A stretch of DNA of 63,619 nucleotides, filler included, from Atractiella rhizophila (lineage: Eukaryota): assembly GCA_021432655.1 (NCBI GenBank). It is 2 parts of 2 records of this genome, joined end to end, with 100 filler letters (N's around TTAATTAATTAA, not from the genome) between each part and the next. Parts side by side here need not be neighbours in the genome. Positions count along the whole stretch, not along the records: positions 31,914 to 63,619 come from MU271691.1; 1 more part is not named here. One strand, 5' to 3'. Below are positions 1-63,619 of the stretch, piece after piece; positions within the stretch are counted from its first letter, which is position 1; the number at the start of each line of letters is the position of its first letter. The position numbers were made by a program, and so were the translations under genes. The notes under the pieces were generated by a model. The model was not told the DNA's origin and made no database searches. It saw only the letters and a program-made list of their open reading frames with translations.

Positions 1-791
1 ACTCAGTTCTCTCGCTACGTTGGAGGACTGAGCGACAATTTGAGGGACGTCAAGAGGTCTGTTCAGTCGACTTGCCGTGGTGTCAGGAATGGTCCCCCTT
101 CTACCCAAGTCATCAAGTATGGATTTTTGCATTTTATTGTCCACTTTGGACGGTGGAACTGATTTAGTTTGCAGGACCCTGCACACCCATCTGCGCTCAT
201 GCAAGCAACATGTCAGCAAGTGTCATGGACAGATCCACCAGTGAGCGCAACTAGTACTTTTGAAAAACTCTGCTCTGACCATTTTGTTTAGCATCCCTCA
301 CATGCACCATCCATCTGGCACCCCTGGTCTTCCTCCTACCATCCCCTCCTGCTCGGGTAAGCCAATCTTTTGAATTCCTTTCAAATGGTGTAGCTCACGA
401 TCTATCGAATTCCAGGGCAACTTGCCGAAGTCGTTCTTCTTTTGGAAGAGATCCTCAAGGAGATTCATGACCTCGCCAAGAGTGAGGCGTCTAACCTCGA
501 ACCATCACTCAAAAACTGACCCGTCCTTGCAGACTCTCCTACCCTCGCTCTCCTTCTTAAGGCATACATTAGCGACATCGATGACGAGCTGAACCAACTC
601 CTCGACACGAGCAACAATGTTGTGCCTCAGACCTTGGAATACACCAGACGATAGTGAGTTTTCTTGTAAACCCTGTTCACACCTTCAATGTCATCTGACG
701 TGATTGTTTTAGCACCACTGGAGTGAGGAGCAACATTAGGAGCTTGAACATGCATCACACTTACCAAACTCTTACTACTGGATCTTTGTAA
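1..791 (+). CDS. 3' part of a multi-exon hypothetical protein (5' end outside window)
   Basis: Five GT..AG introns of about 55-60 nt. The last exons splice to ...LEEILKEIHDLAKNSPTLALLLKAYISDIDDELNQLLD...TTGSL* with TAA at 789-791. No family recognised. Confidence 0.6.
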
Positions 792-1163
792 CTTCTTACG
801 GACAATTTTTGATTTCCTTCTCATCCCAAAATCTTTTTTTTTTTCATGTAGCCTTTCTTATCGATTTTGGGCGAGCTTCATCGGAAGCGTTGTATACTCC
901 TACTCTCTCGAACCATTCGAGCTGATAGAAATTTTATCCCCTTGTTCCCTCCTTTATCATAATACCATTCCTGTCGGTAGTTTAGAGCTCACACGTACCA
1001 TCTGGGGCCTTGCACACTGCGTCCTGCAATTAATATTGTCGAAACTTCCATTATCTAGAATCACACTGCAAGAGTTTCTAACCTGACCCAACAAGCGAAG
1101 AACTGGGTGCATATGGAATCACGAATGATACTTCCCGTCGGTACTCGGATTAGAAAGATTATA

Positions 1164-2431
1164 TTATGCATGTGAAGGTAGAATTCTACTTTGTCTCCCC
1201 AGCTTCCCTGGGCTTGACCACTCCCCTTCTAATCTCCTCAAACTCCCTTCCACCTTCTTCCAATCCACAGCCCCCAAGTGTCTCTTCACATACTCCTCCT
1301 TCGCTTCCAATCCGACTCCATAATCCCACACCCAGTTTCTCTCCCACAGCCCGAGACAAAGGAGAGGGAATAGCTGCGATTTCCATTCGACGGCTATTCA
1401 AAACAATAAGCGTTAATGCCAGCGGTACGAGGTGAGAGGAGATGGGAAGGAGGAAGGGAGCAATGGACGTACAGCGGTTTGAAAGTTCATCTCCCTCTTC
1501 CCTCCTGGTACACAACCGTCCCGCTCCCCGCCGTCCACTTGATCTCTAGCTTCTCTTGAGGAGCATAGTAGACCAACCAGAGGTGCCCAGCAACGTAAGT
1601 GTCCAGGGCAGTCTGTTGCCAGACGTCTTCAAAGTTTTTGAACGACCCGAAGTCTTTTCGAGACCGGCGAGGAGAGGAGAGCTGGGAGAGAGGGCGGTGG
1701 GAGTGGGAGAGAGGGAGGACAAGAAGAGATGGTTGGAAAGGAGGAGGGAGGAGTAACTATATGTTAAGGAGGTGGAGGGCGAGAGAGAAGTAGAGAGTAC
1801 GGTTTGGAGGAGAGATTTCGTAGAGTTCTCTGTCCCTGCGTTGAAGAATGGCTCAGTTGAAATCCAGAAGGAAAGAAAACTGCCATGAGTGCGACAAAGT
1901 CAAAAGCTGTAAAATCGGCAATGAAAATTCTGCTCAACCCCTGATTACCTTCCATGCTCATCTAATGACCTCTCCATCCAGCACAAACATATAAACTGTA
2001 GACGTGTGCGCATAGGAATAAACCGTGTCGCAATATTTTAGAACGTATGCAGAAGCGCATCAACCAGGTATGCCCAATAGGATTATTGCTTCTGGGAGGC
2101 TGAGGTGTAAGATATTTGTTGCCAAATTATTGCTCCGCTCACAACTGTTCAGTAACGAAAGGGCTTTTTTACAGCAAGCGCTCTGAGACGCATTTCACGA
2201 AAATTACAATGACGGCTTGATGCAAGTAAGAAGACAAGAAAAAAAATTATAAAATCATATAAGCAGGGCAGGAGACGTACCTTGAACTTGGTCATTGAGC
2301 TTCCTCATCATGTCCTCCTGCCAGACTTCACCAATTTGTTTCAGCGCATGACTGGAGAGAAATGGAGGGAGTCCACCCGCGGTTGAATAGGGCAGAGGCA
2401 CGCGGGTGTGAAGGAGACGCCGGATTATCAT
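1164..2431 (-). CDS. Fe/Mn-SOD-fold protein lacking metal ligands, probably a mitochondrial small-subunit ribosomal protein (Rsm26/Mrp1-like); apparent frameshifts
   Basis: Exon 1 MIIRRLLHTRVPLPYSTAGGLPPFLS...RKLNDQVQG; middle DFGSFKNFEDVWQQTALDTYVAGHLWLVY; last exon PLLCLGLWERNWVWDYG...AVDWKKVE. These match the SOD N- and C-domains, but the DxWEHAY ligand motif is degenerate. Confidence 0.75.
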
Positions 2432-3032
2432 CGTCGTTGAGGTGGTAAGGAGCTCAGGTTAAGTTTGTCAACTCTCTGTGTCGTGTTGTCAAATGTCGGG
2501 ATTTCCTTTCTTGGAAGTTATTTCTCACAGGGCGAATATCTGCAATGGATTGGCTCAACTGTGATCAACTTGCTGATTATATGATATGTATGTCGGAGTC
2601 CATATATATGAAGGAGTTGTTAGACTGTCAGTTGATTTGCAGCGTCGTGGTGTGTCTTTTTTATGGGTTTCCTATGAGGATGGATAGTTGTGGAGGAGGA
2701 ATTCGAATGATCATAGTAGAAGGCGACGTGCAAAGAATTCTGGCAATCAAGCGCTTGCCATAACGAGCCTTATGGTGTTAACACAGCGCACTAGCATAGT
2801 TGCTTGCATTCTGCACTCTGAGCTCTGAATGCGAGCCCTGTTCACAAGATAGACCATGACATTCCTGAGGTGTACTCTGTGGCATGACCAGATCTTATCG
2901 CTGATGGGTAAGCATAAGATAGAGGACGTCCAAGATGAAATTGCATAGATCACAAGCTTAAATGATCGAGGAGGTACAAAAGAACGGTTCTCCACTAAAA
3001 AACTCATCGGGTCCAATTGAGATGTGGTGTGT

Positions 3033-3469
3033 TTAGCATTGCTATGGATCTGAATGAGTTCATTTCAACAAGAAATAGACGGCGTGAGCTCACCTTGATT
3101 GAAGAGCTACCGATAGTGGCAGCATTCAAGTTGAAGCATTGTCCCGACTTAACTTGAACCGTCTCAGCGCCGGATCCACAATTACCGTTAGGGTAGACCA
3201 CCACACATTTCTGAACATTTTCAGTAAATGGTTGGCCTTGGTGAGCACCAGCTGGTACGGGGGAGCAACCGACTACATACGCTTGGTCAATCATTGTCCT
3301 TGGTGCTGGAAAGCGACAACATACCAGCTTCCAAATTGACCGTTCCCAAATAAGTTCCAGTTCCAGTGCCAGCGGAGCAGAGGTTGGACCAGAACACCAC
3401 TTCGAATTTTGCTTGAGAGAGAGCCGGGTAGAGGAGAAAGATGGCGGAGACGAGAGTGCTGAGCTGCAT
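3033..3469 (-). CDS. Small secreted cysteine-rich protein (about 115 aa, 6 Cys)
   Basis: Signal peptide MQLSTLVSAIFLLYPALSQA; two predicted introns; ends ...SSIKQC*; TATAAAAG about 80 nt upstream. Confidence 0.7.
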
Positions 3470-5000
3470 TTTCGTTTATAGTTGCTGATTTCTTGTTGCT
3501 AATGTGAATGGATCGCTGAGGAGAGAGTGGTGGAAGCCCACAGACTTTTATATCTTTCAGTATAGCATTGGGAGTCAGAAGTGAGATGGCAAGGAGAACT
3601 CGACACGAAAATCTTCGTCGGTCTCAGACAAGGTTGTACCCAGCTGATGGTCGCAACAACGAGTTATAGGTGAAAGAGACTGAATTCGTCCAACGTCCAA
3701 CGTTTCCCAAACGAGCGCAGACTTGCACGGGAGTTCTGCTTGGGTGGAGTTGTTGCATGTAGAACGGCAGCGTACCTGACACATCCCGATGATCTTCAGC
3801 TCTTGCAGACCTTGTCTGCTAGTGTGGCCCTGACAGGCTACACCGACACCCGACATCAAAGAGAGAATGAGGGGTTACTTTTGAGAAAGGTCATTTCTAA
3901 GTGAACGTCATAAATATCCTCAGCACAGTGAATACATCGATGGAAACCCTCTTTAAGGCGATCACGGGAAAAGGGATTCGACGAACGACGCAAGACTGGG
4001 GTCTATCGATATCCCTCCAGAATCACTAGCAACCTCATCCAAAGGCACTCCTAGAATGAGACAGGGCGAAGATGCTCTGCATGATCCACCAGTAATGACG
4101 GTTCGATGGACCTAATGGACCATCATATGAAGAGGTCGAGGTGTAGGTGAACTCTGTGAAGATTAGCACATAAACAACTGGCAGCAACGCCAAGTCAGAA
4201 GAGCTGGACGACGGCATGTCCCTGGCAATACCTTCCGAATTCAAGGTACTACGGTCCCTGGACCGCTTTGGGCTTCCAAGCTGCAGTGCCTGGGTTTCTC
4301 TCTCAACTTCAGACCCTCTGGCCATACTTAAACCTCACGGTGACACGATAAGCTATCTGTCCCTAGGCAAACTCAAGTCTGCCGCTCCTATTGAGGAGAT
4401 GGATCACTGCTCAGGTTGAACCAACGCAATCGAACACTCCTTCTGAACGATCACGTTAGCAATGGAATGACCATAAACACCTCCACTCATCTTCCTCTTT
4501 GGTGAGTCAGCCCAGCCATCTCTCGAGGAATAGTGCTTTCTGCAAGCTCATCTGAATCTATCTCTGATATGTTATATTGGTTCATTCCAGTCATATTTAC
4601 GCTAAGCATCCTGAGTACTAATGTTCCATGACCTTCAAAATACGTGCAACCTGAATTTCTGAAGACGAAGACAGAATAATCGATGCTTCCGCTCCTCTTT
4701 GACATTCTTTCCTCTTACCCCCACAATGTGCCCTTATTCGTGCCTATTTCGGTGGCAGCGTCCAACTTTCAAGGCCCAATGTTCAACCAGTTCAACAGCA
4801 AAAAGTGAGAGTGAGAGTATGGTTAAGTCCACTATTCTGGGATATCGGGCAACCCCGCCTTCCGGTTTTGCCTGCTACCGGGACCTCCGGTCCATGATGT
4901 TGGCATATAACCTGGACAACACTTTTCAGCCTGCCTCAGAGTGTCAGAGAGCTTCAGGACCTGCTTCAGCAACAAAGGAAAGGAAGCTTAAGAGAATACC

Positions 5001-6656
5001 ATGAAAAACGCTGTCTCGGGAAATGCAATTGGGGAGGTCCGGTGAGTTCACCTGCTTTTGAGTAACACGGGTCGCTCTCTTCCTTTTGTTCAATGGAGAG
5101 GAGCGTTATTGATTCGCATTGTGTTTTCTTCTTCTAGGCATCCTATCAATGCAGAAAGGCTGGAGAAATATCTCGCAGAAAGTGTGCCTTCCATCAAACT
5201 ACCACTTGTAATCAAGCAGTTCGGTTTTGGTCAAAGGTGCGTTTCTCACCAAGCATCATTCAGGCGTTAACATGGCCGTTGGCCCTAGCAATCCAACCTA
5301 CTTCCTTACAGCCGCTGAGTCCGTTGCTGTTGCGCCGTAGACAAGTCGCGTGATCGTGCTCATAGTGGACAGCGCTACGTTCTTCGCAAGAAGCCTCCTG
5401 GAAAGCTCGTTTCAAAAACCGCTCATGCGGTTGATCGGGAGTATCGAGTTTTGAAAGCCCTGTCAGAAAATAGCGATGCGCCCGTGCCAGCTGTGTATTG
5501 TCTGTAAGTGCTCAATCTTGTAGTCCAAAGCCAGTTATAATGTCATTCACAGCTGCACCGATGATTCTGTTCTTGGGACGCCGTTCTATATCATGAAATT
5601 TATTGAGGGGCGAATCTTCACAGACATTCGCCTACCAGAAGTAAAGAGCTACGAGGAGCGGCGAGCATGGTTCGTCAGAAAACGCATCTTGTTATTGAGG
5701 GATTGAGATTGATACAGTTGGCGGTCGGCGGTTCAAACACTCGCTCTCCTCCACAAGCAGAGCGTCGAGAAGCTTGGACTTCAGAACTTTGGATCATCAA
5801 AACCTTTCTACCCTCGGCAAATCAAGTCTCTGGGCAACGTTTCCAGAGCGCAGGCTGCAGTTGTGTACCAAAAGGGGAAGCATAAGGGTGAGAAGGTGGA
5901 CGACATTCCTGACATGGAATGGCTGTTGAATTGGTACGAGCGGTGTATGCCTACGGATCCCAACACCGTCATTCACGGTGATTACAAAATTGATAATCTT
6001 GTATTTAAACAGTCGCAGTCTCGACTCCGCAACGCTGACATGGGCCTTGGCCTAGATTTTCCATCCTACAGAGCCACGCGTCATTGGAATCCTCGACTGG
6101 GAGCTCAGCACATTGGTTGAGCGATTCTCAGTCCTTCGAGATGTGGCACTGATCTTACCTGAAGGGGCATCCATTATCCGATTTGGCAAACCTTCTTATG
6201 CCGTACAACGTAGAATACGATCCTACGGACCAGGCTACGGGTCTCCAAATCGGTTTACTGCAAGACTTAGTCCCCTATCGCTTTTTTTCTCCGTCTGAAC
6301 TGTCTTGCAGTGATTGTCCACCGGAGAAATTGACTGTTCCGCCTTTCGACGAACTCATGGATCTCTACCAAAAAGAAGTTGGACGCGTCTACCCGAAAGA
6401 GTCTTGGGCTGCAGCCGTCTCTTTCTCCTTTTTCCGTGTAAGCGTCCCTCTCTCAACTGCTGATCCCGAACTGATGCGACGGGTTGTGAAGCTTGCTGTC
6501 ATTGGACAGGGCATATCAGCAAGGGTGGCCATGGGACAAGCTTCCTCAGCCGCTGCTGAGAGCTACGACAAAGATTTCTTCTGTGGCAGTGGACGACAGG
6601 CTAAAGCCGCGATCGAGCGGTATGAAAAGTCAGTTGGCGCGAGAGCTAAGCTGTAG
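5001..6656 (+). CDS. Aminoglycoside phosphotransferase-family protein (ACAD10/11 N-terminal-like) with PTS1
   Basis: Motifs [40 protein letters not shown] and LDWELST across introns; C-terminal AKL. Confidence 0.9.
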
Positions 6657-6812
6657 CTACTGTCCCTGTATTGTATCCGTTGGAAACCTCTGTTATCAGT
6701 TGAAGCTGCTGGGGAAGGCACAGATTCGTGGAGCGGTTAACACTGGACACCATCCCTTCCTTTTTACAAGCTGAATTCAATTCTCACTCATATTCATATC
6801 AATCGATCGATT

Positions 6813-8909
6813 CTACAAATCAGACTTTCGTTTCTCGTCCAGGTCGTCAATATTCTCATCTTCGGACCTCTTCTTTTCTTCCCCGTCCTCCAACCTGAAC
6901 GGGTCTTCCTTTAAGACGTGATCCTTTCTCAGGCCAGTCCTGGGGTCGATATTCCTCCTCCTGTACTTGTCGACGCTCATGCCGACACCATAGAAGAACG
7001 TGAGAACAAATCCAGTAAAGGCGACCCAATACGACTTTTGAGTGTAGGTCGCATCAGCAAGTACACCCTACATGCACAATTCTCAGATTTTGGTTCTACC
7101 ACGTTAAAGATTCTCCAAACCTGTAATGGAGCAAAGAGTGCTCCTCCACCAACACCAGCAACGACGAAAGACCCTCCCACTTTGGTAAGTCTCCCAAGAC
7201 GAGAGATAGCGAGAGCATAAACTATGAATCTGATTAGAAACATAACAAGACAATCAGGGGGACTCACTTGTCGTCCAACAGATCGATTCAAAGTAGAACA
7301 GCCTTGTACACAAGATTTCTTGAGCTGGCGCCAGGAGAGATCACAAAAACTTACAAAAAGGTGCAAGCAACTATTCCATTACCAGTTGCCTGAGTTACTC
7401 CAATCGTGAAGCAACAGCAAGCCTATTGAAGCCTTAGCACTGCCTTATATCCAACCTCAGGAGACTCACCAGAGCGTAGGCAGTTAGAGCATGGGCGGGA
7501 TCGACGTAATACAGCAATCCCGTGCCCATAAACCTTCCAAGAGCGAAAACCATTTGACAGTAAGAGTAATAGAGGGAGGCCTTGTCTGGCGCATAGGCGA
7601 TACTAGGGGTATCCGCGAACAAGTTGACGGCGAAGGAAGCGACCGCCACCTGAGAGCCGACGTAGCTGAACTGAGCGAGTGCGCCGAAGATCGTGTGCTT
7701 TTGTTTATGTATCGGTTTGACGTCCTCTTTTCGGAGAGTTAGAAGCAGAGGTCAGAAGAGTGAACGCGCAAAGCTTGCCTTGGTTGGCGAGAGTATCCAG
7801 CAGGTTACGTTCGTCAATTTCGGGAAGCTGATACATTTCCGTCAGATTGAAACGAAACGGATGTTTAAACGGGAAACACACAGTTGCGAAGTAAAAGAGC
7901 ACAAGCAGCAGGATTCCAAAGCATCCCACACCTAAGTAGACCCATTGGACGTTACCCAGATCTGTGCTATTCTTTCCTTTATAGATTTCTCGCGAAGCAA
8001 TGAGAGGACCAGCTAGAATCTCAAGTCAACGAGAACTCAAGTGGGAGCTGAAAGACGGACCAAAGGCTCCAATACCGTTCCAAGCTTGCGAGAATGTGAG
8101 CCTCAGAGCGCCGTGCTTTGGTGTCCCCAAAACTATCCCCACGGTGAGCATTATCATCATTACTTCATCTACTAGGCTCACTCGTGATGCTATTTTCGCC
8201 GTTCATTAAAGGAATCGTAATTGGTACGACAGAGATACGTACTAAGTATTAGCCGCCACTTCCAGAGTCGACAAACCCATCGAGATGAAGAAAGTGCAGA
8301 TCACGAAGCCTGGGTACGACTTGTACACCGCCACGGGCCAGTAAAATATCGCTCCTAGGGTATAGGCTGTCAATCCTAGAAGTCTCATCGTCAGCCTTGA
8401 CTTAGCGGGCAAAGGGTCGAACGAAGGCTTACCTGCGTAAATACCGTTCTTGTACCCAATTCGACGCATGAAAAAGCCTTTCGCATCGTCAGCTTGACTC
8501 TCTTCAATAAGAGATCACTTACCGGCCCATGGTGCCCAAAGGAAGTACGCCCCAAAATATGCCACTTGCATAAAAGTGGATTGTGTTTTGGATATTCCAA
8601 AAACCGATTGGAAGTGCTGTTTCGAGATTTATGAGAAGGAGATCTAAAAAAAAATGGGACAAGAGAATCGGTCATACCTTGTTCAGAGAGTCAAGCAAAC
8701 CATATGCAAATCCCCAAGCAAAGAAGAGGGATGACATTAAGCCATATCTGGATTACTCCCTCCTTACACATCTATTGGAAAGATAGAAGACAGGCAACTC
8801 ACGCATATATGAACTGAAACCTCGTCAGATCTTGTGGCCGTACCTCCTTCTTCTCCACCACCTCAACACCCTTTGGGCTCACTTGCTGCTTCAGGTTATG
8901 AAACGGCAT
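6813..8909 (-). CDS. MFS sugar transporter, FucP/glucose-galactose permease family
   Basis: Multi-exon hydrophobic segments such as RRIGYKNGI..GLSTLEVAAN, FSYVGSQVAVASFAVN and GVGGGALFAPLQ; ends DEKRKSDL*. Confidence 0.85.
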
Positions 8910-10542
8910 ATCTCGTCGACAATATCTCTCTTCCAAGCAAGTTCACAGTAAGTCGTTAACGTCGCAGTTTCTTGTCGTGCTTCGTCGAACTGGCGGAATC
9001 GGAATGGAGGCGTGGGGCTCGCGGGAAGGGAAAAGGGAGGGTAGGGAACGTGGCTTTTGTAGTCGCTGATCCGGCTCAGCTTTTTTCTTCTCCCCATGTC
9101 TCAAGCATCTTCCCCACACCTCGACAATATAGATGCAAAGCTGTCAATCCACCGAAATACCACCGTGCTTCATCGTGTGAGGTGCGGCTAAACAACGCTA
9201 GGCGGATTGCGCGGGCCGTAGCACTAATTATGACAGATATCTGACCAGGGATATGTCATGGAAGCGTGGGATTCTCCCATGGTCGATGGGGAGAAGGTTT
9301 GGTGATAAATTAGAATATTAACGAGGAGTGGGTGGGAGAGCGAGGGAGTTTCGAGGAGAGAGAATCCGTGGACCAAAGTGGACGAATGCATTGTCGCCGA
9401 CTTTCCCCTATGTGAAATCCGTGAGATGGAAAGAGAGCAAGCTGACTTGGCTGAGGATTTGCATTCAGCTGTCTCTATGCACGTCTCTTCCTGCCTTGAC
9501 AGCTTGCGGGACGGCTTCCATCCAAAGCAGATAGAACAAGGAAAGGCGGAGTGTCCGATTTCGTTCGCTTCGTTCCACACCGTCTGAGACGGGGACAATG
9601 TTAAAGTTGAGCAAGGAGGGCACACTAACGATTTGACAGCAACCCCATAACTCAGGTGTCCCACATCCGAAGAAGGGATTCGAAGGCAACAGGTGCATCT
9701 GTCATCCCGGCGGGCACTGACGAGAACAAATCAAGGAACAGCTTTCAGTCGGGGCATGAAATGAAAACATTCCAGACCTCGGCGCTGGTTTGATCGACAA
9801 GCAAGGAGAGGAAGTAGTTGTGACGGTGGGCATGTAACGTCGATGGTGATGCATACCAGGTGTGGGAACAAAAGTCCAGGGTTTGCAAGTACACAACTGA
9901 AAAGACAACAATTGACAGCTGAAGCGCTCACCACTAGAAGGCATAGTTTCAAGAGGTGTTCGCACACCGGTAAAAGGTCAGGTCATACGAGGGGACGGGA
10001 ACTGCACACTCTTCCATATTCTCACAAGCTTCTTCACATTGAGCGAGGGACGAGTCTGAGATGGAGTTTTCAATGAGCATAAGCTTGATGTATGCACTTA
10101 ATACTGGCGCTCTCTAGAACGCCATTTTGACTAATACCTATCGCCTGCTGGTACCCCGATCATTGCCAACGAAGAACGTTATTCCTTCACTCATTCTGCG
10201 ACAGTCTCCTGGAGTCCGCATCTACTAGCACGGAGTAAGGCAGTCGTGTCGTGGAACAACATGTGAGGTCCACTATTCCCGTCACTACACTGCCAGCAAA
10301 ACAATACTATCATAAATCCATTCATATGGATTGACTGTAAACTGAAGCCTTTCATGCCTGAATAAGATCGAAAGCCAGTCAAGGAAAATACTGTTAGAAA
10401 GCTTTCATGCTTCGAAAGGTGTCCTGACGTTGCAATAAAGCAAAGACGACATCCCATTAAGACAAACTTGGCGTAGGAAAGGTGGTCAGTCCCTCCCCAC
10501 AGTCCATAAAAGCTATAGAGCTCTATACCTATCCCACCTCAC

Positions 10543-10800
10543 TCACTCCTCCTTCCCACCTTTACTCTTCAACCAACCCTCCTCCCCGCTCCTCCACACA
10601 CCCCAGCTGGGTACGATAATGATCGCATCCACGAGCACTCCCCCGAAGAAAATCTGAAATACTAGGGGGACGGATTGGAAGGCGAATCCGATGATGAAGG
10701 CGAGAATGGTGGAGACGATGAGGATTTGTTGGTTTATACGGGTCAGACGGCGCTGTGAGACGTGTGTCGGTGGATCGTTGAGTGCTAGGAGGGAGTCCAT
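10543..10800 (-). CDS. SPC1: Signal peptidase complex 12 kDa subunit (SPC12/SPCS1)
   Basis: 85 aa with two TM segments: Q..L....QQILIVSTILAFIIGF..QS........GG.......VPSW pattern. Confidence 0.8.
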   Translation of the reverse strand: MDSLLALNDPPTHVSQRRLTRINQQILIVSTILAFIIGFAFQSVPLVFQIFFGGVLVDAIIIVPSWGVWRSGEEGWLKSKGGKEE

Positions 10801-11035
10801 TGTTCTTTCTCAGTTGTCCCGGTTGTATAATGGAAGCGTTTGTGGGTGCAGGTGTTTGGATGTCGCTTTGTTGGGACGTGTTGGGAGTGCTGTTGCTTGA
10901 CGTGTTTTGTGAGCAGTTAGACCAGCTTGATGGGCACAAAACTCACGAGATTTAATGAAATAGTTAGATGCAGCTATAAATCTCCCGCATAAAATGATGT
11001 GAGCTGCCAAAGAATCCTCTAAGCCCAAAGCCAGT

Positions 11036-13301
11036 ATGCCACTTCGTCGTTCATCTACTTCGCCCCGAATTCGGCCGCAGTGTTCCCGACGGCAGAACAG
11101 GTCGACTTCGTTGTCTCAAACGAGCAAGATTTTGGGACGCAGAACAGCAGAAATGGCATCCTCCAACCCAATCCTGCGCTCAGAATCTCTGCCCGCCTTT
11201 CCTCTCACGCCACGACCCTCACGCTCTCCCTCGCCCATTCCCTCACGCCTCCAGCAACAACACGAATCACCTGATCCTGAATCTCCCAGTTCGCTCGAAA
11301 CATCACCTTTGGTGGACGAGAAGGAGTTGGAACTCAAAAAGGAGGACGATGACGGAGTGGGACTGGAGGGGGCAGATGAGGAGGTGGAGATGGTGGTCGA
11401 GGGAAAGGGAACGCTTTGGGATCATCTTATGGCGCAGGTTTGGGATGAGGAGCCACTAGAAGGCGGAAGTGGAAGGAGGGAAAGAGTGGATAACTTCTTG
11501 AAAGTGCCACTGATGGTTGAAAAGGTTCCTCCTTACTTTCCAATCGGAACTGTTGGCTAACTTGACCTGTCACAGATAATTGCAGTAGGCTTCCTCATCT
11601 GCCTCGATGCCTTCCTGTACAACCTCACAATTCTGCCACTCCGCGTCCTTGGAGCGTTCTATACCCTCTTCACTAAAGGGCGTATGTCGTGCGTCACCTC
11701 TTCATCCGTCTTCCCTCACTTTCCTCATCGCCTGTTGGGGAGTTAGAGCAAGCCAACTGACGCATGTCTCACATCTCCTCTTGCTCATCATCCCCTCCAC
11801 CTTACTCGTTCACTTCTCCTTCTCTGACCCTTCACGGATGTACCATTCGGTGCGAGGGCAAGAAACCATCAAATTATACGTCATCTATAACTGCATGGAG
11901 GTATAGTTCAATATCCTCTGTATTTTCTCGTGATCATTGTGTTGAGGCAAGAAGTGGGTATAGATTGCAGACCGCCTCTTCTGTAGTTTCGGACTCGACC
12001 TCCTCGACTCCCTCGCCTCTTTCTTCCCTTCTTCTTCCTCTAAGGGAACGAAGGAAAGACAACCCATTTTCCGTCCTACCTTTTTCTTTTTCCTCTCACA
12101 AATCTACGTCTGTTCGTATTCCTCCGCTTCTGCTTCATCCGATCATCTAACGAGTCTTTATTCGTGTGGACAGTCACGCATACCCTCATCCTGCTCTACT
12201 TGTTAGTGTCACTCAATGTGTCGATCAACAGCTATTCGAACGCCTTGTTGACACTCTTGTTGTCGAATCAATTCGTAGAGATAAAAGGCGCGGTATTCAA
12301 GAAGTTCGAGACTGAGAACCTCTTCCAGCTGTCCTGTGCCGGTTTGTCCTTCCTCTATCTAACCAAGAAACCAAAAAGTCTGACGATGGAACTTGTGATT
12401 TATAAAGACATAGTCGAACGCTTCCAACTCTCCCTCATGCTGACCCTCATCTTCCTCCGAAACCTCGTCGAACTTCAAGGTTCCACCTTCTTCCTCCTCC
12501 CCACCTCCTTCCTCTCGTCATCCAAATCCAAATCCAGTCCGTCGAGCGAACACGGAACAAGCGTCATGTCCATCCTCAGCCCCGTGCTGATAGTGTTGGC
12601 CTCCGAACAGGTCGTGGATTGGTTAAAGCACGGTTTCATCACAAAGTTCAACCATTTGAGGCCTAGGGTATACGAGAGATTCCTCGACGTCGTTTGTGCG
12701 GATCTCGTAGGTCCGCCATCGAGACAACCTGTACGCATTCTTCTTCCCTCCTTGTCTCGTCCTTTCGCTGTTCTCTATCAAGTGAAGGGAGGTACTCATG
12801 TAAATGTGGATACAGAACGTATCAAGACGTCTAGGATTCGCTTCTATCCCATTAGCGTGTCTAGCAATCCGCGTGGCCGTGCAAACGCTCTCCATGACTA
12901 CTTCTCCTTCCTCTCCTCCCACTACTGTATCGTACACCTCTCCCGCCCTCTCGCCTTCCATCCAATTCCTCCACTCCCTCCGAACACCAACCTACCTCCT
13001 TCTCTCCTACCTCTTCTGTCTCCTCCTCAAACTTCTCCTCTCCACCCACCTTCGCTCATACGCTCTCTCGCGCACATACCCTAGTGCGGAGGTGGAGGAT
13101 AGGAGGGAGGAGGAGAGGAGGAATGGGAGAGGGAGGGAGAGCGTGGGAACGGAGGAGGAGAAGAGGGAGGAGAAGAGGATGAGCGAGCGATTGAGGTTTA
13201 GGGAGGAGGAATTGAAGGTTAAGGAGGGTAGGACGGTCAAGTTGGGTATGGGGTTGGAGGGGTTGGAGAGATTCGATATGGTTAAGAGTCGGTTGCATTA
13301 G
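11036..13301 (+). CDS. EMP65: TAPT1/Emp65 (DUF747) ER membrane protein; start may be 11153
   Basis: ERVDNFLKVPL.VEK, SRMYHSVRGQETIKLYVIYN, NQFVEIKGAVFKKF, VDWLKHGFITKFNH, ends ERFDMVKSRLH. Confidence 0.9.
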
Positions 13302-13381
13302 TTTGAGCTGGGCTCTTTGTATAACTATAACATGGATATATTATACTCTCCATACTCCTCGCTGTAGTCCAAGAGATCACG

Positions 13382-14762
13382 TCATCGTCTTACGAATAGC
13401 AACGCGACAAGCAGAACAATAAGGCAGTTCCTCCATTGCATCCAGGCCACAGTCCTTCCCAAATTCTGCAACCTATCCTCCACATCAGTCCCTCCACGTT
13501 GTCCTAAAGATAAACGAGGACAGACCAGCTCAATGCCTTTCCACGCTCAACCAACATCGCATAAATGCCATGTTCTCCCTCCTCAATCTCCCTATCAGCC
13601 CGAAAGGCCACCACGCCATTCGGATCCACCACCATCTCCCTTCCCCTCCTCTCCTCCTCCGGCGCACTCGTGCTCCAGACCAATGCTCCGACCACATCCT
13701 CCAATTTCGCTTTCGGCACGTCAGCGACAAAGGTTCGAGCGGTGAGGTCGAGGATGGGGGTGTCGACGAAGAAGGGGGAGATGAGGGTGGAGGAGATGGA
13801 GGAGTGGTGGAGTTGGGGGAGGAGGGAGAGGAAGAGGCCGCGCACGGCGTGTTTCGTGCTGCCGTATAACGCGCCGTAGGGCACTTGCATGTGCGAACGA
13901 GTAGCGATGGGAATTCAAATCATGAGGGAAATGCGATGGGGTGAAAAACGCACATCCGAAGTAGGACGCAACGCTACCGAGGAGGATGAGCGATTTGGGG
14001 CCGGGAGTGCGTGGGAGGTAGGTGAGTGCGAGATGGGTCGCTTTCATCCGCCGCACATTGAGATGATAAGCGGTAGAAGAGGAGGAGACGGACTGTATAG
14101 CACCCCTAGGTAGTTGATCCATAGTTGAGGGTATTTAGGCTCAGGAAGGGTCCCGTCTTCCTTCCACATCGCCAATGAGTACCTTTTTTGTTGTTCTTGG
14201 GGACAAGGGAAGTACCAGCAGAGGGAGACAGAGCGTGGAAATCCTTTCCATGGCATTATGTCAGTACGCGTCTATTTGAAAGTAAGAGGGACATCATACC
14301 GTGACCTCGCCGACCCCTGCATTACTGTTTCTCAATCCATCAGTCCATGAATTCTAGGCAGACGAATGGAGCAACACTTACGGAATGACCACATCTACCC
14401 TCCCCCACTCTTTGGTCCCCCTCTCAAAGAGTTGCACCTGCTCATCCCACTTTGTCACATCGCACTTGACCGCAATCGCTTTCCTCCAAACACCAACACA
14501 ACCCGTTCAACCTCCAACCTCTATCCAGCAGAGCACGAAGAGGAGAAGCATACCCTCCAGCGTCCTCAATTTCTTTTGCAACGCGACAAACCCCCTCGAA
14601 ATCTCGATCGGCAAGTACCATCCTCGCACCTTCCCTGGCTGCAAGGAGAGAGAACGCCTTGCCTATCCCTGAAGCGGCACCAGTGATGAGTATCACTTTG
14701 GAGGAGAGGGTAGAGGAATGTGCGTGGAGCGCTTCTGAAGAGAGGGATTGGGGAGGAGCCAT
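13382..14762 (-). CDS. Short-chain dehydrogenase/reductase (15-PGDH-like) with C-terminal hydrophobic tail
   Basis: ITGAASGIG Rossmann motif and YGSTK catalytic motif; multi-exon. Confidence 0.9.
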
Positions 14763-15202
14763 GCTGCTTGTTCGACGAGTTGAAGGTGGTTATAAGTGGC
14801 ACGGGGACCGCGGGGAAGAAGGAAGACTTCGAGAACAGAGAACTTGCATGTCGCCTTCTATCTTGCAGTAACGACCAATGGCTGTTAATGAGCCTCCCAG
14901 TAATGCAACACACGGCATCATGTGAGGAAACGTGGGAGCTTGACTGGGATACTATAGGTTACAAGTTGCAGGATTGACCCAGAAGGACGGAGTGGATAAG
15001 CAACCCGCGAGAACACAAAATACCCAGAACAACATCTCTGTTTCTCTCGCGTCAGTACTTCACTCAACAGCGAGAGCACCAGTCGAGCATTCATTAATAA
15101 CAGGGAAAGGCAGGCTGAAAACTATTTATTGCTTCGGTGCCAGCCTTATCACTCCCTTTCAGTCGCTCCTTCCCATCGCTCCTTCTGTCAAGCGTTTACA
15201 AA

Positions 15203-16206
15203 ATGACGACCAATATCATCGTCAATGGAGGCTTCGAAGACTCTTCGACCTCAATCGCACCTTGGGTTGTGACTGGAAACGCCAATGCATCTGGTTTGTC
15301 CCTTTCATCCTTGCTCAAGCTACGGGTTGCGTTTGCGGTTGAAGAGCTCATGGAATGCTTTGGGATGAAGGCATTGATATCAATATCTCGCCTTACGAGG
15401 GAACCCAACACTTCCACTTTGCATCCAGCACCTTATCCCAAACCGTCTCCTGCACCGTTGGCACATCCTAGTTCGTCCTCCCGTTCTCTTGCTCCTTCCA
15501 CTCCTTTAGAGACTAACTGATGGATTGTGGATTGACCAGCGAGCTCACCTTCCACGCAGTAGCGATCGGAAACTCCCGTCCCTCCCTCCTCGCCACATTC
15601 GGCACCCTCTCCTCCACCTACACCATCCCAAACGGAGACGGCCTCACCTGGTCCACCTTCTCCGGTTCCGGCACCTGCCAATCCTCCCCCTCCGACCTAA
15701 AACTCGAGAACGCGGACCCGACCACGATTCGCATCGATGCCATCTCACTCACCACTCCCGCTTCCGCCACTTCAGGGTCCTCTTCCTCTGTCCCATCTTC
15801 GACTGCAACTTCAACTTCGACTTCTGGATCCTCTGCAGGAGGAGGAGGTGGTGGTGGGGGAGGGAGCTCGACTCCTGTCGGAGCGATTGTAGGTGGAGTC
15901 GTAGGAGGGCTCGCCATCCTGGTTCTCGCAGCTTTCGGGGCCTGGTACATCCGTCGTCGGTCACGTCGTCCCTCTCCCTCTTCCCGAACAGATGATGGAG
16001 CAGGAGCAGACGAGAAGATGCTGGCCTCCGGTGTGGGCGGTTTTCAATCGGAAGAACAGAGGGCGAGCGGGTTGTGGACCGGGACGGGTGCGAGCACGCA
16101 GAGCTCGACCCCGGTTAGTAGGACGGTGGTGCCCGAACTTCAGGGTGAGGATGGGGGTGCGGAGGGTCCGGATACTTATGAACGGTTTGAGAGGAAGAAG
16201 TTTTAG
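15203..16206 (+). CDS. Single-pass membrane protein: N-terminal carbohydrate-binding-like domain, Ser/Thr stalk, TM helix, cytosolic tail
   Basis: MTTNIIVNGGFEDSSTSIAPW; S/T-rich stalk; GAIVGGVVGGLAILVLAAFGAWY followed by RRRSRR. Confidence 0.75.
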
Positions 16207-16515
16207 AGGGATGTATGGATGGACCAAGATTATCGCGGTTCGCTGTTCAGCTGGTTACGACTCGAAATTTTTACTTGAAAATTTCGATTCCTTATTCTTG
16301 ACTGAGGTTGTTGTTAAAGTAAGCTTGCAATCATTCTTTCCCATGGAAAGGTCAAGGCAGCATATACTAAGTGCGACAGTAAACAAAGGCTGGATTAACA
16401 GGATATCATATTTTGATGGTCCATGCATAGCAGAAGCAGACGGAGGTATTTACACAGGGAGCGAGGGAGGTGATGGAATCGACGGGAAGCTGGCGAGTTG
16501 CTTTTTGAGCATGAT

Positions 16516-17125
16516 TTATCCTTGTCGCTGCACCCCACCGCACTTTAGCACTTAATTGCATTAAACAGCGTAGAGACGAACCTGCTTATGTTTTGGATCA
16601 GCAGGACAGATGACGTATAGCCTCCCTACACATACCAAGCCATTCTCAGCTTCATTCCACGCGGGAGACCAACTTGAAATGAACAAAAAAAGACGCACCT
16701 TTCCTCTTCACGAACATACATTTGGGACAAAACAGCTTAACCGCGCTCCTAACCTTCATCCCTCTCTCCTGTCCTCCTCCAACCGCGAGACCTCCCAAAC
16801 CGTCTCCTCCTCCGATCGCTCCGCCAAGCGAGGAGATAGCGCTACCCGTCCTCGGTCTTGCCGGCTTTGGACGAGCGCAACACGAGCAGTTTGGAGGGTG
16901 ATGGATGGTCGAAAACGAGCGCTGCGCCACAGCGGAGGGTGTGCCGAGAAGAGAGGTTTGGTATATAGGTTTGGGACGAGCCATGGGGGAGGAAATGGGG
17001 GGTAAAGAACGAGAGAGCGTTCGTGGGCGGGTTGGGGTGCCTGCGCGGGATGGGAAGGTGTTTCGAGAACAGTGTAGCAGCCGGAGGAGGGAAGAGCTTG
17101 AGCCCATTTTGTGAAGGTTGGACAT
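16516..17125 (-). CDS. RTC6: Mitochondrial ribosomal protein bL36m
   Basis: Presequence-like N-terminus, then MKVRSAVKLFCPKCMFVKRKG|RLYVICPADPKHKQ|RQG* over two introns. Confidence 0.9.
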
Positions 17126-17350
17126 GGTCTTCGGTGGTGGTGAAATGGGTTGATGTCCTAGTTTGCAATTGGGAAAAGGGAAAGAAGAAGAGTGGTTGCT
17201 CTTGTTTGGCCCTTGTTTGCCTCCTTGCGCTGCTTCGGCAGGTGACTCACATGACTTGCGCTTCCGCAGCCCTTTCAGGTCTCCTTTCCCAACGACCACC
17301 ATCGTCGCTTCTTCACCCAGTTCCTTAGCAGCAACAAGTACAACATCAAG

Positions 17351-18250
<900 letters not shown>

Positions 18251-20135
18251 AGTACCTTGCAGGAGGGATGATCGAATAGGATGAGGAATGCTGGTGTGTG
18301 GGATGGATCGATGCGACGTTTCTTTTGTTCTCGTTTCTTTGTGAGAGTGTGTTATGTTCTTTCAATTTCTGAACAGTCGAGACAGATAGTGCTGGATTGA
18401 CAATGTATTTTTCTCCAATATTTCAGACGGGTGCCTTCTGCTTTCAAAAAGGTGCGACCTGTGAATGTGATTCCCGGCAAGTTAAGAACATCTTCCTCCA
18501 TGCTATTGATGAAGTCAACCTACACCAATGACCACAGTCGCAAACTTGAAAGCTTGGACACTACGAACACATTTCAGAGCTTATACGCGCATGGTTGTAA
18601 CAACTTCTTCTCCAGTCCATTGAACGTCGTTCAGGACCTCATGGAACATCATCAGGGTGGATCAATGAGTGCAGGGGATTCAAGATGAAATGCAGCTGGG
18701 GCTGGTCTAAGGAGGAAACCTTTAATTTCATGTTGTCGCGGATCATAATCAGTGGTGAGTCGAATTTGTCCAAATACTTTAGAATTCCGTAATAACTGCT
18801 AAGGTTTGATATCTTCATTGACCAAGACTGTTGCTGAGTAGGATCTAGTATCGCACGTATTGTGATGCTGGCTGTGTGAGTCTGCATCAATGCGGATGTA
18901 TAATGCAGAGAATACAACGAAGCGGAGCCAAAATCAGAAGCAAAGGCGCCACTCTGTACTAGTAAAATGTGTATAAACACTTTTTTCTTTTTAGACCTTA
19001 TGTTAACATTGAGAATATCATAATTTTGCGGTTTGAAACGTGGAGTTGATGTACTTTGCGAGAGGTGTTGTGATGCGTACGGCTACATGATTAGTGGTAC
19101 TCAGAAAACGATGAAAAACGATGCAATGCGAAAAGAGGAGAATGGAAAGAGGCAGCCGAGGCGGTTGCTACGTGGTGCAGTGCAAAAAAAGAAACCGAGT
19201 GTGAATAACGTGCAATGTGGCCAGTGACTAGTGATTGTTCATGAGAAATTCAAAAAATTCAAAGGTGGGAAAGAAGAAAGGAAGACTGAATTAAAAAGCT
19301 TTGAATAAATGATTTGCGAAATGTTTCTTGTCGAATTCCATTGGGGACTGCGTTATCTCGAAAATTTGTGTTAAATAGCCTACCCCGAGAATCAAGGTCG
19401 GTCGTGCCACGATAAGACGGAAAAGTGTACACTTCACAGCTGATCCAATCTGAGTGCACAGAGAGTGATAAAGTTACTTGATATGCCTGGGATGTGAGGA
19501 TGCTAGATAAACCGACAATTTAGCTTGCACGTCTACTATGTTAGCTGTGCACTTGCCTAATGATGGCCGACGATGGTTGCCCGTTGAAAGAAGCAAGAGA
19601 TAGCTAACTTATTCTACAGTTGATGCAGGCGTTATGCCAAGACAGCAAGTCTACATAACAGATGCAAAGCAGTGCGAATGATGCAGCTTGGAACAACCCT
19701 CAGACTTTTATAGCTGGGTTTGAAGCACAGCGAACTTGGCATCGGGATCAGTCTGCGACTATGGAGCTCTTGTTTTCTAACGACGACAAGTGCTCAGAGA
19801 TCGATGGCCTTATCCTAGATCCATGGCTCTTGGGAGCTTCAGATGAACTCCCAGAATAAGTTTGTATTGCGTGCTAGTGGAGAGAACGTCTCGAGAAGCA
19901 GGAGAAAAGTCGGCAGAAGCAAATAGGGAATTGGTTCCCACTCAGCCACTTCGGTTTTAAGGGCCATTCTTAGAGCATGCGAATCTTGGCGGGTCTGTGC
20001 TGCGTTACGCATTGGAGTTTTGCAAGAAACTGGTATTGCAACAGATAAAAGCACATACTTATCTCCCTGCAGTGATGGCCAACCTTGATGAATTCATGAT
20101 CCATCCTTTTGCCCAATTTTGAGTGGACCAATGTC

Positions 20136-21534
20136 TCAAATGCCCCTGCCTCCTGTAACCTCCAAGGTGTGACCAGAAATATAGCTGGCCATAGGGCTCG
20201 CAAGGAACAGCATAGCTTTATATATGTCAGTCAAATATGAAAATTGATGGAGAAAACTCACCAGCAGCCGCCTCATCAGCACTTCCTGGGCGTCCAAGTG
20301 GGATGTCGGGAATGCGCTCGTTGGAGCTCTTCGCCTTTCCTCCAGCTATCGAAGTATCAAAGGATCAGGGATGACGGTGACACAGTCAGACCAAATAGAG
20401 GACGCACCAGAGGGAATTCCAAGTGCAATGGTTTGTCCGCCAACGACAATGGCTTCTCCAAGCTCTTTCGCTTGTGTGAGACGGGTCTCGATGTATCCGT
20501 ACGCAACAGTGTTACACCTCACTAAAGACGATAGAAATTAAATGTCATAATATCTGAATGAGCACAAACCTACCCCCAAATGGTCCCCATTCTGCAAGCT
20601 CAGTCAGCACGAGGCTTGCGACATACGAAACGAGCGCGTACCCTTGCAAATAGTCTTAGTCATTCCAACAACTCCTGCCTTAGCGATGGCGTAATTGATC
20701 TGTCCGGTGTTGCCGTGAAGACCAGAGACGCTGGAGACATTAATAATTGAGCGATTCTCCTTGGGACCATCACCCTTCACTCGGAAGTAAGGAGCGGCTT
20801 CCCGAACGATTCTGAATGGTGCAGTGTTGTGAACTTTGAGGATGAGGTCGAAAGTCTGATCATTCATGGTGTGAATCATCTTGTCCGCCGTGAAACCAGC
20901 CTGCTCTACTTGTTAGACGCAACGAGACATGTTAAAGGAAGTGAAGTGTACGCACATTGTTGACAATGTGGTTAATCTTTCCATAAGCCCTGTAGTTGCT
21001 TGAGAATGGGACAAGATGCAAAAGCTAGAGACCGCACTTGATAGTGGCTCCAATGAGTTTCTTAGGGAAATCATCAGCGGTCACGTCCCCGCCGACAGCG
21101 ATGGCATCCCCTCCAGCTTTCTTGATCTCCTCAACAACAAGAGCGGCTTTTTCTGCATAAATGAGGTTAGTGCGGCTCCCCTTTCCTTTACGGCTTAACG
21201 CACTCTCATCCAAGTCGGATACGACTACTTTGGCTCCCTCTGTTCTGATATCAACAATGTTCTTGAAGAACAACGGCACAACCAACATACCCTTTGCGAA
21301 CTGGAGCGCTGCTGAACGTCCAATTCCTTGAGCAGCACCTGTGAAAGACATGCTGAGGAACAACACGAGCTGAAGAGGCAGAATTCGGTCTTACCAGTGA
21401 TGATGGCGACCTGTTTGTGACATTCAGCGTTTTGGCCAATCATCTAATTGAAAACGTACCTCGCCAGCCAGAAGGCCGTTCCCATAGTTCTGGGAAAGGT
21501 GTGAGGTGATTTGATTTGCTCGTGCAGCAGCCAT
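20136..21534 (-). CDS. 3-oxoacyl-reductase-like SDR (FabG family), probably peroxisomal
   Basis: TGAAQGIG, NVSSVSGLHGNTGQINYAIAKAG, IPLGRPG, ends YISGHTLEVTGGRGI*; N-terminal RANQITSHL. Confidence 0.9.
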
Positions 21535-21886
21535 TTGTGAAGAAATGTGAGAATATGGGAGATGTGGTCTTGGAGGAGGGGGTTGTTTTGAAGCTTCTGT
21601 CTCGCCGGAAGTAGCCGGTGTCAAATCCGTTTAGGCAGCGTGCTTTCCGAATCCCGGTCAAGGAAGTATCAGGGAGAAAGTGAACGAGATGCTGAGTATG
21701 TATTACCCAGATTATATTAGTACCAAAGGTCTGGAAGTAGTCGCGGATGCGAGCAGGCAAGAAGGTGTTTATATCTATCAACCCCTCGGTGTTTTGCGTT
21801 TTGCCAGAGAAAACGCGGGCTGCTAGGATTCTTGCTGAGGAGGATCTCGAATATTTCAACAAGAACGGAGCCTTGGGTTCAGAATT

Positions 21887-22695
21887 TCAATTACAGGATG
21901 TGTAAGGCACTATCATGAGCGCCAACTTGCGAAAGCTTTCATCGTCCCAAAGGTCGAGAAGCGCTTGATACTTTTCCTCCGAAGCAATCCGTATCCACAT
22001 CAAGAACGCGCCATCGTAAAGATCGAGAGCAGTGGCTATGTCAAGCATTGAGGATCTCTTGCGTACAGCGAGAGCTACCTTACGTTCAAGGTCCGTCGCA
22101 GTACGGGCCGCCATACGTTTTCGCACATCTATCCATCCCTTCCGTAAATTCTCAAAGATCGCCTCCTGCCCTCCGGCATTGGACAGCATTTCCTCGAGCT
22201 TACAACAGAACTGAGCTTCTCGGCTTCTCCGAAAGTACTCACGCCCGCGATCATCGAGATTTCTCCACGCGTCGTACAGGATCCAGTTCCTTCCAATTCA
22301 TCGAAGCGCTTGACATCTCTGAAGATGGGAGGTGGGAAAGCGGCATGAAGATACTTTGCGATCTCCAAAGAACCCATCAATGCAAGCGGGGGATTTAAAT
22401 CTAGTCTTTCAATGATTGGGACTGTATGGCCCGGTGGCTTCATCCCTTGACGCGAGAACAGACGGATGGATTCAGACTGGATATCAGGATACGAAAGGTA
22501 GATGGTTTCGTGGGTATCCCTCGAAAATTGAGCCAGAGCCTGTGTACCCATATCAGAGATCCTCTCAATCTGGAATCTGGTAAACAAAAATTGCCTGGTT
22601 TTCCATGCATTTGGAGACCACGTTTGCTGTCGTAAACGACTAGCAAGATCGTAGAAACGGATAATGGGATATGTTGGAGACACATTGACGGTCAT
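21887..22695 (-). CDS. Glutathione S-transferase-like protein (fungal GST_N/etherase-like)
   Basis: IRFYDL......WSPNAWKTR, TVPII and SLEIAKYL motifs. Confidence 0.7.
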
Positions 22696-25622
22696 TATTC
22701 AACTCGGAAATCAGCGATCTCTTTGACGCTTTTGCAATATTTCTATTCAAGTATCCTGTCAAGTATCAAAGGTCTACACGGGAGGCTTTGAAGGTGACGC
22801 TACGACGATAACCGCACCTCTGACCTGCTTCCTGTGTTGGACATTGGACGCTGGAGAATGCGGCGGGCATGTGAACAGCGGCAGGCTTCGGGGCAACTCC
22901 GCCTTCTTGCACTCATGAGTTGCGAGAGTGCAGCGACCGAGCAGTTTCATTCTCCTCCATTCAGGAGACATCCTTTTCAGCTCAAAAGCCCTCTAATTGG
23001 ACTGCTCTCTTCATAACTCCTCCTCATCGAAACAATCCTTCCGCAATTTTCCAGAAAATAGATCCAGTTTTGTGGAAGGACGCGTATGGGCCAGAGGAAG
23101 GTCTAAATTTATGGTCCATGGAGGGGCTTGAAGAAACACTCAAAGATTTTATATGACAATGATGGAAGCTTCGGAGCGGTGATTGTGAGGATAACGCAAT
23201 GGATGGATATTGAAGTTTGGAAGAACGAGGGAAGCCGTTAGGTTCAAGAAAGCGAGAACATAATTCGTGAGCCCTTTCATAGCAAGTGAGACGGAACCGC
23301 GAGAGGGTGACGTTCATGAGAAAGCTTGTTGATCCTTTCCTTTCTGGAAAAGTCGTCCCTGATCCTACATTCCATCAAATATTCCGCACTGCAGTGCCAT
23401 GCGCTGGCTTCAGGATATATGCACCTTTCGCCTCAGATCTCAATAGTCTTTTCGCAGCGGTCTTGCCTCCCTTCCCAATCAAATCTTGTTATGGTTCGCA
23501 TTAGTTCTTGAATTGTATCCGTCTCTTGCGATTTTATGCCTATTCAATGTTTGAACGCCTGCTTCCGACTGTGGGACTAGTACCTTGCGCGGAGGAGCGA
23601 ACGAAAAGAGCTGCTATGGCGCGACGGAGCGATCCTTAGTGAGACTCCGTACATGTTGGTATGGTGGCTCCACAACGCTTCTACCCATTGTTTCCTGTTC
23701 TATATCCATGGGGAACGAAAATGATGGGAAATTATACACAGCTCTCAAGCTCTCCGAATGATCAGGAGGTTATCCTGCAATATGAGGTTCCCAGAACTTT
23801 TATCTTTTCCTCTTCATTGGTGAGTTGTGTTTCGCAAGTTTCCGACAGTCGCATTTCTGTGTCCTCCAAACGCCTCGGATTCCCTTTCCCTGGTCGAATT
23901 GTGCCATGTCAGTGCCTTGACGATGTCACCATGACGGCCGAAAGTCGTGATCCAATTGCAAACAGTGTTGCGGGGAAAGAGCCGAATGCATCCCTTTCCC
24001 TGTTTCAAAGTGGTTTTCCATTGTTGTAACAGTGTTTTTGTATTGCGCAACCAATGTTCGCTTGTTCACAAGAGTTCGCATCTTCCGTCTGCCAGGGTCA
24101 TTAGGCACCCCACAGACTTCACAAGTCTGGCTCAAAGAGGTTACTGTTACCGACCAAAATCTGAGAAAGAAAGTGCTGCCAGTGGCGCCCCCTCTGGCTC
24201 ATTCTCTCCTTGAATAACGTTTTGCCTGCTTGCAAGGGGATTTAAGGAGTTTCGTTCATTCGTCAGAAGGGAGACATCCAGGGAGGCGTTACAATTGTTT
24301 CCCACTTTGAGTTTTGGCACTCCCGTCACAATGTAAATCGTGAGCAATCAGTTTCACGAAATTCGTCGAACGTGACGATGGCCTCACATTCAATCAACTG
24401 AATGTGAGTCAGATAACTGGAAGGTACCCACTTGACCCGTGGGACAGTTCCTCCGGTGAATTGTTTGGGTTTCGTCTCCTTTCCAGCGTCGAGAACTAAT
24501 CAAATTCTCTGGTGCTCTCTGTTGGTTGCTTATCAATGGTTATTGGAGCCCGCCCATTCACTCGGAACTGGGAGGCGTTTCGGTTCTTATTCACAGAGTT
24601 TCTATCAGCACCTAAACTTTGATCTTGTTTAGATGCAATCTTGAGCCAGTTTGACGGCCGTGGATTGAACTCAAAGATCTGGGACCCCCAAAATTTGACA
24701 TGCCTGTCCTCACATCCCTCTGATTGACTGGAAACTCAAGTCGTCTTGAAGGACACATTTGTATGGATCTTTGAGGTGGATGACGACTTTCGCCTCGCCT
24801 CCTTTCAGTTGTCTGTCCCATCTTTTCCCCCACTAGGTCGAAAGAGGGAAACTTCGGGGATCAACCAATAACAGATCAGGTGCAGGATCGGGCGCAAACC
24901 CGAGCATGTCTCAAAACAACATTGTGGACCGTTTGATTGTCGTTGTTGTTTGCTTTCCCAGCAGTTGACCGCCTTTGTTATGACATATGGCGCTGTAAAG
25001 TAAATGGCACGTTTGAGCTTGAGGACTGCTGAATGTGAGAGCTGTCGTGCTCGCAGTCATGAGCAGTTAAAGATTTGCCGACACACGCCATATCCGCCGA
25101 CCGTCCTGGTCGGGCTTAATCTCTCTTTTGGATGAGCCGCATCGAGAACGCCGGTGGAATCTAGATCAAACTTAGCCAGATAACCATCCAGTTTGGTGAA
25201 CAGTGGAGACCAGAAAGGAATACTGACCGCTTGGAAAAGTGAGTCGTACGGCAGCTGCTATCATCAGGCTATGGCGCAAGTTCCCCTCTACTTTCTGCTT
25301 ATCGTGCATTTACTGTCCTCACCCTACCAACGCAGGTGCCAACGCCTGAGTTAAAACGGTCACTTTCGTCAGCTTGTTTGGTCCATTCAATTCAATTCGA
25401 AGAAAGTTTGGGAAAGTTTAGACAATTTCCTTCCGAACGAGATAAGGTTGACGATCAATCGTGATCGAGCGGCTGCGACTTTCGGCCAAGTTTCAACGAT
25501 TTGATCAAATAAAAGGGCAAGTCTCGAATCCCCTTTCGCCCTCGTACGTAGTGGACTTTGAAGTGTTTGTAGCATACCCTCATCTTCAGTCTACGTAACG
25601 CTAGGAAGCAACAGGCTTCAGG

Positions 25623-27286
25623 ATGTCTTTCCACTTTCATGAGCAGACGTACTTTGAGCCCAACCAGGTTTTTCAACTGCCCCCATGCCACTTGCCCACA
25701 GGTCCTCTTGTCGACGTTCGTGCCGCACCAATCCAAGTCTCAATTCCTTCTTACTCCCTAGAGGAGCAGAAAAAAGAAGAGCAACGCTCGCCCTCCGTCC
25801 GTTCAGACAGTTTCTTATGGAAACTGTGGAGGTGCGTCCTTCCCTTCCCACCAATGAAACAAGCTTAACATTCCGTTGCAAGTCACTTGAGGGACACTCC
25901 CAACTCTGATATCATGCATTGGAGCGACTCGGGGAAGTTCCTCGTCATAACGGACGAAAAATTGCTCATGGAGCAAGTCGTGTCAAAGTTGTGGAAGCAA
26001 AAGGACTATGCTAGTTTTGTTAGTCTCTTCTCATGTCCTTTTCTTCGAACTGGGTTGACCTCAAACAACAGGCGAGACAGTTAAACGTGAGTACTTTGGA
26101 TATTATCACCTGGACACGTACGAATTGTTGCTCCACAGATCTACGGCTTCAAAAGATACAATGCCCTTCGAGCTCGAGAGGATACCCACGAGTCATTTCC
26201 GGAGAGTTACAAAGTTTGTCGCTTAGCTAGAGATGTTTCTTCAAGCTGAACGATTCATAGGTGTGGAGACATGAACATCTTCATCGCGATTCCCCCATTA
26301 AGGAACTGCAGAAAGTGCGACGACGAGCGGGGGCGAAGAAGACGCCGCCAACCACCAAACTGCCGGCGGACACCACCTCGACCATGGAAACACGAAGTCG
26401 ACGCAACTCTCGCAGGTTAGTATCGCAAAGCAGCTGTTCCAGTTTGGCGACGACAGAATCTGATGCTACAACCCTGGACACCGCCGATTCTCCTATCTTA
26501 ACTCGTCAAAATTCGCAATTGTTATCTCCTCCGCAGGAGACTCCCTCTCCTTCGTTGCCGCCAGTCATTCCCCATGATGCAGTTCTGGGAACTGTCGCGT
26601 CGAATCTTCCTATCCATGCCCCATTGCACGAGTCTTCGTCCTGGTGGCCTGTCTCTTCGTCGCCTTCAGAATCTCCTACAGCCGCTACTTTCTCCCCTTT
26701 GCCGACCCCGGGATCATCTTACTGGCAACCTGCACACCTCAGCGGCGTTTCTCCTCTAGAATGGGATCGGGCCCACTTCTCTTTCGAGAATTACCCCGGG
26801 AGTATAGCCAATTCAAACCCTACCGCTCCTCCATCTGTTTTTTCCTCGACCTTCACCAACCCGTTGATGGCAACATCTGATGCAGCATCTCCTGAATTTG
26901 CCGTCGATACCCCTTCATCCATCCAGTCGTCGACGTCCACTTGGAACTCTCCTGTTCTCTCCCACAAATACCACCCAACGCTTCCTGTCAACGCGGAGGT
27001 TCTCGCGTCCTCTCCAGAAGTTGAATTCCACCAACCAGTATACCAGGCTCCAACACAGCCTCCACCATCGATGGGAATGGTTGTCCCTTTTGCGGGCATT
27101 CCAACTTCGTCAAGCCAATACAGCTCGCACCCTATGGAACAGATTCCACTATACCCGGATCCGAGCATGGGTCAATACCATCCGGCTTCGTATTACCTGG
27201 AACATCAGTATTCTCAAGGAACGATGGCACCAACGCAGCAGCAAGCTTTTGCGCAGGGTCCTTACGTGGTATCAGCTTACCAATGA
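25623..27286 (+). CDS. HSF-type DNA-binding transcription factor with S/P/Q-rich C-terminus
   Basis: FLWKLW, IMHWSDSGKFLVI, KQKDYASF|ARQLN|IYGFKR and W.HEHLHRD...VRRR across introns. Confidence 0.88.
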
Positions 27287-28150
27287 AAGGTTTGTCGCTC
27301 CATCTCCTGTTCGCTTGATGCGTGCTAATACGTTTCTGATGCAGTATTTCAACTATTTATCCATTATATCGAAAAGCGCTCGTCCGTTCTGTGTTTCTTT
27401 TATGCCCTCGTTCTCCCAGCGCAAGGAACAAGGACAGTCTCCAATATTTGTGTCACTCATGCTCAAAATTACATGTTTTTCATGGCTCTCAGGAATCTTT
27501 GATCTGTTTAGTGCTTCGATTCTTCGTTCATACAGTTCGTTTGTTATTCTGGTGTGACTGAGAGTCAAACTTCTTTTTGCGGTATTAGCGTTGGTTTAGG
27601 AAATGCAATTGTTGTATTATACATTGTCACTCCAATTTAAGGCTTTGCCCTCTATTCTTGTGCCTTGCTCCGGGAAATCCAGAAGCAATGAATCTTCCAC
27701 AGGGGAAGAAGGCTGGAGAAGAGTCAGGACTGGGAGAATCAATGACGGCTGTATGTCTGGGAAAGAAGTCTTCACACTGGTGTGAAAATTAGGTGGAGCA
27801 CTTGTTTAATAATCGACCGCGATCTTCCGAAGCTCTCCCTGCGAGTGGCGAGTGCTGTTCGTTTGTCCTGCTTTGTCGATGTAAAGAAAAAAGATCGACT
27901 AATTGCACTTTGGGTACATTTTAATGACTGTCAGGGGCACTTTGAGCCACATGTTGATCGAGCAGGGCGAGCGACGTGGCCGACTGTGACGCCCCAACAT
28001 TGGCTCATGATGGTAGGTCAACTTAGACAGCTTGAAGGGGTACGATTGACGTGAGCCGTAACTGGTCACACGTTGGTCTCGCATCAAGGAAACAAACATG
28101 CAATTCATGCACCGTATGAGAAAATCGAATTGAAGGACGATGAACAGCTC

Positions 28151-29202
28151 TCAGAATATGCCTCCTCGACCATGCCGCCGCAAGAAACCGTTCAACCACT
28201 CAGCATCATCCCTATTCTCTTGCACCTCCCTCCTCATCTCCCTCTCCTCTTCCATGCTCCTCCTCCGCTCCTGCTCTTCGTAGCCCCTTGCTACCTGAAT
28301 TGCTATGCGGCGTTCGACCTCTCGCTGGCGTAAATAGTCCTCCTCATCTTTCTCACGCAACTCGTCGTCCTCCATAAAATCCGGTTCCTCTTCAAAAACT
28401 TGAGGCCGCTCGCGATCGGGACTAGGTTGATCTTCCAGTTCAGCACAGAAAGCGTCGTAATCCTCATCCGATATCTGACCATCTTCCAAGGCTTCGTCCT
28501 CATCCATGTCAGGGAGAGACATGAACCCATCTCGTTGCTGCCTGCACATGGAATTAGCCAGTAGGCAAAATCGGGGAGGAAATGACGTACTCATCCAAGA
28601 TGCGCGGTGGCGACATCGACCGTCCTTGTTTCGCCTCTGGTACACGAGAGTAATAGCGGTGCTGACTCGACTCTCTCGCAAGGGAATCCGTTGTGGAAGG
28701 ATCATTGCAAGTCGCACTCGCCGGTGGGACGAGGAACGAAGCATCAATGAAAAGGTTTTCTACTTCGTTTGACTCTCGCCGTGTTTGAATTCGCCGATCC
28801 ACGACGATATGTGCCTGAACAAGAAGCAACTCATCGTAGAGGAGTTTGTATTGTTTTGACCTCGCATCCCTGCAACACAATGAACACGATCAATACTGAC
28901 CTGAAGAGAAGGAAAGGGGCATACAAATGGTATAGGCCGTTAATGAGGGCTCTGGCTCGCGTCGAGAGCTCTTCAACGCTCATCACGTCCGGAGAAGTTT
29001 GACGCCTGTTTAGAAAATCGACGGTGTTATCAATAATTTGTTCAGATCTAACATCACTAAAAGCATCTTTATTGACGCTCTCAAAGTTAGATGTGGAAGC
29101 AGCAGATACCTTTTGATCCGCCAATGATAGTTCCATGTCTACATCGACATCCATTGGAACTACCAAAGTCGAACTTGAAGAATAGCTGTCGCTTGAAGAC
29201 AT
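28151..29202 (-). CDS. Hypothetical protein with acidic/coiled-coil C-terminus
   Basis: Three overlapping minus-strand ORFs joined by plausible introns; TATATAAAG about 85 nt upstream. Confidence 0.6.
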
Positions 29203-29483
29203 CTTGCGTGTCGGTGATTCGAAGATGGCCGAAGGTCGTGATTTGTTTCCGGTGGTTGGTGGAGGGAAGTGGTGAAGTAGGCAATCTTTATATACTTTCA
29301 GATTAGGGTCAGGGTTCCAGTTTGTACGTAATTGCTTACCATGACTCCGCCCAACATACCAACACATTAGGCTAAGACAGCGAGGTCATGAGAGTGAGCG
29401 AGACAATCAAGGCGTTTCATAGTTTTAAATACAAAAGAAATCATAACAAATATCCTTAGGACGAGAAAACCGAATTCATCAAA

Positions 29484-31813
29484 TCATGGCGCAGTGGATG
29501 CACTATTTTCCCCAACATTGGGAATGGACGATGGTGCCATGTTCTCGACCTGCATAGGAGCTTCGTACTTCAACGTGGTGGCTGGAGATGTAGCAGTAGC
29601 ATAAGTCAGATGAGGAGCGTTTGTGACGGAGGTTGTCGCATAGGCTTGCTGAGGAATCTGAACAGGAGGAGCTGAACCATAATTTTGCTGAGGAGGCATT
29701 GTTGCAATAGAAGCCTGAACGGATGAAGTATACGCTGGTTGTGGAACCGACGGAACGGGAAGGTATGTTTGCTGATTCGAGGTGTAAGCTCCTTGTGGTT
29801 GAGACGTGGATGCAAATGAAACTTGAGGTACAAACTGCTGTTGTGGCTGTTGTCCAGCAGCAGAGAGAAGATTGGCAATCCCTGGAAGCGTTTGAGGATG
29901 CGAATGAGGAGGCTGGGCAGTTGTAGAAGTAGAGTATGGGTGCCTCATCGGGGCGCTCTGATGTGCCATCTGGGTTTGATGCGGCTGAGCAGAATAACCA
30001 TAATGAGTGTAACCAGCTGGCATCTGTGGAGCATAGCCAGGACGTTGGCTGAACTGCACTCCCTGTGGCGGTTGGGGGTAATTGTAATAAGAGTTGGGGT
30101 TGCCGTAATAATGCGCATTTTGCATTGGAGGAGGATACACAGGTGTAGGTGCCATTGGTGGTGGTTGAACTGATTGAGACGTCGACCGTCGCGGAGGCTC
30201 ATTGATCGTAATTTTGCCCTTCGATCGTTTCTTCGAACGTCCCTCTAGAACACAATTAAATAAGATAACGAACTATTGAGCTCTCACCTGCAACCCAGTC
30301 CTCATCGGAATCGTCTTCAAACTCGTGAATAAAATCAGGATCCAGCTTCTTCCTCTTCTTTCCAACCGGTGCTACCTTCGGTTGTGTGAATTGCACAGTG
30401 GGATACTTGAATTCCGACTTCTGTCCATCGTCAAACTCCACAATAACAGTCTTCGCGTCCCTGTTAATCGCCTTTAATTTAACCTCAAACGCGCCGCCGC
30501 CTGTCTTTACTCTGATTCTCGAATCTAACTGCAGAGTGTCGATTTTGATCTGGAGCTCATTAGCCTTCCGTTCCGCTTCCAACTTCTTCCAATCAGGATT
30601 GTGCTGTCGACATAGAATAACCGTCCGGAGTTCGCCAGATGCTTGTGAAAGATCTGGAGCGGTAGCCGCACCATTGCTATTTGATTCAGGTTTAGCTGGT
30701 TCAACAATGAGACTTCGAGCGTTATCTCCTTCTCCGATGATCGCGTCGAGCACCACTCCACTACCGTCTTGGAGCGCGCAAGTGGCATGAAAAGCTCGAA
30801 CGCATTTCCCCTTCGTGCACTGAACCGGAGCTCCGTGCTTCTCATTGCACAGTCCGCATTTCTACGACCCAATGAACACTGTGTGTATGATGGCGAGGAA
30901 TCACAAACCAAAGTCCAGCGCGCCCTTTCAATCTGATTAAAACCACGAACAACATCTTCTTTAGCAATTGGGTCGAATTCGATCCAAGTTGCAGGTGTAA
31001 ATGTGACCTTCATGATAAGGGACATGAGCAATCGGGTCTGCAATGGAAATTCAGACATACACAAACACGATGCGCCTTCTTTTCGTTTCCTGTACTCTTC
31101 TTCCCCGGCTCGCGAATGGGGACCAAGTGATCATCTGCTAGATCAGGACAGAGTGCACAGATGTAGTCCTTCTTCGGTGGCGGTGCAGGTTTGGCGGGGG
31201 GAGGTGGGGGCATCATGGTTTGCTGTTGTAATGGTTGCGAAGGCAGCTGAGCATCAAACTGTTGTCCGACTTGTCGAGGTTGTTGCGGCCGCGGGGCTTG
31301 GGGGTACCCAGCGGGTCTAGCGTTCTGCGTTTGAGGATGCATTGGTTGGCTACGTTGAGAGGGCTGCGCTTGATGCATCACGCTCATCGCTTGCTGCTGT
31401 TGATGGTGATACTGCACGTGAGGCGGTTGCGGACTGGGGTATTGTCCTGGAAGATAGCTTCCATTTGGCGGACCCGTCTCAACTTTGAAGCGCTTCTGAG
31501 GTTGCCCATGTTGTTCGTGTGATGGGAGCGGAGTAACGGCCACTGAGGAAGCTCGTGACGCGTTGGACACAGAAGATGGATGAGAACGTTTCTTCGACGC
31601 CTGCGAAGCTTTTAGTTTCTGTCTCTCCAGCCATTCGGCATTGTCTGCGAGCATTGCATCCACGTTGATGCTCACACTGTTCATCCGCTTTACCAGAAAT
31701 TTCTTAGGAGAAAAGAAAGCAACGCACCTATCGGACATACATCGACAACTTTGAGCTTTTCTTCCCAGCTCCAGCCATGCTTTTGTAGCAAAATTGACAC
31801 TCTCTGCGCAATT
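29484..31813 (-). CDS. RPH1: KDM4/Rph1-type JmjC histone demethylase, 3' part (truncated at linker)
   Basis: NCAESVNFATKAWLELGRKAQSCRC (JmjC C-terminus), extended PHD (CALCPD..HRVC..KCGLC..HGAPVQCTKGKCVRAFHATC..LCRQHNP) and a Q/P-rich tail. Confidence 0.88.
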
Positions 31814-31913
31814 NNNNNNNNNNNNNNNNNNNNNNNNNNNNNNNNNNNNNNNNNNNNTTAATTAATTAANNNNNNNNNNNNNNNNNNNNNNNNNNNNNNN
31901 NNNNNNNNNNNNN
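31814..31913. other. Artificial contig linker/gap (44 N + TTAATTAATTAA + 44 N)
   Basis: N runs flank a 12-mer with stops in all six frames; features on both sides are truncated. Confidence 0.97.
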
Positions 31914-33585
31914 CTCGCTTGTGTCTTGGACATGGAGTTGGAGTCAGTGGATATCTCTACGGCATTCCTCAACGGCGATATGGATGCAGAGGTCTATGCA
32001 CAACAACCAGAAGGTCATCCTCAGGGCCCTCCAGAGTACGTTCTGAAGCTAATCAAGGCCATCTATGGCACAAGGCAAGGAGGGCGTCAATGGCAGAAGA
32101 AACTCGATAAGGAACTCGTTGATATGGGATTTAAGAAGATCAAGAGCGACTCTAGTCTGTGGATTTACTCGAAGGGGGACATCAAAGTACTTGTCCCAGT
32201 CTTTGTGGATGATATTACGATCGCTAGCACATCAAAGGGTGCTGTGGAGGACTTCAAGAGGGAGTTAGGAAAGCGTTTCAAACTCAGAGACCTTGGACCG
32301 ACGGAATTCCTACTTGGGGTTCGTATTAGGAGAGATAGAAAGCGAAGAATGATGTGGTTGGATCAAGAACAGTATGTTAAGGACCTCCTAGAACGCCAAC
32401 AGATGGACGATTGCAACCCTGTCCTCACTCCTCTCAACGTTGGACACGGTCTCAGCAAGCAGGACTGCCCTCAGACAAAGGAAGAACAAGAAGAAATGCA
32501 CACAATCCCTTACAGCAACGTTGTTGGCTCCATGATGTACTTGGCCATATCCACTCGTCCAGATATCGCTCATGCAGTCTCTGTCCTTGGAAAGTACCTC
32601 TCTAACCCAGGAAAGAAGCACTGGGAAGCGGCCAAGCATCTTCTACGATACCTCAAAGGCACTCAGAACTTAGGAATCAAGTATTCTGCAGCTGGTTTTG
32701 ACCTCATGCAACCTTTTCACGCCTTCTGCGATGCAGATTTTGCTGGGTGCAAGGATACTGGACGTTCTACGGGAGGCTATCTCCTCAAGATAGGCAACGG
32801 AGCAGTCAGTTGGAGCAGCAAACTGCAAACCCTCGTTGCCCTTTCTACTACCGAAGCAGAATATGTCTCAGGAGTCTCAGCAGGTCAAGAAATTGTCTGG
32901 CTAAGGAATCTTTTAGAAGAGATTGGCTTCACTCCTCAAGGTCCTACTCCCCTCTTCACAGACAGCAGCAGCGCTCTCCAGGTATCCAAGAACCCTGAGC
33001 ACCATGGTCGAATGAAACACCTGGACCTTCGCTTTTATTGGCTCAGGGATGTTGTTGAGATGGGCAAGATCAGTCCAGTCTTCTGTCCAGGTGTCAATAT
33101 GCCAGCAGACCTCCTCACCAAGGCACTTCCAGTTGCCAGCGTGGACAAGTTTCGAGTTATGATGGGTTTGTGCCCCTACCCAAGTGTCTGAGGCAGTTAT
33201 GGGGCGCAATAAAATTCCTTACCTCCTCTGTGGGGTTATAAGACGCCGCTTTAAGCGGTACGAGGACTTTTCCTCTTCTTTTCATTGCAAAACTAATATG
33301 CTTTCTGCTTTATATCGAGTATACATTGTGTGAATTCGGTGGGAGAGTCTCTGGATTTGGTGGGAGCATCAAGAGACAGCTGCCCAGGTGGGAGTGTTAG
33401 TTGTCGTGTGTTGTTTTGGTCATCTGCCTCTTATGACTCTTATGAGTCATCACTATGTAGTTTAGTTCTGCCTAGGAGTGTTGGTGCTCATTATTGACCA
33501 CCAACCACTCCTAGGTATGTCTCTCTATACTTCTCTAATGTGCTTATTATTGACCACCAACCACTCCTAGCCTTAGATCCTTACA
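31914..33585 (+). mobile_element. Ty1/Copia LTR retrotransposon A, 3' part (RT, RNase H, 3' LTR)
   Basis: Open ORF to 33191 with DISTAFLNG, KAIYGTRQGGRQW, VFVDDI, CDADFAG and KHLDLRFYWLRD; LTR follows. Confidence 0.95.
33395..33585 (+). repeat. 3' LTR of Copia element A (191 bp)
   Basis: Begins TGTTAG after a purine tract (GGTGGGAG) and ends CTTACA, where another element's RNase H sequence resumes. Confidence 0.75.
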
Positions 33586-34405
33586 ATATTGTGATGCAGA
33601 CTTTGCGGGTTGCAAGGATACTGGCCGGTCCACTGGAGGATACCTCTTAACTGTCGGAGGAGGAGCAGTTAGTTGGAGTAGCAAGTTGTAGTCTCTGGTA
33701 GCACTCTCAACCACGGAGGCAGAGTACATCTCAGGGGTATCAGCAGGACAAGAGGTGGTTTGGCTGAGAAGTCTTCTGCAAGAGATTGGCTTCGCTCCAA
33801 AAGGTTCGACAACACTTTTCACGGACAGCACCAGCGCTTTGCAAGTCAGCAAGAATCCTGAGCACCATGGACGCATGAAGCACTTGGATCTTCGCTTCTA
33901 CTGGCTCAGGGACACAGTAGAATCTGGACTCATCACCCCAGTCTTCTGCCCTGGCGAGTCTATGCCTGCAGACCTCCTCACCAAGGCCTTACCGGTTGCT
34001 GGCATTGCAAAATTCCGAGAAATGATGGGTCTGCACCCCTACCCAAGTGTATGAGGCAGTTATGGGGCGCAATAAAACTCTGTCCTCCTTCTGGGGGGGT
34101 TATAAGACGCCGCTTTAAGCGTGGCTATTTTGGATGGTTCTTGGATTTGGCAGGAGCTTCAAGAGGTGGCTGCCCAGGTGGAAGTGTTGGATTAGGTGTT
34201 ATATTTTGTGGTCTTGATTTGTGTGGTCAGCCACCTTTGTTGTGTTTGCTTCATTTCGGAGTTTTAGCCCCCTAGGGAGCAGTTTAGGCGGTCATCATCC
34301 CTGACCACCAATCTCTGTCCCCTAAGTATGTGTTTCCCTATCAATGTCATCATCTTTGACCACCAATCTCTGTCCCCTAGCTCCATCCAGCATCAGATTC
34401 TCTCA
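33586..34405 (+). mobile_element. Copia element B remnant (RNase H + 3' LTR), interrupted by A
   Basis: YCDADFAGCKDTGRSTGGY...GLHPYPSV* with an internal TAG near 33690; LTR TGTTGG..CTCA at 34185-34405. Confidence 0.9.
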
Positions 34406-35470
34406 CTTCAAGACCTTCAAGAATTGGGTAGAGAATGTCACTGGGAAGAAGATCAAGAAGTTTAGAGAGGACAAGGAAGGCGCTTATTCCTCTAAGGAAT
34501 TCGATCAATATCTCAAGGCCTGTGGTATCCAGCGCAAACAGACGATCAGGAACTCTCCTTACCAGTATGGCAGGGCAGAACGAGGCAATAGGACAATTTA
34601 GGAGACTATGGTCGTCATGTTTGAAGAATCTGGACTCCCACTCTTTCTCTGGCCGTCTATCACTTCAGGGGTCGTCCACATTCGCAACAGATCTCCCTCA
34701 GCTTCGATCAACCATGTTATTCCCCGTACGAAACCACTGGACTTACTCCAACCATCTCAAGACTCACAATCATTGGATGCACTGCCTACATTCAAGTTGA
34801 GAAGGATGAAAGGCTATATAGCTTAGAATCTTATACTAGAAAATACACATTTATAGGCTATTCCCTTGCAGCGAAAGGGTGGGAGTTCTGGGATCCTGTT
34901 GGAAAGAAGGTCTACACTCGAGATGTTGCCAGATTTGATGTGAGAGAGATGCTCTCTGCAAGGTCAGAAAGGAGAAGATTATGTTGGAAGATCCACAGGG
35001 ACCGCTTGATGACTGGAGGAAGTGTCAGGATCAGGTGGGAGATGGACAGAACAATGCTCCAGCCGCTCCTCCAGCCAGAATTCTGCTAGACGACAATAAT
35101 GACGAAGGATGGATTCAGCAACCAGGAGCACCCCCTACACCTGAGAGACAACCCAGACAACTTGGAATACAGTCTCCAAATTAATTTCAGCGCCTTCAGG
35201 TTGAAGAAGAAGAAAGAGAACAGTCTCCGGACCCCCTACAGCTTGTGCTTAGATGCCCTAGGACACCCCCACCTTGTCAGTACACCATGCAGAGAGATCC
35301 TTGGACAGGAGTTCACATGCCTACATTCTCAGAGTCTCTGGATCCACTCCAGATCTGCCCGACAATACCAGATCGACCTTCTCCAGCACCTTCGACACCT
35401 CCCCCTGTCACCAGGCCGTCAAGAACTTATTCTACAAGTAGAGGACGACCTGTAGACAGATTTAGGACCC
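34406..35470 (+). mobile_element. Degenerate Copia element C (integrase core and linker), interrupted by B
   Basis: FKTFKNWVENVTGKKIKKFRED...GRAERGNRTI, LPLFLW, FIGY...KGWEFWDP; contains stops and frameshifts; right end approximate. Confidence 0.85.
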
Positions 35471-36304
35471 AAAAGCACCTCAATCCAGTAGCGGTTTCTG
35501 GGGAGACAAAATGGTCGAGGTCATAAGGTAATGTTCTGGGTGAAACCGGCTTATTTTAGGCTGGGGGAACAAATGAGAGTGAAAGATTGAAGGTCTTTCT
35601 TCAAATTATTGACCGAATGGTCCTTAGACAGTGTATTCATGAAGTCCAGGAGTAGCTGGTATCAATCTCCATTCATTGAAGGAGATGTGCATGATGATTT
35701 CCATATTGGAAAACCACCTGTAACAGAAGCTACAAAGCTCACAGCTGTGATATTGCACATCCAATGCCGTTCTTTAGATATAAAGAACCTGTGGTCCCTT
35801 GATCCTGTCTAATTTTGACAAAGTACCACCGTTACTTATTTCATGTTCTGGCCCATTCCTGAATCTATGCACACCTGTAAGAACTCTCACCATGTTGTCA
35901 TGTGTTGCCCAAGGTAACAAATTACTAACAAGGAATAGTATGCAGATAGTTTAGCTGCAAGTACCTCATAAAATAGCATTCTACTCCATTTCTATGTCAG
36001 CTAAACTCGTCCTGGATCAACTAATCTCCTCCACATAAGGATCAGCTAATCCCCTCCTTGTGCTCAGAAGTATGTCTTTGCGGCTAGTCGACATGAAATA
36101 GATCACGATGGCTGAATGCTGCCTACGTACCATTGAAGCTGGGCAGACGGACGCAGCAACGTGTCTTATGAGCAAGGTCTCATGGTCTCATGGAGCAAGC
36201 AGAGCAGCCCGTGTTGCAAAGGTCGGCCGAATGAACAGTGCTTTTATGTACTTACTGACTGTCACAAGCAGAAAATTCATACATACACAATCCTGTCATC
36301 ACAT

Positions 36305-39300
36305 CTATCTCCCTTTGTTCATGCCGCTCGCCCTAGCATTGCTCTTCCCTGTGCTTTTTGTAACGCTCTGGAGGTGCAGAATCCTGAGTTGCTGTTGGAT
36401 AAAATCCTGCGTGCCTGTTGGATGATCAGTAGGCTGCACTTTCTTTGATGAAAAAGGATACCAGGCCGCATCCGTAATATTCTCAGAATAATCTCCACAT
36501 TCCCGCTACTCTGCTCATTCTTCTTCGCTCGCTTCTCGCGTTTTCGCTCTTTAATAGTGCCTATGTTACGAGAGTTCATCACCGATTTGCTTCGAGTTGT
36601 CTGCTTGGACACTAATGTCGATGTCAGCAGTCGAACGCATTCTTCCATGAGATCGTCCTGGCGAGAAAATGAAGATCACCACCATCAGTCCAAAGTGACA
36701 TACAGCATGCTGGTCATAGTACAGCCGAATACTGAGTAGTCGCTGGAAACGCGAGCTTTGAAGCTCTTCGATGGGGATACCGTCACCTGCGAAATATTGT
36801 GGGAATTCATCCAGATGGAAGTTACATGAATCACGTACCACCAGCGTTAAAGAAGTTTGTGAGGAACTATACTCTATCAAATCAAATACCATCAAAGATG
36901 ACTGGACAAATTTCACCTTTAGCCATTTAAAGACCACACTGCAGTGTATCTATCAGGATGGCTGGAGGCAAGGAAAACAGATAACTAACTCTACTTCTTT
37001 CTCTCCTAAAGCTTTCATTTCGGCCGGTGCATCAGAAAGAGGCGGAATAAGCAAGCTTTCTATCGTGGATAGAACCTCTTTCCCTGTAAGAGATGAGCTT
37101 CTGAGGCACACCAAGACGGTGACTAGTTTTGACACACATATTTTTGAGGTGACCAACGCCCAAGCTGAATCGACATTCAGTTTGGAAGAAAACAATCAAA
37201 AACCGAACCTGTGGGGCTATCGAAGGCGTTCAGTTTGCTACCATTGAACACGGACCGAATGCGTACCTGAGCGACGACTTAAGTACCTCTAAGCCAGCAT
37301 CTAAGACCTCAAACACGGGTCCTATTGCCGCTTCGATCTCAGCATCACTCATAGGTTTCGGCAAGGCGCCTCTCTTTGCCAATGCTGCCTCTCGCAACTC
37401 GTCCTCTACAGGCATTATCAGCGCGGAGCATAATACGAGCAAGACTAGGAACCTGTTGGAGGAATCTCAGATCCAGAACCGAACTGTTTTTGGTATAAGT
37501 CAAAGACATTTGCCCGCGCTTTCTCCACATCGAATTTGGACAAAGGGTTGTAGAAAGCAGTATTTGTCTTCAAAAGAGCCTTCAGATTGGGCAGGGATAC
37601 GTATTGGTGTATGATTGGAGCAAACTGGTCATGAGTTCAGCGGAAACGGGTGCGCGAGAAAGAGGAGCCAACTTTGTCCACCATATTTCTGACCATATCA
37701 CTTTCCGCCCTTTTAAGCGATCTGAATAACCAAACCTATGAGGTTCAATTATACCACAGTGTATTGCGTACCTGAAAGCCTTGCCGAAATAGAACTGGAT
37801 GTCATCCTGCTCGCCTTCCATGCTGATCCTGATGAATATCCTCCCTGTTGTATCTAAGTCGAACCTGTCTCTGATCTTTATCGTCTTCGTCGTAGCTGCG
37901 ACGGAATCACGAACCATAAATCTTGAGGCAAGAAGTTGCCGAACTGACGCGGATCCAAGCAGACATAGGCGCGACCCAACATTTCGTGCTACTTCAGTCG
38001 TCATTACTTCCTCCCAATTCATGAAAATGTACGGACTTCGTCCACAAGATTACGATGCCAGATAGATGCCGCCAGCCACAGAGAGCCTTGAACAGGAATG
38101 TCGAAAGTCTCCTCCCATTTGGGGCAGTTGGTCTCATATAAAGTTCGCGTTTTCGCGACCCGCTTACCTCGCTCGTCGCTCAACGTCAAGAAGGGATCAA
38201 CTTTGGTGCTACCATCTTCCTTAGCAACACCTTCTCCCATAATGATCTTGACCGTAAACAAAAAGCGTGATGTATCCAGTTTTTCAGTAACTGCAGGGCG
38301 GTGCCTGCGAACAACGGCGGAGACGCTGTCAGCGTCCATGGAAGTATACATTTTATCAAGAATATTTCGCGCTGCTTGGATGTTGTTCAGCTTTACACAA
38401 CTCTGGAGGATTCTTGTCAGTGCGTTTCCTGCTTTAGATCATAAGGTATAACTACCTGCGGTGTGAATTGAAAGCTGTCAAGTTTCCTGTCAGATTGATA
38501 AATCGCTCGAGCTTTGGTAAGCCATGCTCCAGGGCGGTTAACGTCCGAAGCTTCAGCTTCTGCATTTCGTGGAAACATTTCGCTCATGAAGAGCTCCTCG
38601 ATCCTGAAACAATATAACTCCATCGATTTACTGATGGTCTTAAGGAACATCAGCTTTGTTGTTACCGTGGTTCAAATACAAACCTTAGAGAGGGCAGTAA
38701 AGTAAAGCGCGTTCTGGTACTGGTCTGGCCAATCCAGTTTCTGCAAAAAGTCGATGGCAGATTTACATGAATCCAGCAAGTCGACGATGGAGGAGCTGTT
38801 TTGGTCTTGGCCTTCCCCAACGAACTGAAACACAGGTCAATCCTTTCAACTTCCGACAAGAAAAAAAGGGCACTTGATCGGCTTTGATCGCCGATATCAC
38901 CCAACCTTCCGTCTTTGCGTCTGTTTGGTCCAACCACCGTCTAATGAAGGGCTCGAACCATGTAGTTAAGTCTAAAGGAAGCGGGGAACTGCGATATCAT
39001 TAAACGAGGTCACATGGAAATGTCAGAGCGTACCTCGGACAAAAAGCATCATGCAGAGATGCCAGCTCTAGAACCCCTTTATAAAGGTCAACGATATCAG
39101 CATCGTTTACACCGCCTTGAGATGGATCGGCAGTGCTGAGAAACGTGGACTTGGCCGCATCCATGTCCTTTAGGAAAAGGGGAGAGACCTTTTCCAAGAA
39201 GATAGAAGGCATGTCGATCGCCCTGCGCACAGCATTCACCAGTCATAGAGCAATGGGCTGCACACGAACTCGAGAATGGGTTTTGGAAAGCGTTTGTCAA

Positions 39301-41133
39301 GAGTTTTTGTAGTTTTCTTGATCCAGTCCAATAGAATGAAGAAAGGTACTACCTGGTTCAATGCAGTAGAAAAAAGTTCACCGCTTTGTTCTGAATAATG
39401 ATGCATGGCTACCAGTCCAATCCCTTCCTTCAGCTCTTCCAATCTGGCCCGATAGTCGAGAATGTCTTCTTGAAAGACCAGGTTTCCTTGGATCTTGCTC
39501 AGAAGCTCTAGTAGCCCATCGATCTCATCAATGGTGACGTTTTCTTGCGTTTTGAAAATGGCAAATATTCGGCGTAGTAGGCTGTCAAAAGTTTCTGATA
39601 GACTACCGAATAAATACCGCCGCTGTCTCATCTCATGATGAATAGATCTTTAATACCATGCAAAGTCACTCACATCCTCTACTGGCCATCTGTTGTACTC
39701 CCATTCATTGGTAATCCTCTCAGTGTTGGCTAGAGCTTCGCCTACACATTCAATGAGTGGGCATTCACCTCTCATGTAACGCAAGGAAATGGCATCAAAA
39801 AAAGTTGTGACGCGGAATGGTGGGGTGATACGCCAACGAATTGCGCACTCGGTGAGAAGTTCGATGTGTGCTTTGGATAGAATTTGGAGGGACACTTCGT
39901 CATCCGGACCCAGAGACTGGATAAGTTCAATATCCAAATCGAGGCTTATATCCAGCAGTCGTTTATAAAATGACTTCGGATGTTGAGGAGGGATGAAAAC
40001 ATAGATCAGATCAGAATCGGAAGCCGCAATCGAATTGGGGCGACCGGATAAAGATCCATTCTTGTTTAGAGGCGATGGAAGAGAGGACACGGGAGAGAGA
40101 GGAGAGAGGACTGATGATCTGTGGGCTGACTCGTCGGATTGAACGAGATCTGGATGGAATTTGACCATAGTCAACATGAGCTGGCCCAAAGTCGCAATTT
40201 CTGCTTGTTTCCACTGGGCATAAGCGTTTTCTGAAGGGAAATCCGTCCGTGTACCTGGGTAAGAATTTCCTTGGCTGATAGCATTGATCAAAGCCTTCAT
40301 ATCCCCGACTGCGGCACGTTCTGTGCAAATCCGCTTGATGTCCGCCACATCTCGTTGCAGTTGTAAAGAATCTACCCTAAATATTCGTCCTACTGTCTGA
40401 ACCATTGTCATTTCGTGAACACTCCCAGATGGGCCGTCGAGTGTCTGGTGAGACGTTGAAGGGGAAGACGCTTCGTTGGGATCACTGGTAGGCATGATCA
40501 GCTTTGAGCTGTACATGTCCAGCCTAGATATCAGCTCTGGAGGCGTATGCTTGCATTCTCGAGACCGCAGACATTCACGGATGACATTGACAAACTGCCC
40601 GACTTGTTGATTCAGCTGTCCTTTCCATTCGTCGCCTTTTGACCTCTTTTTGAGGACATTTTGTGCCGTTGTAACAAAGCGGAGTATTAGAGTCTCGATC
40701 TTTCGCTCGTCTTTTATTTGCCTTTGAAAGCTGTCGGCAGTATAGTCCCCGTAGAAAGCTCCAATAGTTGAACGGAGCAAAATATCGGAATAACTTGGAT
40801 CAGCGCCTCTCGCGATTCTCTCGATCTTCGCGCCGAGGACTTTGATGAGCTCCTTCGGAAAGCGCAGAGATTTAGGGTCTTTGACGTTGAATGTGTCGCT
40901 GATGGAGGATAGAGCAGAAGTCCAAGCATCGTGTCTGGAGATAGGACGACTGGTTCGACTCGGTGAATCAGGTTGAGGAACGGCATGCGGTTGAGCCAAG
41001 AGTTTTGGGGAGGTGAGATACGCGAGATACGCTACGCTAGAACAGATATTGGATGGAAAGACGGATTGACATGGAGAACACACCGGAGGCAGTACTGGTA
41101 GAGCTCTGAATCATCCACCACATTCGAATCCAT
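36305..41133 (-). CDS. Munc13-like C2/MHD-domain protein (YOR296W/Git1-like)
   Basis: Large multi-exon gene starting ELYQYCLR|VAYLAYL; C2 domain FTVKIIMGEG..DPFLTLSDE..KTRTLYETNCPKWEETFDI; ends ILRILRM...NKGR*. Confidence 0.8.
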
Positions 41134-41339
41134 TCTATAGGTATCCCGGTGGGTCGATAGTGCACCTTTACTACAGCGGACCTATCATGAGCTTTCCAAT
41201 GCACACACTTGGGCGAGTGAGAGGTGAGTACAACTGTAGTAGCTTCGGCTCCGTGTTGCCGACCACTGATAATGTTTCCGCTTCAACCCCTGACAGTGAC
41301 AGTGTTGATCTAGCTTGATTTCGCCTGATATATTAGAAG

Positions 41340-42880
41340 ATGTCAAAGCCCTGTAAAGTGGCAATCCTAGGAGCAGCTGGTGGAATTGGTATGTCATACG
41401 TCATTAGGATTTAGAGGTTCACAAACTTCTCAGGACAACCGCTCTGTAAATCCTTCACCAACTAATGAACATGCGCTTATCTAAGACTCACTTTAAGCAC
41501 TTCTCCTCAAACAATCGCCGGTAATTACAGAGTGAGTGCCTTCGAGTTCTCGTGCCAATAACAGCTACGGATGCATGATCCCTCTGCAGGCTTGCCCTCT
41601 ACGATGTTGGTCCGCTATGTTCTTCAATCTCTGGGGCAGCTTGATAATTGCAACTTGCAGTTTCTGTTGTGAAGTGAGTGTCATCGATCATTTTTATATC
41701 TGACAACTGAAGAGCTACAGAGGTGTCGCTGTGGACATTTCACACATCAATACACCCTCTGTCGTAACTGGATACGACAGGAATGACGATGGGCTTAGAA
41801 AGGCACTCGAGGGTGCTCACATTGTCGTGATTCCGGCTGGTGTTCCACGCAAGGTACAGTCAGCACTTCAGCCAGAAATCTGATCTGATCTGATCTTTCA
41901 ACAGCCAGGGATGACTCGGGACGATCTCTTCAAGGTTTGCCCCCTTTTTTATCTCAAGCTAGCTCTTGTGACTCGATGGTACAGATCAATGCTGGGATTG
42001 TTCGCGATCTCGCACAAGCAATTGCCAATCACTGCCCCAAGGCTTTCATAGCTGTCATCTCCAACCCTGTCAATTCCACTGTTCCCATTGTGGCTGAAGT
42101 GCTTAAGAAAGCTGGAGTCTTTGATGCTAAGAGATTGAATGGCGTGACAACTTTAGACGGTGATACATTTCTCCTGTTCTACATGCCATGTTCAAGCTCT
42201 TTATAGTCGTCAGAGCTTCCACATTCTCTGCTGCCGCGGGGCAAAAACCTTTGGAATCCGCAAAATACAAGATCCCTGTCATCGGTGGTCATTCTGGGGC
42301 AACTATTATTCCGATTCTGTCTCAAAGTCAGCCTCCTATCCAATCCGATATCGACTTTGAAGCCTTGGTGAAGCGAATTCAGTTTGGCGGGGACGAAGTT
42401 GTCGCCGCGAAAGATGGCGCGGGAAGTGCCACGCTCTCTATGGTGCACCGTTCCCGTCTTTGGGATGAAAGGTAGTGAGCTGACATCCCTTAGGCGTATG
42501 CAGGAGCCCGATTTGTCAACAGCCTGATCGCCGCCGCTTGGGAGGGAAAATCCGGTGTTGTCGAAATGTCATATATCAATGTCAAAAATGTCGCCTCTGT
42601 CGCTTCAATGATTGGCTCAGACATTGACTATTTCAGTGTGCCCGTCGAGCTAGGCGTAGGTCATTCTGCTTCGTACGGGAAGGAACTGAAGACCGGACCA
42701 GACGGCCGGAGTGAGCAAGGTTCTCCCCATCGGAGAACTGAATCACTATGAGAAGCAGCTTCTCGACAATGCCCTTCCAGAACTAAAGGCTAACATCTCG
42801 AAGGTATGTTCGGTAGTTCATCGACCACTTTTCTTACCGTAAATGGCAAGGGTATTTCTTTCGTTGACCCCAAATTGTAG
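41340..42880 (+). CDS. MDH: NAD-dependent malate dehydrogenase, cytosolic/peroxisomal type
   Basis: [55 protein letters not shown]; micro-exons; no presequence; ends PKL*. Confidence 0.95.
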
Positions 42881-44104
42881 CACCTGAGGCCAGATTGGAA
42901 GAATAAACATACCGTTGTACATGCAAAGCAGGCACACAAACGTTTAAACTCGCCATGGTCTGCGGACTCACATTGAGGTGACTCGCTACCGAGTATTGTT
43001 TCTAGTGCAACCTTGCATTTCCGATTTGCTGCCTTGCATGTCAGCGTTTATAGATACCTCAAATCCCCTCATATCGTCACTGCCTCGTCCGAACTCACGT
43101 CTTGCTCTGGAGTTATCAATTCGCTAAGCGCGTACGTTTTTAGCTTTGGGCTTATCAGTTCCGACTTACTTCTTGCTTTGCAGTAACTCTTGCGGGTATC
43201 TTGTCAGATCTTGTCCTCATGGTCCAAATGTGCCTTGTCCAACCACAATACCTCACCAAGCGATTTCCCCCGTTACCGCCAAAAAGACCACGATGTAGCA
43301 AAGGTGAACACTAAACATCCGCCACCTACTAATAGCCAACATAGGATAATATGATGGCGAACACTTACAATGGAGCCATTCACACGGAGTGACGCGAAAG
43401 TACGGGGTTGTAGAAAGGCTTAACTAGACTGCAGTTAGACTGCTACGTAGCGACTGTACTTCTACACCGCTGTCCTAATCCTAATCAACTCCTAGCGTTC
43501 TGGAGGAAACGCTGCATTAGATCCCTTAACCTTCGGATGCCTAGGCACAGCACATGCATTCCTAACCCGACTGAATAAGAACAAAGTCAGCGTTCCAACA
43601 AACGTAAATACTCTAGAGTGTGCATGAGTGCAGTTGGAAACACGTTGCTTTTGGAAAAAAAACCAGCGTAAATTTTCGTAGTTTCAAGCACCTCTGGTCA
43701 GCCTCTTCCACTGTACAGGAAAGCAGTTACCCAACTCGAACATGCATATATCAAGGAAAAGACATATGAAGGGCTCACGTCCTTACTAGTAGGGCTTTAT
43801 GCCTCACCTCAAGCCTCAGGTTTACAGTAAGCACAACCTCAGTCAGTCGTAGTACTCATTCGGATGGCTTTTTAAGCTTGTGATGAAACCCATGATTATT
43901 TCATTTCTCCTTTTCACACTCGAAAAATTTCTACAGTATGAGAAAACTCATAGCACGTGCATGGGTGACTTCATCGACACCCGCCCAAGGAGACCGAAGG
44001 GACGATGAGTACCTCAATACAGGTGCCTGGCAAAGTCGGAACCGATATGCTAAAAGGAAAGGCACATTAGTGACATCACATCCATAATCTATAATCTATC
44101 GCAA

Positions 44105-45673
44105 ATGAGTTCCTTTCAAGGTCCAAATGGGGAACAGACGAAGTCTAGGCCAACCTCACAGTACTCTCAGCATTCCAATACTTCTTCCAGTGGGTACCAG
44201 TATTATGACGCTGGGGCGGTGCCTCCATCTAGAAGCCGGTTTACTCACCCTCCCGAGCATTTTGGTAAGTCTCATTAATGCCTCAGAATTCTGTTGATGT
44301 TGAGCCAGTAATTGTCAGACCACCTCCTTCCAGCACAACCCATCCCCTGAACCTACAAGTCCAGCTCGTCCTTTCTGCGACTTCCAACGTCCCCAACATC
44401 AAATCTGCTTCGAGGAGCTCTACTCTTAACTCAGTTGGCGCGCTACAGATTCCCAGTGACCCCGAAAGTGGTTTGAGGGACAGTTTTACTGCCGTTGCCG
44501 TTGCTACCCCCGTTGCCTCCCATGACGAAGTGGAAGGCGGCGACACTTTACGAGATGACGGACGTGGTTCGCGACTTTCTAGAAGTCCCAGTACAAGTAG
44601 TGTAGCGAGTACGACAGAGAGTAACAGTAGTGGCACACGAAAGAATCGCGTGATGGCGCTGTACAACTTGTCGTGGCACAAGCAAGTACTGTTTTGAGGA
44701 TTGGCTACATGTTGATAGTAGATCTAGCGTTCTTACAACCACTGTCACAGATGCTGGCACGGATGAAAAGATAGCAAAATTTCTCCGCAAAGGAGAAAGT
44801 ATCGAAATAATCGGCCTCGCTGAAATTATGCCTTCCCCGCTGTTCTCTTCTCCGACTGCGATTTCTGCCTCTCCCTCTTCCACATCTCTATCCGAAGCGA
44901 AGAACGGTTCGCCTGCTGTTTCTTCAACTAGTTCATTGCTCGGCAGGTTCAAGAAGACTTTCATGCCCAAAGCTGATGCTCTCACACGTACCACTGGGGT
45001 CAACAATGCCAACTCCATTCGCACCTCGATCGAAACGCCTAAACTGAATGTATTTCATTCTAAGAGACAGACATCGTCAACAAGCAATTCCGAAGTTAAC
45101 GTAGCACTCCCCGAAGAAGGTGTAGAAGACATCAAGCGAGCTAAAGCCTATCGATGGGTTGTAAAGCGCTGGGTTAAGTTGGGAATGACAGAGGAGGCGG
45201 AATGGTCGTTGGAGTGGACAAAGATGAGAATACCATTTGGGCCTCAGAAGGATGGGAAAAGTAGAAAATTCTCGCAACGAGGCCTCTCCCGCTCAAAAGT
45301 CTCGACAGATTCATCATTTCGACCTGAAAACTCGGGAGAGCTGCAAACTCCAGAAATCGTGGACGAAGACATCGATGAGTCTGATCCAGAAGATTCGGAA
45401 TCACCATGGATCTGCCAGCTTCAGCTACCCAAATCACGGTCCGTAACCCTTTCCAATCTCTCTCCTGCACCACACCATCCTCGTGTCATTGCCCAGTTAA
45501 CAATGCCCTACAATATGAGAAGCGAGGGCGGACTGACAGTGGAAGAGCTGAAAGATATGGTGTTCGTCACATCGCTTTGGCTTCTGATTAAGGAAAGGTT
45601 AGGAGGATTGGGCATTAAGAGGAAGAACGAGTTGGATTGGAGAAGCGGCCTCAAAATCGGAGTGGCGCGATAA
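44105..45673 (+). CDS. Uncharacterised protein
   Basis: Spliced ORFs with ordered-looking blocks (HPLNLQVQLV, TDAGTDEKIAKF, EDSESPWICQL, PAPHHPRVIAQL, ELKDMVFVTSLWLLIKE) separated by Ser-rich linkers. Confidence 0.75.
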
Positions 45674-46803
45674 GCAACCTATTACAGGACTTCAACACCC
45701 CCTCAACTGTTTTAATTTGCTGCTGACGATTGTGGTCAACTTATTCACGTGAGCGGCAACGACACAGTTTACAAAGTACACGAAAATGTAAAATGTAGTA
45801 TTAGTATTAACCGACGGGCGAGAAGCGGAGTAAAAGAGTGCCAACCGCCTAAGCCTGTGAATAGTCCGACGCAAAGGCGCAAGTACCACGCCTTCAAGGC
45901 CCATAACGTCATGGCCAGCCATGATGCATCATCATGCATGATCTGGTGTTTCTTCTCATTTGATTTCCCTGTTTTGCTTTTGATTACAGAATATGCAAAT
46001 TTCAATAATCGATGATAACGCTAGCCCACATTTTGAGTCTAAAGCTGTTGAGTTTTATTAGGACGCCTGCAGTTGTATACGAGTAATAATGGTGAAGATA
46101 CGAAGGTTAGAGATATTCTCTCCGAAGTAATCGTAAAAATATGTGATACAGATATATTAGGCAATTACTCAAAAGCATGCAAACTTCTTTTACATCACAC
46201 ATCATCTGATAGAATTAGAGAAGCATCGGTTGTGCCATGTTGTAAAGGCGTTAGGTAAAAGCTATTTCCAGATGGGACAGCTAATCTATTGTTGAATTTC
46301 ATGGTCGAGAATTCGCTTGTGGCGCACAGTTGTCTCCCTCTCAGATTTATTCCTCCTGCACAAACAAGGCATCTTCCACAGGCAGGGAAAGGGAAAGTTC
46401 ACATCTAGCTCGCAGACCAATAGCAATATTGAGTGCGCTAATATTATTACAATGATTTTGCTCCTTCCCATTATTCCACAGCCCCTCATTTTGTTCACTC
46501 ACCGAAATCCTTCCCAATGTACACTCATCCACCTCTTGACCTCACCTTCGCCAAACTTAAGGAGCTTCTTCGTAACATAATCTGTCTTTCAAAGAACGCA
46601 AAATGGCAAAATGCAGGAGCCCAGAATATATGACATTCCTCGATGTCGACTATGCGACATTAGGGCTTGTCGGGATCACTTTTGAGTTTATCACTACCAC
46701 GCACAACAACCACGAAGTCCTAGCCATAAGTCTGGGGGTAAGTGTTTCTGTGTTCCTTAGTTCGACAGCTGACGAATAAGTGAGCTTGTTCCCAGACTCA
46801 GCC

Positions 46804-48996
46804 ATGAGTAACCGCTCTCAGGCCATTCCTATTGTGCATCCAAATGCAGCACCTTCTGACGTGACAACCACTCCCCGAATAACCAGTGAGATTTCGAGAT
46901 CATTGCGACCTAGCGCCCTCACCCTACTTCAGAGCAGCCAACGGACAACATTTGCCGCAACTTCGCAAAGCACGGTTTCTGCAAATTCGAGGGGAATGGA
47001 TGTGCTCACAGTCATGGAGATACTGTGCATGCTTTGACTCCGCACTCTGGATATACATCTTAAGCTTAACTTCCAGATTCGTGATTCCGGTTCCGACTCT
47101 GCCCTAGATAATCCAAGTCGTTCGTCGAACTCCTTCTCAGCCGAACACCTAAAGGCTCCTGTGTTTGTACCGCGAGGTTTGTGGGAAGTAAGTCACTTGT
47201 ACGCACCGAATCCTCCATGAGTTCCTGTACTGAGGTGGATTTGAAGGCGATACCCTACCTTAGTGAGGATAGCTTTCCTTTGAAGGCGATGGTGACTTTA
47301 AGTCCCTAGAATGGGAAATATTTGTCTATTGACGATTCAACAGTGGAAAGACAAGGTTTAACATTGGTTCAACCAGACAGTAACACGAGCGAGGGTAAGT
47401 TGTCGCCATACAGCCCCATATGCTCAAACTGTACAGATCATCATTACGAGTATCCTGGTAACGCAGCCATTCGTCAGGATTTTGAAAGCCGATTGACATC
47501 CCTGCAACTGGACCCTCACTTGCACAAGGGGTTACCTTCTCGTGTTCACAACTACCACAGCTTGCAGCGTCTAGAGCAGTCTTCTTCTCCGTTTGCCTCA
47601 TACAAAATATCGACGTATAGGGCTACATCGAGCGAGGATGGTGACTACTACGTGCTTAAACGGATTGAAGGCTTGTTGTATTTGTGCTTGTCAATGCTGA
47701 TTTGACCTCTCTGGTTAGGTTTCAGACTCCACTCCGAAAAGGCCATCGCCGCAGTGGAAAAGTGGACGCTTCTCAGCCATCCAAATATTGCGCAACTTAA
47801 GGAAGCCTTCACTACCAGATCTTTTGGAGATCAATGTATGCAACGTAGTTCCTGTTCTCGCGCTGATAGATTTTAGCTATTGTCTTCGTATACCACTACT
47901 ATCCTGGCGCAAAAAGCTTGAAACAGGCTAATTTCTGGCACGATCAGTCATTGACGACGCTGGTCCAAGAGAAAAGTCTTTGGTCTTACATTCTACAGAT
48001 TGTGACCGCCATGAAAGCCGTCCACAGTCATGGCCTCGCTGTACGCTTTACCGAAGGGTCATGTCTTCTTTTACTTCCTTCTTCGAGGTTTGTCCTTTTG
48101 CTTTGTCTGAGGATTTAACTCAGTCTGCTCGTAGAATGCGTATTGCCGCCTGTGGCATGTTGGATGTGGTCTTCTATGACGGCGAATCTCCAATCGAGCA
48201 TCAGGCAAGTATTTCGGTAAATGGACCTTCTGGTTGCTTAAGGGCCAGATAGGCTTCAGACTTCACACAACTGGGCAACATTATCCTGTCCATGGCCTGC
48301 AACTTTCCCATCTTCGACTTACATAACGCCATGGAATGGATCTCGACACATTATTCAAACAATCTCACTCGTTTATTGCGATATCTGCTTACTCCACAGC
48401 CGACTCCCAAAAAGCTAGAAGATGTTTTGATTATCTGCTCACCAAATGTACCAGACATCTTGCAGGCCCATCTAGAGTATGTAGACCGAGTCCTAAGAAG
48501 CATTGTGTGACCTCTAACCTCTCGTAGAACAAACGTGAATTTGGAGAAGAATCTGCTACTCGAGATGGGGAATTTGCAAAGGTTTCGTCTTTTATGCAAG
48601 CTAGCCTTCATCAATGAACGTCCAGAGTACGTGCTAGTGATTTAGTGGACATTTGATATTGAAGATATTGAACAGATTCGAGCGCGATTCCCGCTGGTCC
48701 GAAACTGGGGATCGCTACTTGTTGAAATTATTCAGAGACTATGTCTTTCACCAAGTCGACGAGGAAAGAAATCCTATCATTGACCTTTCTCACGTCATTA
48801 GTTGCTTAAATAAGGTATAATCCTGCGTCCCTATTCTGCCCTCTTCGCTTAAAATCCCTCTTAGCTGGAAGCTGGTTCAGATGATATGCTATCACTGGTG
48901 AATTCGGACGAGCAAACGTGCATAATAGTGTCTTATGCTGAGCTCAAGGCATGCGTGCGATCAGCGTTTGCTGATCTGATTAAAGGGAACACATAG
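46804..48996 (+). CDS. PAN3: Pan3 subunit of the Pan2-Pan3 deadenylase
   Basis: CCCH finger [17 protein letters not shown], pseudokinase ([18 protein letters not shown]), [14 protein letters not shown] and [23 protein letters not shown]. Confidence 0.93.
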
Positions 48997-49058
48997 GAGC
49001 GGGATCTTTGTCTGAAAATATCTTGCACAATGTCTCATTGTACCATCCTTGTCACCTT

Positions 49059-52000
49059 CTATTGCGTCGCACGTCGAACCATCTGGCGAAATATTCTGAT
49101 CAGTTCCTAAGTGCAAATATCAGATCAACTGACCTCTCTTGCCCATTTCAGCACCTTTTTCTTGTGTTGATCTGCCAACCTCAGTTTTCCTGTCTTGAAA
49201 ATTTGGTCTATCCACGCTGAACTCAGAATGTCCTTGAGTTGACCTTCCGAAAACGCCTCTGCTAGATCGCCAATGAGGCCTATCGCAGCGACAAGGATGC
49301 TTTCAGGGCGATCTTGATCCGTTAATGCCAAGTGAAGGAACGTGAATACAGATGGCATATACGGCAGTAGCGATTCGGCTTTCCCAGCAGTCTTCAGGCC
49401 ACTGACTATCCCAGTGTAGGCCTCAAGAATCCCCTCTCGCAGGGTGTTAATGTAATCCACGAGATCAAAATTATTCTGTGTCGCATTTGCGTTCAAATCT
49501 CTACGTTCTCTGAAGAGAGCATGAACGTACTGGATCGGCTCGCATGGCTCCAGCCTGTTGTAAAACTGTCATCGTCGATTCAAGAAATGGGACATAACTG
49601 CCGCCAATGGACATTGCGATATCGCCAAAACAACTCAGAATGGGGGGTTTGACGCTGCGATGAAGTACGGGGCTTTGTAAATCTTGCATCAGAACCTCCA
49701 GGAAGTTTTGGCAATATTGAACACTAGCGTCGCCCAAAGCCCGACAGACGTCACCGATCAGTCCGACCCCAATAGAGCATAATTGATATTCTTCGTGGTT
49801 CTGCAGTGCGGCAAATAGGAAAGGTAGGAAGGCAGGCAGATATGGATGGAAGTCTTGCTCTAAGGAAAGCGTTAAAGCTCCAATGGCTAAGAAAATATCC
49901 TCTTGAACTGGTGACGATCTTCCACTAATCTGCAGCAGGCTCAGAAGCACCGTCATGACCCGCTCTGGTTGAAGGTTCTTGATATCTTTTCCAAGCCTTC
50001 TGATACAAGCCTGTTGTCATGCACGCTTTAGCACACATTGTTTCATAGTAAAATCCTTACTGTCAGGACGCAACAACAGTTAATTTGAATTTGGTTCCAA
50101 TTAGTCTTGTCGTCAATTCCAACCAACTGATCGTGGAATGTCATCACTCGTTCCATCTGCTCGATAATGCCGTGGAGTATTTTGTGAACCAAAGTGAGGC
50201 AGTCTACCGGCGCGTTACCTGCCAATGAAGCTAGGGTTTCATAAGCAGAATCTCGACAGTTGCTTTCATTTGTGTTACTAAGAACTTCTGTCAGAGTGAC
50301 CCACTTCGACATTATCCTACGAACCGGTTCGCAAATTTGAACAGTGAAGTTGCTAATGGGTCGTAAAACGGCGTCAGAATGCTGGTGTCCTTCGTTGACC
50401 CGCCGAGCTGTTCAATTAGGTTCATAAGCGCCCAACAGCTGTTGGTGACAACGCGACCCTCGCCATCCTGCACCCCAGCGTCTAACGCTCCTAGAAATGC
50501 TTGAACGAGATGTCCCACAGCCCCTGGGATATTTTGGACCGATTCAACCATATAATCGCAAATCCGACCGAGAGTCCAAGCTGTCGAATCCTTGACGTGA
50601 TTATTCTGATCTTGCATCATCTCGACAAGCACAGGCAATGCTTGCTGCACTAGTGGTGACAATATTTGCGGATTAGGACCGTCGAGGATGGACCCAAATG
50701 CCATAACAGCCGCTTCACGCTGTCGCCAGTCAGTGGCCTTGATGTGAGTTTCAACGAAGGGGATAATTGGGGCAACGATAACGTCGCCTGTAACCTGTGC
50801 GAGTAACGAAAGACATGTGCCTGCCGCCATAGCAAGGTTCCATTCATCCTCCGATGCATCTTCTTCTTGCCGACCTAACAGCTGCAGCAACACCGGTAGG
50901 ATCTCTGGTAAAGCCACGCGCGCAAAGCCGTATGATTGGCGTTCCGGTTGATCGCCGTACTCTGCAGCTTCTTCTGCTTCCAATGAAAGCTCAAGTTCCT
51001 CGTCACATACCGTGGACCAAAATTCGACCGCCTGAATTGCTATCCGTTCGTCCGTGTGCTTCATTCCTAAGACCGTTAACTGCACAACGTCAGATTTGTA
51101 CAAAGAAGATGCTTAAACACACCCCAAATAGAGCACGCTCCATGTAGAACTTCATCTTCTCGTAATAGAGTTGCATTATCCGAACAAGGCATTCAAAAGC
51201 TACTAGCTGAACATCGGCATTGGCAATCTGTGTTGCTTCGCAAACGACCTGCATGATGTAGTTGCGCTCTCCCTGCCATAAATCAGCCCCGTCGGTATAT
51301 GCGCAGGAGCAGATACCTTACTTCACGTTCAAAGTTTTCTTTTATAAACTCGAGCGAGTTGTACAATGCATGAATTGCAGCTAGTTGAACATCAACTCTG
51401 CGTTATCAGTCAACGACAATATATCCTAGAGGAGGATAGCGTACTTCGTTTCTTCTTTGACGGATTGCACCACGCAAGTAAGGATGTCATTTGATTGGGC
51501 TGCAAGGACGTCCGATTTCTGGTTTCGATGGTCAGTTTGCATCAAGTACACCAGGATACAGCTGACAATTTGTTCACAGACAAATCCTAAACATTGCAGC
51601 ATGCTCTGTCTTAGCACTGCCCCATCATCACCGCGAGTACGACTATCATTGATGCCCTGCAGGAGTGTTCCAATCAGTTCAGGCCACATTCCCGCTGGGA
51701 CTTCAATCGCGGCGATAGCGGCAATTATTTGAGCAGACGCATTGCGTATCGCTTTCTCACTGTCCGTTAAACTATGCAGACTTCGTGATTTGATGTTGGT
51801 CCTGATGTCTTCTGAAAGTTCTCGCCACGCCTTTGCGAGCTCAGTTTGTCGAGGGTATTCTCGAGAAGTAAGCGTATTTTTCAAAGATAAGCCTGCGGTT
51901 GTTCGAAGGCCAACTGTGTGCTCCGTTGACGACAGAATTTGGGAGAGGGAAAAAACATAGTTCGAATGATCGCGTGTGAAGAGATCGTCTAGACTCTGCG

Positions 52001-52070
52001 TTGCCTGTGTGCGTGTGTTGGCATCGGGAGACAGAGAATTTGATAACCAGGTCGCAACTTGGGATTCCAT
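49059..52070 (-). CDS. KAP95: Importin beta-1 (karyopherin beta)
   Basis: IBN_N (LSNSLSPDANTR..AGLSLKNTL), QAVEFWSTVCDEE, DWRQREAAVMAFGSILDGP, VKPPILSCFGDIA, LREGILEAYTGIV. Confidence 0.96.
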
Positions 52071-52675
52071 GATTTCAAACAATGTGGCCCTTCTTTGGTG
52101 AAAGCGGTTTGGTTGAGCGTTTGTGCTTGCTTTCGTTTCGTGAACGCGAGATACCTCTTGAAGGAAGGACGATGACAGGTGATGCAGAATGATGCGCTTT
52201 AAAGCGCTTAGCCTCGATTGCTCTCTCACGTGCAGTAACAATGTCTGTGGGAGTTTTCACTTGCCTTGGATCATTTACTCGATGTCAACTGATTTCTGAG
52301 TAACTTAAAGGTTAACATCCTAGACGAGCGGAGGATTCAGCTACCGTTGGTGCGAACAAACCTTATGTCAACTCAATACAAGTGCTACATGGAGCACACG
52401 TTCCTTACCTCAAAGCTAGGTTCCAATATTGATCAGATTGTTGCAAGAGTAAATCTATGGTTAGAGAGGGTTCAGCTTAGTCAACAACCTCATAAGAGAG
52501 ACACATGATAAACCTAGCGGTGTTAAATTGCAGGGTATGCATCGGGAAGTAATCACAATGGCGAAACTCTAATAATGCAGAAAAACGAAATGCTAACGAC
52601 AATTTTCGTTGACTATGCGAAGAAAGCTTTGGGAGAACGAGGGTGGATTTAAACAAATAAAAAAAAAAATACGAA

Positions 52676-54061
52676 TCAAACGAGATCGGCATTGGGACGT
52701 GCAAAACTAGGACGGTCTGAAGATGGTTCTCTGGACAAGGCGGGAGCTGGCTGAGAGGCACTGAATTTTTCACTGTACACTCAAATCAGCCAATGTGTGA
52801 CAACTTAGGACTTGGTGCTTACGTGCGCGACATTCCAAGGGGACCGGAAGATGATGTGGGCAAGCTGGTTGCAAAGAAAGAGGTATTGATGGAGTGTTGG
52901 GACGTCGATCGCTTCAACCAGGACGGTAGGTTAAGGCCAAACCGATTGATGAGGTAATTCGCTAGAAAAGCGAGGCCAGAATAGCGAACGAGAGCCCAAT
53001 AGATGAATCCAACTTCACGTGTGAAGCCAAAGAAAGCGCCAACAAGGACCGCAGATATGAAAGGTGTCCAAGTGTTGAAGTCTAAGGGAGTTGGATCATT
53101 CGTAAAATATACGGTGCCCGGCTGCAGATCTCGACTTAGTACGACCCATTTGTGCAAGATGGTCAAGACGTACATTATTGTGGATGAAATTCCAGTCATA
53201 CGGGATCAAGGGACCAAAATTCTTCCTCAGGTGGTTGAAGTAGAGAAAGCTCGTTGGAAGTCGTATGGCCAAATAGGCGAACCCCAAAGCACAGAGACGA
53301 AGGAAACGTTCTGCCGTCAAGGCAGACTCAGAGGCTGTGAGAAGCTTCTTCCAGTCACGTCGGTGTATCGTCAGCCGGTATACAACGTATACTGTCTTGA
53401 AATTAGCCACCAAAACCTTCGTCTGAGAGAATACTTACGACCATACAAAGAGGAGTACACGGCCAAAATCACAGGCCAGAGGAGGAATAGAGGATAAATG
53501 GCCCAAACATTGATGGCGGTATACGAACAACCCACTCCGTTGATGAGGCCGTAACGTGAAGGCTGATAAATGATGTGGGTCGCCATGACAAAGATGGGGA
53601 AACCAAAACTGAGAGCGTAGTTAAAGGCTGCTTGTCGCCGCCTTTCGGCCTGATTAAAGAATCCAGCCCCAGGTTGTACCACTTGAGCCAGGTAGCGAAT
53701 AATGCAAAAAAGTGACGCAGGATTCCCGACGGAGGAAGCCAACTCCAACTATATTGATGTCAGAAATCAGCAAGATGAAACAATTCATTGCTGTAACTTA
53801 CCTTAGCCGTGATGTCACAGAAAACGGGCGCTCGATCAATTGCATCGTTTCGCCAGATGAGCACGTTAATCTGGGGGGATGAGTGAGAAGGGATGAGGCA
53901 TCCATGCTCCGACTCACCGCATTAATGATAGGCATCAGAATCACCCAAAACATCAAGCATACTAATGCAGAATTCCCTTTCCGAACATTGAAGACGAAAG
54001 GGGGGATGTTGAAGATGGCAACCAGGAAGTTGAGAGTGATGAACGCTATAGTGGCACTCAT
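52676..54061 (-). CDS. STE3: STE3-type pheromone receptor (7TM GPCR), five exons
   Basis: NVLIWRNDAIDRAPVFCDITAK, SLFCIIRYLA, HIIYQPSRYGLINGVGC, RFLRL, WNFIH and FFGFTRE; four canonical introns; ends NADLV*. Confidence 0.95.
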
Positions 54062-54791
54062 GTTGATTCAGCTGGGAAACATTCATGACAGAAGGTAGCT
54101 TTTAAATGATCAGTACTTTGTTCCTTCGGAAGTTTCTCCTTGACGGTAACGATAACCACAATCCGACGTACAGGGAAAATACGGAAACAGATAACGTTTG
54201 TTTATGTAATAGGCGCTTCCTCCCGCTTTTAAACCTTATATCCCAAAGACCTTAATCTTATTCCCTTACCAAGAGGATCCTGGCTATCGGGTCAACTTTG
54301 CGGGACAAAGGTCAGGCTCGAACTTACTCCTTCTTATGTTTGCCAAGTGCAAGGGGGATTCATTGTCCAATTCAATTTTGGGTAATATGCTATATGCCAC
54401 AGACCCTAGTCAAGACGGTAGTGCTTTCGTTGTGTTTACCCGTAGTGATAGTGAAAGCATTGAAGCTACTGTCGGAAACCTTGCTCAATTGAACCTCAAA
54501 CGTGTATTGTCGTCACATTTAGCAGTTAGAAATTACGTGTAAGCTACCACCTCACATCATGATCACAGCGCAGATAGCCATATGTATCAAACTGAGCCTA
54601 CTGGTGGTAAGTAAAATGGGAACTCACTGAGTGCAACAACGCAATTGGACGGAGTGTAACAATATGCCGTAGTTTAGTCTGAACTTCAACTTTCAAGGGG
54701 TTGTACTGCTGCCATCTACTTTCCCTCTCATCTGCATCAACCCTAAGCCATTTTGCACAGATACCGTCCAACTGAGCCCCCTCCTAGGATT

Positions 54792-56802
54792 ATGGTGGAT
54801 CACATCACTACCCGCCGATATTCACGTTCCCCAACGACATCGCCACAGCCTTCTCCTTCACCCAAAGCTTCCCCTTCAGGGAAGCGGTCTTCCTTCTTTT
54901 CCCTACCAGGATCTCCCTCTCGGTCATCCTTTGAAGTTCATCGGGTCGTCAAGAAGTCCACAGTTCGAGGTTACACTGATGACGAGCTCAGTGGAGGGGA
55001 ATGTAGTCCTGTCGAGGAAAAGCAAATCGCTTTCCCACAGTTCATATCCGATAGAGATGTCGCGAGCAATCTTCATCTGAGTGCACCGCCACCAGTCCTT
55101 GTCAATCCCAACCCGGAACACGCAGTCCGGCGCAAACCTGCCCCGAAGGTCAGTGAGGGCGAATTGTCCTCTCTCTCTCAGAAGTCCACTACTCTTTCAA
55201 GCTCCAGGGACGCTTCCCCTTCCAGGGAACCTCAGAGTTCTCTCTTTACGTCTCAACCGTTTCCCACACAATCTCCCACAAGTACACCGCTCGACAGTCC
55301 CAAACTCAACCCAATATCTAGTCCAAGGACTGAAGGAGGGCTGGCAAGTCGCTTCTTGAGTGGATTCAAGCTTGGAGTGAGTCTTGGTAGAGGCAGGAAA
55401 GGAAGTGACGGCTCTATCAGCGGAGAAGATGATAATATTGGGTTCCAAACTACGCGCGTTGCGGCACATCTTACCGGTCCGAGGGAGATGAGAAACAACC
55501 GTGATAAAAGTCTTCCTGGCTTCCCAACGAACGTATCAGAAGGCAGTGGAAGCCAGAGCGGGGATTTAAATATAGACTCGGACCAAAAGGAGGTTGCTCA
55601 GAGGTCGGTATTTGCACAAATACTTTTGCTTTCTCCTTATATTATGGCAAAGCAAAATGACACGGTTCCTTGACGATGCTCTTGCGAACGCAGCGACTCA
55701 CTCTCAATCAACTCTCGCAACTCCTTGGTCCCCTGTTCAAGCTGTTCCTGTTCCGTCAGCATCCCCCCTGACCGAAGCCCAAAAGATTGCGGCGCGCGCT
55801 CGACTGTCCTTGCCTCCACCAGCTTCTACGTCCTCCCTTTCCCCCACTCCGTCTCCTCCAATACACGGTCTCCCTCCTCTACAAGTCGCTAATTCGAGCC
55901 CATTGCTTTCTGTTGACAGTTTGACATCATCCACAAGTGCTGCAAGTCGGTCTCGCAACTCTTTGGATGAATTCGGTTCTGGCTCAGCTTTTGATCGTGG
56001 AGGTACGGCAGGCAGCAACGATGTTACCATTGGATCGAAATACTCATCTCCTCCTCAGCCTACTACTCCGGCTTCCCAGAAGATTCTGTCTACCGCTTCC
56101 CGACAAGCTCCCGCCATCCCCCAAGCCAAGCATCACCCATACATAGCTCTGACGTCTGATGGTGGCATCGATGTCGAAAGAACCCTCGTTGATCTCGTGT
56201 TGAGGTTTGAGAAGCTGGAGAGATGGGTTGTCCCAAGAGTGAAAGGTCTAGAGCAGATGGAGAGAGATCTGGAGGCTAAACTGCAGACAGTTACTACGAC
56301 TAGTCATGATGCAGATGAGTGCTTGAAACTTGATATTCAGAGCCTGCAAAGGAAGGTGCATGAGTTGGAAGGGATGCTCTCTGCATCCCGAGTGCCTGTA
56401 CACGCTCAAGTTATTGGCAGTTCGACATCCCAGGTCTTTGACTCAGAGTATAAGGGCGGCGACTCAGCTTTTCAAGGAAGTCCCAGGTCACCGAAGCTGG
56501 ACGAATCAAGTTTGAATAATAACAGTCACACAGCACCGAGTACGCTTGACCATGATGGTACGCATTTGCCAGCGCCGCAAGCGAGTACGGCGCAAGCCAC
56601 AGCAGAGAAACCTGGTAGAACTCGAACGCAGTCACTCACACCAGCGATGGACATTCCCGAGGAAGGTCGAAGACGAGCGATAACTCGGCCAGACTTCAGT
56701 AGGCAACATGGGAGGTCTCAAAGCAATGTGCCGAATTTGCCAGGACGAGGCACCGGGGTAGGAAAGTTGGTAAAAATGTTTGAGAAAAAGGATTCGATTT
56801 AA
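54792..56802 (+). CDS. Ser/Pro-rich hypothetical protein with central coiled coil
   Basis: Two long ORFs (306 and 402 aa) joined by a likely intron near 55607-55670; LVLRFEKLERWV..LERDLE heptads. Confidence 0.75.
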
Positions 56803-58219
56803 TTGCTAGTAACGCGGACGTAATGCGACGTAGGCGAGTGTTTTTTTAATCGTTGTATAGAAGATTAGCGTGAGATCATGAAGAATTTTTGATGCACCTG
56901 GAATGTAGTGCGTCCGTCCCTTTTCACTACCTCTCAATCTTTGGACGAGTTGCACTGCTTTTGCTTTTTCTTTTGCTCGCCTTATATATTTCTTGTCAAG
57001 GTGAGTAAGAGAGTATGTCGTCCTCATTGAACGTTTATAGCAGTTCCATCATGTGGATCGGGCATTACGCGACAATGTCCTAGCAAGAGAGGGCTCACCA
57101 TAGTAGAAGTGGAAGTCTCTGAAAGTGTTATTTGTTCGTCCATTCAGGAAGGATAGAGCAGCGAGACTTCCCCAAGTGGTTTGAGTGGTTTCCCTTGTGG
57201 GCTATCAACATCCAAAGAGCAAGGTTTTGTCGCACTTCATTTTGGTGGGTTTCATGTGTGTTGTGTACACGAAGTTAACGGCCATGGTGTCTGCATTGTG
57301 GCTCAATTAGTCGCGACCATACTTATATGTGACATCCTCTGCTCTGCGGAACAGATCTGTATCCTTATGACAGAACGCTTCGACCCATTGACAGAGTCAT
57401 CTCTTTGCAGTAGACCACATGAATCGTCACTGGTCACATTGGCGCTGTGATTTCACCCGAAATGAATGGTTCTCGTCAGTCTACGGCAGCAAGTGAGACT
57501 CTCAATGTTTTTTGGAACGCATTCACCGCGCGATCTTCGGTGAGTGCACTACTGTGGGCAAAACGGGAGTTGTTCGGGCCGTCTGGCGACATGGAAAAGA
57601 CATGGCGATTATGTGCAGGAACAGGTTGCACATGTTTTGGGTAGTTGTAGCCTAGTGTGAACGGTTGGACTCATTTCCTCAATCAGACAGACTGTGAGCT
57701 CCGCGAGCTCAGAATGTGGAGTTCTGCTAGTAAGAACGAAAAAGGACGCTACGATTGCATTCACCATCATTACGCCAAAGGCAAGACAAACATTGAGAAA
57801 GAGCCGAAGTTAGGAAACAGAAAGCCAGAACAACAAGCAGATTTATTGCTGTGAGAGCAGAAGGCAAAGGGGAAGAAGAACGATGAGAACTGGGAGCGGT
57901 GAGAATGAGCGAAGGTGGTGAAAGAGGTCTAAAGCTGCATGCGTGTTGCGAGAGAGCAGAATGGAAGAGGCACTGACTCTGCGAAGAACAGAAGAATTGT
58001 AGGAATGAGCGTAAGTCGGACTCTTTGAACGCGATAACTCGAAACGGAAACGATAACTTGAGAAACGAAGAATAAAAAATGTTGTTGAGAGAATTGAGGG
58101 TCGACCCGATGAGAAGAGCCGGAAGGGGAATAAGTGTAATTTTCACGTCGTGTTCAACTGCGTTGTCAAAAGCCAGTCAGATGCCGGGTCTGAATAAAAT
58201 GATTGAAGGAACATACAAT

Positions 58220-58483
58220 TTAGGCAATGATGCAGTTTCCGCCGCCAGCAGGGGGCCCAGCCTTCGCAATGATGCAGTTTCCGCCGCCGGCAGGAGGTCC
58301 CGCCTTCGAGATGGAGCAGTTTCCTCCTCCAGCAGGAGGACCAGCTTTAGAGATGGAGCAATTTCCGCCTCCAGCAGGGGGTCCGGCTTTCGCTATGTCG
58401 CAGTTTCCACCACCAGCTGGAGGTCCAGCCGCGGCAGGCGCTTCAGGAGCAGGAGCTTCGATGGCAAGTTGAAGGGGATTCAT
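58220..58483 (-). CDS. RHA: Mating pheromone precursor copy 1 (5 x AGPPAGGGNC; terminal CAAX CIIA)
   Basis: 87 aa; repeats separated by three residues plus K; terminal CAAX; about 4 kb from STE3; rhodotorucine-precursor architecture. Confidence 0.92.
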   Translation of the reverse strand: MNPLQLAIEAPAPEAPAAAGPPAGGGNCDIAKAGPPAGGGNCSISKAGPPAGGGNCSISKAGPPAGGGNCIIAKAGPPAGGGNCIIA

Positions 58484-58580
58484 GTTGTTGGACTTAGGTT
58501 AACTAGTCTGAAATCTTGACAGCTGTCAAAGTAAACTTGATGTGTTTGCTTGAGAGTGGGCGTTCAATTCAGTCGTCAAC

Positions 58581-58587
58581 TTATATA
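58581..58587 (-). promoter_or_regulatory. Putative TATA box of pheromone copy 1
   Basis: TATATAA about 100 nt upstream of the ATG. Confidence 0.5.
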
Positions 58588-58932
58588 CAATCTGTGGTAC
58601 GGAAGTGAAAAAGGGTGAGTACGTAATAGTTCGAATGCCATTCGAAGGAAACGATACCGGATATTGTGATCCAGATCTACGGTAACTACGCGTGTGATCC
58701 AAAACAGTGGGTTTTACTGCTGCTTTCTGCCGAAAGCTGCCCATAACACGGGGCCGGCCGAGAGCGTTATTGTTGTACGCATCTGCTGCCAAATGCCACT
58801 TCCGTCAGCACAATCATTCCATCAAACAAAGAAATATTCAACAACCAGTTCAAAATTATGTTTCCATTATTTCGGCTTAGCTATTTGTCAGTCGGTTTTG
58901 GCGTTCCTTCTCACAACAATGTATGTACAGGA

Positions 58933-58940
58933 TATAAAAG
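58933..58940 (+). promoter_or_regulatory. Putative TATA box of pheromone copy 2
   Basis: TATAAAAG about 90 nt upstream of the ATG. Confidence 0.55.
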
Positions 58941-59027
58941 AACCTGGTGACCGCACAGCTCTACAGTTTGCTTGACAGCTATCGAGCATTCAAAGTCCCA
59001 GCCCAGTCTACAGCTTGAATATTCATC

Positions 59028-59291
59028 ATGAATCCCCTTCAACTTGCCATCGAAGCTCCTGCTCCCGAAGCGCCTGCCGCGGCTGGACCTCCAGCTGGTG
59101 GTGGAAACTGCGACATAGCGAAAGCCGGACCCCCTGCTGGAGGCGGAAATTGCTCCATCTCTAAAGCTGGTCCTCCTGCTGGAGGAGGAAACTGCTCCAT
59201 CTCGAAGGCGGGACCTCCTGCCGGCGGCGGAAACTGCATCATTGCGAAGGCTGGACCCCCTGCTGGCGGCGGAAACTGTATTGTTGCCTAG
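59028..59291 (+). CDS. RHA: Mating pheromone precursor copy 2 (terminal CAAX CIVA)
   Basis: Same 87-aa protein as copy 1 except for the CAAX; divergently oriented. Confidence 0.92.
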   Translation: MNPLQLAIEAPAPEAPAAAGPPAGGGNCDIAKAGPPAGGGNCSISKAGPPAGGGNCSISKAGPPAGGGNCIIAKAGPPAGGGNCIVA

Positions 59292-59756
59292 ACGTGCGCT
59301 CTCCTCTCCTATGATCAGTGTTCCCTCAGCTGTCCCTGATTCGTATTACAGGAACTGTCCTCTCGCGACCGCTTTGGCTCCTTCTCGGCTCTTCTCGACG
59401 TCTTATTTATCTACCTGCAGCCTCCTCGTTTGCTTGCTTCTTTGCTTGTCGCTTCTCCGCACCATGCATTGTTTGGTCCGTTATGTCTTCTTTCTTCCAC
59501 GCTTTCCCTTCCTTCAGTTAGTTTCATCATCTCTACTTGCTCTCGTCGCATCTCATCCCAACGCTGCCGTATGCTTTTTTGTCCACTTCAAGCAGTGCTC
59601 AACCTCTAAACCGACCTAAACTTGCAATTTACAATGTCTTTGACCTTCTTCGGAACTCATAGGCTGCCTGCCAACCCTCCCTTGCACTTAACTCATTGCG
59701 ATATAATTACAAGGTGTGCAATGTGCAAACGAGGAGCATTTTGAAGCAGGAACGAA
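59184..59756 (+). repeat. Left arm of an inverted duplication (partner 63048-63619+)
   Basis: Reverse complement of the window end with only a few substitutions or indels; identical shadow ORFs in the ORF track. Confidence 0.92.
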
Positions 59757-60226
59757 ATATTTATAGAGCCAAGTCCCCCTTTATGATCCATCTGACAGCT
59801 TCGCCTGTGGCTATTATCCCTCAATCTCGACAGAATTAGTGCTGTAGCCTACCCCGACTATTATTCCACTGTACTGTGGGCGACAACGATGTCAAACATA
59901 CGCAAGGAACCACAGATGATCAGTTAAATGTCTCTAGCTGAACGCCTCCATTCGATACAGGCCTCTCTTGCATGTGAAACATCGAAAGCAGCTTGCTAGT
60001 TAATATTAAACTGCTCTGCATCACCTTGTAGCGGCGACTACGCTGAGATATATGATAGCACTTGTTTCTCTTTACATAACCAATCGTCCATGTCGAAATA
60101 ATCAGATCAACTTTCTAATTCCTTCCTTCCATCCCTCCCCCACTCCACGAGTTGGCATTCGATGGTTTAGTTCGAGTCTTCAGGCAATTTTCTTGCCCCC
60201 CCATTTTAGTCTAGGGGTGTCCAGGC

Positions 60227-60473
60227 TGTGCTGCATGAATGTACATGGGCTGTGTGTAACCAAGCGGGAGGCACAGTTTCCCCTTTTGATTCGCTATCAC
60301 CTGAAATAAGGAATATTTCCCTCTTTCCCTTTGTACACATTCGTACACACCTGAACTTCCAGCAGATAAAGTAGGAGCTCGAATGGTGATATCGGCTCGG
60401 ATGGTATGACCTGAAGAGTGCTGATTAAAGCAACAATGGCGCATTTTGCGTTCCTTCAGAGCATTTCAGTTCG
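60227..60473 (+). repeat. 247-bp direct repeat, copy 1
   Basis: TGTGCTGCATGAAT...GCATTTCAGTTCG also present at 62805-63051 with scattered differences. Confidence 0.9.
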
Positions 60474-61182
60474 ATCGATTTATTGGGGAAGCGGAATTGT
60501 GCACACACTCTCTCGCTCAAATGAGGAGTTTATCCTGCGTTGGCTCATGCGATTCGAATACCCTGGGAGCATGCAAGAGCTCTAAATTCCCGAGTCCTTT
60601 TCGGCCTAAATTGGCTGTAAAGGCGAATTATTATATGAAATGAAGGGCATTTCTCAAGTGGGGCGGGTCCCCATGGCATCATTTGATACGTCTGGGTGGG
60701 GTGCCTACGGTAATGAATAAGTATAGGGTGTGACAAAGATCAGCAGAGTCTTCAAGTAGACCCCCGAAGCCAAGACATGCCAAAAATAAACTATAAAAGA
60801 TCGTAACATTTACATGGTCCTTGTCAGGAAGGTGAGAAGATGAAATGCATACCTCGGGCATTCTCTGACACCTCGACAGCAACGACGTCTGTTGCTTCTA
60901 CAGCCTTTCGCCAGCTCCTCCCACCCTAGCAGGACGAAACAACTAAGCTGGACCATTCCGGCGCATCTCCCGCCTTTGTTAAGTTTTGTTGCACTGCCTC
61001 ACACCAAGATAATATATGTTTTCTTTCCGCGATTTCAACAACTATTTTCGACCACCTAGTTCAACAGTGAATGGGGCCACGATGGAACACGTGCAGCTGA
61101 TCTCGTTTGAGAGAATGCCATTACCACCAATAAACGGGTCCATAGAAGAGGCAAGTGATGTCAGAAGGCAAGCTCCCTTGCT

Positions 61183-62228
61183 TAGGGATGGCTATCGTAC
61201 CCTATCGTCGCCTCAGCACCACTTCCGGACGGTACGTGTCCCTGTCTCAGCTCATATTGCACTGTAACAATTTTTTCGTTGTCAGATATACGTACGAGTA
61301 TGGCGGGAAACGGGAGAATAACAGATTACGGGTTATATGGCATAACAATTTCATCACAGCCTTTGGTGTCACACTTTCATCTTTTCTGAGCCTCCTGCTC
61401 TGCAATATCATCCTCCAATGTCTTCAGCTCCCTCTGCAACTCTGTGAGACGAGATTTCCGTTGCATGTGCAATGTGGTCTTGAGCATGATGAGGTTGCAT
61501 ATCTCTCAGGATCTCGACAGTGACGGCGAATACCTATGGTATCACGAGCACCAGAGAAGATGTGCTCGACTTCCACAGCACATGTAACAATGAAAACCTG
61601 AAAACGAGAATACTTTGGGGGGACACGCAACGGAATAGCTAGAATATCTTGAGCCAGAAAAGACATGGTGTGCCAGTTGTGCTTTGACTCATAAGTGGAC
61701 CAGCTTCCAAGCCATGGGTGCATGCTAGTTGATTTCCTTCATTGCTCCATCTTCATCTGCTCCTGCCTTTGGACCATGACCGTAGAAGCGAGATAATTGG
61801 CCGTCAGGTTTGGATTCACTCGGGACAGCTTTGCCTGGCTTGGAGCGGGTTGAACTGCTGTGACCTCGAGAATGGAGAGAGTTGAAGGTGTTTATATGTT
61901 TGAGAAGAGGAAGGATGCGTTATTTGTGCTCATGCTGTCTTGTTTCATCAGCTGCAGCTTCAATGTGTCAGTTTTGAAGAATCTAAGAACGCTGCAAAGG
62001 AAGCACGGACCACATCATTGAGAGAGTATGCAACTGTTACAGACCGGCCTCCACTGTCCTCCTTTGTAACCACTGCTCCAGCGGCGTATTGCCGTCCTCC
62101 GCCGTAACCCGTAATACGACGGATTTTCTGGATGAGAACAGAGGGGACGTGGAGGATGGCATATCGTATCGTATCGGAACAGTCAAATCGGACATGTTCA
62201 AGACGGTCCGATCCGATCCCCATCCCAA
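61183..62228 (-). mobile_element. Non-autonomous hAT DNA transposon (about 1.05 kb)
   Basis: TIRs TAGGGATGG / CCATCCCAA; flanking direct repeat CCTTGCT at 61176-61182 and 62229-62235; relic hAT dimerisation motif LAQDILAIP...VEVEHIFSGARDTIGIRRH. Confidence 0.8.
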
Positions 62229-62804
62229 CCTTGCTGTCGCATAGCTCATAGGAACATCGTACAGGAGAATTCATTGATACCATACAAGTCCTAGATTTGC
62301 TGCGGAGAGAATTTGACAATTGAGAACGTTGAGCTCTTCTTTTCATTGCACTACATGTACCTTTGAAAACAATGCTTCGCTTTCCCTCTGTTTTCGCGTC
62401 ATCATCGTGCTGTTACTTGCGAGTATTTTACATGCTGAGTTTGTCATTTCTGACGTCTGCCTTTTTGAACCGGGGTCTGCTGCGGCACTGTGAGGGAGCC
62501 TCGAAATCGGCGAGTGTCCTCATACCACGCTATTGATGGGATGCACAAGAAACAGTAGAGGTAACTGGTGTGGCCGTGGCTATGGGATCTTCTTGGGAGG
62601 AAAGTGAGAGTAGCGCTGAATATTTGTGATTCAAATCGTGATGATCTTTAAGTCGTGTTGAACGTGAACTTGAAGAACAATCGATGAACTTTGAATGATG
62701 ATTGGTGTAATTTGATACCTTGAATGTTGAATGCCCCAACATTGAACACCAAGAGTTGATGTAGGTCGATCAAGGGGTGGATAGATGATGCACATTGCCC
62801 ACGG

Positions 62805-63051
62805 TGTGCTGCATGAATTTACATGGGCTGTGTGTAACCAAGCAGGAGGGACTGTTTCCCCTTTTGATTCGCTATCACCTGAAATAAGGAATCTTTCCCT
62901 CTTTCCCTTTGTACACATTCGTACACACCTGAACTTCCAGCAGATAAAGTAGGAGCTCGAATGGTGATATCGGCTCGGATGGTATGACCTGAAGAGTGCT
63001 GATTAAAGCAACAATGGCGCATATTGCGTTCTTTCAGAGCATTTCAGTTCG
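62805..63051 (+). repeat. 247-bp direct repeat, copy 2
   Basis: Matches 60227-60473. Confidence 0.9.
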
Positions 63052-63619
63052 TTCTGCTTCAAAATGTTCCTCGTTTGCACATTGCACACCTTGTAATTAT
63101 ATCGCAATGAGTTAAGTGCAAGGGAGGGTTGGCAGGCAGCCTATGAGTTCCGAAGAAGGTCAAAGACATTGTAAATTGCAAGTTTAGGTCGGTTTAGAGG
63201 TTGAGCACTGCTTGAAGTGGACAAAAAAGCATACGGCAGCGTTGGGATGAGATGCGACGAGAGCAAGTAGAGATGATGAAACTAACTGAAGGAAGGGAAA
63301 GCGTGGAAGAAAGAAGACATAACGGACCAAACAATGCATGGTGCGGAGAAGCGACAAGCAAAGAAGCAAGCAAACGAGGAGGCTGCAGGTAGATAAATAA
63401 GACGTCGAGAAGAGCCGAGAAGGAGCCAAAGCGGTCGCGAGAGGACAGTTCCTGTAATACGAATCAGGGACAGCTGAGGGAACACTGATCATAGGAGAGG
63501 AGAGCGCACGTCTAGGCAACAATACAGTTTCCGCCGCCAGCAGGGGGCCCAGCCTTCGCAATGATGCAGTTTCCGCCGCCGGCAGGAGGTCCCGCCTTCG
63601 AGATGGAGCAGTTTCCTCC
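63048..63619 (-). repeat. Right arm of the inverted duplication (runs off the window)
   Basis: Reverse complement of 59184-59756. Confidence 0.92.
63512..63619 (-). CDS. RHA: Mating pheromone precursor copy 3, 3' part
   Basis: ...GGNCSISKAGPPAGGGNCIIAKAGPPAGGGNCIVA*; truncated by the window end. Confidence 0.88.
   Translation of the reverse strand, partial: GGNCSISKAGPPAGGGNCIIAKAGPPAGGGNCIVA

What the first reader, a model, noticed from the sequence alone, without database searches (positions are those of the whole stretch)
49059..63619. Pheromone/receptor mating-type locus: KAP95-STE3-orphan-three pheromone genes
Seen: an intact STE3 and three CAAX pheromone precursors within about 11 kb, next to KAP95 and PAN3, with local repeats and a transposon. 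Known: basidiomycete P/R loci link STE3 with lipopeptide precursors, and as I recall KAP95 is P/R-linked in Sporidiobolales yeasts. Inference: this is the P/R locus of a Pucciniomycotina fungus, possibly one whose mating system is undescribed. No HD or STE20 gene is in the window.
Basis: partly seen in the sequence, partly recalled or inferred. Interest (0 to 1): 0.8.

Follow-up and report, generated by a model that had tools for sequence, protein, structure and literature searches.

The report
Atractiella pheromone/receptor mating-type locus
This stretch is one version of the pheromone-and-receptor mating-type locus of the root fungus Atractiella rhizophila; a second, strongly diverged version sits elsewhere in the same assembly, which gives a first look at mating genes in a fungal class where they appear undescribed.

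Summary
Window 49059-63619 carries KAP95 (9 exons), an intact six-exon STE3 receptor, a Ser/Pro-rich orphan gene, and two complete pheromone genes plus one truncated one. PAN3 lies just left.

Each complete pheromone precursor has five copies of AGPPAGGGNC. Each copy is followed by a CAAX-type tail, and all but the last by a lysine. The copies differ only at synonymous third codon positions.

Spliced STE3 and pheromone transcripts occur in three public runs. The proteins match NCBI Atractiella rhizophila records exactly. The window ends at a contig end, inside a 100% inverted repeat.

The same assembly holds a second STE3 (37% identical) next to a second KAP95 (82% identical) on a 53-kb contig. 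DNA contigs show that locus is colinear for PAN3, KAP95 and the orphan, at twice the depth.

My best reading is that the window is one P/R haplotype and the other contig is the alternative allele, in a heterokaryotic or diploid isolate (about 0.6). Paralogy, a hybrid genome or a mixed culture are not excluded.

No HD, STE20 or STE12 gene was found. This is a new member of a known kind, of moderate interest.

The parts
44269..45813 (+). Unnamed gene (ORFs 44269-44697 and 44654-45673), no Pfam domain. It has a diverged counterpart at the second locus.
   Evidence: No Pfam hit. RNA contig X3 record 8 covers 44728-45813. A second X1 DNA contig of depth 169.8 aligns with small indels at 44279-44373.
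46296..48900 (+). PAN3 (approximate limits; no exact gene model made)
   Evidence: Pan3_PK domain at 48641-48817, E = 9.9e-23. The diverged second-locus contig (depth 171.5) aligns in pieces across 46851-48607.
49059..52070 (-). KAP95-A (importin beta-1), 9 exons, 873 aa
   Evidence: P0156 (KAH8915998.1) maps exactly. Exons: 52070-51567, 51518-51444, 51396-51322, 51272-51123, 51079-50324, 50276-50061, 50010-49531, 49475-49134, 49082-49062, then TAG. Pfam TPR_IMB1 scores 486 bits.
52547..54061 (-). STE3-A pheromone receptor: CDS 54061-52676 in 6 exons, with 3'UTR reaching at least 52547
   Evidence: P0001 maps exactly and the stop is seen. Introns 52773-52822, 53122-53173, 53392-53438, 53749-53801 and 53871-53917 are removed in X3, X4 and X6 contigs and present in DNA run X1. 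Pfam STE3 scores 247 bits.
54769..57270 (+). Orphan gene: Ser/Pro-rich protein of about 653 aa with a short predicted coiled-coil stretch. CDS 54792-55601 plus 55651-56802.
   Evidence: X3 RNA contig 54769-55601 joined to 55651-57270. Translations. No Pfam family. The Atlas gives only 'hypothetical protein' Basidiomycota clusters at 0.88. The second-locus contig aligns at 54964-55118 and from 56140.
57731..58483 (-). Pheromone gene g1: CDS 58483-58220 (87 aa, 5 repeat units), a 59-nt intron at 58216-58158 just after the stop, 3'UTR to 57731
   Evidence: Translation and repeat analysis. The 58157/58217 joint, GT..AG on the minus strand, is in X3, X4 and X6 and not in X1. A loose T8 run before 57731 in X6 marks a poly(A) tail.
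58484..59027 (.). 544-bp region between the divergently oriented g1 and g2, the presumed shared promoter
   Evidence: Read directly from the sequence. It holds the only AACAAAGAA in the window, at 58825-58833 (not significant window-wide).
59028..59291 (+). Pheromone gene g2 (87 aa; 6 nt differences from g1, one non-synonymous in the last CAAX tail: IIA to IVA)
   Evidence: X6 contig 59007-59278 covers it.
59184..59749 (.). Left arm of the 100% inverted repeat (3' part of g2 plus 458 nt downstream)
   Evidence: the repeat finder pair I1
60218..60476 (.). Direct repeat D2, copy a (96% identical to copy b at 62796-63054)
60964..62291 (.). Genome-wide multi-copy repeat with no recognisable transposon protein domain
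   Evidence: Depth 540-1214 in X1 against about 88 for neighbours, with many variant contigs. No Pfam or PDB hits.
62796..63054 (.). Direct repeat D2, copy b, abutting the right inverted-repeat arm
63054..63619 (.). Right arm of the 100% inverted repeat, cut by the contig end
   Evidence: The window's last 31,706 bases equal the contig length recorded for P0001 and P0156.
63512..63619 (-). Pheromone gene g3, 3' part only (35 codons plus a stop, ending CIVA)

Best explanation
Window 44-63.6 kb is one haplotype, here called A, of the pheromone/receptor (P/R) mating-type locus of Atractiella rhizophila.

STE3-A is a seven-helix pheromone receptor. Beside it lie at least three pheromone genes: g1 and g2 are a divergent pair, and g3 is an inverted copy of g2. 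Depth data suggest a fourth gene just beyond the contig end.

Each complete precursor has a 17-residue leader followed by five copies of AGPPAGGGNC. Every copy is followed by a CAAX-type tail, and all but the last by a lysine.

Inferred by analogy with Sporidiobolales RHA precursors and a-factor biogenesis: the precursor is cut into units, each cysteine is farnesylated, the three tail residues are removed, and the new C-terminus is methylated. One transcript would then yield five identical lipopeptides. These would be exported and activate the receptor of the opposite haplotype.

The opposite haplotype, B, is most likely the 53-kb contig that carries STE3-B next to KAP95-B. It also has diverged copies of PAN3 and the orphan gene. 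That implies recombination has long been suppressed across at least the 44-57 kb segment, and that the sequenced isolate carries both mating types.

Shown: the gene models, expression, repeat structure, selection on the peptide, and the existence, colinearity and adjacency of locus B.

Inferred: pheromone processing, which receptor pairs with which pheromone, allelism of A and B, and recombination suppression.
For: Identity of the organism and gene models:
- Exact mapping of P0001 and P0156 onto the window.
- STE3 Pfam score 247 bits, covering profile positions 2-288 of 292.

The pheromone peptide is under selection:
- In g1, 8 variable sites in the 30 peptide-coding nucleotides are all at third codon positions. 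In g2 there are 9, also all third positions.
- Differing codon pairs are 47 synonymous to 0 non-synonymous in g1, and 48 to 0 in g2.
- The tail codons (AAX plus K or stop) do vary: 18 non-synonymous pairs in g1 and 22 in g2.
- Only these three genes carry the motif anywhere in the window.

Transcription and strand:
- Spliced STE3 and g1 contigs occur in X3, X4 and X6, with GT..AG introns on the minus strand and a poly(A) trace. These joints are absent from DNA run X1.

Phylogeny:
- STE3-A sits in a 15-member Pucciniomycotina clade (support 100/99) with Mixia, rusts, a Rhodosporidiobolus STE3 and a protein named 'mating pheromone receptor a2'.

Second locus:
- STE3-B (P0008, KAH8918741.1) is 37% identical (103/279). 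KAP95-B (P0157, KAH8918742.1) is 82% identical (712/873).
- An X1 contig of 10,460 nt aligns at about 82% nucleotide identity to KAP95 and, through joints of the same depth, to PAN3 and the orphan.

Age argument:
- The STE3 pair is as diverged as STE3s from different classes (P0001 to Mixia is 40%).
- The KAP95 pair (82%) is far closer than KAP95 between classes (about 62-63%, measured on the 266-aa exon used as query).
- One segmental duplication would give both genes the same age. An old receptor polymorphism with later-captured flanks fits better.

Precedent:
- Inverted repeats around pheromone genes, tandem pheromone peptides and KAP95 linkage are described for red yeasts (passages read in PMC3236058, and in 10.1101/2025.09.11.675505).
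Against: - Allelism of A and B is not shown. I could not read the 53-kb contig, so its pheromone genes, gene order beyond the aligned pieces and its boundaries are unknown.
- Locus B contigs have depth 171.5 and 169.8 against 87.8 for locus A. Neither a 1:1 dikaryon nor simple haploid paralogy predicts this 2:1 ratio. It needs an extra assumption such as an unequal nuclear ratio, an extra chromosome copy, a duplicated B, or a mixed culture.
- The tree does not resolve whether A and B are sisters. It shows a polytomy, and holding them together is not rejected (AU p = 0.105).
- The peptide is rich in glycine and proline and lacks aromatic residues. From recall, that is unusual among known lipopeptide pheromones.
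- No mating phenotype, sexual stage or segregation data were seen.
- The NCBI record calls the STE3 model 'partial', although start and stop are both present in the window.
Confidence: 0.72

Rival explanations
1. Loci A and B are two paralogous or homeologous P/R loci in a single haploid genome. They would have arisen by an old segmental duplication, a hybrid or duplicated genome, or the bringing together of compatible receptor and pheromone sets. That would make the fungus self-fertile, or use one receptor for non-mating signalling.
For: - Both loci are in one assembly and both KAP95 copies are transcribed in X3 (depth 189 against 306).
- Both copies of KAP95 are full-length and gap-free.
- Monophyly of STE3-A with STE3-B is not rejected (AU p = 0.105).
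- No data on ploidy were available (no genome held).
Against: - One duplication event should give STE3 and KAP95 pairs of similar relative age, yet STE3 is at inter-class divergence (37%) and KAP95 is not (82% against about 62-63% between classes).
- A haploid genome predicts equal depth, and 2:1 was observed.
- Retaining duplicate intact PAN3, KAP95 and orphan genes is not required for homothallism.
Confidence: 0.18
2. The sequenced material was a mixture, or an unstable association, of two related Atractiella genotypes or species. In that case B is simply the orthologous region of the more abundant partner, which carries another mating type.
For: - The 2:1 depth ratio holds over contigs longer than 10 kb (171.5 against 87.8).
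- KAP95 divergence is high for alleles: 82% overall and only 52% in the first 97 residues.
Against: - An RNA data set (X3, dated 2013 against 2016 for X1) holds both KAP95 forms in a similar ratio, about 1.6:1.
- Exact look-ups found each of the four proteins once, in its own cluster. Whether other genes are duplicated could not be checked.
- This rival does not change the reading of the window as a P/R locus.
Confidence: 0.07
3. STE3-A is a non-mating STE3-like receptor, and the small repeat ORFs are not pheromone genes but, for example, low-complexity transcribed repeats.
For: - The peptide is of low complexity (Gly/Pro-rich).
- The other frames of the repeat are also open.
- The precursors are not in the protein collection, so they are probably unannotated.
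Against: - All variation among the repeat units is synonymous in the CAAX frame only.
- The frame ends in C-aliphatic-aliphatic-X directly before the stop in all three copies.
- Transcript polarity matches that frame.
- The genes sit next to a STE3 in inverted repeats, as in red yeasts.
Confidence: 0.03

Closest known systems
P/R (MAT A1/A2) locus of Sporidiobolales red yeasts (Rhodotorula toruloides, Sporidiobolus salmonicolor) and Leucosporidium scottii
   Same: - STE3 is linked to several pheromone precursor genes that encode tandem peptide copies with CAAX-like motifs.
- The pheromone genes are embedded in inverted repeats.
- KAP95 lies inside or next to the locus (passages read in PMC3236058, and 10.1101/2025.09.11.675505).
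   Different: - None of the other core genes listed for Rhodotorula (STE20, STE12-like, LSM7, RIBL6, RPAC1, DDOST, ribosomal S19, RRM, RIBL18AE) was found in the 63.6-kb window.
- PAN3 and an orphan gene flank the receptor instead.
- Both Atractiella receptors fall in the clade that holds the a2-type receptors. The Sporobolomyces johnsonii receptor P0025, presumably the other red-yeast type, groups with Agaricomycotina and Ustilaginomycotina receptors.
- The peptide sequence is unrelated.
Rust fungus (Pucciniales) P/R genes
   Same: Rust STE3 proteins (Austropuccinia, Phakopsora, Cronartium, Melampsora, Puccinia triticina) fall in the same 100/99-supported clade as both Atractiella receptors. 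One phylogenomic analysis places Atractiellomycetes as sister to Pucciniomycetes (passage read in PMC13347111).
   Different: No rust locus was examined here. The Austropuccinia STE3 and KAP95 are on contigs of different lengths (9,811 and 40,677). Rust pheromone gene structure is not compared here: I only recall it and did not check it.
Mixia osmundae STE3
   Same: Mixia has the closest named relative of STE3-A (40% identity). Its STE3 (P0154) and KAP95 (P0225) are both recorded on a contig of 843,379 nt, so they may be linked there too.
   Different: The distance between the two Mixia genes is unknown and no Mixia pheromone genes were examined.

Membership tests
STE3 / a-factor-type pheromone receptor (Pfam PF02076) | Full-length match to the STE3 profile above the curated cutoff | tested here: met
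   P0001 scores 247 bits against a cutoff of 29.2, covering profile positions 2-288 of 292. P0008 scores 254 bits.
STE3 / a-factor-type pheromone receptor (Pfam PF02076) | Multi-pass membrane topology (7 helices) | tested here: inconclusive
   A crude Kyte-Doolittle scan gives six clear hydrophobic segments in STE3-A, with a seventh below my threshold. No structure was predicted.
Basidiomycete P/R mating-type locus | STE3 receptor physically linked to lipopeptide pheromone precursor gene(s) ending in CAAX | tested here: met
   STE3 ends at 54061. g1, g2 and g3 lie at 58.2-63.6 kb and end in CIIA, CIVA and CIVA.
Basidiomycete P/R mating-type locus | Two or more strongly diverged allelic versions at the same chromosomal position | tested here: inconclusive
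   A second colinear STE3-KAP95-PAN3-orphan locus exists in the same assembly. Allelism versus paralogy was not tested, and the 2:1 depth is unexplained.
Basidiomycete P/R mating-type locus | Pheromones of one allele activate the receptor of the other; role in mate recognition | not testable with these tools
   This needs peptide and receptor assays or crosses.
Basidiomycete P/R mating-type locus | Genes are expressed | tested here: met
   Spliced STE3 and g1 transcripts in X3, X4 and X6; a g2 contig in X6.
Multi-copy (RHA-type) pheromone precursor as in Sporidiobolales | Tandem copies of the mature peptide, each followed by a CAAX-like motif, in one precursor | tested here: met
   Five units of AGPPAGGGNC, each followed by DIA, SIS, SIS, IIA or IIA/IVA, and all but the last by K. 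The red-yeast feature is taken from the legend of Additional file 3 and the text of PMC3236058. That the red-yeast spacer residue is also lysine is recalled, not checked.
Multi-copy (RHA-type) pheromone precursor as in Sporidiobolales | Sequence homology to RHA precursors | not tested
   No RHA sequence was fetched. The peptide part is clearly different from what I recall, so only the architecture is compared.
Linked P/R-HD (bipolar) MAT locus | HD1/HD2 homeodomain genes near STE3 | tested here: not met
   No homeodomain hit among 483 scanned ORF translations of the 63.6-kb window. Linkage beyond the contig cannot be judged because the window ends at a contig end and no genome is held.

The most novel reading that the evidence does not exclude
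The sequenced Atractiella rhizophila isolate is a stable heterokaryon with an unequal nuclear ratio of about 2 B to 1 A. It carries two ancient P/R haplotypes whose non-recombining region spans not only STE3 but also KAP95, PAN3, the orphan gene and perhaps the whole 53-64-kb contigs. KAP95-STE3 adjacency, now seen in Atractiellomycetes and in Microbotryomycetes, and possibly in Mixia, would then be a remnant of the P/R locus of the common ancestor of these Pucciniomycotina classes. It would be a linkage kept for hundreds of millions of years.
Probability: 0.3. Interest if true: 0.65.

Novelty: new member of a known kind. Interest (0 to 1): 0.5.

Why it matters
Atractiellomycetes is a class of Pucciniomycotina. 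My four searches of the paper library found no description of its mating genes.

- The locus gives that class a receptor, a predicted pheromone, and very probably both mating-type alleles from one assembly.
- It shows that multi-copy CAAX precursors in inverted repeats, and the KAP95-STE3 neighbourhood, are not peculiar to red yeasts. This bears on how the ancestral basidiomycete P/R locus was built.
- It suggests that a root endophyte known mostly from cultures and amplicon surveys has the machinery for sex, and was sequenced in a state that holds two mating types.
- The pheromone genes are not in the protein collection, so they are probably unannotated in the public record.

Tried and rejected
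- **Whole genome:** none is held for this window, so HD genes and genome-wide duplication could not be checked.
- **Fetching locus B:** the metagenome scan with STE3-B returned only two distant relatives (32-35% identity, short contigs L001 and L002) and not locus B.
- **Earlier scan notes:** nothing on this genome or on similar sequences. The word search returned only unrelated bacterial and archaeal findings.
- **hAT transposon idea:** I thought ORF 61427-61738 (-) looked like a hAT dimerisation domain. Pfam at E up to 5 and PDB sequence searches gave nothing, so I dropped it.
- **Orphan gene:** no Pfam family. The Atlas gave only unnamed Basidiomycota clusters at 0.88, which is below the level worth trusting.
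- **HMG-box or pheromone-response motifs:** AACAAAGAA occurs once in the window, in the g1-g2 spacer, but 61 of 100 shuffles give at least one match. ACAAAGG occurs 14 times against 9.7 expected. Neither is evidence.
- **AU test:** it did not reject STE3-A and STE3-B as sisters (p = 0.105), so trans-specific polymorphism is not demonstrated.
- **Word-indexed homologue search:** with full-length STE3 it found only 4 proteins. The exhaustive search was needed.
- **Other CAAX-ending small ORFs:** those at 39531, 45055, 50510 and 57609 lack repeats and lie inside other genes or UTRs. I treated them as chance.
- **Depth as expression:** depth figures of contigs were not used to rank expression, following the tool's warning.

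Full report
**What is there**

The window has about 48% G+C and is intron-rich.

Two NCBI proteins labelled Atractiella rhizophila map onto it without a single mismatch.
- KAH8915999.1 (P0001, STE3, 378 aa) maps onto six minus-strand exons, 54061-52679, followed by TGA.
- KAH8915998.1 (P0156, importin beta/KAP95, 873 aa) maps onto nine minus-strand exons, 52070-49062, followed by TAG at 49061-49059.

The window has two 44-N runs at 31814-31913. The 31,706 bases to their right equal the contig length recorded for both proteins. So position 63619 is a contig end, not an arbitrary cut.

PAN3 lies to the left of KAP95, with a Pan3_PK domain at 48641-48817.

Between STE3 and the pheromone genes lies a transcribed two-exon gene, 54769-57270. 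It encodes a Ser/Pro-rich protein of about 653 aa with no recognisable family.

**The pheromone genes**

g1 (58483-58220, minus strand) and g2 (59028-59291, plus strand) are transcribed divergently from a 544-bp spacer.

Each encodes MNPLQLAIEAPAPEAPA followed by five units of AGPPAGGGNC. Each unit is followed by a three-residue tail (DIA, SIS, SIS, IIA, then IIA or IVA). All but the last are followed by lysine, and the last tail is followed by the stop.

Among the five units:
- The 30 peptide-coding nucleotides vary at 8 sites in g1 and 9 sites in g2, all at third codon positions.
- Differing codon pairs are 47 synonymous to 0 non-synonymous in g1, and 48 to 0 in g2.
- The tail codons (AAX plus K or stop) change the amino acid in 18 pairs (g1) and 22 pairs (g2).

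This is the signature of selection on the peptide in this frame, not of a neutral repeat.

g3 is an inverted, 100% identical copy of the 3' part of g2. Only 35 codons remain before the contig end. No other ORF in the window carries the motif.

The exact precursor sequences are absent from the 15-billion-protein collection, so they are probably unannotated.

**Expression**

Contigs of three runs from different studies (X3, X4, X6) lack all five STE3 introns, which have GT..AG ends on the minus strand. They also lack a 59-nt intron just after the g1 stop codon. The probable source DNA run X1 keeps all of these.

X6 shows a poly(A) trace at the g1 3' end (57731) and a contig over g2.

The X4 and X6 STE3 contigs differ from the window at one to three positions per listed piece. 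So other samples carry the same receptor allele almost unchanged.

**Repeats around the genes**

- g1 and g2 form a 267-nt, 98% inverted repeat.
- 59184-59749 and 63054-63619 form a 566-nt, 100% inverted repeat that runs off the contig.
- 60218-60476 and 62796-63054 are 96% direct repeats.

In X1, the A-locus single-copy pieces have depth 82-95. Pieces 57614-58286 and 58455-59056 have depth 171 and 199. I infer that the palindrome arm continues beyond the contig end and that a fourth gene, a copy of g1, lies there. This is not shown.

Window 60964-62291 is a genome-wide multi-copy repeat at depth 540-1214, without a detectable transposon domain.

**A second locus**

An exhaustive HMMER search with STE3-A found 1,115 relatives at E up to 0.001. 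Among the closest is a second A. rhizophila STE3, KAH8918741.1 (P0008, 352 aa), which is 37% identical (103/279).

A search with a KAP95 exon found a second A. rhizophila KAP95, KAH8918742.1 (P0157, 873 aa). It is 82% identical (712/873) with no gaps. Identity ranges from 52% in the first 97 residues to 98% at residues 292-388.

In run X1, a 10,460-nt contig aligns to KAP95-A with 42 differences in 239 nt and 28 in 151 nt. Through joints of the same depth, it also aligns to the PAN3 region (46851-48607) and to the orphan gene (54964-55118, and from 56140). Another contig aligns with indels at 44279-44373.

Locus B is therefore colinear with the window over at least 44.3-56.1 kb and diverged throughout. 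Both KAP95 forms are present in RNA run X3.

**Alleles or paralogues**

- The STE3 pair is as diverged as STE3s of different Pucciniomycotina classes (40% to Mixia).
- The KAP95 pair is much closer (82%) than KAP95 between classes (about 62-63% on the query exon).
- One duplication copying both genes would not give that contrast. An old receptor polymorphism with flanks that stopped recombining later would.
- This, the colinearity, and the comparable sizes of the two contigs favour two haplotypes of one locus in a heterokaryotic or diploid isolate.

Against a simple version of that reading, B contigs have twice the depth of A contigs (171.5 and 169.8 against 87.8). A 1:1 dikaryon and a haploid genome with paralogues both predict equality.

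An unequal nuclear ratio, an extra chromosome copy, a duplicated B, or a mixed culture would each explain the ratio.

**Phylogeny**

A FastTree of 146 of the 153 stored STE3 proteins (7 shorter than 280 aa were dropped) was built. A careful IQ-TREE of 31 rows that I chose, the 15 clade members plus 16 others, was built.

Both place STE3-A in a clade with support 100/99. By the names, that clade holds:
- STE3-B.
- Mixia.
- Rhodosporidiobolus lusitaniae.
- Meredithblackwellia 'mating pheromone receptor a2'.
- Two rust groups.

Within the clade the order is unresolved. STE3-A pairs with an unnamed metagenome protein, P0006 (support 93/92). Forcing A and B together costs 9.9 log-likelihood units and is not rejected (AU p = 0.105).

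A Sporobolomyces johnsonii receptor (P0025) groups instead with Agaricomycotina and Tilletiaria receptors. So both Atractiella receptors belong to the a2-like lineage, as the rust receptors do.

**Comparison with known loci**

Passages read in bioRxiv 10.1101/2025.09.11.675505 list the Rhodotorula P/R core as STE3, RHA, STE20 and a STE12-like gene. They also list KAP95, LSM7, RIBL6, RPAC1, DDOST, ribosomal S19, RRM and RIBL18AE, and cite the same genes in Leucosporidium scottii.

Passages read in PMC3236058 describe three things:
- Tandem pheromone peptides with CAAX-like motifs.
- Pheromone genes embedded in inverted repeats, thought to be kept alike by gene conversion.
- RHA2 amplified with primers anchored in STE20 and KAP95.

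The supplementary PDFs of that paper were not seen.

Of these features, the Atractiella window shares the receptor, the multi-copy precursor architecture, the inverted repeats and KAP95. The other core genes were not found among 483 ORF translations scanned. Twenty-five short ORFs inside the Copia region were left out, and exons under about 50 codons would be missed.

- R. lusitaniae STE3 and KAP95 are two locus tags apart.
- The Meredithblackwellia pair shares a contig length of 920,051.
- The Mixia pair shares a contig length of 843,379.

This hints that KAP95-STE3 linkage is widespread in the subphylum.

**Novelty**

Four searches found no paper on mating genes of Atractiella or Atractiellomycetes:
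- 'atractiella' with 'ste3'.
- 'atractiellomycetes' with 'mating' and 'pheromone'.
- 'atractiella rhizophila'.
- 'atractiell' with 'mating-type'.

I read passages of PMC13347111. The other hits were judged from the search listings only. Subscription journals are not covered by the library.

**Verdict**

This is a P/R locus of a known kind in a class where none appears to have been described. The useful extra is that the alternative version is already in the assembly.

Noticed in passing
window 43700-57643 compared with locus B contigs (run X1): Locus B contigs have almost exactly twice the k-mer depth of locus A contigs (171.5 and 169.8 against 87.8). Neither a 1:1 dikaryon nor haploid paralogues explains this.
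   Followed up: partly
window 57614-59056 and beyond 63619: Pieces flanking g1 have double depth (171 and 199) although they occur once in the window. This suggests the palindrome continues past the contig end with a fourth pheromone gene, and that the assembly broke in the inverted repeat.
   Followed up: partly
window 31814-35455: A Copia-type retroelement (RVT_2 at 31866-33191, retroviral SH3-like domain at 34625-35089) lies directly beside the two 44-N assembly gaps (31814-31857 and 31870-31913).
   Followed up: no
window 58825-58833: The only AACAAAGAA in the window lies in the g1-g2 spacer. I recall this as resembling the binding core of HMG-box pheromone-response factors. It is not significant window-wide (61 of 100 shuffles give at least one match).
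   Followed up: partly
KAP95-A (P0156) against KAP95-B (P0157): Divergence is very uneven: 52% identity in residues 1-97, and 94-98% in residues 195-388 and 680-776. This could reflect different constraint or past gene conversion.
   Followed up: no
window 25869-27557: An HSF-type DNA-binding domain (25869-26081) is followed by long ORFs with no known family: a transcription factor gene about 26 kb from STE3.
   Followed up: no
window 1-46000: Other genes seen by Pfam: Fe/Mn superoxide dismutase (about 1.2-1.8 kb), APH-type phosphotransferase (5.3-6.1 kb), SPC12 (10.5-10.8 kb), DUF747/TAPT1-like (11.6-13.3 kb), mitochondrial L36 (about 16.7 kb), ATG8 (17.9-18.1 kb), short-chain dehydrogenases (13.5-13.9 and 20.1-21.4 kb), GST (21.9-22.3 kb), PHD finger (30.3-30.9 kb), C2 domain (38.0-38.4 kb), malate/lactate dehydrogenase (41.7-42.5 kb). 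None is a known mating gene.
   Followed up: no
runs X4 and X6 on window 52547-59569: Spliced STE3-A and pheromone transcripts, with one to three base differences per listed piece, occur in samples of other studies. So the A allele is present and transcribed outside the sequenced culture.
   Followed up: partly
P0001 record: NCBI labels the STE3-A model 'partial', although an ATG at 54061 and a TGA after 52679 bound it in the window.
   Followed up: yes
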